From Patescibacteria group bacterium (GTDB lineage Bacteria > Patescibacteriota > Minisyncoccia > UBA6257 > HR35): a stretch of DNA of 32,000 bases. Under the pieces are notes generated by a model. The model ran no database searches and had not been told where the DNA came from. It worked only from the letters and a program-made list of their open reading frames with translations. Each line of letters opens with the position of its first letter. Positions within the stretch are counted from its first letter, which is position 1. The position numbers were made by a program, and so were the translations under genes. The stretch is from positions 210,001 through 242,000 of the forward strand of contig JAUQQN010000001.1 of NCBI GenBank assembly GCA_030549845.1, in the 5' to 3' direction. Shown piece by piece: positions 1-32,000 of the stretch.

Positions 1-622
1 TAGCTGATTTTGCACCAGAGGTTGGCTGTTTTACAGTATGTGTTTTTGTTATTTCAATTTCTTCAGCTGGTAATGAAAGATTTTCTAAGTCTGGTGTTGT
101 TATTTTTGGATTTAAAAGTATTACCTCTTCAAAGTTAATTTTATGCTTTTTTAAAATAATCTCTATTGTAGCAGAAGAAAAAGAATAATTCAAAAACCAA
201 AAAATAGCGGAGATTCCTATGAGAATAACAAGCCCTGATATTAAAATTTTTTTTGTAGATAGTTTTTTAGAAGGCGGTTTTTCCTTTTTAATCGTTATTT
301 TGGGTTTCGTTTTTTGAGGAGGTAATATGTCTGTTACAATTTTTGTAGCTTCTTCATATGCAAAATCTTCTAAAAATATTTCTATACCAATTTGTTTTGC
401 AAGATAAATCAACCTTTCATCATCTGTACTAAAGTAGATTTTTTTTCTATGCTTATTAGCTTCGTGCTTTAAAATCTCCAAATTAGTTGGATGGAGTAAG
501 CATTTTGTATTTTTAGGAATAACTAAAACAACTTCTTTGGCCTCTTGCTCCTTTATAGCATCTACTATATCTCCTAATTCTTCGGTCCCTTTAAGGTATA
601 AATATTCTTTTTCTTCTTTCAT
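1..622 (-). CDS. hypothetical single-pass membrane protein, N-terminal part (gene runs off the left edge)
   Basis: Not in the ORF track because there is no stop in the window. ATG at 622-620, and I read the frame open to nt 1 (207 codons, MKEEKEYLYLKGTEELGDIVDAIKEQEAKEVVLVIPKN...). A K/P-rich linker is followed by one hydrophobic helix (ILISGLVILIGISAIFWFL). It starts 6 nt after the alaS stop, so it is probably in the same operon. I recognise no family. Confidence 0.6.
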   Translation of the reverse strand, partial: MKEEKEYLYLKGTEELGDIVDAIKEQEAKEVVLVIPKNTKCLLHPTNLEILKHEANKHRKKIYFSTDDERLIYLAKQIGIEIFLEDFAYEEATKIVTDILPPQKTKPKITIKKEKPPSKKLSTKKILISGLVILIGISAIFWFLNYSFSSATIEIILKKHKINFEEVILLNPKITTPDLENLSLPAEEIEITKTHTVKQPTSGAKSA

Positions 623-628
623 ATTTTT

Positions 629-1900
629 TTAAGAACTTTTTGAAATTTTTCTATGTTCTTCAAATAATTTGCTAAAAACATGATTAGAAATTTCTGTAAA
701 TTTCATTTCTTTTTCTTTTAATAATTCCTTTGATATATCTAGGGGCAATCCGAATGATGTAAATAACAAGAATAATTTTTCTCCTAATTCTTCTTCTGTT
801 TCATTGCCTTTTATATATTTTTCGAACATTTTAAGGCCTCTTTTAAGCGTCCTCTCAAAACTTTTAAATTCTTTATTGATTACCTCATAAATTTTATCAT
901 AGTTTTTTAAATTGTTATAAATATTTCCAAATTTTTCAATAACAGCTTTAATCATAATGTCTATTTTGTCAGTTAAATTATATTTATTAAGTTTCAACAT
1001 TAATCTTCTTAATATCCTTCTTAAAACATAACCTCTTTCTAGATTACTTGGATAGATACCATCTGAAATTAAAAATACACTTGCTCTTGTATGATCTAAA
1101 ATTATTCTTAAATCCCTAACCTGAATATTTGGATTTATTTCTAAAATTCTTGTTCTCAAAGGCTCAAAAAGATCTGTCTCAAAAACAGTTGCAGTTTTTT
1201 GAATAACTTTCATCAATCTTTCAAATCCCATACCTGTATCAACTCCAGGAAATTCTAATTTCTTTAAATTTCCGCTTTTTTCTTGATAGTATTCATTAAA
1301 AACTATATTCCAAACCTCAATATTATCTATATAAATTTCTGTAGTAGGACCACACGGACCTTCTTCTCCTGTTGGACCCCAGAAATTATCTTCTCTCCCA
1401 AATTTCATTATTTTCTTTTCATCAATCCCTAATTCTTTCCAAATATTAAAGGATTCAGAATCATAAGGAATATTTTTTTCTCCTTTAAATACAGAAACAA
1501 AATCTATTTTTAATCCTAGATTATTTAAAAATTCATATGCCCAACAAATTGCTGATCTTTTAAAGTACCCAGAAACACCGAAATCTTTTGGATCATCACT
1601 CCCTACAGGCCCGAATGAAAAATTACCTAACATCTCAAAGAAGGTTAAATGCCTTTCGTCACCGACTTCTTCTATATCGGTAGTTCGAAAACATTTTTGA
1701 ATAGATGTTGTTCTTTGTGTTCCAAAGTCTTTTATAGGATCTTTTTCTCTAGTAAAGTATTTTTTAAATTGTTGCATACCAGCTGTGGTTATCAAAACAG
1801 AAGGGTCATCCCCAGGAATTAAAGAAGAAGAAGCTATAACCTTATGCCCTCTTTTTTCGAAAAATGCTAAAAATTCTTTTCTTATTTCTTCTGAATTCAT
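629..1900 (-). CDS. alaS: alanine--tRNA ligase, aminoacylation plus tRNA-recognition module only (423 aa; no editing or C-Ala domains)
   Basis: The N-terminus is canonical class II AlaRS (EIRKEFLAFFEKRGHKVIASSSLIP, TTAGMQQFK, QKCFRTTDIEEVGDERHLTFFEMLGNFSFG, DTGMGFERL). The ORF ends at ...FEEHRKISKSS, which matches the boundary where the editing domain normally begins. Confidence 0.9.
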   Translation of the reverse strand: MNSEEIRKEFLAFFEKRGHKVIASSSLIPGDDPSVLITTAGMQQFKKYFTREKDPIKDFGTQRTTSIQKCFRTTDIEEVGDERHLTFFEMLGNFSFGPVGSDDPKDFGVSGYFKRSAICWAYEFLNNLGLKIDFVSVFKGEKNIPYDSESFNIWKELGIDEKKIMKFGREDNFWGPTGEEGPCGPTTEIYIDNIEVWNIVFNEYYQEKSGNLKKLEFPGVDTGMGFERLMKVIQKTATVFETDLFEPLRTRILEINPNIQVRDLRIILDHTRASVFLISDGIYPSNLERGYVLRRILRRLMLKLNKYNLTDKIDIMIKAVIEKFGNIYNNLKNYDKIYEVINKEFKSFERTLKRGLKMFEKYIKGNETEEELGEKLFLLFTSFGLPLDISKELLKEKEMKFTEISNHVFSKLFEEHRKISKSS

Positions 1901-1902
1901 TT

Positions 1903-2964
1903 TTATTTAATTTTATCATAAATAATTCCTCCTCCAACCAAAATGTCATCATAATAAAATACCGCACTTTGACCTTTGGCAACAGATTTGATTGGATTTT
2001 CAAATTTTACTATTTTATTTTTCAAGCTTAAAATAGCATGGGTTAAGGGTTGTCTATACCTACACCTCACTAATATCTTTATCTCATCAGAAGAAATTTT
2101 TATTTTTTCAATAAACTCCTTATCTACTAGGAAGTTTAAATTTTTTACTTTAATTTCTTTTGTATATAAAATTTCTTCGTTTTCTTTTGCTACTATTAAC
2201 AAATTTCTTTTTGGATCTTTAACTGCAACATAAAATGGACCATCGCCTGTTTTTATGTTTAGTCCATGCCTCTGACCTTCTGTAAAAAAATAATGCCCTG
2301 GATGATATCCTAAAACTCTATTTTTTGTATCTATTATTAATCCCTTGTTTTCTGGTAAGAATTCTTTTAAAAAATCCATTAATTTTATTTTTCCTAAAAA
2401 GCATATACCCTGACTGTCCTTTTTTTCAGCATTTGGCAAATTATTTTCTTTTGCTATTTTTCTCACTTCTTCTTTTGTATAATCCCCAAGAGGAAAAATT
2501 ATATTTTTTATCAAACTTCTTTTAATACCCCATAGAAAGTATGTTTGGTCTTTGTTTAAATCTTTAGCAATTTTTATGTAATGTTTTCCATTTATTTCTA
2601 TCTTTTTGGCATAATGGCCTGTTGCTATATATTTTGCTCCCAATTTTTTTATGAATTCATAAACATAGCCAAATTTTATTAATTTATTACACAAAACATC
2701 AGGGTTAGGGGTATATCCTAGAGCATAATTTTTTATCATATCTAAAGTAACAATTCTTTGATATTCTTTGCTTATATCTAATACATAAAAAGGGATGCCT
2801 AACTTTTCTGCAACCAATCTTGCATCTTCTTCATCTGCTACATCGCAATAATTAGATACCTTTAAATGAATGCCTACAACATTAAAATCAGCCCTTTTTA
2901 AAAGAAGGGCTGCTACTGAGGAATCTACTCCTCCAGACATTAAAACAAATACTTTATCTTTCAT
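1903..2964 (-). CDS. mnmA: tRNA-specific 2-thiouridylase MnmA
   Basis: PP-loop VLMSGGVDSS at the N-terminus, NPDVLCNK and KDSQGICFLG catalytic-Cys contexts, and typical length (353 aa). Confidence 0.93.
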   Translation of the reverse strand: MKDKVFVLMSGGVDSSVAALLLKRADFNVVGIHLKVSNYCDVADEEDARLVAEKLGIPFYVLDISKEYQRIVTLDMIKNYALGYTPNPDVLCNKLIKFGYVYEFIKKLGAKYIATGHYAKKIEINGKHYIKIAKDLNKDQTYFLWGIKRSLIKNIIFPLGDYTKEEVRKIAKENNLPNAEKKDSQGICFLGKIKLMDFLKEFLPENKGLIIDTKNRVLGYHPGHYFFTEGQRHGLNIKTGDGPFYVAVKDPKRNLLIVAKENEEILYTKEIKVKNLNFLVDKEFIEKIKISSDEIKILVRCRYRQPLTHAILSLKNKIVKFENPIKSVAKGQSAVFYYDDILVGGGIIYDKIK

Positions 2965-3037
2965 TGCCTCGGGTGGGATTCGAACCCACGACCTGGCGCT
3001 TATGAGACGCCCGCTCTAACCCCTGAGCTACCGAGGC
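2965..3037 (-). tRNA. tRNA with CAU anticodon (elongator Met, or Ile2 if lysidine-modified); CCA not encoded
   Basis: Hand-folded 73-nt cloverleaf: GCCTCGG/TA/GCTC-AGGGGTTA-GAGC/G/GGCGT-CTCATAA-GCGCC/AGGTC/GTGGG-TTCGAAT-CCCAC/CCGAGGC/A. Positions 1:72 are paired and the anticodon stem has no GGG/CCC run, so it is not an initiator. Confidence 0.9.
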
Positions 3038-3046
3038 TTATTAAAA

Positions 3047-3076
3047 ATTATAGCAAAAAACATTATTTTCTAACAA
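3047..3076 (-). promoter_or_regulatory. sigma70-like promoter for the tRNA-Met/mnmA/alaS operon
   Basis: On the minus strand: TTGTTA (3076-3071), an 18-nt spacer, then TGC-TATAAT (extended -10; hexamer at 3052-3047). The hexamer ends 9 nt before tRNA position +1 (3037). Confidence 0.5.
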
Positions 3077-3108
3077 ACACCAAAGTAGCTCTTTATTTTA
3101 ATCGTAAT

Positions 3109-3131
3109 TTTTCGTAATCAGATTACGAAAA
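3109..3131. promoter_or_regulatory. perfect 11-bp inverted repeat TTTTCGTAATC-A-GATTACGAAAA between the two divergent tRNA promoters
   Basis: Read directly. Further CGTAA/TTACG copies sit at 3103-3110 (CGTAATTT) and 3146-3158 (TTTACGAAAATTT). The latter overlaps the putative -35 of the tRNA-Gly promoter. Confidence 0.4.
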
Positions 3132-3145
3132 TTTGAGACTTGTAT

Positions 3146-3174
3146 TTTACGAAAATTTAAAATTTTATTATAAT
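3146..3174 (+). promoter_or_regulatory. sigma70-like promoter for tRNA-Gly
   Basis: TTTACG (3146-3151), a 17-nt spacer, then TATAAT (3169-3174). The tRNA +1 position is at 3183, 8 nt after the -10. Confidence 0.5.
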
Positions 3175-3182
3175 ATTTTAAA

Positions 3183-3254
3183 GCGGCGGTAGTTCAGCGG
3201 TAGAACGCCTGCTTGCCATGCAGGAGGTCGCGGGTTCAAATCCCGTCCGCCGCT
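3183..3254 (+). tRNA. tRNA-Gly (GCC); CCA not encoded
   Basis: Hand-folded 72-nt cloverleaf: GCGGCGG/TA/GTTC-AGCGGTA-GAAC/G/CCTGC-TTGCCAT-GCAGG/AGGTC/GCGGG-TTCAAAT-CCCGT/CCGCCGC/T. Confidence 0.92.
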
Positions 3255-3811
3255 CAAAAAGTTGCCAATTCCCAACTTTTAATAACTTCATATCTTGCGA
3301 ATGGCTTTTCTAAGTATGATTCATATAAATTGATTTTATTCAATATTATCGACCAATTAAGCTCTTTTTTGATTTCTGGCAAATTTTTAAAGTTTTTAAG
3401 TCTTGCAAGATTAATATGTAAGAGCAAATCTCTTTCTTCTTTTTGATAAGGGATTTTATTTAAATTTAAGCTTTTTTCTATTTCTTCTTTAATTATTTTT
3501 AATCTTTCATTTTTATCAAAATATAACCAAATCATTCTTTTTTTATTAGGTGGGCCATAATCTACTTTAGTTATCCTCAAATTAAAAGGCTTAAAAAGTT
3601 CTCTACGCTCTAAATACAATTTATCTATTAATTCTATAATCAAATTTAAATAATTTACATCCACATAACCTAAAAATAATAGGGTTAAATGCAAATTTTT
3701 TAATGGAATCCAGTTTACTTTAAATTTTTTCTCTATTTCTTCTTCTATATTAGCAATCTTAGGATACAGGCCTTTAGTCACGGGCAGAGCTACAAAAAGT
3801 CTTTTTTTCAT
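3254..3811 (-). CDS. thpR: RNA 2',3'-cyclic phosphodiesterase / 2'-5' RNA ligase family (2H phosphoesterase)
   Basis: 185 aa with two H-x-T/S-type motifs at the expected spacing: NLHLTLLFLG and LLLHINLARL. The second reads H-I-N rather than H-x-T. ATGA overlap with the dnaE stop. Its own TGA overlaps the tRNA-Gly discriminator base on the opposite strand. Confidence 0.75.
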   Translation of the reverse strand: MKKRLFVALPVTKGLYPKIANIEEEIEKKFKVNWIPLKNLHLTLLFLGYVDVNYLNLIIELIDKLYLERRELFKPFNLRITKVDYGPPNKKRMIWLYFDKNERLKIIKEEIEKSLNLNKIPYQKEERDLLLHINLARLKNFKNLPEIKKELNWSIILNKINLYESYLEKPFARYEVIKSWELATF

Positions 3812-6800
3812 CTTATTTCTTTTATAATTTCGGCAAAAATTGTATCTTCTCTCTTTTCAGGATTATAGTCTCCTATTATAGAAATAATTTTACCTTCTTC
3901 CCATATTAAACCTGCTTCTTTATATACCTGAGGGCTTACTAAGACCTCGATATCATCGGTATGATCTTCTAAATTTATAAAAAGCATGATTTCGTTATTT
4001 TTTGTTATTACTCTTTTAATAGAATTTATTACTCCCACTGTTTTGACTTTTATTGGTTCTTTATATCTTTTAATATCCGCTATTTTCATAAAATTATTCA
4101 ATTTTAAAAGCCTTATCGGATGCTCTGAAATATAAACACCTAAATATTCTTTTTCCCATTTTAATTTCTCAAACTCTGAAATAGGATTCACTCTTTTCAA
4201 AAGCAATTCTTCTCCACCAGAAAATAACCGAGCTCCGGAATAGACAAAGCTTTTTTGTTTTAATGCAAACTCTACAATATAATCTAGGTTATAATATAAT
4301 ACCCCTCTTTCTTCTAAAGAGTCAAAAACCCCAGCTTTTATTAATGCTTCTAATGATTTGCGGTTTAAATCTTTAGACCTTACTCTTCTTACAAAATTTC
4401 CAATAGAAAGAAATGGACCGTTTTTATCTCTTTCTTCTATAATATCCTCAACTAATTTTCTTCCAACATTTTTTATAGAAGCTAAACCAAATCTTATTGT
4501 ATCTTCTTTAACTATAGTGAAGGTTTCTCTACTTTCATTTATATCTGGGGGTAAGACTTTAATATTCCATCTTTTAGCTTCATCAAATAATTCTTTTATT
4601 CTCTCTACATCATTTCCTTCATGAATAAACAAGGCTGTTATAAATTCAATTGGGTAATGAGCTTTTAAATAGGCTGTTTGATAAGAAATCATAGCATAAG
4701 ATATGCTATGGCTTTTATTAAAACCGTATCTTGCAAAAGGCTCATACCAGCTCCATATTTTTTCTGCTGTTTCTTGATCTATGCCATTTTTAATCATTCC
4801 TTCTATCATTTTGCTTTTTTGTTCTTCAAGCAAGGATGCTATTTTCTTGCCTATAGCTTTTCTCAAAACATCAGCTTCAGCTAAACTAAATCCTGCTAAA
4901 ACTTGCGCAATTTGCATTAATTGTTCTTGGTAAATTGCTATTCCATAAGTATCTTTTAATATCGGTTCAAGCTTAGGATGGAGATATTCTATGGGTTCTT
5001 TACCAAATTTTCTTCTTATATAAGAAGGTATTAACTCAACAGGTCCTGGCCTATATAATGCTATCATAGCATTTATATCCTCAATATTGGATGGTCTTAG
5101 CTTTTTAAGGGCCTCTGTCATGCCTTTCCCTTCTACTTGGAAAACGCCTACTGTTTTTCCTTCTCTGTATATTGCATAAGCTTTTTCATCATCCAGGTTT
5201 TCATAATCTAATTTAACTTCTATATTTCTTCTTTCTTTCACTAATCTTATTGTAGTTTCAATTTCAGAAAGAGTTCTTAGACCTAATAAATCTAATTTTA
5301 ATAAACCTAATTCTTCTATTGAGTACATATCATATTGGGTAATAATTTTTTTCTCTTGTGGAGCATGTTGGAGTGGAGTAAAATCCGTAAGTTTTGTAGG
5401 AGTCACCACAACACCAGAAGCATGAACTGAGGCATGCCTTACTGTTCCTTCCAGTTTTTTTGCTATATCAAAAAGCAATTTCGCTCTTTCGTCTTTTGTA
5501 TACAAAGAATAAATTTCTGGTACTTCTAAAGACATTTCCAAGGTCATATCAGGAGAAATGAGTTTAGCAATTTTATCACAAAAACTATAAGGATAATTAA
5601 GGGCTCTTCCTGCGTCTCTTATAGCTGCTCTTGCGCCCATTTTACCAAAAGTAATTATTTGAGCAACCTTATCTTTTCCATATTTTTTTGCTAAATATTC
5701 TATAACCTCATCTCTTCGTATATCTGAAAAATCAACATCTATGTCTGGGAATGATATTCTTTCTGGCGTTAAGAATCGTTCAAAAAGCAATTTATATTTT
5801 ATTGGGTCTACGGCTGTTATTCCTAATAAGTATGAAACTAAACTTCCTGCAGCTGATCCTCTACCAGGTCCAACTTTGATATTTTGTTTTTTCGCCCAAT
5901 TTACAAAATCAGCAACTATCAAAAAATACGAAGAAAAGCCTGTTTGCTTTATAACAGAAAGTTCATAATCGAGCCTTTCTTTATAAACTTCTTTATTTTT
6001 AAAATTCATTTTTCCTAATTTTTCATAACATAATTTTTTCAAATATTCGTCAGGAGTTATACCACCTTCAATTTCATAAATGGGAGGTTTGGTTTTCCCT
6101 AATTCTATTTCAAGGTTACATTTCTCAGCTATTTCTAAGGTATTTTCTAAAGCTTCTGGTATTTCTTTAAATAATTCGAGCATTTCTTCATAGCTTGTAA
6201 GATGAAAAAAGTCTGCTTTCATTGTTAACCTATCTTCTTCTTCAATATCCTTGCCAGTCTGAATTGCTAAGAAAACATCATGAATATCTTTTTCATCTTT
6301 ATAAACATAGTGCGTATCTTGGGTTGCAACCAATTTTACTCCGGTCAATTTCGCAAGCTCAATAAGCATAGGGAAGGCCTTTTTACTTTCTGGGATTCCT
6401 GGATGATTACCTATTTCTAAATAAAAATTTTCTTTCCCAAAGATATCTAAATATTCAAAAACTTTTTCTTTTGCTTTCTCTATGCCATCTTGAAGCAAAG
6501 TTCTAGTTATTTCACCGGCTAAACACCCTGATAAACATATTAAACCACTGTTATATTCCCTTAATAGATTTTTGTCTATTCTGGGCTTATAATAAAAGCC
6601 TTCGAGGTGGGCAATGGTTACTAAATTTATTAAATTTTTATAACCTTCATAATTTTTAGCAAGTAGAATTAAGTGATAACTTTTCGAATCTATTTTAGGA
6701 GTTCTATCATTTATAGTTCTAGGAGCAAGATAAGTCTCTACTCCTATTATTGGTTTTATATTTTCTTTTTTGCATTTTTTATAAAATTCTATAGCTCCAT

Positions 6801-6933
6801 ATAAATTACCATGATCTGTAATAGCTAGTGAATCTAATCCTAATTCTTTTGCTCTTTTTATTAAATCATCAATTTTTGCAAGTCCGTCTAATAAACTATA
6901 ATGGGTATGCACATGAAGATGAACAAATTTCAT
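3808..6933 (-). CDS. dnaE: DNA polymerase III alpha subunit
   Basis: PHP domain HLHVHTHYSLLDG...ITDHGNLYG, polymerase core GPGRGSAAGSLVSYLLGIT and FPDIDVDF, FNKSHS motif, and a C-terminal OB-like region. 1041 aa. Confidence 0.95.
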   Translation of the reverse strand: MKFVHLHVHTHYSLLDGLAKIDDLIKRAKELGLDSLAITDHGNLYGAIEFYKKCKKENIKPIIGVETYLAPRTINDRTPKIDSKSYHLILLAKNYEGYKNLINLVTIAHLEGFYYKPRIDKNLLREYNSGLICLSGCLAGEITRTLLQDGIEKAKEKVFEYLDIFGKENFYLEIGNHPGIPESKKAFPMLIELAKLTGVKLVATQDTHYVYKDEKDIHDVFLAIQTGKDIEEEDRLTMKADFFHLTSYEEMLELFKEIPEALENTLEIAEKCNLEIELGKTKPPIYEIEGGITPDEYLKKLCYEKLGKMNFKNKEVYKERLDYELSVIKQTGFSSYFLIVADFVNWAKKQNIKVGPGRGSAAGSLVSYLLGITAVDPIKYKLLFERFLTPERISFPDIDVDFSDIRRDEVIEYLAKKYGKDKVAQIITFGKMGARAAIRDAGRALNYPYSFCDKIAKLISPDMTLEMSLEVPEIYSLYTKDERAKLLFDIAKKLEGTVRHASVHASGVVVTPTKLTDFTPLQHAPQEKKIITQYDMYSIEELGLLKLDLLGLRTLSEIETTIRLVKERRNIEVKLDYENLDDEKAYAIYREGKTVGVFQVEGKGMTEALKKLRPSNIEDINAMIALYRPGPVELIPSYIRRKFGKEPIEYLHPKLEPILKDTYGIAIYQEQLMQIAQVLAGFSLAEADVLRKAIGKKIASLLEEQKSKMIEGMIKNGIDQETAEKIWSWYEPFARYGFNKSHSISYAMISYQTAYLKAHYPIEFITALFIHEGNDVERIKELFDEAKRWNIKVLPPDINESRETFTIVKEDTIRFGLASIKNVGRKLVEDIIEERDKNGPFLSIGNFVRRVRSKDLNRKSLEALIKAGVFDSLEERGVLYYNLDYIVEFALKQKSFVYSGARLFSGGEELLLKRVNPISEFEKLKWEKEYLGVYISEHPIRLLKLNNFMKIADIKRYKEPIKVKTVGVINSIKRVITKNNEIMLFINLEDHTDDIEVLVSPQVYKEAGLIWEEGKIISIIGDYNPEKREDTIFAEIIKEIR

Positions 6934-6942
6934 TTCTTAAAT

Positions 6943-6950
6943 ATTATAAT
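6943..6950. promoter_or_regulatory. shared bidirectional -10 element ATTATAAT for divergent dnaE and rnhB
   Basis: TATAAT reads on the plus strand at 6945-6950, 10 nt before the rnhB ATG (6961). It reads on the minus strand at 6948-6943, 9 nt before the dnaE ATG (6933). I could not assign convincing -35 boxes. Confidence 0.35.
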
Positions 6951-6960
6951 TAAATCAGAA

Positions 6961-7557
6961 ATGGAAGAAAATTTATTTAAAAAGGAAATAAAAAAAATTT
7001 TAGCTATAGATGAAGTAGGCAGAGGAGCTCTGGCTGGTCCTTTTTATGTAGGAGGTATTTTAATAAATAAATTTACCTTTAAAATACTAGAAAAAATAAA
7101 CGTAAAAGATTCAAAAAAGCTTACTTTTAATAAAAGATTAGAGATTTATAAAAAATTAAAAGAGGAGAAAATTCCTTTCAAAATCATAAAATTTTCCAGC
7201 AAAGAAGTTGACAATTTAAATATTGGTTTTTGCTTTAAAAAAGCAATTTATGAACTAAAAAAAATATACAAACCAGATTTAATAATTGTGGATGGCAAAA
7301 AAATTAAATTAGAAAAAATCAAAAATATAAAATTTTTTGTAAAAGGAGATGAATTCATAAAATCTATATCTGCCATTTCTATTATTTCTAAAGTTTTAAG
7401 AGATAAATATATGATTTTTTTAGATAGATTCTATCCTGAATATAAATTTAGGCAAAATAAGGGTTATGGGACTAAAGAACATATAACAACTATAAAAAAG
7501 TATGGCCCAACTAAACACCACAGGATCTCTTTTTGTAAATTTTTGTTTGAAAAATAG
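6961..7557 (+). CDS. rnhB: ribonuclease HII
   Basis: DEVGRGALAGP catalytic motif 14 aa after the ATG at 6961. The track's 6901 start would overlap dnaE by 33 nt and add a non-homologous extension. Confidence 0.88.
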   Translation: MEENLFKKEIKKILAIDEVGRGALAGPFYVGGILINKFTFKILEKINVKDSKKLTFNKRLEIYKKLKEEKIPFKIIKFSSKEVDNLNIGFCFKKAIYELKKIYKPDLIIVDGKKIKLEKIKNIKFFVKGDEFIKSISAISIISKVLRDKYMIFLDRFYPEYKFRQNKGYGTKEHITTIKKYGPTKHHRISFCKFLFEK

Positions 7558-7558
7558 G

Positions 7559-7873
7559 TTATTTCTGTCTTTCCCGAAGAGCAGTTAGATGCTTTTCGGC
7601 CCAAATCTGCAATCTTAAAGCTTCAGTTTTTATTCTTTGAAGGATTTTAAGTAATATGTTTAATATCAAGCTTTCTAATTCTTCGACATATCTTAAAAAT
7701 TTTTCAAAAGAGAAATATCTAGAAAATTTTCTTTCTAAATTAATCAATAAAATATAATCTCTTGGAGAAGGTTTGATCGTTTTTGCTTTTCTTACAAAAT
7801 ATAATGCAATCAATCCTAAAATTACCAAGCTAATAAGCGGTGATAGAAATATTAAAAAATAATTTTTAATCAT
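7559..7873 (-). CDS. hypothetical small membrane protein (104 aa)
   Basis: N-terminal TM helix (FLIFLSPLISLVILGLIALYF) followed by a charged helical tail. 8-nt overlap with the tsf stop. No recognisable family. Confidence 0.6.
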   Translation of the reverse strand: MIKNYFLIFLSPLISLVILGLIALYFVRKAKTIKPSPRDYILLINLERKFSRYFSFEKFLRYVEELESLILNILLKILQRIKTEALRLQIWAEKHLTALRERQK

Positions 7874-8456
7874 CTACGCTTATTCTTACAAATCTTCTTA
7901 CTTCTATCTTCTCCCCGAATTTATTTGCAGTAGAATGGATTAAATCTTTTATTTTTAGATTCTCATCTTTGAAATATTTTTGCTCCAAAAGACAAACTTC
8001 TTCATACCATTTCTCTAATTTTCCTTCTATTATTTTTGCTTTAACATCTTCAGGCTTATCTTTAACTTCTTCTTCGAATTCTTTTTTCTTTCTAATCAGA
8101 TCTTCTTCTGGTATAGTTTCTTTACTTAAATACAAAGGTTTCATTGTTGCTACTTGCAATGCTATTTCATGAGCTAATTTTTTAAACTCTTCACTTTTAG
8201 CCACAAAATCTGTTTCTGCCCTCATTTCAACCAAAGCACCAACTCTTCCATTAAAGTGAACGTATCCTTCGATTATGCCTACGCCTGCTATTTTTTCTCC
8301 TCTTTTTTCTAATAATGCTTCCCCTTTTTTGATTAAATATTTTTTAGCTTCTTCTAAATTACCTTTTGTTACCTCTAAGGCTTCTTTACAAAGCCCAATA
8401 GGAGCCCCAGTTTCATTCCGTAAAATTTTTATTTTTTCTAATAATTCTTTATCCAT
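7866..8456 (-). CDS. tsf: translation elongation factor Ts (short form, 196 aa)
   Basis: UBA-like N-terminus LRNETGAPIGLCKEALEVTKGNLEEAKKYL, then VHFNGRVGALVEMRAETDFVAK. Classic rpsB-tsf gene order. Confidence 0.92.
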   Translation of the reverse strand: MDKELLEKIKILRNETGAPIGLCKEALEVTKGNLEEAKKYLIKKGEALLEKRGEKIAGVGIIEGYVHFNGRVGALVEMRAETDFVAKSEEFKKLAHEIALQVATMKPLYLSKETIPEEDLIRKKKEFEEEVKDKPEDVKAKIIEGKLEKWYEEVCLLEQKYFKDENLKIKDLIHSTANKFGEKIEVRRFVRISVDD

Positions 8457-9165
8457 TTTGTAACTTTGATTTTATTTTTTCTATTAATAAATCTATTAAA
8501 AGGTTAATGCTTGAAGGAGCTTTATCATTTGCTGGTATCACAACATTCACATCTCGGATATTATTATCTGAACCGCATATAGCTATTATAGGTATATTTT
8601 TTTTGATTGCCTCTCTTTTTGCTGTTTCATGGGGAGGATATCTTAAATCAATTATAAAAATTACATCAGGTAATTTATTTAAATCTTTTACTCCATTGTA
8701 AATTTTTTTCATCTTATCTAATTCTTTTAAAATTCTTTTTTTCTCAACTGGTGGGTAATTTTCTATTTCTCCTGATTCCTCTTTTTCTAATAAGGATTTA
8801 AAGTATTCAAGTCTTGTTTTTATAGTTTCAAAGTTAGTTAAAAATCCACCTACCCACTTATAATTCATATAAGGCATATTAAATTCTTTTGCTATTTTTT
8901 CTATTGCTTTTTCCGCAGAGGGTTTAGCTCCTAAGAATAATATTGTTTTTTCATTTTTTATTAATTCAGACATAAAGTTAGCCGCGGCATTTAAGCCTTC
9001 TATTGTTTTATTTAAATTAAAAAATTCAATATTTCCTCTTCTTTCAAACCTCAAAAGATATTTTTTCATCAAAGGATGAGTAAACCTTTTGGCTCTTCCA
9101 TAATGACAACCAGCACTTTTCAATGCTTCTTCTAATTTTTTTTCTTTTATTTCTGTTTGTTCCAT
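8449..9165 (-). CDS. rpsB: 30S ribosomal protein S2
   Basis: HYGRAKRFTHPLMKKY, ILFLGAK and KWVGGFLTNF signatures. 238 aa. Confidence 0.93.
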   Translation of the reverse strand: MEQTEIKEKKLEEALKSAGCHYGRAKRFTHPLMKKYLLRFERRGNIEFFNLNKTIEGLNAAANFMSELIKNEKTILFLGAKPSAEKAIEKIAKEFNMPYMNYKWVGGFLTNFETIKTRLEYFKSLLEKEESGEIENYPPVEKKRILKELDKMKKIYNGVKDLNKLPDVIFIIDLRYPPHETAKREAIKKNIPIIAICGSDNNIRDVNVVIPANDKAPSSINLLIDLLIEKIKSKLQNG

Positions 9166-9176
9166 TTTTAAATATT

Positions 9177-9211
9177 TTGATAATTATAATTTATAGTTTA
9201 TAATTATTCAA
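9177..9211. promoter_or_regulatory. two interleaved divergent sigma70-like promoters (rpsB-tsf leftward, rpmE-prfA rightward)
   Basis: Plus strand: TTGATA 9177-9182, 16 nt, TATAAT 9199-9204, ATG at 9213. Minus strand: TTGAAT 9211-9206, 17 nt, TATAAT 9188-9183, ATG at 9165. Confidence 0.55.
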
Positions 9212-9212
9212 G

Positions 9213-9419
9213 ATGAAAAAGGGGATTCATCCTAAATATTTTAAAGCAAAAGTAGTTTGCGCATGCGGTGCTGAATATGAAGTTTATTCTACAAAAGAAA
9301 AAATTGAAGTAGAAACGTGTAAAAACTGTGCTCCTATTTTCATTGGAACTGAAGAAAAAAAGGCTATTGTTGGACAACTTGAAAAATTCTACAAAAAGTA
9401 TAAAAAATCTGCAACTTAA
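9213..9419 (+). CDS. rpmE: 50S ribosomal protein L31 (Cys-containing, Zn-type)
   Basis: MKKGIHPKY start, with C-x-C and C-x-x-C pairs (CAC...CKNC). 68 aa. Confidence 0.9.
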   Translation: MKKGIHPKYFKAKVVCACGAEYEVYSTKEKIEVETCKNCAPIFIGTEEKKAIVGQLEKFYKKYKKSAT

Positions 9420-9446
9420 TTAATTTTAACTAATTTTCTAAAAAAA

Positions 9447-10199
9447 ATGGAAGATAGTAAAAAAATTAACGCTGTTTTATTTGAAATAAGAGCAGGCATC
9501 GGTGGCGAAGAAGCTGCTCTATTTGCTCGAGACTTATGGAGAATGTATTTAAAGTATTTTGAAAAGAAAGGATTCAAGGTTATTGTTTATGAAGATCATA
9601 GAAGCGATTTAGATGGAATAAAAACATTAGTAGCAGAAGTAAGAGGAGAGAATGTTTATGAGATATTAAAAAATGAAGCCGGTGTTCATAGGGTACAAAG
9701 AGTACCAATTACAGAAAAGTCTGGAAGAATTCATACCTCTACTGCTTCCGTAGCTGTACTTCCAAAATATGACTTTGTACCTATAGAAATTAAAGACTCG
9801 GATATAGAGATAGAATTTTTCAGGGCTTCCGGCCCAGGAGGACAAAATGTGAACAAAGTAGAAACAGCTGTTAGAATTTATCATAAACCCACAGGCATAG
9901 TTGTTTCATGCCAGACAGAAAGAACTCAGCAAAGAAATAAAGAAATTGCTTTACAGATCTTGAAAAATAAATTATGGCAACTTCAGCAAGAAAAGATAAA
10001 CGCTCAATTAGTACAAGAAAGAAGACACCAAATAGGATCGCAAGAAAGAGCTGAAAAAATAAGGACTTATAACTTTCCACAAAATAGAGTAACCGACCAT
10101 AGGCTTAATAAAAGTTGGTATAATTTAGAGGATATAATGGATGGAGATCTAGATATAATTATTAGAGCATTCAAAGAAAAAGAGGAAGTAAAAGCCTAA
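9447..10199 (+). CDS. prfA: peptide chain release factor 1-type protein lacking N-terminal domain 1 (250 aa)
   Basis: [20 protein letters not shown] begins at residue 15. P-x-T tripeptide context [20 protein letters not shown] loop [20 protein letters not shown]. rpmE-prfA adjacency. Confidence 0.85.
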
Positions 10200-10201
10200 A
10201 G

Positions 10202-10324
10202 ATGAAAAAAGAAGTAGGTTTATTCATAATTTATCTTTTAATAACAGGACTTTTTTTATTTTTGGTAACAGATCCAAATGTTTGGAAAGCTTTACTTAAA
10301 ACATTATTAAAGCCACTTAAATAG
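10202..10324 (+). CDS. small hydrophobic protein, 40 aa (hypothetical)
   Basis: ATG lies 2 nt after the prfA stop, and the TAG abuts the trxB-like ATG (10325). Sequence MKKEVGLFIIYLLITGLFLFLVTDPNVWKALLKTLLKPLK has one TM helix. It exactly fills an otherwise non-coding gap in a very compact genome. It is below the ORF-track size cutoff. Confidence 0.45.
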   Translation: MKKEVGLFIIYLLITGLFLFLVTDPNVWKALLKTLLKPLK

Positions 10325-11254
10325 ATGATTTATCATACGATAGTTATAGGAGCATCGGCAGCTGGTATAAGTGCAAGTATTTATCTTAAAAGAAGAGGCA
10401 TTAATTTCCTATTAATAAGCAAAGATATAGGTGGTGAAATGGCTCTTTCCGGTAAGGTAGATAATTATCCTGGAATACCAGAAACAACTGGTGTAGAACT
10501 TGCAAAGAAATTCAAAGAACATTTAGATAAATACGAAATTAAAGTAATCTTCGATGAAGTAAAAGAAATCAGAAAAAATGAAAATAGTTTTGAAGTAATA
10601 ACAGAAAAAGATAAATATGAGGCTTATTCATTAATTGTAGCTACAGGAAGCAAACCAAAAAAATTAAACATACCAGGAGAAGAGAGTTTTTTCCATAAAG
10701 GGGTATCTTATTGTTATGTCTGTGACTTGCCATTATTCAAAGGGAAAAAAGTTGCAATCATAGGCGGGGGCAATTCAGCATTAGAAGCAGGACTTATGGC
10801 TTCTGATATATGCGAATTTGCTTATGTTATAACAAAAAATCCACAGATGAAAGGAGATGCTATTTTAATTGAAGAATTAAAAAATAAAAACAACGTAAAA
10901 ATAATATATAATGCTTTAACCCAAGAAATATTTGGCGAGAATTTTGTAAGGGGCATTAAATATTTAGACATAACAAACAACAAAATAGAAGAGCTTTATG
11001 TTGATGGAGTATTTATTCACATAGGAATGAAGCCTAATACAGAATTTATCCCTGATGAATGGAATATTAAAAATTCTTTCGGAGAGATTGTTGTAAATAA
11101 ATTATGTGAAACAGCAATAAATGGACTTTTCGCAGCCGGGGATGTGACAGATCTCCCTTATAAACAAATAGGAATAGCTGTAGGTCAAGGAATAATCTCT
11201 GCTCTATCCACCATCAATTATCTAAATCAATTAAAATCCAAAATTAACACCTAA
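10325..11254 (+). CDS. trxB: thioredoxin-reductase-like flavoprotein (low-Mr TrxR fold, atypical pyridine-nucleotide site)
   Basis: FAD site VIGASAAG, redox CYVC (where TrxB has CATC), IIGGGNSALEAG, and C-terminal FAAGDV. The HRRDxxRA NADPH motif is replaced by ITKNPQMKG. Confidence 0.8.
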   Translation: MIYHTIVIGASAAGISASIYLKRRGINFLLISKDIGGEMALSGKVDNYPGIPETTGVELAKKFKEHLDKYEIKVIFDEVKEIRKNENSFEVITEKDKYEAYSLIVATGSKPKKLNIPGEESFFHKGVSYCYVCDLPLFKGKKVAIIGGGNSALEAGLMASDICEFAYVITKNPQMKGDAILIEELKNKNNVKIIYNALTQEIFGENFVRGIKYLDITNNKIEELYVDGVFIHIGMKPNTEFIPDEWNIKNSFGEIVVNKLCETAINGLFAAGDVTDLPYKQIGIAVGQGIISALSTINYLNQLKSKINT

Positions 11255-11292
11255 AAATAAACTCCTCACTAAATAAATAATTCCGTACAGAA

Positions 11293-12477
11293 CTATTTGT
11301 TAAGTTGGAATAAAAAATTTATGGGGTTTATATAACCATAGTTTTCAGGATTATCAGGAGTATATCCAAAGCAATTTTTATAAGATCCATTAACAAAACA
11401 AGAGGCAGGGAGTGGTGATTCAAGTACAGGTGAAGTTTTAATTTCTAAATGAAGATGGGTATCTAAGGGAGATGTTTTATTGCAACCATCATCTCCAATA
11501 CGCCAATAGTTACAGCCATAACCGGTAGCTCCTACTTTACCAATAATTTCTCCTTTTTTAATAAATAAATTTTCTTTTAAATCAGGGTTTATAGATTCTA
11601 AATGAGCATACAAAGCATAGATTTTGTTAAATTTTTTGCATAAATCTTTTTCAAAATCACATAATTTATTATCAAACTCAATTATCACAGAATTTCCTAA
11701 GCCATGATCTTCTTCTCCATTTTTAATAATTTTTACAATTTTACCGTCGAAAATACTATATGCATTTAAATCTTTAGCATCTGGATTAGGTGTTAAATCT
11801 ACTCCTGCATGTTGAATATAATCATGTTTTCTGTTTTCTGTATTTTTTGCATTTTCCCATTTAACCCTTATAGGATTATTAAACCTTTGCCTAATGAAAA
11901 ATTGACTTAAATCAACAGGGGGGTGAAAATATTTTTTAAATTTATTTGTATTCAATTCCTTATAAGAAATAACTAAATCACCGGGTTGAGCTAATTTAAA
12001 AAATTTTTTAGCATTTTCTGTTTCCAATCTTATACAACCTCCAGAAAAATTACTTGTTACTCTTGCTCCGTTTAAATATATTGGAATTTCATGAATAAAA
12101 AAATCTTCGTACATTTGAACAGCATAATTCATATAAACAGGAAATAAAGAAGAGATATGTTTTTCTTTTTTAATGCCAATTCTAAAATAACCAGTTGGGG
12201 TTTGATACCATTTCCCTTCAGGTGCTTGATAGGCTATTGACATTATTTCCTTTAACTTACAATTCTCAAAGAAATAAATCAAATTTTTTGATAGATTTAC
12301 TTCAAATACCCTTTTTTCACAAATTTTAGGAAAAATTTTATTAATGTTTTTTTCTAAAGATTCATTAAAATTCTCTCTGTTTAAAATAGTAATTTTCTTT
12401 TCAAATTTTAAAATAGCATAACTAAATGAAAATAAAAAAATGCTTAATGTGATAAGCAAAATTTTAAATTTTTTCAT
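11293..12477 (-). CDS. secreted L,D-transpeptidase (YkuD) domain fused to an M23 metallopeptidase domain
   Basis: Signal/TM sequence at the N-terminus. YkuD catalytic context FFIHEIP...SNFSGGCIRL. M23 motifs HAGVDL (HxxxD) and THLHLEI (HxH). Confidence 0.8.
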   Translation of the reverse strand: MKKFKILLITLSIFLFSFSYAILKFEKKITILNRENFNESLEKNINKIFPKICEKRVFEVNLSKNLIYFFENCKLKEIMSIAYQAPEGKWYQTPTGYFRIGIKKEKHISSLFPVYMNYAVQMYEDFFIHEIPIYLNGARVTSNFSGGCIRLETENAKKFFKLAQPGDLVISYKELNTNKFKKYFHPPVDLSQFFIRQRFNNPIRVKWENAKNTENRKHDYIQHAGVDLTPNPDAKDLNAYSIFDGKIVKIIKNGEEDHGLGNSVIIEFDNKLCDFEKDLCKKFNKIYALYAHLESINPDLKENLFIKKGEIIGKVGATGYGCNYWRIGDDGCNKTSPLDTHLHLEIKTSPVLESPLPASCFVNGSYKNCFGYTPDNPENYGYINPINFLFQLNK

Positions 12478-12479
12478 AT

Positions 12480-15400
12480 TTATTCAATTATTATAGCCAA
12501 AGTTTCTACTAGTTTTGTATTATCTATGATTCTATAATTATACTTCCATCCTCCTTCTGAGCCTATAAAATACCAAAATTTATTTCCATCGTCTTTTCTA
12601 TCAGTGTCCTTTAAAGAAAAGTAAAAATTTTCTTCACTCCAATTATATCTTTTGAATACAAAAAAATAAGAACCCGGAAGCAATTCAACTTCTTTATCAA
12701 ACTCAAAATTTATCCATTCAACAGGATCAAAACTTTTAGGAATTGAAATCTCATCTACTTCTTTTGATTTGGATATTAATTCTCCTGTATCAGGTTTGCC
12801 TTTTCCATAATTTTGAATTTCAACATAAACTTTATCTCCTAGGCTTTCATTTATTTTGCTTATTTTTAAGCTGACTTTTTTTATTTTTACTATTTTTTCA
12901 ACTTTTAATTCTTGTGCTATAGCCTTTACTGTATACGGAGAATTTTTACCCCAACTGAATTTAACATATCCTTCTGATTTATAAATATAACAATTTTCGT
13001 TAATTTTTGGAAGTGGATATATATATTTTTCTTCTTCATTTATTTTTAATATAAATGCTAATGAGTCGAATTTATTTAATTTATTTTCACAAATATTTAT
13101 TTTTATAGATGCTGGCTCTGCAAATGGTTTAACTTCTGGAAGCTGAATATTTAAAACCTCATTTGTAGAAGTATCTTTTATCAAGTATTTTGCACTTAGG
13201 GAAGATCTATAAGGAGAATTAAAAGTAATGATTAAATTTTGCTCTTCAAGAGAATAATCGAATTTTGTCAAAAATTCTGGAGGAATTTCTTGTGTAGAAT
13301 TTGAATTTTGTGGTTCAGGAATATCTATAATCAAAAATTCATCTTTATGTTCATCATTATAATAACCATGACCAAATTCTTTTTCTTCATTTAATACTGA
13401 TTCTTTTGTGCTATTAATCCCAGCTTTTCTTATTAATATTAATTCTTTATTAAAAACAGGAATTTCCACTAAATCAACAACTTCTATCTTTGGATTAATT
13501 AACTTAATTCTGTTATTTTTTGCAATATCTTTGGATTTAGAATATGTTGTATCTGGTTCAATTGAAAAAGTTTCTTTTAAATTATTGTTCGCATTAGCAA
13601 TTAAATAAAATCCAAAAGGCTTGATGGCTCCTTTTAATTTATATTTAGCTCGTGTAGAAGTTGAAAACATATATTCTTCTTTTCCTTCTTTTTCTATTAT
13701 TAAATTCCAGCCATTCAAACTAATTTCAAAATCATTTGGATTATATAGCTCAATATATTCATTGGTCGATGTTCCTTCCTTTACATAAATTTCTGAAATT
13801 AAAATTTTCCCCAATTTTCCTTCTTGTTCTTCTTGAAAAGAGCAGAAGTCTTCAAAAAGAGTGGTTGGGGCAATACTAATTTGAGATTTATTTTCACTAT
13901 CTAAAATATCTTCAATAATTAAGCCAAAGTAATAAGAATTAAAGTTTGTTGGGCATTTATTAGGAGAAAATTGAATTAAAGTTGTTGAACCATCAAATTT
14001 AGGCTTTGGTAAGGTTATTGAAATTCCAAAATCTTCCAATTTAAATGGCCAATCATTAGATGATGTTGAAATTAGGATTTTATAAGAATAGTTATCGGAG
14101 GCAATGTTTAATTGCGGTTCTTCATAAGAAATATTTAAAACTACCTCTTCATCAGTTTGTGTTACTTCAATTTGAAAATTTTTGATTTGAATTTTTGTTA
14201 AATCGACAAAATCTTCTCTTGGTTTTCTTAAGGTGGCATTTGAATTTTCAGGGTTAGGATTATGGAGCCAAAAATCTTCACTGTTATTATCAGAATCTTG
14301 AAGGTTTTTTCTTTGTATTGATTTATTTTTAAAATCTTTAGCTAAAAATGGTGATTTTTCAAATTGATAAATTTTTTCTTGATTATCTCCGTAACCAACC
14401 ACATCAGAGATTTCTCCATTTGGCTTTCTTAAGATTATTGAATTATTTTTTGCTATTGAATAACTTTCTGCATAAGATAAGTCTCCTTTATATTTTTCTT
14501 TTGTTGAAGATGAGGTTATTAAAAAGAAAGAAAACGGCTTAATAACTCCTTCAAATTTACTTTGAGGTATTAAAATAGTTAAGCTTGGTGGATTTTGTGA
14601 ACTCGGATCTTTCGCTGCATATTTTTCTAAACTCCAGCAAGTTAAATCTATTTCTTTGTCTGTTGGGTTATAAAGTTCAATGAATTCATCTTTAGTATCT
14701 TCTTCAGTTTCAAATTGAATTTCTGAAATTAAAATATTAGGATAACTTTTATTTTTGTAATCATCGCAAGGATCTTTTTTTGTTATATTTGATCCTCCCA
14801 TAAATAAAGGCTGATTTTCTTCAGCTTCTTCATTTTCATTTTCATTTTCGTCTTCGTCTTCATTGTCTAAACCTTTAACATTTTCTTTATCTAATGTTTG
14901 TGTTGACGAAGAGATTTTTTCAGTCTTGACATTTGTATTAGAAAGTTGAATAATATCTTGATTTTTATTTTCCTCAATAAAGGCATTTATTCTTTCTTGA
15001 TAAGTAAATTCTGATTCAGATTGTTCTTGTTGTTTTTCTTGATCAATTGTTTTATCTTCTTGATATGACTTTTCAGCTATTTGCGGAGTATAATCTGACT
15101 TTGCTACTTGGATCTCCGGATTGAATATTGATTTGATTGTATTTGCAAATGAAATAGTAGCATTAAGTATTTTTTCTCCTGTTTGCCATGTTATAGTCGA
15201 GATGTATGAAGGAATATTATCAAAGAAACTTACAAAATTTATAAGTGATGTTGTTAATCCTTTATATTCTTCATGAAGTTTTATTGCTTCTTCTTTTTCC
15301 ATATCTTTCACTTCTAAAAAATAAAGATCTAAAAGAGCAACACCGTGTTTTAAAATTTCAGGAACGACAGAGTTAAACCAGTGTTGGTGGATTAGATCAT

Positions 15401-16241
15401 TGTCAGTAGTATAAATATATTGCCGATTTTTAAAGTCATAGAATTTTAAAGCAATAGGGACATTACTATTATTAAAAGCCAAAACCTTATTATCTTCAAT
15501 TTTTTGGTAATGAGTAATTTTTGGCAAACTAAACAAGTTTATTGTATCTTCAGAAAACCAATTACTTGCAGTAAATTTTGCTAAAGAAGTAAAGATTGAA
15601 TTTATATCATTAAATTTATAAGGTTGTGTTTTATTTTTAATTAATTCTTCAGCAAATTTTAAATTATATTTATCAGTGATACTTTTTGCATAATCTTCAT
15701 AATTAGATTTTGGATCGCCAATAAAACCGACACCTGCATGAGCATCTCCACGAGCATGTTCTGGAACACCTAAATCTTCTAAAAGATGTAGGATATAACC
15801 TAGAGTTAAAAAGGCTTCTCTTTTATTTTCAAAATATAATCTCTTTGCTTTTTGATAAACTCTATTATCAAGGTATTTTAATTGAGCTAGTTCGTTTTGA
15901 GACCAATCAATAGATTTTAATGGTTTATGAGGTAGTGTTTTTAAAAATAATTTTATTGCTATTTCACTAACTCCTCTTAATGTACTCCAATTTATTGCTG
16001 AATTATTAAAAAAGTCATAAAAATGGTTAACCCATCTTGGCGATTTATCTTCAAATATACTTCCTTGCTTTAAAAGTTCTAATTCTTCATTGGTTATTTT
16101 CCTTTCAGCAAAAGAATTATAGTACTTAACAATTTCTTCAGTTAAAGCAGGATGAGTACTATTTGCATCAAAAGCAAAAGAAAATAAAGGAAATAAAATA
16201 AATAAGAAAACCAACGTTTTCTTATTTACTTTATATACCAT
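12480..16241 (-). CDS. large secreted protein: Zn-dependent phospholipase C / S1-P1 nuclease-like N-domain, acidic linker, 2 x (lamin-tail domain + beta-rich module), unknown C-terminal domain
   Basis: Signal peptide LVFLFILFPLFSFAF. H-x3-D-x5-H metal motif (HLLEDLGVPEH), preceded by STHPALTEE. DNEDEDENENENEEAEEN linker. Two LTD cores: ILISEIQFETEEDTKDEFIELYNPTDKEIDLTCWSL and ILISEIYVKEGTSTNEYIELYNPNDFEISLNGWNL. Confidence 0.8.
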   Translation of the reverse strand: MVYKVNKKTLVFLFILFPLFSFAFDANSTHPALTEEIVKYYNSFAERKITNEELELLKQGSIFEDKSPRWVNHFYDFFNNSAINWSTLRGVSEIAIKLFLKTLPHKPLKSIDWSQNELAQLKYLDNRVYQKAKRLYFENKREAFLTLGYILHLLEDLGVPEHARGDAHAGVGFIGDPKSNYEDYAKSITDKYNLKFAEELIKNKTQPYKFNDINSIFTSLAKFTASNWFSEDTINLFSLPKITHYQKIEDNKVLAFNNSNVPIALKFYDFKNRQYIYTTDNDLIHQHWFNSVVPEILKHGVALLDLYFLEVKDMEKEEAIKLHEEYKGLTTSLINFVSFFDNIPSYISTITWQTGEKILNATISFANTIKSIFNPEIQVAKSDYTPQIAEKSYQEDKTIDQEKQQEQSESEFTYQERINAFIEENKNQDIIQLSNTNVKTEKISSSTQTLDKENVKGLDNEDEDENENENEEAEENQPLFMGGSNITKKDPCDDYKNKSYPNILISEIQFETEEDTKDEFIELYNPTDKEIDLTCWSLEKYAAKDPSSQNPPSLTILIPQSKFEGVIKPFSFFLITSSSTKEKYKGDLSYAESYSIAKNNSIILRKPNGEISDVVGYGDNQEKIYQFEKSPFLAKDFKNKSIQRKNLQDSDNNSEDFWLHNPNPENSNATLRKPREDFVDLTKIQIKNFQIEVTQTDEEVVLNISYEEPQLNIASDNYSYKILISTSSNDWPFKLEDFGISITLPKPKFDGSTTLIQFSPNKCPTNFNSYYFGLIIEDILDSENKSQISIAPTTLFEDFCSFQEEQEGKLGKILISEIYVKEGTSTNEYIELYNPNDFEISLNGWNLIIEKEGKEEYMFSTSTRAKYKLKGAIKPFGFYLIANANNNLKETFSIEPDTTYSKSKDIAKNNRIKLINPKIEVVDLVEIPVFNKELILIRKAGINSTKESVLNEEKEFGHGYYNDEHKDEFLIIDIPEPQNSNSTQEIPPEFLTKFDYSLEEQNLIITFNSPYRSSLSAKYLIKDTSTNEVLNIQLPEVKPFAEPASIKINICENKLNKFDSLAFILKINEEEKYIYPLPKINENCYIYKSEGYVKFSWGKNSPYTVKAIAQELKVEKIVKIKKVSLKISKINESLGDKVYVEIQNYGKGKPDTGELISKSKEVDEISIPKSFDPVEWINFEFDKEVELLPGSYFFVFKRYNWSEENFYFSLKDTDRKDDGNKFWYFIGSEGGWKYNYRIIDNTKLVETLAIIIE
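13300..13806 (-). repeat. lamin-tail domain copy 2 (protein-level internal repeat; approximate bounds)
   Basis: From ILISEIYVKE... to ...IIDIPEPQNSN. See copy 1. Confidence 0.7.
14250..14740 (-). repeat. lamin-tail domain copy 1 (protein-level internal repeat; approximate bounds)
   Basis: From ILISEIQFE... to ...FWLHNPNPENSN. Parallels copy 2 motif by motif (IELYNP, GW.L, IKPF.F.LI, IAKNN.I.L..P, P.P.NSN). Confidence 0.7.
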
Positions 16242-16768
16242 TTTTTATTATAAGGATTGAGTTTAAATATAACTTCATGTTTCATCGGGAATACTTGGGG
16301 TTTATCTTTAAATAACTCTTGGAATGTTTTTTTATCGTCTTGAAGATTTATAAGGAAGATTTCTTTCTCTTTATCTACTAATCCAAAAGTTATAAACATT
16401 TTTTCATTTTCTTGGAGAATTTTCGTAGGGGTTGCCTCTTTTAAATCTGTACCTAAACTTTTAACGTAATAATTCAATAATCTTTTTTCTCTTATATCTA
16501 ATAAACGTTCTCTTGTCGTTTCTCTTTCATATGGCCATATATATAATAATGCTTCTTCAATATCTCCTTTTTCTAATGCATCTATATATTTATTCCAAGC
16601 TTCCTGGGGAGTTGTTGCCCCGCCTTTATCGTATTTTAGCTCCTTATAAAAAAACTTATCTTCAACAATTTTCTTTTGGAAAGTAAAAAACCATACAAGC
16701 CTGAAAATAAATCCTGAGATTAAAAAAACAATAAAAAGGGTAATAAGAAAAATTTTTCTTTTCATCAA
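16226..16768 (-). CDS. hypothetical membrane-anchored protein (180 aa)
   Basis: N-terminal TM helix (IFLITLFIVFLISGFIF) followed by a soluble domain. 16-nt overlap with the downstream giant gene and 4-nt overlap with the upstream one. No family recognised. Confidence 0.65.
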   Translation of the reverse strand: MMKRKIFLITLFIVFLISGFIFRLVWFFTFQKKIVEDKFFYKELKYDKGGATTPQEAWNKYIDALEKGDIEEALLYIWPYERETTRERLLDIREKRLLNYYVKSLGTDLKEATPTKILQENEKMFITFGLVDKEKEIFLINLQDDKKTFQELFKDKPQVFPMKHEVIFKLNPYNKKWYIK

Positions 16769-16980
16769 TGATTAGCAAATAAGATAAAATAAAGACCTGG
16801 ATTCATTGGTTCAAAAGGATTGAGGGCATGAAAAATTGTAAGTTTTCTTTCTTGAGGGTTTTCTTTATTTAAATCTTCAAGTTTATAGGGAGATAATCCT
16901 TTGCTAATTAAAATTACCAAACTTCCAAGAAAATAACCTAAAATGAAAGCAATTATCATTATCTTAACTGTCTTTTTCAT
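16765..16980 (-). CDS. hypothetical small membrane protein (71 aa)
   Basis: One TM helix (IMIIAFILGYFLGSLVILI). First gene of the leftward envelope operon, with a good promoter immediately upstream. Confidence 0.55.
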   Translation of the reverse strand: MKKTVKIMIIAFILGYFLGSLVILISKGLSPYKLEDLNKENPQERKLTIFHALNPFEPMNPGLYFILFANH

Positions 16981-16990
16981 TTTTCCAAAA

Positions 16991-17019
16991 ATTTTAAAAT
17001 AGTTTTATAAATAAATCAA
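16991..17019 (-). promoter_or_regulatory. sigma70-like promoter of the envelope operon
   Basis: Minus strand: TTGATT (17019-17014), 17 nt, TAAAAT (16996-16991). The ATG at 16980 is 10 nt after the -10. Confidence 0.5.
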
Positions 17020-17026
17020 GAATTTG

Positions 17027-17046
17027 TGGATAATCAAAAATATCCA
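17027..17046. promoter_or_regulatory. inverted repeat TGGATA-N8-TATCCA between divergent operons
   Basis: Read directly. It is the only G/C-containing symmetric element in the 122-bp divergent intergenic region, and it sits just upstream of the leftward -35. Confidence 0.25.
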
Positions 17047-17102
17047 GAGATTCAAAAATAAAAACTTAATTAAATTTGCTAAAAATATTTATAATAAAAA
17101 TA

Positions 17103-19241
17103 ATGAAAATTTCTGTAATTATACCAGCTTATAATGAAGAAAAGGGTATAGCTAAAACCATTGAAAAAATCCCAAAGGAAGTATTTGAAATTATCGTTGT
17201 TGATAACAACTCAACTGATAAAACAGCTGAGGTTGCAAAAAAATTGGGAGCAAAAGTTATAAGAGAAACAAAACAAGGCTATGGTTATGCGCTTCAGAAA
17301 GGGTTTAAAGAGGCAAAAGGAGATATTATTGTTACCTTAGACGCTGATGCTCAATATCCAGGAGAAAAAATTTTAGAACTTGTGGAATATTTAGAAAAAA
17401 ATAATTTAGATTTTTTAAACTGTTCTCGATTTCCTTTACAAAATAAAAATTCTTTGAGCTTTACAAGAGTTTTAGGGAATAAATTTTTAACAATATTAGC
17501 GAACTTTCTCTTTGGCTTAAAACTAAAAGATTCTCAATCCGGAATGATGGTTTTTAAAAAAGAAATTTTAAAAAAAATAAATCTTGAATCAGGTGATATG
17601 CCTTTATCACAAGAATTAAAAATAAAAACAATTTTGGCTGGATTCAATTTCGATGAAATAAATATTCCTTATTATCCACGCGCGGGCGAGTCAAAACTTT
17701 TTCCAATAAAACATGGAATAAAAAATACTTTTCATCTTCTTAATTTAAAAAATCAATATGGCTGGGGTTTGCTTTCATTTGTGCCTTTAATTTTAATTAT
17801 TTTCCTCTATACTTATTTTTCTAGTTTTAATTTAAACAAACCCTTTATTAATGTAACCTCTGATGTTAATGGTGAAAATGGGCTTGCTGTTTTAAATTGG
17901 CTCAATGTTGGACCTTTAGAAATGAAATTTGGAAAATATGTTGGTGGTTATTTGACTAAAGAAAACTTCAATTTTGAAGAACTAAAAAATAATAAAGAAA
18001 ATACTTTTTATACCCACCATCCTGTTTTTTATCTTTTACCAACTTATTTTCTCTATAAAATTTTTGGAATTTCTGAGCTAACTACAAGAGCTGGGGTATT
18101 TTTAATGTTTGTTATTAGTATAATGTTTTTCTATCTCGCTCTACAAAAAATTTTTAATAATTTAATTTTTCCAACTCTTATTACTTTTATTTTTATAATT
18201 CTTCCTGGAACAATTTATTATGGCACAACCTTTGAACTTGCTGTCTTTGCTCTTCCAACTGCTTTAATTACTTTTTCATTTTTTGTTTTTTATTATTTTT
18301 CTAAGAAAAATGTTTTTCTTTATTTATTGATTCTTTCAATAATTTTAGGAGGTTTAATGTCGTGGTTTTATTTCTTTATGCCAGCAAGCATTTGGTTTTA
18401 TCTTTTATCTGATAAACGAAAAGATTTTATTAAGGAAAGAAAATTATTAATAATTGCTTTACCACTTGTTTCTGTTTTGGTTTTTTCTCTCAATCTTTTA
18501 CATATTTACATTCTTAGAGGTTTTGATGGTTTGATTGATCTAAAAGAAGCTTTCAAATATAGATCAGCAAAATTTCCTCTTCAGTTTTGGCTCAGAGATA
18601 TTTATAGTAGAATGGAGCTTAATTTTAACAAAATCTTTATTTTGCTTGCTGTTTTTGGATTTTTTACTTATTTGTTCAATTATTTCGAAAAATATAAAAT
18701 TTTTCTTCCATTATTTTTAATGCCTGTTTTAAATACTTTTGTTTTCTATCAATGGAGCACTCATCCATTTGGTGTTGTTTTCTTTTTGCCAATTGTTGCT
18801 GTTTTTAGTTTTTTTGTTTTGTTATTTGTTTCAGAGAAAATAAAAAACTATGGGATTTTAATTTCAATATTAATTTTAATTTTTGGCTTTTACTTGTCTT
18901 ATAAAAAACTAGATTTCTTTACAAATAAATTCTTAATTTTAGGAGAAAAAGATATTTTAGCGCTAAAAGAACTAAAAAATCAATTAAAAGATAACGAGAT
19001 TTGTTTAGGCCAAAATCAAATGGGGCTTTATTACGGTGGAATTGTTATGTGGTATTTAAGAAAAAATATTTATTTTTCGCCAAATTGCTTAGAAGATGAA
19101 AGTAAATTGAAAAATTTAAGATTAGCCATAGTTTTTCATCCTCAATTAGGCCAATTTTATTTAGATGAAACTAACAAATTCTTAACCAAAGGATTCAAAT
19201 TAATTGATTGTGCTGATCTTTGGTGCTTTTTACAAAAATGA
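17103..19241 (+). CDS. fusion protein: GT2 polyprenyl-phosphate glycosyltransferase (DPM1/GtrB-like) + polytopic (>=11 TM) GT-C-like membrane domain
   Basis: MKISVIIPAYNEE...VVDNNSTDKT...TLDADAQYP...DSQSGMMVF GT2 core (about 225 aa). This is followed by about 11 hydrophobic helices and a roughly 100-aa C-terminal soluble tail. I prefer ATG 17103 to the track's TTG 17076. TATAAT at 17090-17095 lies 7 nt upstream. Confidence 0.8.
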   Translation: MKISVIIPAYNEEKGIAKTIEKIPKEVFEIIVVDNNSTDKTAEVAKKLGAKVIRETKQGYGYALQKGFKEAKGDIIVTLDADAQYPGEKILELVEYLEKNNLDFLNCSRFPLQNKNSLSFTRVLGNKFLTILANFLFGLKLKDSQSGMMVFKKEILKKINLESGDMPLSQELKIKTILAGFNFDEINIPYYPRAGESKLFPIKHGIKNTFHLLNLKNQYGWGLLSFVPLILIIFLYTYFSSFNLNKPFINVTSDVNGENGLAVLNWLNVGPLEMKFGKYVGGYLTKENFNFEELKNNKENTFYTHHPVFYLLPTYFLYKIFGISELTTRAGVFLMFVISIMFFYLALQKIFNNLIFPTLITFIFIILPGTIYYGTTFELAVFALPTALITFSFFVFYYFSKKNVFLYLLILSIILGGLMSWFYFFMPASIWFYLLSDKRKDFIKERKLLIIALPLVSVLVFSLNLLHIYILRGFDGLIDLKEAFKYRSAKFPLQFWLRDIYSRMELNFNKIFILLAVFGFFTYLFNYFEKYKIFLPLFLMPVLNTFVFYQWSTHPFGVVFFLPIVAVFSFFVLLFVSEKIKNYGILISILILIFGFYLSYKKLDFFTNKFLILGEKDILALKELKNQLKDNEICLGQNQMGLYYGGIVMWYLRKNIYFSPNCLEDESKLKNLRLAIVFHPQLGQFYLDETNKFLTKGFKLIDCADLWCFLQK

Positions 19242-19627
19242 CCTTAAAAGAGGAAATCAAGAAATTTATTTTGTATGGTGTTGGAGGTGGTTTAGCTCTT
19301 ATAATAAACTTATCATTAGCTTATCTATTCACGGAAAAATTAAAAATTTTCTATCTTGGCTCAGCAATTTTAAGTTATATTATTAGCTTAATTTTTAATT
19401 TTCTTTTTCAATCTTTTATAACTTTTAAGACAAGGCGAGAATTGTTTTTACAACGATTTCTCGAATTTTCTATCGTCCAAACAGTAGGCCTTAGTTTATA
19501 TTCAATTTTGGTTTTTATCTTCACCGAAAAACTTAAAATCTACTATCTAATTTCAATAATTTTAAGTAGTGCTTTAGTTTACTTTTCTAACTTTCTTTTA
19601 TCAAGATTTTATGTTTTTAAAAGTTAA
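19238..19627 (+). CDS. GtrA-like small polytopic membrane protein
   Basis: 129 aa with 4 predicted TM helices and a KKFILYGVGGGLALIINL N-terminus typical of the GtrA family. ATGA overlap with the upstream GT2 fusion. I prefer ATG 19238 to TTG 19220. Confidence 0.65.
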   Translation: MTLKEEIKKFILYGVGGGLALIINLSLAYLFTEKLKIFYLGSAILSYIISLIFNFLFQSFITFKTRRELFLQRFLEFSIVQTVGLSLYSILVFIFTEKLKIYYLISIILSSALVYFSNFLLSRFYVFKS

Positions 19628-19628
19628 T

Positions 19629-20732
19629 CTACAATTTTTTAATTTCTTCAAAAAGTCTGGTTATAAAACTCTCTAAAGAAAATTCTTGTGCTCTTTTTTT
19701 AGCGTTTTTTCCAAATAATTTTCTTAATTTTTCATCTTCTAATAGTTTTTTAATAGCTTCATTAAGTTCTTGAGGATTTCTTGGTTTTACTACAAAACCG
19801 GTCTTACCATTAATATTTATCCAACTTGTTCCTGTTCCAAGTTCTGTGGAAATTACTGGTTTTCCAAAAGCCATTGCTTCTAAAAGAACAATCCCAAAAG
19901 TTTCTGATTTGTAAATAGAAGGCAAAACAAAAACATCACAAGCTAAATAATAAGGTCTTAGATCTTTTACCGAAGGAATTATAAAAACTTTACTTTCTAA
20001 ACCATAATTCTTTATCATTATTAAAAGTTTTTCTTTTAATTTTCCTTCACCAATTATAAGAATCTTTGCCTCAAGATCTTTACTGGCTTTAATCAAATAT
20101 TCGAAACCTTTGTAATAGATTAATCTACCAACAGATAAAATTAAAGGGGATCCAAATTTTTTTCTTATTTCTTCAGCTTCTTTTTTAAGACTATCATTTT
20201 CTTTAAAATATTCTAAATCTATTCCAAATGGAATGACAACACATTTTTCTTTAAATCTTTTTAAATAATTTGAATTTTCTATTAAATTTGGATTAGAAAC
20301 AAAAATTTTTTTTGCTTTTTTAAGAGCATATAAATGAAATAATCTAAAGAATACTTCTAATAATTTTTGTCTCACAATATCTGAATGATACCAAATAACT
20401 AAATTTTTATCCCTGGAAAATAAAGAATAGGCAATAAATCCTAGGGGGAAAGGATAATGTAGAAATATTAAATCATAATTTTTTTCTATATTTCTATAGA
20501 AATGTAGAAAATGAAAAGAGAGTGGCATTCCTAAAAATACACCCAAACTTTTTACTCGCATTACTTTCACTCCATTAACTTCTTCAATAACAGTTTTATT
20601 TTTGTCATTACATACTAAAACATCAACTTCTAAATCATCATTTTTATTCAAGCCTTCAGCAATCTCTTGAGCTATCTTTTCAACTCCCCCAATCCAAGGA
20701 TAATATAACTTATTTAACTGAAGGATTTTCAT
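19629..20732 (-). CDS. GT4-family glycosyltransferase
   Basis: GT-B fold hallmarks: N-terminal YPWIGGVEK and C-terminal PSIYKSETFGIVLLEAMAFGKPVIST (E-x7-E). It contains an intragenic copy of the 26-bp palindrome. Confidence 0.85.
   Translation of the reverse strand: MKILQLNKLYYPWIGGVEKIAQEIAEGLNKNDDLEVDVLVCNDKNKTVIEEVNGVKVMRVKSLGVFLGMPLSFHFLHFYRNIEKNYDLIFLHYPFPLGFIAYSLFSRDKNLVIWYHSDIVRQKLLEVFFRLFHLYALKKAKKIFVSNPNLIENSNYLKRFKEKCVVIPFGIDLEYFKENDSLKKEAEEIRKKFGSPLILSVGRLIYYKGFEYLIKASKDLEAKILIIGEGKLKEKLLIMIKNYGLESKVFIIPSVKDLRPYYLACDVFVLPSIYKSETFGIVLLEAMAFGKPVISTELGTGTSWININGKTGFVVKPRNPQELNEAIKKLLEDEKLRKLFGKNAKKRAQEFSLESFITRLFEEIKKL
20484..20509. promoter_or_regulatory. 26-bp composite palindrome, copy D (intragenic)
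   Basis: TTCTA TAT TTCTATAGAA ATG TAGAA. All 20 specified positions are identical to copies A-C. It encodes ...LHFYRNIEKN... of the GT4 protein. Confidence 0.5.
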
Positions 20733-21558
20733 AATAAGCTAAATAATAATCGCCTTTAATTTTTTTTAATTTAAAATTATATTTTTTTAAAAATTTAGAA
20801 ATGAAATTAAAATTTTCAACATTAGTCTTCCAAATTTCTATAATTATTTTAGACCTTAAGAAAAATAATGAATTTGCCATCCCTTTTAAAACTAAATCCT
20901 CAGCTCCTTCAACGTCAATTTTAATACAAGAAATATTTTCTAGTGGTATCTTAAAATTTCGAACAAAGATATCAAATGTAGTAGTATTTACATAAATTTT
21001 ACCAAATTGCTTGTCGAGATTTTTTAAAGAATGAGTTACTGAATATGGAGATAAATAAAAATCTATCATTCCAATTTTATCAGAAAGTGCTAGCTGTAGA
21101 GGAATTATTTTATTGTCTAAATGGTTTAATTGAATATTATCTTTTAAAATGGAAAAGTTTGTTGGTTCTGGCTCGAAGGCATAAATTTTTTCATAAAAAT
21201 CAGAAAATAAAATGGAATATTTCCCGATATGAGCGCCTGCATCTATGAAAATACCTCCTTTATTTTGAAGGAACTTATTTATCCCTTCATCAGCTAATAA
21301 AGTCATAAGGTCAATATCATCTCTAATTTTAAAAATTTTATTTTGTATTTTGATATTAATTTTTTTATATATTCTGCTAATAATATTTTTTCTTAATCGA
21401 AAATAAAAATCAGGATTTAAAAATTGGAGCGGTTTTAAAAATAATTTAGTTAGAGCGCCTAATATTATTTTTATTTTAATTAAGCCTGGGGCCTTAATTT
21501 GGAAAAGAAAAATTTGAGATCTTACAAAATGAAATAAATTCCAAAAAACTTTAGCCAT
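20710..21558 (-). CDS. FkbM-family SAM-dependent methyltransferase
   Basis: GGIFIDAGAHIGKYSILFS...IYAFEPEPTNFSILKDNI...IKIDVEGAE, the characteristic FkbM pattern. Confidence 0.8.
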   Translation of the reverse strand: MAKVFWNLFHFVRSQIFLFQIKAPGLIKIKIILGALTKLFLKPLQFLNPDFYFRLRKNIISRIYKKINIKIQNKIFKIRDDIDLMTLLADEGINKFLQNKGGIFIDAGAHIGKYSILFSDFYEKIYAFEPEPTNFSILKDNIQLNHLDNKIIPLQLALSDKIGMIDFYLSPYSVTHSLKNLDKQFGKIYVNTTTFDIFVRNFKIPLENISCIKIDVEGAEDLVLKGMANSLFFLRSKIIIEIWKTNVENFNFISKFLKKYNFKLKKIKGDYYLAYYENPSVK

Positions 21559-21561
21559 TAA

Positions 21562-22659
21562 TTAGTCTAAATAAATTTTTTTATATTTAACTATCATACT
21601 TTTAATATTATATTTTTCTTGGGTTAATTTAAATCCATTTTCGGCAATTTTTGTTTTTAAATTTTGATCTTTAAGTAATAGAAGGATTTTTTCTTTTAAA
21701 TCTTCTGGATCACCAAAATTAAACAAAATTCCATTTTCTTTATCTTTAATTAACCCTCTAATTCCATGAACAGCTGAAGCAATTACTGGTTTTTTTATCG
21801 CCCAAGCTTCTAAAATAACTAAAGGCAAGCCTTCCCATCGAGTTGAAAGGACGAAAATATCTGAATCTTGCAAAATTTCTTTTACTTCTTTTTTAAAACC
21901 CAAAAATATGATTTTGTTTTTTAATTTTAATCTTTCAACTAAATTTTCTAATTTCTTCATATCTGGGCCATTGCCAACTATAAATAAAATTATATTTTCA
22001 TTTCTAAGCAAATTAATTGATTTAATTAAAGTTTCGACATCTTTTTGATAATGAAGCCGGCAAATAGTTGTTATAATTATTTCATCTTGTAAATTAAAAT
22101 TTCTTCTTAAAAATTCACTTTCTATGTTTTGATATTCTTGTAAATTTATCCCATTTTCTATTAAAAATAATTTATTTTTTTTAATAAGTTTTAATTTATT
22201 AGCTAAATCATAATCATCCTTACTAACACAAATTAGATAATCGACAAATAAATAATTCGTAATTATTTCCCATATCAGAAAAATTAAATTAAAAGGGAAT
22301 TTTTTTCTTATAAAATGAATTCCATGAAGAGTATAAACAAATTTAAAATCTTTCCTTAGAGTTAAAAATAAAACAAGTTTTAAAAAAATACTTGCTCTAG
22401 TACCATGAACATGAATAATTGAAAATTGAAAATCAAAAATTATTTTTTTTAAACTTTTAATTATTTTTAAAAAAGATTTTTTTTTAGGGAAATAAATCTT
22501 GAAATCTTTTAATTCTTCTTCAAATTCTTTTTGGGGTTTTTGGGGTAGGAAAAATATAAAATCAAACTCATTTTTTAATCCTTTAGCAATATTAAGAGCA
22601 ATTTTTTCCCCTCCTGATAATTTTTCGCTACTTAAAATAAAAAGTATACTTTTTTTCAT
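21562..22659 (-). CDS. GT4-family glycosyltransferase
   Basis: SGGEKIALNIAKGL N-terminus and STRWEGLPLVILEAWAIKKPVIAS E-x7-E motif. Confidence 0.85.
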   Translation of the reverse strand: MKKSILFILSSEKLSGGEKIALNIAKGLKNEFDFIFFLPQKPQKEFEEELKDFKIYFPKKKSFLKIIKSLKKIIFDFQFSIIHVHGTRASIFLKLVLFLTLRKDFKFVYTLHGIHFIRKKFPFNLIFLIWEIITNYLFVDYLICVSKDDYDLANKLKLIKKNKLFLIENGINLQEYQNIESEFLRRNFNLQDEIIITTICRLHYQKDVETLIKSINLLRNENIILFIVGNGPDMKKLENLVERLKLKNKIIFLGFKKEVKEILQDSDIFVLSTRWEGLPLVILEAWAIKKPVIASAVHGIRGLIKDKENGILFNFGDPEDLKEKILLLLKDQNLKTKIAENGFKLTQEKYNIKSMIVKYKKIYLD

Positions 22660-23669
22660 AACTTTTTTAAAATTTCAAGGCCTTTTATATAGCTTTCTTT
22701 AAATTTAATTCTATAATAAAAAACTTTCATTCGCCATAAAAATTTTCTTTGAAACATTCTTAATAAATATTCTATTTTTCTGTAAGGTCTATAACCAGTA
22801 AAAGATAAAAGAAGAAAGAAGAAAGAAAAAAAATTAAATCCTATTTTTAATGAATTCAAAAATGCTTTTCTTCCCATGGAAAGATTATTTGACAAACAAT
22901 AGAAATTCCCTAATCTGGAATACCAAATTTTGCGCATAAAAATTGTATACTTAAAATATTTATCTTTATCACTAAAATTTCTTTCTTTTAATTTTTCTTC
23001 TGTAAATTCTTCAATTAAAGAATTTATTCTTTTGACAAAATTAATTGCATTTTTATTTTCCACGTATGAGCCTTGCTTGGGATGTCTTGAATAAAGAGAA
23101 ATTGGCTCTTTTCTAAGCAATGCTTGTTTATTAAAATTATCTTTCTCTTTTAAAAAATACCTATAAAGCATTCCAAACTCATCAACTCCGTTTTGTTCTG
23201 GTTTAAAATACTCTCCTTCCTTCACTACTTTTCTTCTAACAATTAAATTAACTGGCCCACCGTGTTCATAATTGATTATTTTTTTAGTATCTTCATCGAA
23301 AGCCCAGGCAATTGTATATAAAATATCAACTTCTGGATGCTCATCTAAGTATTTTACTCTTTTTTCTAAATTTTCAGGATAAAAAATATCATCTTGATCT
23401 AAAAAAGCTATATATTTACCTTTTGCTTCTTTACAAGCTATTGTTCTTGGAATTGCTGGTCCTCCAGTGTTTTCTTTTAATTCAATTAACTTAATTCTTG
23501 AATCTTTATAAACATATTTTTTAACTATTTCCACTGTTTTATCTTGAGAAGCATCATCTACAATAATCATTTCCCAGTCTTTAAATGTTTGCCATAAAAC
23601 ACTTTTTATCGCTCTCCCAATAAATTTTTCTCCATTATAAGTTGGAGTTATTATTGAAACTTTAGTCAT
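22656..23669 (-). CDS. GT2-family glycosyltransferase
   Basis: VSIITPTYNGEKFIGRAIKSVLWQTFKDWEMIIVDDASQDKT and FLDQDD (DxD). Confidence 0.85.
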   Translation of the reverse strand: MTKVSIITPTYNGEKFIGRAIKSVLWQTFKDWEMIIVDDASQDKTVEIVKKYVYKDSRIKLIELKENTGGPAIPRTIACKEAKGKYIAFLDQDDIFYPENLEKRVKYLDEHPEVDILYTIAWAFDEDTKKIINYEHGGPVNLIVRRKVVKEGEYFKPEQNGVDEFGMLYRYFLKEKDNFNKQALLRKEPISLYSRHPKQGSYVENKNAINFVKRINSLIEEFTEEKLKERNFSDKDKYFKYTIFMRKIWYSRLGNFYCLSNNLSMGRKAFLNSLKIGFNFFSFFFLLLSFTGYRPYRKIEYLLRMFQRKFLWRMKVFYYRIKFKESYIKGLEILKKL

Positions 23670-23671
23670 TT

Positions 23672-24649
23672 CTATTTAAAAAATAATATCGTATATATTT
23701 CTTTAAAAAGTATCCAGATCCTTAAATAAATAATTTTCCAAAACAAAAATCTAAAAAATAGCTGTAATTTTAAAAATTTATAATATAAATTCGAGTGGTT
23801 TATAAAATATGCTTTATTAGATTGTATTTCTAAAATTTTTTCCAAGATAAAATCAACTCTGTTTTTATAAGTATGTTTTTCTAGGGCCAACTTTCTTCCA
23901 TTTGCGGCAATTTTTTCTCTTTCGCTTTCATTCTTTAAATAATATTCAATTTTCTTCCTTAAGTCCTTATAGGTTCCATCATAAACTACTAAATGTTTTT
24001 TGTCCTCAAATAATTCCTCAAAGCCGTTATTTTTTATTTTATTTGTCATAAGCAAAGATCCTGAACACAAAGCTTCAAATACTCTCATGTTTATATCATT
24101 ATTTACATTATAATTAACAACTATTTTTGCTTGAGAATAAATTTTACCTATATCTTTACAATCACCTGAAGAAATAAAAGAATTAGGAAAATCCCTTTTT
24201 AAATTTAATAATAATTTCTTTCTCCACCCCTTACCAGTCTGCCCTATAAAGGCTATATCATATATTTTTTCAAGATTTTGTTTACCATGCCATTCTGGAT
24301 CACAAGCTAAAGGAAGCCAATAAGTATTCTTATTAACTTTTTTAAATTTCTCGACATATTCCTTTTGAGCAACAAAAATAAGATCAAAACTTTTAGCCAT
24401 AACTATATCACACATAAAAGAAGTATGAGAATCAATAATCCATATAATCTTAGGATGATAATTAATATCTAAAATATAGTGACTTCCATCGTCGATAGCT
24501 AAAATAAGGTGTGGTTCAAACTCATATATTTTCCGGAAATCTTTTTTATCCGATAAAATATAAACTTCATTTTTTCTTTCTAAAACTCTTAAAATATATT
24601 GTCCTGTAGTACATAAGTGATTTTTTTTAAAAATAAGAAGTATTTTCAT
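23672..24649 (-). CDS. CgeB-like / Glyco_trans_1_2-type glycosyltransferase-like protein
   Basis: C-terminal half (INMRVFEALCSGSLLMTN...LVVYDG...EREKIAANGRKLALEKHTY) resembles the CgeB-type GT-B C-domain. The N-terminal half has no assignment. Confidence 0.6.
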   Translation of the reverse strand: MKILLIFKKNHLCTTGQYILRVLERKNEVYILSDKKDFRKIYEFEPHLILAIDDGSHYILDINYHPKIIWIIDSHTSFMCDIVMAKSFDLIFVAQKEYVEKFKKVNKNTYWLPLACDPEWHGKQNLEKIYDIAFIGQTGKGWRKKLLLNLKRDFPNSFISSGDCKDIGKIYSQAKIVVNYNVNNDINMRVFEALCSGSLLMTNKIKNNGFEELFEDKKHLVVYDGTYKDLRKKIEYYLKNESEREKIAANGRKLALEKHTYKNRVDFILEKILEIQSNKAYFINHSNLYYKFLKLQLFFRFLFWKIIYLRIWILFKEIYTILFFK

Positions 24650-24803
24650 TTTAAAAGTTTAATATCGGTAACTTTTTCTATCATTTTATTATAATCTCTC
24701 ATTCTAACCAAAAACCATTATATTATAATCATCTTGATAATTTCTCTTGACTTAAAAATCATAATTATTGACGACAAAAGAATTGTCTTTTATTCATGGA
24801 TTA

Positions 24804-25949
24804 TTAAATTAATATCTTTTCAATAATTTTTTTATACTTACTAAGAGATGAATCTATTGAGAATGTATCTAAATTAGCTTTTGCATTTTTTATAAATTTT
24901 TCTCTTATTTCTTTATTTTTTAAAATAATTAAAATCTTTTCCGACATAATTTGTGAATTGCCAACTGGCACTAAAAATCCATTATATCCATCTTTAATTA
25001 TTTCTCTCGGTCCAAAATCACAATCAGTAGCGATAACTGGTAAATCACAAGCAATTGCTTCTATTAAAACAATCGGCATACCTTCATGAAAACTACTTAA
25101 AACAAAAACGTCTGAATTTTTCATATATTTATACGGATTATTTTTATGACCTAATAAAAAGACATTTGATTCCAAACATAATTCTTTGATTTCTGCCTCT
25201 ATCTTTAACCTATCAGGACCTTCACCTACAATTACTAAATAAGCATCAAGATTTTTAATCACAAGAGAAAATGCTTTTAGTAAGGTTATGATATCTTTTT
25301 GGTGTAAATCTAATCTATTTACAGCTAAAATTATTGGCTTTAATTTATTTTTAAAAATTTCTTCATCAATTTCTTCATTACTTAAAAATTTAATTTTTTC
25401 TATATCTATGAAGTTATAGACAAAAGTTGCTTTTTCATTTTTTAAATTAAATAAGTTTTTTATATCTTGTGAAACACCTTCGCTAGCAGTAACTATTTTA
25501 TCTACATTTTTAAAAGATATTTTGGTTAGAAATTTCACAATAAAATTTTGCTTATTAAATAAATATCTTGTATTACCTTGCTCAATAAAAATTATTTTAC
25601 TTTTTGGCGAAAATATTTTACTTATATAGTAAAAATTAGCATTTGAATGAGGACCGCCTCCAAAACAAATTATTAAATCTGGATTTATTTGAAAAATTCT
25701 TATTCCGAATAAAATAAAAAGTTTAAAGTAAAAAATTAAGTTTCTTGGAAAAAAATAAGGAAAAATTTTAATGCTTTCTTCCAAACCTTTTTTAAAATCC
25801 TTAATAGATTCTTTTTTTATTTTTGTATCAATAGTTAAAAGATAAATATCATATTCTTTACTTAAAAAGTTCATTAAAGCTAAAACTATTTTCTTTCTAC
25901 CACCCAAATCTCCCAACCAATTATCGCCTATAAAAAGAATCTTTTTCAT
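24804..25949 (-). CDS. GT4-family glycosyltransferase
   Basis: LSSFHEGMPIVLIEAIACDLPVIATD E-x7-E motif. 381 aa. Confidence 0.85.
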   Translation of the reverse strand: MKKILFIGDNWLGDLGGRKKIVLALMNFLSKEYDIYLLTIDTKIKKESIKDFKKGLEESIKIFPYFFPRNLIFYFKLFILFGIRIFQINPDLIICFGGGPHSNANFYYISKIFSPKSKIIFIEQGNTRYLFNKQNFIVKFLTKISFKNVDKIVTASEGVSQDIKNLFNLKNEKATFVYNFIDIEKIKFLSNEEIDEEIFKNKLKPIILAVNRLDLHQKDIITLLKAFSLVIKNLDAYLVIVGEGPDRLKIEAEIKELCLESNVFLLGHKNNPYKYMKNSDVFVLSSFHEGMPIVLIEAIACDLPVIATDCDFGPREIIKDGYNGFLVPVGNSQIMSEKILIILKNKEIREKFIKNAKANLDTFSIDSSLSKYKKIIEKILI

Positions 25950-25960
25950 TTCATAAAAAT

Positions 25961-26899
25961 TTAAAAAGAGATGTCGAACATTCGTTTTTTAAGTTTAAGT
26001 AAAAAGCTGTAAATGTTTTTCCCTAAAAAGGAAAGTAAAAAATTTCTGTATATGAAAAAATCCATCGGATAAACTTTAATGGCTTTTAAAAAATAAATCC
26101 TTGCTTTTGAAGAATCGCCACAGACCATATATAGAGTACCAATAGTCTTCAATCTATGAGAATAACTTTGAGGGTATTTTTTAAAAAAATTTTCATGTTT
26201 TTTGATCAAGTATAAATTTTCAGAAACTTGATTTTCGTAAGGAAACTGACTAATAGATATATTTCCACCATGAATATAGTACTTTAATAAAATTGATGGC
26301 ACAAAATCTACATTATAATATTGAAGTATTCGAATCCATAAATCTTGATCTGCCATCCTTCTTAAATTTTTATCTATAAGTCCTATTTTATTAAAAATTT
26401 CTCTCCTAATTAAAAGAGCACTTAAAGTAGTAGGAAGTCTTCCTTTTAAAACATTTTCAATTAAATTTTCTTTTAGAGCAGAAAATTTAAATTCTTTTTT
26501 AAAATTTGTATTTTCTTTAATTATTAAAATATCACAACCTACCATCCCAAGATTTGTACTATTTGATTTGTTAAATATATTTATTTGTTCTTCTAATTTT
26601 AGTGGCAACCATTCGTCATCAGAATCTAAAAAAGCTATAAATTCACCTCTTACGACAGATAAACCCTTGTTTAGTGCTGAGGGCCAACCTTGATTTTCTT
26701 GGTAGACATAGACTATTCTAGAATCTTTTTGTTGAAAATCTTCAACAATTTCCTTGGTATTATCAGTAGAACCATCATCTACAATAATTAGTTCAAAATC
26801 TTTATAAGTTTGATTAAGAACAGAATTTATTGCCCGTGGAAGAAGATCTGCTCTATTATAAGTTGTAATAATTACTGAAACAGTTGGGATTTTATTCAT
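25961..26899 (-). CDS. GT2-family glycosyltransferase with C-terminal helical (TPR-like) tail
   Basis: VSVIITTYNRADLLPRAINSVLNQTYKDFELIIVDDGSTDNT and FLDSDDEW. I prefer the ATG at 26899 (MNKIPTVSV...), which removes the overlap with the upstream gene created by the track start at 26959. Confidence 0.85.
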   Translation of the reverse strand: MNKIPTVSVIITTYNRADLLPRAINSVLNQTYKDFELIIVDDGSTDNTKEIVEDFQQKDSRIVYVYQENQGWPSALNKGLSVVRGEFIAFLDSDDEWLPLKLEEQINIFNKSNSTNLGMVGCDILIIKENTNFKKEFKFSALKENLIENVLKGRLPTTLSALLIRREIFNKIGLIDKNLRRMADQDLWIRILQYYNVDFVPSILLKYYIHGGNISISQFPYENQVSENLYLIKKHENFFKKYPQSYSHRLKTIGTLYMVCGDSSKARIYFLKAIKVYPMDFFIYRNFLLSFLGKNIYSFLLKLKKRMFDISF

Positions 26900-26933
26900 G
26901 TTGTTTAAATTCGCTAAATATATTTTATACCAT

Positions 26934-27959
26934 TTAAAATAACTCTGACCAAGTTGCAATTGCTTTTTTTAATTTTTTGAAATAATTTATCTTTATGTTT
27001 AATTTTTCAGCAATTTCTCGATAACAAGTTTTAAAATCGCTTTTAGTCAATTTTATCTCATTTATATATTTCCACAAATATTCATTAATTTTTATCCCTT
27101 TTCTCTCTTTTTCTAAATTTTTATAAGGATCACTTGCTCGATCATGCCAAATAACCGGATAGCCTGAAGTAATTCTATAACCCAGATGATCACAAATTTT
27201 TTTTACGAAAATTCCTGCCCAAATATCATCAAATCTATCAACCCCCCAAGATTTTTCATTTTTATCTTTGCCCATTAACATAAAATACATTGCTGGGGTT
27301 AATTCTCGTTTCCAAGCTAGATTCATACCACACATTGGAAAATATTTTCCTACAGGAATAATTTGTTGAATAAAATAATTTTCAATTTTGGGGAATTTTT
27401 TAAATTTTAATTGAGTAATAGCATCGAAATCTGGAATATTGGCCCATAAACCATGATTTAAAATAATTTTATTTGAATCAATAATATCTTCCACCTGTTT
27501 ATAAGGTAATCCTCTTGGCCTAATATTACCTTTTAATCTGATAGTTGAAACCCATTTTATTTCCTGATATGAATTCTTAAACAATGCATCATAATGAGAT
27601 TTAATAAAATTATTCTTATTAAAGTTTTTAATATAATTCTCTAATGGGTAACAATCATCGTCTAGAGCTATTATCATATCACTTTTCATCTGATATGCTT
27701 TCCAAAAACCATAACTTTTAATTGCTGAAGTTCTTCTTGGAATAATCCAACTATCTTTCCCTAAATCTTTTTCTATATCCTCCCAACTGTAATGAAAGAT
27801 TGGAAATTTTAAATTCTTATTTATTTCAAAAGATTTTATAGGATTATCTTCAATAATAATTAAATTAATTTTATATTTATCAAAAACTTCTTCCCATTCA
27901 CCAATAAATCTTCTTATAGAATTTTCTCTTATTGTTGGTACAACCACTGAAATTTTCAT
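26934..27959 (-). CDS. reversibly-glycosylated-polypeptide (RGP / GT75, UDP-arabinopyranose-mutase family) homologue
   Basis: Full-length collinear motif matches to plant RGPs as I remember them: VPTIRE, ALDDDCYP, RPRGLPY, HGLWANIPDFDAITQL, FPMCGMNLAWKRELTPAMYFMLMG, RFDDIWAGIFVKKICDHL, HDRASDPYKNLEKERKGI. Confidence 0.8.
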   Translation of the reverse strand: MKISVVVPTIRENSIRRFIGEWEEVFDKYKINLIIIEDNPIKSFEINKNLKFPIFHYSWEDIEKDLGKDSWIIPRRTSAIKSYGFWKAYQMKSDMIIALDDDCYPLENYIKNFNKNNFIKSHYDALFKNSYQEIKWVSTIRLKGNIRPRGLPYKQVEDIIDSNKIILNHGLWANIPDFDAITQLKFKKFPKIENYFIQQIIPVGKYFPMCGMNLAWKRELTPAMYFMLMGKDKNEKSWGVDRFDDIWAGIFVKKICDHLGYRITSGYPVIWHDRASDPYKNLEKERKGIKINEYLWKYINEIKLTKSDFKTCYREIAEKLNIKINYFKKLKKAIATWSELF

Positions 27960-27980
27960 CTTTAAAATTATTATTTAAGC

Positions 27981-28463
27981 TTATAAAAATAATAAACCTA
28001 TACCATAATTAAACTTATCAAAAATTATCTCGTTAATTCTGTAGCGATTTTTAAGTACTGACCAAAATTTAGGCACTTCAATATCTTTCCTTAAAGGGTC
28101 TTTATTTATAATATCATGAAAAGCAATAATTCCTCCTTTTCTAACTAAAGGACTATACATTTCGAAATCTTTTTTAACTCCTTCATAAGTATGATCACCA
28201 TCAATAAAAAGAAAATCTAATTGATTACCGCTTAAAATATTTTTAACTTCTTCTAGGGTTTCTTGGTTATGAGAGTCTTTTCTTAAAAGAAGAAGATTTA
28301 TTCTATTAATAGGCCGCTTCGTAGCTTTAATCAAAAAAATTTTCAAACCATAATTTTTAAGAACAAAAATTGATTTTTTAATTAATCTTAACATCTTGAG
28401 GTTTACGTAAATATTCTTAAACCAATAACTCCAATTTTTTCTTTCATTATTAAATTTTATCAT
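27981..28463 (-). CDS. class I SAM-methyltransferase (Methyltransf_24/CmcI-like), C-terminal half only; possibly a decaying gene
   Basis: LDFLFIDGDHTYEGVKKDFEMYSPLVRKGGIIAFHDI is the conserved distal half of the fold. The first 70 or so aa lack the E/D-x-G-x-G-x-G SAM motif I. A 396-bp non-coding stretch lies upstream. Confidence 0.5.
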   Translation of the reverse strand: MIKFNNERKNWSYWFKNIYVNLKMLRLIKKSIFVLKNYGLKIFLIKATKRPINRINLLLLRKDSHNQETLEEVKNILSGNQLDFLFIDGDHTYEGVKKDFEMYSPLVRKGGIIAFHDIINKDPLRKDIEVPKFWSVLKNRYRINEIIFDKFNYGIGLLFL

Positions 28464-28593
28464 AGAAAAATATTGGAGTTTAGCCTTTAAAATAAATAAA
28501 AATCTATTCCTATTTTAAGGATTTCCCATCTATCCATTGAACAATACTATTGTAATATTCTTAATAATATTGGAGTACTAACGCAAAAATATT

Positions 28594-28619
28594 TTCTATA
28601 TTTCTATAGAAAAATAGAA
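28594..28619. promoter_or_regulatory. 26-bp composite palindrome, copy A (upstream of the glycan operon)
   Basis: TTCTA TAT TTCTATAGAA AAA TAGAA, 131 nt upstream of the ATG at 28463, inside the longest intergenic region of the window. Confidence 0.6.
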
Positions 28620-28859
28620 TTAGGTATATCATTTTTTTATTTTTTCAATTCCTTAAGAAAAACAAAGGGTTAACTTATAGCCGAAAATTAATTAAGAATT
28701 TAAGTCTGAATTCAGGAGAATATTTCTTTAAATATTTTTTTATTTTTGTTATCAATCTTATTTTTAATTAAAGACAAAACTACCATATATACTTTAATAT
28801 AAGAATGGTTAATTTAAAAATCTAATTCTCTTTTGTTAATTTATTAAAAAGCTAAAAAT

Positions 28860-29804
28860 TTATTCTAAGTTTTCTTTGAACCATTCAACTGTAATTTTTA
28901 AGCCTTCATCTAAAGATACTTTTGGTATCCAACCTAATTCTTTTTTGGCCTTAGAATAATCTAAGCAACTTCTTCTTTGTTCTCCAGGTTTTCTAGGTCC
29001 ATGAATTTTTTTACAATTTGAACCAGTTAATTGTTTTAACTTTAGAAAAATTGTATTAATTGTTGTTTCTTTACCAGTCCCAATATTATAAACTCCGATC
29101 TTATTCTTCTTTATTGCTAAAATAAAAGCATTAACAACATCATCAACATAAACAAAATCTCTAGTTTGTTTTCCATTACCATTAATTATTGGTTGGTCAC
29201 CTCGAAGCATTTTATCACAAAAAATAGCAATAACGCCAGCTTCCCCTTTTGAGTTTTGTCTTGGCCCATAAACATTAGCTAACCTTAAAGCAATGTAAGG
29301 GATTTTAAAAACTTGAAAATAATAATTTAAATATTTTTCTACAGTCAATTTCTCAATTCCATAAGGGGAAAGAGGAAATTCAGGATAGCTTTCTGGAGTA
29401 GGAATAATTTTAACATCTCCATAAATAGCTCCACCAGTTGAAGCAAAAACAATTTTTGTGATTTTATTGTAATTTTTATAATGATATAATTTAGCGAAAC
29501 TTTCAATAATATTTAATGAACCTAAAATATTTATTTCAGCGCTTTTAATAGGATTTTCAACTGATTTTCTAACATCAATTTGGGCTGCAAGATGATAAAT
29601 TATGTCTGGTTTTTCTTTCTTAAATATTTCAAAAATTTTAGATGAGCAAATATCAATTTTATAAAATCTTGCTTTTTTATTTAAATTTTCTTTTTTACCT
29701 GACGAAAGGTTATCTATAATAATTACTTTGTGCTTTTCCTTAATTAGTCTATCAACTAAATGCGAACCTATAAATCCTGCTCCACCTGTGACTAAAATTC
29801 TCAT
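28860..29804 (-). CDS. GalE-like NAD-dependent nucleotide-sugar 4-epimerase (extended SDR)
   Basis: MRILVTGGAGFIGSHLVDRL, ASTGGAIYGD, and catalytic SPYGIEK (YxxxK). 314 aa. Confidence 0.85.
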   Translation of the reverse strand: MRILVTGGAGFIGSHLVDRLIKEKHKVIIIDNLSSGKKENLNKKARFYKIDICSSKIFEIFKKEKPDIIYHLAAQIDVRKSVENPIKSAEINILGSLNIIESFAKLYHYKNYNKITKIVFASTGGAIYGDVKIIPTPESYPEFPLSPYGIEKLTVEKYLNYYFQVFKIPYIALRLANVYGPRQNSKGEAGVIAIFCDKMLRGDQPIINGNGKQTRDFVYVDDVVNAFILAIKKNKIGVYNIGTGKETTINTIFLKLKQLTGSNCKKIHGPRKPGEQRRSCLDYSKAKKELGWIPKVSLDEGLKITVEWFKENLE

Positions 29805-30793
29805 TTTTGTAAAAGTTTAATCCACTTATTTTTAAATTTTAATGCTTTTTTAAAAGAAAGTTCAATACCTGTTTTTAAATCTATTTTTGGCTCATAGCCT
29901 AAAATATTTTTAATTTTTGATAAATCTGGTTTTCGAAATTCAATATCAGTAAATATATCTCCTCTTTCTTTTGTTGGCAAGTAAATGACATCAATATCTT
30001 CATGTAAAATTTTTAATTTTTTAGCAATTTTAATCATTAAATCTTTTAGCTCATTAATAGAATAGATTTCTTTGTCATTACCAATATTAAAAGTTTCTTT
30101 GCATTTATTTTTTATTAAATACTTTACCCCTAAAATAAATCCTTTAACTGTATCATCAATATAACAAAAAGCTCGTTTTTGATTCCCGTGTCCAAAAATT
30201 GTGATAGGTTTTTTAAAAATAATTGAATATAAAAAACTTGCAAAAACACGCGATGGTTTTTTTAAATCTACACCGAACCCATATGTATTAAATATTCTAA
30301 AAATAATAAAGGGTAAATTTGAAAGTCGTATAACATTTTCTTCTAAACATTTAACATGGGCATAATTCCACCTATTAGAAAATTCAAATACAAAAAAATC
30401 ATCTTCTTTAAAACTTTTCTTCTTAAATATCCCTAACAAACCGTAAACATCAGAGCTTGATGAAAAAATTATAGGTTTATTATATTTCTGAGCAATCTTG
30501 GTTAAAATTAAGGTATTTTTCAAATTCTGAATAACTTTTTTAAAATTTTTTATTGTTATATCAACTCCAACTATGCTTGCAAGATGAATAATTAAATCTA
30601 CATTTTTGACTATATTTTCTAAAATATCCTTATTTATTTCTGAACGATATATTTTAATATTTGAATTCTTTTCCAATAATAAACCAGTTCCAGAAGAAAA
30701 ATCATCTAGAATAAAAACAAAATTATTTTGAGATAATGCATTTGATAGATAACTTCCTATAAATCCTGCCCCTCCGGTTATAAGAATTTTCAT
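29801..30793 (-). CDS. NAD-dependent epimerase/dehydratase family protein (extended SDR, substrate unknown)
   Basis: MKILITGGAGFIGSYL Rossmann start (ATG 30793 preferred to 30835), SSSSDVYG, and YAHVK (YxxxK). ATGA-type overlap with the downstream epimerase. Confidence 0.8.
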   Translation of the reverse strand: MKILITGGAGFIGSYLSNALSQNNFVFILDDFSSGTGLLLEKNSNIKIYRSEINKDILENIVKNVDLIIHLASIVGVDITIKNFKKVIQNLKNTLILTKIAQKYNKPIIFSSSSDVYGLLGIFKKKSFKEDDFFVFEFSNRWNYAHVKCLEENVIRLSNLPFIIFRIFNTYGFGVDLKKPSRVFASFLYSIIFKKPITIFGHGNQKRAFCYIDDTVKGFILGVKYLIKNKCKETFNIGNDKEIYSINELKDLMIKIAKKLKILHEDIDVIYLPTKERGDIFTDIEFRKPDLSKIKNILGYEPKIDLKTGIELSFKKALKFKNKWIKLLQK

Positions 30794-30823
30794 ATTGATA
30801 AATTTTAACTTAAAATTTTTAAA

Positions 30824-30961
30824 ATGAGTTTGCAAAATAGAGATTATTATAAAGAAAAATTAAAAGATATAGAAAGAGAGGAATCAAAAAGGAGCATTTT
30901 TGTTATTGGAGTAGTCCTTTTAATAATTTTAGCCTTACTTTTAAGTTTGATAATATTTTAG
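30824..30961 (+). CDS. possible tail-anchored small membrane protein (45 aa)
   Basis: MSLQNRDYYKEKLKDIEREESKRSIFVIGVVLLIILALLLSLIIF: a charged N-terminal half and one C-terminal TM helix. TAAAAT (30811-30816) lies 7 nt before the ATG, like other operon heads here. It is the only plus-strand candidate between two minus-strand genes and is below the track cutoff. Confidence 0.35.
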   Translation: MSLQNRDYYKEKLKDIEREESKRSIFVIGVVLLIILALLLSLIIF

Positions 30962-30968
30962 ATAAAAA

Positions 30969-31463
30969 TCAAATATTTCTATTAATTTCTATTGAATGTT
31001 CATTTAGTAATTGAATAATTCGTTTTATTAAGGAATCTTCATTTGGGAAATCTAAGTATTGAATTTCATCTTTATAAAATGTGCTTAATGCTAATATATG
31101 GTAAACAAGACATTGAGAATAAATATTAGGGAATTTTTCCCTTAAGTTATTAAATTCTTTACTAAATTTCTCAGTTAATTCAGGGCTTTTTTCTAAAATT
31201 CCATAAATTTTTGTTTTAAAATTCATTAATTCTTCAACAAACCTTTCGTATAACTCATCTTCTTTAAGCTTTTGAATTTTCTTTTTTTCATTTCCTATTA
31301 TTTGTTCATTATCTTTTAAATTAAACTCTAAAATAACTAACAAAAGATTTCTTATATCTTCTTCGCTAATAAGGTTTTCCTTGATCAATCTCTTTACAAC
31401 ACTTTTTATTCCTTCCTTATTTGATGAGTTTATTAGTTTTTTGTTTTCTGGATGTTTTTTCAT
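30969..31463 (-). CDS. hypothetical cytoplasmic all-helical protein (164 aa from ATG 31463; 173 aa from TTG 31490)
   Basis: Open frame in the track with no motif I recognise. TGC-TATAAT (31476-31471 on the minus strand) lies 7 nt upstream of ATG 31463. Palindrome copy B lies about 100 nt upstream. Confidence 0.65.
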   Translation of the reverse strand: MKKHPENKKLINSSNKEGIKSVVKRLIKENLISEEDIRNLLLVILEFNLKDNEQIIGNEKKKIQKLKEDELYERFVEELMNFKTKIYGILEKSPELTEKFSKEFNNLREKFPNIYSQCLVYHILALSTFYKDEIQYLDFPNEDSLIKRIIQLLNEHSIEINRNI

Positions 31464-31559
31464 TGCCTTAATTATAGCAAAATATAACAAAAATTACCAT
31501 AGTGTATTAATAAAATTTTGTTAAGTTTTAAAATTAACTCTTCTTTGTACTATTTTATT

Positions 31560-31585
31560 TTCTAAATTTCTATAGAAAAATAGAA
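31560..31585. promoter_or_regulatory. 26-bp composite palindrome, copy B
   Basis: TTCTA AAT TTCTATAGAA AAA TAGAA, between the ArsR-like gene stop (31624) and the orphan gene start. Confidence 0.6.
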
Positions 31586-31623
31586 ATTAAATTTTGGACA
31601 GTAAATGTTTGACATTTTTTATT

Positions 31624-31911
31624 TTATTGGTTCTTAAAAAGTCCTTTATAAAATTCTTCAACTTGGGATAAAACTCTTAAACCTAGCTTTGTTATTTTAT
31701 AATTAACAATTAAGCCCTCTCTTTTTCTAGAGATCAATTGGGCCTTAACTAATCTTTCTAAATGAGGAATTACTGTTTTATAATTTTTCTCCAAAAAATC
31801 AGCTATACTTCCTGTATCTCTTTCACCTGAATTTTTAAGATAAATTAAAATTTTTAATCTAGTTTTATTCCCTAATGCTTTAAATAATGATTCCAATCTT
31901 TGCAAGTCCAT
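31624..31911 (-). CDS. ArsR/SmtB-family winged-helix transcriptional regulator (95 aa)
   Basis: LFKALGNKTRLKILIYLKNSGERDTGSIADFLEKNYKTVIPHLERLVKAQLISRKREGLIVNYKIT matches the ArsR HTH pattern (ALxxxxRLxIL...HL..L..A.L...R.G). No metal-binding Cys or His motifs are seen. Confidence 0.85.
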   Translation of the reverse strand: MDLQRLESLFKALGNKTRLKILIYLKNSGERDTGSIADFLEKNYKTVIPHLERLVKAQLISRKREGLIVNYKITKLGLRVLSQVEEFYKGLFKNQ

Positions 31912-31932
31912 ATTGCATTAAAATTTTATTTT

Positions 31933-31981
31933 ATTATAACAAATCATTTTTATTTTTCTATATTTCTATAGAAAATTAGAA
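31933..31981 (-). promoter_or_regulatory. promoter of the ArsR-like gene overlapped by 26-bp palindrome copy C
   Basis: Copy C: TTCTA TAT TTCTATAGAA AAT TAGAA (31956-31981). On the minus strand its proximal half-site TAGAAA (31960-31955) sits 16 nt upstream of the extended -10 TGT-TATAAT (hexamer 31938-31933). The ATG is at 31911. Confidence 0.6.
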
Positions 31982-32000
31982 AATTAATTTTAAAAATAGT

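Follow-up and report, generated by a model that had tools for sequence, protein, structure and literature searches.

Why should a palindrome that elsewhere lies between genes also be written into the coding sequence of a glycosyltransferase, where the same bases must specify a peptide? The question is raised by a glycan locus of Patescibacteria (CPR), a group in which, to our knowledge, almost nothing is known of gene regulation because its members are uncultured and their regulators uncharacterised. In the 32,000-nt stretch of DNA analysed here (the window), the palindrome TTTCTA-NN-TTTCTA/TAGAAA-NN-TAGAAA is present in four copies, designated A to D (Table 1), and copy D lies within a GT4 glycosyltransferase gene.

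Table 1. Features of the window that bear on the palindrome and its candidate binding protein
Feature	Position	Strand	Remarks
Convergent GT2 (DPM-synthase-like membrane fusion) and GtrA genes	17076..19627	+	transcribed towards GT4, meeting its 3′ end head-on
GT4 glycosyltransferase gene, 367 aa	19629..20732	-	last gene of the leftward glycan operon
Copy D, 28 bp, TTTCTA-TA-TTTCTA/TAGAAA-TG-TAGAAA	20483..20510		intragenic; GT4 residues 75-84, FLHFYRNIEK
Eight co-directional glycan genes	20710..28463	-	between copy A and GT4
Copy A	28593..28620		intergenic; 129 nt upstream of the first gene of the glycosyltransferase block, 239 nt downstream of an epimerase gene
Gene for a 173-aa protein of unknown function and two NAD-dependent sugar epimerase/dehydratase genes	28860..31490	-	between copies B and A
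Copy B	31559..31586		37 nt downstream of the regulator stop codon, 68 nt upstream of the next ORF
Candidate regulator, 95-aa ArsR/SmtB-type winged-helix protein	31624..31911	-	putative palindrome binder; about 11 kb from copy D
Predicted regulator promoter, TAGAAA, 16 nt, TG-n-TATAAT (extended -10)	31933..31960	-	consensus match only
Copy C	31955..31982		43 nt upstream of the regulator ATG; proximal hexamer coincides with the -35 element of the predicted promoter

The initial annotation had located copy D in the GT4 coding sequence, with 21 bases in common with copy A, and both observations hold. The region 20482-20511 reads TTTTCTATATTTCTATAGAAATGTAGAAAA, and the 21-mer TTTTCTATATTTCTATAGAAA is found exactly at 20482-20502, 28592-28612 and 31954-31974, which places D and A 8110 bp apart; a copy with one mismatch lies at 31558-31578. 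The site had been described as a perfect palindrome at 20484-20509. The site is real, but that span falls inside a full motif of 28 bp, and although the four hexamers are perfect, the spacers TA and TG are not complementary, so that copy D is self-complementary at 26 of 28 positions. When up to three mismatches are allowed, the 21-mer gives 8 strand-hits against 0.12 expected from shuffles, a number attained in none of 100 shuffles. A scan of the window with a weight matrix derived from 39 sites, all outside the window, assigned 43.8 bits to copy B, 43.2 to C, 39.5 to D and 38.1 to A, whereas the next match was below 3 bits and the best shuffle reached -2.8. Copy D, which scores above site A at the operon head, is as good as the other sites, and its origin by chance was rejected.

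Several other sources of the repeated sequence were considered and set aside. Recent copying among A, C and D does not account for their common 21-mer, since TTTCTATATTTCTATAGAAA is the form that the site takes most often in unrelated genomes, and a phage origin was ruled out, no match being found among viral contigs. The palindromes do not behave as REP- or MITE-like repeats, because the hexamers are kept across classes, a cognate ArsR-like gene adjoins them and only one to four exact copies occur per assembly. The RNA scan detected tRNAs only, none adjoining the palindromes, and no rRNA or other known RNA was found beside them. A search of the literature found neither the core sequence in a comparable context nor a paper on an ArsR regulon of CPR bacteria.

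The gene that carries copy D is intact, in that it retains all the invariant residues of 54 homologues, and its ORF matches the Pfam families Glyco_transf_4 (residues 14-174) and Glycos_transf_1 (residues 187-347). The near edge of copy D is 222 nt from the ATG, and the codons TTT CTA CAT TTC TAT AGA AAT ATA GAA A of the site encode most of the helix formed by residues 73-85. Insertion of a mobile mini-palindrome into the gene was ruled out, because the segment is collinear with 53 homologues without change of length. A misannotated start codon, which would have left copy D intergenic, was likewise ruled out, because the N-terminal domain begins at residue 14 and positions invariant in the family lie within residues 1-16.

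The eight genes between copy A and the GT4 gene with copy D (20710-28463) encode Methyltransf_24, RGP-like, GT2, GT4, Glyco_trans_1_2, GT2, GT4 and FkbM methyltransferase proteins. The start of the GT4 gene that carries copy D overlaps the FkbM gene by 23 nt, and its stop codon is 1 nt from that of the convergent GtrA gene, an arrangement of GT2 and GtrA also seen in L016, L018, L063 and L014. The view that copies A and D bracket the glycosyltransferase block is correct insofar as the block is enclosed, but loose, because most of GT4 lies beyond copy D; with about 855 nt remaining between it and the end of the operon, copy D is not a strict boundary. The intergenic region that holds copy A is 396 bp long, and copies B and C, on either side of the regulator gene, are also 396 bp apart. 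Promoter scanning at copies A and B gave matches at the noise level in this DNA of 25% GC, and the -10 and -35 elements recognised by eye were unconvincing.

Evidence that the DNA of copy D, and not only the peptide, is maintained comes from orthologous genes. All 24 specified bases are kept in L035, whose GT4 is 94.6% identical in amino acids to that of the window, and in the orthologue of L013 (76% identity), and 23 of the 24 are kept in that of L065 (65% amino acid and 70.8% nucleotide identity). All the differences in L035 and L013 fall within the four unspecified spacer bases, an outcome whose probability for L013 alone is 4/3276. Against L013, codons at conserved residues are identical in 8 of 8 cases inside the site and at a frequency of 0.626 in the rest of the gene (p about 0.024). 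Among the codons of the site are two rare ones, CTA (7.7% of Leu codons) and TTC (16% of Phe codons); the probability of the codon set given the peptide is about 0.002, and these rare codons are kept over 30% nucleotide divergence. In comparisons between site-bearing genes, the 24 positions rank third to sixth of 358 same-phase windows for conservation; the exception is the pair formed by the window and L035 (24/24, rank 139), which is uninformative at 95.5% nucleotide identity. Comparisons of a site-bearing with a site-less gene place this segment at only 250 to 316 of 358. This segment of GT4 is fast-evolving and is frozen only when the palindrome is present.

The peptide, too, departs from what the family would lead one to expect. 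Among the 120 closest of more than 3000 GT4 homologues, a motif-compatible peptide occurs in only three, and the family consensus is FDFFxLYKKIxK; the peptide around YRNIEK is therefore specific to a lineage and not a feature of the family, as an alignment of homologues proposed with the initial annotation was meant to reveal. The suggestion made there of selection on the DNA withstood both of the tests offered for its refutation: the peptide is not a common inheritance of the family, and the synonymous positions of the site are conserved among the relatives that carry it. Selection on the DNA at copy D is well supported by these sequence comparisons. Copy D is a real site that matches the other sites of the regulator, and its DNA is under constraint. 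It constitutes an unusually clean natural case of one stretch of DNA bearing two codes, one for a protein helix and one for a predicted binding site.

The distribution of the intragenic site among relatives is discontinuous. The site-less orthologues P0002, P0004 and P0005 have seven mismatches each, without intermediates, and the nearest sampled relative of each site-bearing lineage is site-less, with seven mismatches in two cases and a motif-incompatible peptide in the third. In a bootstrapped neighbour-joining tree from which the site region was excluded, each site-bearing lineage is paired with a site-less one: the window and L035 with P0002 (90%), P0003 with P0005 (100%) and P0020 with P0024 (58%). 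A single origin of the intragenic site does not appear to be supported by this neighbour-joining tree of one protein, and multiple losses would account for the pattern as well as gains. Sister lineages in such 'on' and 'off' states reveal the cost and the constraint of dual coding. One of the site-less sister lineages is AP024681.1. In the syntenic locus L016, neither the regulator gene nor the site was found in the 21 kb fetched, and the segment corresponding to copy D reads TTCTTAAATTTTTACAGAAAAATTGCTA; the loci L066-L068, which contain RGP orthologues, are from lineages in which the glycan clusters differ and a GT4 orthologue is absent. The contigs of L013, L035 and L065 are short or truncated.

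The protein that we infer to bind the palindrome is encoded between copies B and C. This ArsR-family gene was missing from the first reading of the sequence. Its product matches HTH_5 of Pfam at 31.1 bits (cut-off 22), and a profile of eight homologues matches the solved structures of HlyU, PagR, ArsR, NolR, CzrA and CadC, with E values of 2e-6 to 1e-4 for HlyU, PagR and NolR; a match to AspA, an ArsR-like centromere protein, is marginal (E about 0.003). The protein contains no Cys and a single His, as do its homologues, and would therefore have neither the α3 nor the α5 metal site; by its sequence, it groups with non-metal members such as HlyU and NolR while remaining within the ArsR/SmtB family. 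Like HlyU, PagR and NolR, which are about 95-100 aa long, it consists of the winged helix only and matches HTH_5. It differs from them in having a second site downstream of its own gene and in its putative targets, which are sugar-nucleotide and glycan enzymes. HlyU, its nearest solved relative, is an activator, which bears on the presumed sign of regulation.

The palindrome is very likely to be the operator of the 95-aa protein, to judge from conserved adjacency: homologues of the regulator (50-79% identity) have a site no more than about 100 nt away in at least 12 further lineages of Patescibacteria (L008, L009, L011, L019, L023, L028, L030, L031, L033, L038, L041 and L062), and those linked to the palindrome do not vary in the predicted recognition helix or wing. 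Usually one site is 25-55 nt upstream of the regulator ATG (the window, L008, L009, L019, L030, L031, L033 and L062) and a second is 40-100 nt past the stop codon. In the window, the predicted regulator promoter is the top-scoring match of the scan, and its -35 element would be supplied by copy C; autoregulation of the protein by way of the palindrome at its promoter is probable. In L008 and L009, the site on the upstream side seems to be positioned shortly before the -35 element instead of on it. In 12-2-12 notation the palindrome is an inverted repeat of the format that is classic for SmtB and CzrA operators. We know of no characterised member of the ArsR/SmtB family with such an operator.

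The exact 26-nt pattern was found in nine stretches from six Patescibacteria genome assemblies and in 41 metagenome stretches, with one to four exact sites per genome assembly, and about 43 distinct sites were counted over about 50 loci. Because these sites were gathered by exact pattern match, the invariance of their hexamers is partly by construction; L013 and L065, which were fetched by protein homology, are free of that bias. Only three sites are intragenic, all at the same codons of orthologous GT4 genes. Among the classified intergenic sites, 8 of 30 (27%) lie between convergent 3′ ends, compared with 18% when every intergenic gap of those loci is counted, and only three of the 30 lie between divergent genes. 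Several lineages have a site where the regulator gene converges with an NTP_transferase gene. In L039, a run of co-directional genes lies between two sites separated by 5.66 kb, and tandem sites are present in L011 (five, about 72 nt apart) and L029 (two). Roles away from promoters are normal for this palindrome. The protein and its site form a candidate regulator-operator pair that extends over several CPR classes and is tied to sugar-nucleotide and surface-glycan genes.

Taken together, copy D is rather likely to be a selected operator of the 31624-31911 protein, acting most probably as a promoter-distal roadblock, as a partner of site A, or as both. A roadblock and a pairing with copy A had each been offered in the initial annotation, and both are viable readings. 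The regulator would occupy four sites in the window, at its own promoter (C), past its own gene (B), at the operon head (A) and in the last gene (D). No promoter-like or terminator-like signal above noise was found next to copy D; a consensus scan of 19400-21700 gave 14 promoter-like matches, compared with 13.1 expected from shuffles, and none adjoins D. Because it has no promoter beside it, copy D most likely acts when bound, as a promoter-distal operator: a full-strength predicted site shortly inside the last gene of a co-directional array. Bound protein may present a physical block to RNA polymerase crossing GT4, which in the sense direction would cut off the last gene and in the antisense direction would halt read-in from the abutting convergent GT2 and GtrA genes, and copy D possibly cooperates with site A. 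Its placement in coding DNA can be explained by the lack of intergenic DNA at the operon tail, where FkbM overlaps GT4 and the stops of GT4 and GtrA abut, and the part of the enzyme that accommodates it is, in the best explanation, a surface helix tolerant of substitution. Site-less relatives share the convergent layout of GT4 and GtrA, and thus a block at the tail is not demanded by the gene arrangement.

Operators that act as roadblocks in transcribed DNA include the cre sites of CcpA within genes, and such operators were reportedly described for PurR in E. coli purB by He and Zalkin in 1992 and for CodY in B. subtilis by Belitsky and Sonenshein in 2011, papers that PMC9934606 lists among its references. 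Like these, copy D lies far downstream of the promoter within coding DNA and has no promoter beside it, and by analogy a steric block to the elongating polymerase would be expected. It differs from them in lying in the ninth gene, 8.1 kb from the nearest upstream operator, and not in the first gene, and in that the protein proposed to bind it is an uncharacterised patescibacterial member of the ArsR type. In most of the cases described, neither the conservation of codons nor an on/off distribution among sister lineages is as clear as it is here.

Copy D might instead serve purely as a looping partner, doing nothing alone, with two dimers per 28-bp site bridging it to copy A or to copies B and C, and the loop stabilising repression of the whole glycan operon. 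The auxiliary operators lac O2 and gal OI are intragenic, and in lacZ and galE, as in GT4, an additional operator copy is contained in a structural gene of the operon under control, and one coding sequence serves both protein and operator. The four hexamers would provide room for two dimers, all four are intact in copy D, which has the sequence of a primary operator (21 consecutive bases in common with A and C), the regulator gene lies between two sites 374-484 bp apart, a classic looping distance, in at least nine lineages, and the pair of sites in L039 encloses one gene block. However, the distance to the primary operator is 0.1-0.4 kb for lac O2 and gal OI, whose repressors bridge DNA, whereas the 8.1 kb between D and A far exceeds the few hundred bp at which auxiliary operators are known to help much. 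We know of no bridging of DNA by dimers of the ArsR family, and the intergenic region beside copy A could host a partner without constraining a protein. Looping as the sole function is rather unlikely.

A bolder extension of the roadblock, which we regard as doubtful, is that the 95-aa protein and its palindrome form a programmable boundary of transcription units in bacteria with reduced genomes. Units would be marked by sites at their heads and tails, namely on either side of the regulator gene, between genes that converge and at the two ends of operons, and bound protein would halt polymerase from both directions, substituting for intrinsic terminators; at a tail without intergenic DNA, such as that of GT4 and GtrA, the boundary would be encoded within a protein-coding helix.

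It is improbable that the protein is architectural and that the palindromes, with copy D as one of several along the AT-rich glycan locus, are nucleation sites for spreading or boundaries that insulate transcription units. Such a role would agree with the frequency of sites between convergent rather than divergent genes and their lack of enrichment at promoters, with the tandem sites of L011 and L029, and with a regulator that has no obvious ligand or metal site. As with the centromere palindromes of parS and AspA, several conserved copies, one of them intragenic, lie within about 12 kb, and the candidate binder weakly resembles AspA, which spreads along DNA. That match is marginal, however, and HlyU, PagR and NolR match better; the neighbourhood has no ParA, ParB or other partition genes, the sites go with a regulator gene and with metabolic operons in numerous contexts that are unrelated, and so few of them per assembly would suit a nucleoid protein less well than a regulon that is small and local.

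Copy D could also be inert, having arisen once in an ancestral GT4 and persisted by constraint on codons or protein without regulatory consequence. For most of the intragenic transcription-factor sites studied in E. coli, those of PhoB among them, no effect on transcription could be detected (PMC9934606), and the simple codon-identity test against L013 is, taken by itself, only modestly significant. Yet the inert PhoB sites are explicitly not conserved (PMC9934606), whereas in GT4 a segment that is among the fastest-evolving of the gene without the site is among the slowest with it. Substitutions hit the spacers and spare the specified bases, rare codons are kept despite the divergence, and the origin of a 24/24 match by drift is very improbable, as is underlined by the absence from the 32 kb of any comparable match beyond A to D. 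We consider an inert site quite improbable; since most intragenic sites in model bacteria seem to be both inert and unconserved, copy D, being conserved, offers a suitable case in which to ask what sites of this kind can do.

A signal at the RNA level, with a hairpin in the GT4 transcript that would make ribosomes pause, undergo cleavage or cause attenuation of transcription, is very improbable. A hairpin is predicted (-7.6 kcal/mol sense, -11.9 kcal/mol antisense), but an intrinsic terminator or attenuator was rejected because the stem, at -6 to -12 kcal/mol with only two G-C pairs, is not G+C-rich and has no U-tract 3′ of it on either strand. Changes in the spacers are uncompensated, the spacers being mispaired in the window, L035, L013 and L065, and the exact hexamers that are conserved are common to intergenic sites beside a gene for a DNA-binding protein in distant lineages.

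The initial annotation had also suggested that A and D are recombination sites of an invertible or excisable glycan cassette, as their near-identity on either side of the glycosyltransferase block might imply, while noting that the sites have no asymmetric core and that the window has no recombinase gene; these reservations proved apt, since the TA/TA centre is symmetric and a Pfam scan of the ORFs of at least 80 aa in the window found no recombinase, integrase or transposase domain, and the suggestion, which is extremely improbable, can be dropped, because elsewhere single palindromes are scattered over many unrelated intergenic locations and stand beside the ArsR-like gene, not at cassette ends, contig L001 runs across copy D without a junction, and exchange between A and D would destroy GT4.

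Copy D of the 28-bp palindrome lies within positions 20482-20511, which read TTTTCTATATTTCTATAGAAATGTAGAAAA, in the last gene of the glycan array, with copy A at the array head. The palindrome consists of four hexamers, TTTCTA-NN-TTTCTA followed by TAGAAA-NN-TAGAAA, and occurs four times in the window, which is bacterial (G+C about 26%), codes for DnaE, EF-Ts, S2, a release factor, AlaRS and a giant lamin-tail-domain protein, and has Patescibacteria (CPR) assemblies as relatives. Eight strand-hits were observed at three or fewer mismatches, compared with 0.12 expected from shuffles. A weight matrix built solely from the sites of other genomes scored B, C, D and A at 43.8, 43.2, 39.5 and 38.1 bits, and detected no further site above 3 bits in the 32-kb window (shuffle maximum -2.8). 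The exact 21-mer pointed out in the initial annotation is common to D, A and C.

Coordinates of features in the window and in fetched loci (L handles)
Feature	Source	Position	Strand	Remark
Copy A	window	28593-28620		palindrome
Copy B	window	31559-31586		palindrome
Copy C	window	31955-31982		palindrome
Copy D	window	20483-20510		palindrome
GT4 gene	window	19629-20732	minus	complete; N-terminal domain match
Regulator ORF	window	31624-31911	minus	95 aa; ArsR-family HTH_5 match above Pfam cut-off; flanked by C and B
Top promoter-like match	window	31960-31933	minus	TAGAAA-16-TGnTATAAT
Glycan operon gene 2	window	26934-27959	minus	PF03214, E 1.7e-45
Release-factor ORF	window	9447-10199	plus	250 aa
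Ribosomal protein L31	window	9211-9417		68 aa
Lamin-tail (LTD) protein	window	12480-16241	minus	1253 aa
Bracketed regulator gene	L033	11905-13329		example
Palindrome + AGTACTTTTTAAAAAATACCAAACGATATTCTAACAT element	L052	6486-6560		example
Inverted AGTACTTTTTAAAAAATACCAAACGATATTCTAACAT-type elements	L039	801-828, 6463-6490		around 5.6-kb co-directional gene run
Five tandem palindromes	L011	361-675		about 72 nt apart
Two palindromes	L029	11132-11233		74 nt apart
Variant palindrome	L005	2316-2343
Variant palindrome	L012	6685-6712
Variant palindrome	L004	149-176
Variant palindrome	L067	20491-20518
Variant palindrome	L068	7531-7558
Aminotran_4 locus	L062	307-826		regulator present
Aminotran_4 locus	L066	5528-5555		no regulator nearby

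That D is truly intragenic is borne out by the GT4 ORF, which is complete, has a domain match from residue 14 and retains every residue invariant among 54 homologues. In the reading frame D is TTT CTA CAT TTC TAT AGA AAT ATA GAA A, and the resulting peptide, FLHFYRNIEK (residues 75-84), falls in helix 73-85, right ahead of strand 88-93 (AlphaFold model, mean pLDDT 90.9). The segment is collinear with homologues, which rules out D as an insertion into GT4. The GT4 start is overlapped by FkbM (23 nt), and the stops of GT4 (19629) and of the convergent GtrA gene (19627) are a single base apart, leaving the operon tail without intergenic DNA. The convergent GtrA and GT4 ends overlap in loci L016, L018, L014 and L015. 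There is no room for a terminator between these ends, and in all of these lineages transcripts from either side must run into the opposite gene.

The central claim of the initial annotation, that D is selected as DNA, survived every test run. Sites avoid genes: among about 43 distinct sites over about 50 loci, only three are in a long ORF, all at identical codon positions in orthologous GT4 genes. The GT4 family consensus at this segment is FDFFxLYKKIxK, and of the 120 closest homologues just three have a motif-compatible peptide, each together with the DNA motif, so that the D peptide is not a family feature. Orthologues L013 (homologue P0003; 76% amino acid identity to the window GT4) and L065 (P0020; 65% amino acid and 70.8% nucleotide identity), which were retrieved through protein homology without reference to the motif, keep 24/24 and 23/24 specified bases, and L035 (94.6% amino acid identity), obtained by motif scan, keeps 24/24. 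L013 differs from the window D in both spacers, with His to Thr and Asn to Lys replacements, and the probability that three differences would all hit the four free positions is 4/3276; L065 differs in a single hexamer base (AGA to AGC) and both spacers, and L035 in one synonymous spacer change. Where residues are conserved, codon identity is 8/8 within the site versus 0.626 in the rest of the gene. D uses CTA, which makes up 7.7% of Leu codons, and TTC, which makes up 16% of Phe codons; with the peptide fixed, the full codon set has a probability of about 0.002. When site-bearing genes are compared with one another, the 24 specified positions come 3rd to 6th among 358 same-phase windows; the exception is the window/L035 pair, whose 95.5% nucleotide identity makes it uninformative. 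When site-bearing genes are compared with site-less orthologues, the segment falls to ranks 250 to 316 of 358, and comparisons within the site-less group give mostly similar ranks. The segment is thus frozen only when it carries the site. Because the spacers do not covary and are mispaired in all four lineages, the object of constraint is the hexamer sequence, as in protein-DNA recognition, rather than an RNA hairpin.

Presence of the site is all or nothing, since the site-less orthologues P0002, P0004 and P0005 have exactly seven mismatches each and intermediates were not found among them. In a bootstrapped neighbor-joining tree of GT4 from which the site region was removed, the window and L035 pair with site-less P0002 (90% support), P0003 with site-less P0005 (100%) and P0020 with site-less P0024 (58%); each site-bearer having a site-less sister, the intragenic site has been repeatedly lost, or gained. 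In the complete-genome relative L016 (AP024681.1), operon synteny is kept, and the regulator gene and site are both absent from the 21 kb fetched. Site-less relatives also share the convergent layout, which therefore does not force a site. Loci reached via orthologues of the reversibly glycosylated polypeptide (RGP) represent lineages with different clusters.

From conserved adjacency, we conclude that the palindrome is the putative operator of the 95-aa ArsR-type protein. A scan of public collections with TTCTANNTTTCTATAGAAANNTAGAA yielded 9 stretches in 6 genome assemblies, four of them explicitly labeled as CPR (Paceibacter, Moraniibacteriota, Minisyncoccia and a 'Saccharibacteria' bin), and 41 stretches in metagenomes; none was found in viral contigs, and no literature on the motif was found. 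Regulator homologues (50-79% identity) adjoin the palindrome in L008, L009, L011, L019, L023, L028, L030, L031, L033, L038, L041 and L062, recurrently with one site 25-55 nt 5′ of the start codon and another 40-100 nt past the stop codon (374-484 bp between the two). Their putative recognition helix and wing are invariant, which fits the invariance of the hexamers, itself inflated in a site collection assembled through exact match. The family profile matches the solved structures of HlyU, PagR, NolR, CzrA and CadC, and marginally AspA. With zero cysteine and a single histidine, the regulator is, judging from its sequence, a new, uncharacterized member of ArsR/SmtB, of the kind without a metal site. 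The usual operator format of ArsR/SmtB proteins is a 12-2-12 inverted repeat, and the palindrome can be written in the same way; among the structures, the best match is HlyU, an activator. The proximal hexamer of C forms part of the top promoter-like match of the 28.3-32 kb scan and is predicted to serve the regulator's own promoter as its -35 element. The upstream site of L008 and L009 seems to fall just 5′ of the -35 element, not on it. Because assemblies have just 1-4 exact sites each, the four window sites are probably most of a small local regulon. Its probable members are the regulator itself, the glycosyltransferase operon, and two sugar epimerases together with a 173-aa protein of unknown function.

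No promoter-like or terminator-like signal above noise adjoins D and its hairpin is weak and lacks a U-tract, so that D would be a promoter-less operator. Sites are not restricted to promoters: of the 30 intergenic sites that were classified, 8 separate convergent 3′ ends and only 3 separate divergent genes, against a background of 36/199 and 51/199 of all intergenic gaps. In several lineages the site past the regulator gene separates it from a convergent NTP_transferase gene, and in L039 two sites lie 5.66 kb apart around a run of co-directional genes. Both observations show routine use of the protein-site pair away from promoters, frequently with one site at the head and one at the tail of a unit, which makes a promoter-less D less odd. 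On balance, D probably functions as a bound operator that would sterically block polymerase crossing GT4. In the sense direction, such a block would curtail the last gene; it may also, or instead, halt antisense read-in from the convergent GT2/GtrA genes. Cooperation of D with A is a further possibility. Roadblock repression by intragenic operators is established in examples referenced in PMC9934606, namely PurR at purB and CodY. D may be likened to such a roadblock or to an auxiliary operator, and agrees with roadblock sites in what could be tested here.

D could instead be purely a looping partner; however, at 8.1 kb from A it differs from lac O2/gal OI-type sites, which act in proximity. 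An architectural or boundary role for the palindromes is another alternative. Most intragenic PhoB sites in E. coli are inert, but these are unconserved (PMC9934606), whereas D is conserved, and an inert relic is accordingly disfavored. Also disfavored are an RNA hairpin at D, given its weak stem, missing U-tract and mispaired spacers in four lineages, and recombination sites; the evidence against these three readings is direct. Roadblock action at D would not be categorically new biology, although the evidence for dual coding is unusually clean, and the locus opens a testable regulon in a lineage in which regulation is essentially unknown.

In L008, L019, L023, L028, L030, L031 and L033, a site lies on either side of the regulator gene. 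The downstream neighbor of this gene is a convergent 288-aa sugar-nucleotidyl transferase gene (Pfam NTP_transferase), so that the second site has a 3′ end on each side, a position at which a promoter is not expected. An Aminotran_4 (class IV aminotransferase) gene just 3′ of the palindrome in L062 and L066 is a possible further regulon member. The tandem palindromes of L011, which separate the regulator gene from the next one, and those of L029 suggest arrays for cooperative or graded binding. Variant palindromes with the same 6-2-6/6-2-6 architecture and altered hexamers or core, found also in the upstream flanks of L037 and L056, include ATTCTATCTTTCTATAGAAAGATAGAAT in 35-39% GC genomes, a TTTCTTAAGAAA-core version and ATTCTAACATTCTATAGAATGTTAGAAT, and may be operators of paralogous regulators. 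In one metagenome contig group (L020, L022, L036, L037, L039, L043, L044, L045, L050, L052, L056 and L058), one flank of a perfect palindrome is joined directly to a conserved non-coding element (AGTACTTTTTAAAAAATACCAAACGATATTCTAACAT...; about 45 nt) without an Rfam match. The nearest ORF is 200-500 nt away from this element, and in some cases a tRNA gene follows about 330 nt downstream.

Gene 2 of the glycan operon is a member of the 'reversibly glycosylated polypeptide' family; UDP-arabinopyranose mutase also falls in this family, whose best-known members come from plants. Homologues of gene 2 number over 1700, chiefly in Patescibacteria metagenome data. The PCRF match of the release factor begins at profile position 98, so that the usual N-terminal domain is lacking, and the 280-nt gap upstream codes for ribosomal protein L31, which is below the ORF list threshold. 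The secreted-looking LTD protein has two lamin-tail domains and an acidic low-complexity linker, and a related protein is encoded near the GT4/GtrA genes in L016.

Follow-up and report, generated by a model that had tools for sequence, protein, structure and literature searches.

Genes and predicted operators at the locus

The window, by which we mean the whole 32-kb stretch of Patescibacteria DNA that was analysed, carries ten co-directional glycan-synthesis genes, two sugar epimerase/dehydratase genes, a gene for a 164-aa protein and a gene for a small ArsR-like regulator, together with four copies of a 26-bp palindrome that we treat as predicted operators A to D (Table 1). Among the glycan genes are a methyltransferase-like gene, a member of the RGP family, two GT2 and three GT4 genes, a Glyco_trans_1_2 gene and an FkbM methyltransferase. 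Both epimerase genes match the Pfam families Epimerase and GDP_Man_Dehyd, with E-values of 6.5e-31 to 7.6e-63. The 164-aa gene has no family in Pfam or NCBIfam, nor does it consistently accompany the regulator in relatives.

Table 1. Features of the window, with coordinates counted from its first nucleotide.
Feature	Coordinates	Strand	Basis or remark
Operator D (predicted)	31956..31981	.	Exact match; ends 44 nt before the ArsR-like ATG at 31911
Predicted ArsR-like gene promoter	31933..31960	-	-35 TAGAAA 31960-31955, 16-nt spacer, TG-extended -10 TATAAT 31938-31933
ArsR/SmtB-family winged-helix regulator, 95 aa	31624..31911	-	Pfam HTH_5, profile search, AF2 model
Operator C (predicted)	31560..31585	.	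Exact match; 38 nt after the ArsR-like stop codon
164-aa gene, function not assigned	30969..31463	-	Gene calls for L001 and L002 likewise give 164 aa
Two NAD-dependent sugar epimerase/dehydratase genes	28860..30793 (29801-30793, 28860-29804)	-	Pfam
Operator B (predicted)	28594..28619	.	Exact match; in the 396-nt non-coding gap 28464-28859
Ten co-directional glycan-synthesis genes	19629..28463	-	ORF map, Pfam, gene calls and Pfam on L205
Operator A (predicted)	20484..20509	.	Exact match; intragenic, in the last GT4 gene 19629-20732

An earlier note on this DNA had placed A within a gene and B, C and D upstream of leftward transcription units, and this is the arrangement we find. Between the end of operator C and the ATG of the downstream 164-aa gene there are 96 nt. 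Operator B precedes the first ORF in the glycosyltransferase cluster (start 28463) by 130 nt and follows the epimerase stop codon at a distance of 240 nt. That first ORF seems truncated, its methyltransferase domain match covering the C-terminal half only. The layout of operator, regulator gene, operator and next gene is repeated in relatives L097, L201, L200, L079 and L087. Operator A lies 223 nt from the start of its GT4 gene and encodes F-L-H-F-Y-R-N-I-E. An exact copy is present at the same codons of a 76%-identical GT4 orthologue (L206:2705 TTCTAACTTTCTATAGAAAGATAGAA), the amino-acid changes between the two copies being confined to the N3 spacers; all 7 of the 7 shared codons are identical, compared with 64% gene-wide (p about 0.04-0.06).

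The motif has the format of an ArsR/SmtB operator

The four sites are exact copies of TTCTA-N3-TTCTATAGAA-N3-TAGAA. Searching the window with the pattern TTCTANNNTTCTATAGAANNNTAGAA and allowing three mismatches returned exactly four matches, each with 0 mismatches, and the claim that all 20 specified bases are identical in every copy is accurate, as are the reported positions. Dinucleotide shuffles of the window give a chance expectation of 0.04, and none of 100 shuffles reached four copies. Even the central TTCTATAGAA is confined to the four sites within the window (0.20 expected). Scored with a position weight matrix built from 18 sites in the window and its closest relatives, the four sites reach 38-42 bits; the best other position, which is the 8-bp offset of site D, reaches 6 bits, and the maximum in shuffled sequence is 3.9 bits. 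Given this gap between sites and background, we regard the sites as all-or-none. Conservation takes in one further base at either end, a T in front and mostly an A behind, extending the outer half-sites to TTTCTA/TAGAAA hexamers, and there is no flank conservation beyond these hexamers, the flanks of the four window copies being unrelated.

Taken as a whole, the motif is a 26-bp 12-2-12 inverted repeat, TTCTAnnnTTCT-AT-AGAAnnnTAGAA. The two nested dyads that had been read as a dimer-of-dimers site are an instance of the canonical operator format of SmtB/ArsR repressors (PMC8790569), and the architecture is less unusual than it had seemed. Like such operators, the motif lies near or over the predicted promoter of a gene that it would regulate.

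The adjacent gene encodes an ArsR-type protein with no known sensor site

The 95-aa protein scores 31.1 bits with Pfam HTH_5 (cut-off 22), and 52.7 with the NCBIfam ArsR/SmtB model NF033788, slightly under its cut-off of 55. When the family profile was compared with the PDB, HlyU was the best match (7e-13 to 1e-12), and CadC, CzrA, NolR and AspA were also matched. The AF2 model (pLDDT 80) has the order a1-a2-a3-a4-b1-b2-a5 (H3-13, H16-27, H33-39, H44-56, E60-65, E68-73, H75-93), in which a4 is the recognition helix. A Foldseek search of the PDB with this model recovered CzrA at TM 0.77 and 27% identity, and the top 50 matches consist largely of structures from the ArsR family, together with a small number of winged-helix proteins of the MarR type. 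The predicted structure confirms the ArsR/SmtB winged-helix fold.

As the earlier note had observed, the protein has no metal-sensing Cys/His site: it contains 0 Cys and 1 His (H50, within the recognition helix), and has neither an a3N Cys pair nor an a5 Asp/His/His/Glu-type site. Across the family alignment no Cys and no C-terminal His is conserved. With no Cys and a single His, the protein therefore carries no known ArsR-family sensor site.

Operator D overlaps a predicted promoter of the regulator gene

The top promoter-like match in 28300-32000, judged by consensus match alone in an AT-rich region where such matches are as frequent as in shuffles (29 vs 27), is the predicted promoter of the ArsR-like gene, with 10/12 hexamer matches and a TG. 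Its -35 TAGAAA is the gene-proximal half-site of operator D, and TGT-TATAAT lies downstream, which supports the proposed autorepression geometry of an operator over the regulator's own -35. Relatives L201 and L109 have the same layout of the motif, then 14-17 nt, then TGnTAnnnT. The promoter scan of 28300-32000 yielded no promoter at a consistent offset for the sites A, B and C; the earlier note had likewise placed none for two of the copies. Site C is at an atypical position for repression, ~70-80 nt upstream of the single good -10 that precedes the 164-aa gene.

Motif and regulator are linked and covary in relatives

Looking from the protein to the site, we took 80 metagenome loci picked by regulator similarity alone. 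Most of these belong to the main subfamily; for the subfamily of the window, L097, L109, L200 and L201 were examined. The motif is present within 120 bp upstream in 79 of the 80 loci at no more than 4/20 mismatches, and in the 80th locus it is found at 101 nt. It is exact at 37 loci and has at most two mismatches at 69, and its end is typically 8-10 nt ahead of the regulator ATG. The earlier note had suggested looking for co-conservation of site and regulator, and on positional evidence an operator in the regulator's own promoter is kept in relatives.

The sequence of the site also changes with that of the protein. In the window subfamily, the recognition helix ...YKxVIPHLERL goes with TTTCTA/TAGAAA hexamers, while in the main group ...FKNISAHINKM goes with ATTCTA/TAGAAT; helix variants FKT(V/A)SEHIRRL are paired with TTCTC or TTCT-TA-AGAA operator variants, and in a 39%-identical relative whose helix reads YQSGAVHTQRL, the half-sites are TTATA but the architecture is unchanged. 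Operator variants track recognition-helix variants. The prediction that the 95-aa protein binds these sites and autoregulates is strongly supported by the conservation of the upstream motif (80/80 loci), by this covariation and by the promoter-like match whose -35 is a half-site of operator D.

Apart from the regulator-motif pair itself, neither motif nor regulator has a universal neighbour gene. The regulator's neighbours are aldolases upstream and a Cys-rich protein, an FAD-oxidase-like protein or a membrane protein downstream. A conserved partner gene of the SdpI type was considered and rejected, the neighbours varying between relatives.

Sites and targets in other Patescibacteria

Site counts in other genomes are those of the matches listed, and regulon sizes per genome are lower bounds. 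Motif and regulator are both found in Nomura-, Campbell-, Wolfe-, Jorgensen- and Brennerbacteria and in other Patescibacteria, with many different genes downstream, and the earlier notion of a compact, locus-specific regulon has to be given up. The motif does occur at many loci, with a strong bias in position: among the matches listed, 128/131 exact sites lie between genes, against an intergenic share of the DNA of 12% (p about 1e-112), and 63/227 of the nearest downstream ORFs start within ~20 nt of the motif end. Fifteen of the exact sites listed (~11%) are directly upstream of ArsR-like genes, about what an autoregulated regulon of 5-10 sites would give. From these positions the regulator gene is predicted always to be a target, the other predicted targets differing between genomes. 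A Patescibacteria LexA motif was reportedly defined by Sanchez-Osuna et al. in 2017; when genes downstream of our motif were compared with lexA, recA and uvr, there were no SOS genes among the matches listed.

The main predicted target of the motif is a family of Cys-rich proteins of ~570 aa, named only as hypothetical in the sources. It has no match in Pfam or NCBIfam, and its AF2 model is poor (pLDDT 61), with no significant fold match. Three members picked at random within tandem arrays lack the motif immediately upstream. A tandem array of the motif itself is found in relative L200, with 5-6 copies at a period of ~71 bp.

Alternative explanations

The motif might belong to another, unlinked regulator of global reach, or be bound by RNA polymerase carrying an alternative sigma factor, with the ArsR-like gene as the most conserved target. 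It does stand ahead of many unrelated genes, but we consider this explanation improbable, given that operator variants follow changes in the ArsR-like recognition helix and that there is no other conserved neighbour gene. A sigma factor is suggested by the resemblance of the main-group TAGAAT to a -10 hexamer, and by the many intergenic regions that contain little except the motif. Against this, conservation is dyad-symmetric, with A0/T27 and A8/T19 each at ~97% in oriented sites, and therefore unlike that of a directional promoter element. Furthermore, the hexamer of the window subfamily is TAGAAA, which does not end in the T that is invariant in a -10, and TG-TATAAT stands apart from it downstream; together with the symmetry, this led us to reject the motif as a -10 promoter.

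It is very unlikely that the palindrome acts as RNA, forming a hairpin in a 5' leader or between genes as a terminator, attenuator or translational operator. The dyad is perfect and many copies end 7-10 nt before a start codon, yet in the 63 distinct regulator-upstream sites the flanks past position 0/27 are unpaired, about half lack complementarity at the spacer pairs 6/21 and 7/20, and the asymmetric change seen most often, TTCCA...TAGAA, puts a C.A mismatch into the sense strand (10 cases, vs 2 of G.U). Some copies in other genomes, for example in L009, L035 and L052, form the tip of longer palindromes with runs of A and T on either side. The stem of the motif is all A/T except for a single G-C pair in each half-site, and the copies in the window are without a T-run on the transcribed strand, so the sites do not have the G+C-rich stem and T-run of an intrinsic terminator. 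They are also absent from the output of a terminator scan, and this, with the unpaired spacers and the C.A asymmetries, led us to reject an RNA hairpin or terminator. Least probable of all is that the motif is a selfish or structural element repeated around the genome, such as a REP, a MITE-like element or a recombination site, without regulatory role. Several identical copies per genome and the L200 array would suit such an element, but there is no conserved flank past 28-30 bp, and many candidate phylum-level lineages share all 20 core bases, a degree of identity unlike that of REP families. The extreme bias to intergenic, start-proximal positions is equally out of keeping with it, and no transposase or RAYT gene is found among the neighbours of sites and regulator; the motif thus has none of the marks of a REP or MITE, which would be conserved beyond the dyad, would show no preference for start codons and would be linked to a transposase or RAYT. 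The unconserved flanks, and 0 matches in 2.9 million viral contigs, led us to reject a REP, MITE or phage element.

Proposed mechanism

Our preferred explanation, to which we give a probability of roughly 0.8, is that the 26-bp element is the operator of the adjacent ArsR-like protein, a class-wide pair that would combine autorepression with a variable regulon. Site statistics, linkage, covariation, positional bias and the protein fold support it in silico. Judged by its distribution, the pair appears to be an ancient, nearly invariant system of Paceibacteria (Patescibacteria, Candidate Phyla Radiation).

We infer binding, its stoichiometry, repression and an effect on the glycan genes as follows. 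The protein would bind in dimeric form, and probably two dimers would cooperate, each reading one TTCTA-N8-TAGAA pair; the pairs are displaced by 8 bp from one another. Operator D would cover the -35 of the TG-extended -10 promoter at the regulator's own gene, and binding there would exclude RNA polymerase, resulting in negative autoregulation. The predicted sites C (after the regulator gene), B (ahead of the glycosyltransferase genes) and A (in the last glycosyltransferase gene) punctuate the same 12-kb leftward cluster as the regulator gene, and are most likely extra repression or roadblock sites. Expression of nucleotide-sugar and glycan genes would thereby be tied to the amount of active regulator; regulator control of the glycan operon is plausible from this arrangement.

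A bolder reading, which we think doubtful, is that this sensor-less ArsR-type protein is a master, possibly architectural, regulator of Paceibacteria, whose higher-order oligomers on 12-2-12 sites would spread or loop from one site to another in the manner of AspA, and whose conserved core output would be the Cys-rich ~570-aa family. The tandem operators of L200 (5-6 copies) and the operator pairs that bracket the regulator gene fit such spreading or looping. The Cys-rich family, as it figures in the same reading, is large and highly conserved, with tandem arrays only in these bacteria.

Significance

Candidate Phyla Radiation bacteria are mostly uncultivated, with tiny genomes and few transcription factors. 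To our knowledge, gene regulation in the uncultivated, ultra-small Paceibacteria is largely uncharted. In our literature search we found neither this regulon nor the motif, nor any CPR regulon of this kind defined by experiment or computation, and a search on the BigR box returned nothing relevant. An operator of 26-30 bp that is near letter-perfect in many lineages, with a regulator of ~90 aa, makes a ready-made and cheaply testable candidate regulon, and the motif could be used to predict co-regulated genes in thousands of MAGs. It offers a handle on the control of surface-glycan synthesis in episymbiont-like cells, and on the role of the abundant Cys-rich ~570-aa protein family, while the covariation of operator and recognition helix is a clean natural data set for the ArsR fold. 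If true, the idea of a master regulator would be an entry point to a lineage-defining, uncharacterised cellular system.

Comparison with known systems

AspA, the ArsR-like centromere-binding protein of the Sulfolobus plasmid pNOB8, shares the fold of the 95-aa protein (TMt 0.86-0.88; sequence match 3.5e-8). AspA recognises a palindrome ahead of the operon that encodes it, and it spreads along the DNA. Unlike AspA, the regulator described here has no parA/parB partners, and its predicted sites are chromosomal, dispersed and at the start codons of metabolic genes. SdpR and PagR are small ArsR-type autorepressors without a ligand, and the 95-aa protein is predicted to be a small autorepressor of the same type. 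The NCBIfam SdpR-family model matches the protein at 4.9e-11 and the PagR match is weak, but these scores are far under the family cut-offs (42 vs 100 bits), and, unlike SdpR, the regulator gene has no conserved SdpI-like membrane partner adjoining it.

HlyU, BigR and SqrR are likewise small ArsR proteins that do not sense metal, HlyU being the best sequence match. They sense redox or persulfide through a Cys pair, whereas the 95-aa protein is without any Cys. HlyU is mainly an anti-silencer or activator; the operator positions here would instead indicate repression.

The metalloregulators SmtB, CzrA, ZiaR, AztR and AzuR have the fold in common with the 95-aa protein (CzrA TM 0.77, 27% identity), but carry a3N Cys or a5 His/Asp/Glu ligands that it lacks. 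Operator sequences are unrelated, with TTCTA/TAGAA pentamers here and a TGAA...TTCA core in SmtB/ArsR, and the predicted targets are genes for glycan synthesis, housekeeping and the uncharacterised Cys-rich proteins rather than for metal efflux and metallothionein. Unlike SmtB/ArsR operators, the operator here is conserved over a class-level radiation. What the two share is the 26-bp 12-2-12 inverted-repeat format (PMC8790569). SmtB/ArsR operators lie over the -35 or between the -10 and the start codon, with one or two per promoter region, binding is multimeric or cooperative, and intragenic copies have also been reported (PMC8790569). The proposed mechanism is classical.

Motif copies and gene context in the window

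We searched the window for TTCTANNNTTCTATAGAANNNTAGAA with up to three mismatches permitted, and found exactly four matches (sites A to D in the table), each with 0 mismatches, against an expectation of 0.04 from shuffled sequence. All four exact copies claimed in the earlier note are thus present, and the central decamer TTCTATAGAA has no occurrence in the window outside them. Scanning with a PWM made from 18 sites of the window's organism and its closest relatives gave 38-42 bits for the four sites; the next-best position in the window, which is site D shifted by 8 bp, reached 6 bits, and the maximum on shuffled sequence was 3.9 bits. From this gap we conclude that the window holds four strong sites and no weak ones. 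Resemblance among the sites ends one base beyond the 26-mer (T before, usually A after), and their flanks, when compared, are unrelated to one another.

At a G+C content of 21-33%, the window carries genes for the bacterial housekeeping proteins DnaE, EF-Ts, S2 and AlaRS, a release factor and an MnmA-like protein; all genes from 31911 down to 19629 lie on the minus strand. The 164-aa gene has no family match. The first ORF past site B aligns with no more than the C-terminal half of Methyltransf_24 (profile positions 56-105 of 105). Possibly this gene is truncated or a pseudogene, and the gap upstream is what remains of it. Elsewhere, a 68-aa ORF, which from its sequence we take to be ribosomal protein L31, precedes the gene of a class-I release factor that is short, at 250 aa. 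This factor matches the RF-1 domain and, of the PCRF domain, just the C-terminal half, and so lacks the usual N-terminal region. A large protein of 1253 aa, matched twice by the Lamin Tail Domain and weakly by zinc-dependent phospholipase C, probably sits at the cell surface or is secreted.

Window positions of the motif sites and of the genes discussed
Feature	Position	Strand	Placement or content
Site D	31956-31981		Upstream of regulator gene
Predicted -35, TAGAAA	31960-31955		Within site D
ArsR-like regulator gene, 95 aa	31624-31911	minus
Gene order	from 31911 leftward	minus	95-aa ArsR-like, 164-aa, two sugar epimerase/dehydratase, 396-nt gap, ten glycan-synthesis genes
Site C	31560-31585		Directly after regulator gene
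Site B	28594-28619		Within 396-nt gap ahead of glycan-synthesis genes
160-aa ORF, including gap	27981-28859		First ORF after site B
Site A	20484-20509		Within last GT4 gene
1253-aa protein	12480-16241
68-aa ORF and 250-aa release factor	9213-10199

Distribution of the motif and the genes downstream

The earlier note had proposed a compact regulon. The motif is not confined to this locus: an exact-pattern scan covering one genome per species found the motif in at least 117 stretches with diverse downstream genes, nearly all of them Patescibacteria MAGs, from lineages that include Nomura-, Campbell-, Wolfe-, Jorgensen- and Brennerbacteria, Paceibacter and Minisyncoccia. Among the matches listed 128 of 131 sites are intergenic, while intergenic DNA makes up 12% of the sequence (p about 1e-112); very often the site occupies the whole of a tiny intergenic gap, its end at most about 20 nt from the start codon. 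Three short motif-bearing contigs with an ArsR-like gene or a Cys-rich protein are filed outside the Patescibacteria (L051, Nanoarchaeota archaeon; L077, Omnitrophota; P0191, Burkholderiales) and are most likely mis-binned Patescibacteria contigs, in which case bin curation could use the motif to mark the lineage.

Clustering the nearest downstream ORFs among the matches listed gave two dominant families, a ∼90-aa ArsR-like protein (downstream of 15 independent sites) and a ∼570-aa Cys-rich protein (20 sites). Other downstream genes varied: IleRS, TrpRS, DHFR, PurD, a GATase_5 amidotransferase, a formyltransferase, M24 peptidase, SOD, PGK, riboflavin synthase and DD-carboxypeptidase, among others. 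The Cys-rich family is the commonest non-regulator target (comparison loci L003, L011, L017, L019, L049, L080, L202-L204 and others). It has no Pfam or NCBIfam match, is highly conserved, and has more than 5,500 homologues, all annotated 'hypothetical', with paralogues often in tandem arrays. Its N-terminal sequence, CQNCKKDFxIEPDDFxFYEKIKVPPPxFCPxCR, recurs near the C-terminus. AF2 modelled the protein poorly (pLDDT 61), and a fold search with that model returned no match.

The regulator and its linkage to the site

The 95-aa protein passes the Pfam HTH_5 threshold, and its family profile matches HlyU in the PDB at 7e-13, followed by Lmo1102, CadC, AspA, CzrA and NolR. In its AF2 model (pLDDT 80) helices and strands follow the ArsR order a1-a2-a3-a4-b1-b2-a5, and the structures nearest to it, at TM about 0.77, are those of CzrA and further members of the ArsR family. 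The protein contains no cysteine and a single histidine, which lies within the recognition helix; its sequence has no metal or thiol sensor site of any known kind, in agreement with the earlier suggestion that a metal-sensing Cys/His site is missing. By an exhaustive HMMER search the subfamily is narrow, with 1 representative below 1e-30 and 7 below 1e-10, and is embedded in a broad cloud of ∼90-aa relatives, 696 of them below 1e-3.

The decisive test of the association of motif and regulator ran in the reverse direction, from 80 metagenome loci chosen solely for encoding a relative of the ArsR-like protein; Hainich and Rifle-type groundwater data sets, in which these organisms abound, were among the sources. 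In 79 of these the motif lies within 120 bp upstream of the regulator at no more than 4/20 mismatches (37 of these 79 are exact, 69 have at most 2 mismatches), its end usually 8-10 nt from the ATG; in the remaining locus a copy without mismatches sits at 101 nt. Extra ArsR-like genes in motif-selected loci follow the same pattern with two exceptions, a 49%-identical gene without the motif and a 39%-identical gene whose upstream region shows this architecture composed of TTATA half-sites. The latter (L046:4751-5029) has TTATATTATTATATATAATAATATAA upstream, four half-sites in 12-2-12 arrangement with TTATA replacing TTCTA; gene and site may be a diverged paralogous regulator/operator pair, and TTCTA sites are present in the same genome.

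Operator variants also track variants of the recognition helix. The window's subfamily (helix YKxVIPHLERL) has TTTCTA/TAGAAA hexamers at all four half-sites, the main group (FKNISAHINKM) has ATTCTA/TAGAAT, and helices of the form FKT(V/A)SEHIRRL are paired with TTCTC or TTCT-TA-AGAA variants. No other constant neighbour of either regulator or site was found among the loci compared. Upstream linkage, covariation with the helix and the lack of any other constant neighbour together make up the standard pattern by which comparative genomics recognises a transcription factor that regulates itself, along with its operator.

Main-group regulator genes usually come first in a tight operon, the next gene starting 4-10 nt past its stop, and the downstream partners vary, including the Cys-rich protein and a small membrane protein (L120-L199). 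One such downstream ORF in these loci is, by our reading of its sequence, FAD-linked oxidase-like, and the genes often found upstream of the regulator are presumably class II or class I aldolases.

Architecture of the site and rival readings

The element is a 12-2-12 inverted repeat, TTCTAnnnTTCT-AT-AGAAnnnTAGAA. Among sites whose orientation is set by a lone start-proximal gene, the dyad symmetry of conservation extends to positions 0 and 27 (about 97% each), which argues for a symmetric protein as the reader rather than a directional promoter element. The pentamers are spaced 5 bp centre to centre in the inner pair and 13 bp in each outer/inner inverted pair, and this spacing suggests two dimers per site, each on one TTCTA-N8-TAGAA pair, offset by 8 bp.

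It is unlikely that the motif is an RNA hairpin or terminator, given that, of 63 distinct sites, about half cannot pair at spacer positions 6/21 and 7/20, that the flanks do not pair, and that the commonest asymmetric change would leave a C.A mismatch on the sense strand. A selfish repeat, which is similarly unlikely, is hard to reconcile with sites that share no flank homology, are biased towards start codons, are kept across many candidate phylum-level lineages, and have zero matches among 2.9 million viral contigs. Against a site of another regulator or a sigma-factor promoter speak the symmetry of the conservation and the way the operator covaries with the ArsR-like helix. A LexA box was also considered, and the gene content of the motif targets gives it no support.

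Two variants of the site deserve mention. An asymmetric centre, TTCGTTAGAA in place of TTCTATAGAA, recurs upstream of regulators (L120, L127, L137, L152, L155, L163, L176, L183 and others), and in every case the gene-side half is an intact TAGAA. The change may give rise to a TG-like extended -10 (cGtTAGAAT), in which case the main-group operator would double as core promoter. In L200:1-760 (JBEQAR010000014.1), whose regulator is 59% identical, five copies at 362 (4 mismatches), 427, 498, 570 and 649 lie in a 420-bp gap after the ArsR-like gene in tandem units of ∼71 bp that also bear TTTGACTTTT, and a sixth, ahead of that gene, is cut by the contig end. Such tandem copies point to titration, cooperative assembly or a role like that of a centromere.

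Proposed action at the four sites

The strongest promoter-like match anywhere in the 3.7-kb region places its -35 within the gene-proximal half-site of site D, followed after 16 nt by a TG-extended TATAAT, and L201 and L109, relatives within the window's subfamily, repeat the order of motif, 14-17 nt, then TGnTA. The earlier placing of an operator over the regulator's own -35 is supported by this layout. A repressor bound at site D would occlude the promoter of the ArsR-like gene, giving negative autoregulation. The main-group operator is nearer the start codon and for that reason must overlap the core promoter or start site.

At sites C, B and A no promoter could be placed, promoter-like matches being no commoner than in shuffles. 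The order operator, regulator gene, operator, next gene is also seen in L097, L201, L200, L079 and L087, and site C might act as a roadblock to read-through, a looping partner, or the next gene's operator. Site A recurs without a mismatch at the corresponding codons of a 76%-identical GT4 orthologue from another organism, where amino-acid changes at the site fall only in the two spacers and 7/7 shared codons are identical, against 64% gene-wide (p about 0.05); by this comparison it is not accidental. In two relatives from the window's subfamily the gene beside the regulator is one we take from its sequence to be galU (UDP-glucose synthesis), and from this position a link of the subfamily to nucleotide-sugar or glycan genes is plausible.

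Comparison with known systems

We found no description of this regulator/operator system in the literature searched. What is new is a sensor-less ArsR-type subfamily, a nearly invariant operator common to a class-level radiation of CPR bacteria, and a regulon of several operons that varies in content and in which, the regulator itself apart, the commonest target is a large, entirely uncharacterised Cys-rich family. The pair makes regulation in uncultivated Patescibacteria directly testable.

The 12-2-12 inverted repeat is the operator format of SmtB/ArsR repressors, whose operators lie over the -35 or between the -10 and the start codon, single or paired and sometimes intragenic, with multimeric binding (PMC8790569). 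The window motif has this format in common with that family, and the predicted mechanism, an ArsR/SmtB autorepressor acting at a 12-2-12 operator, is a textbook one.
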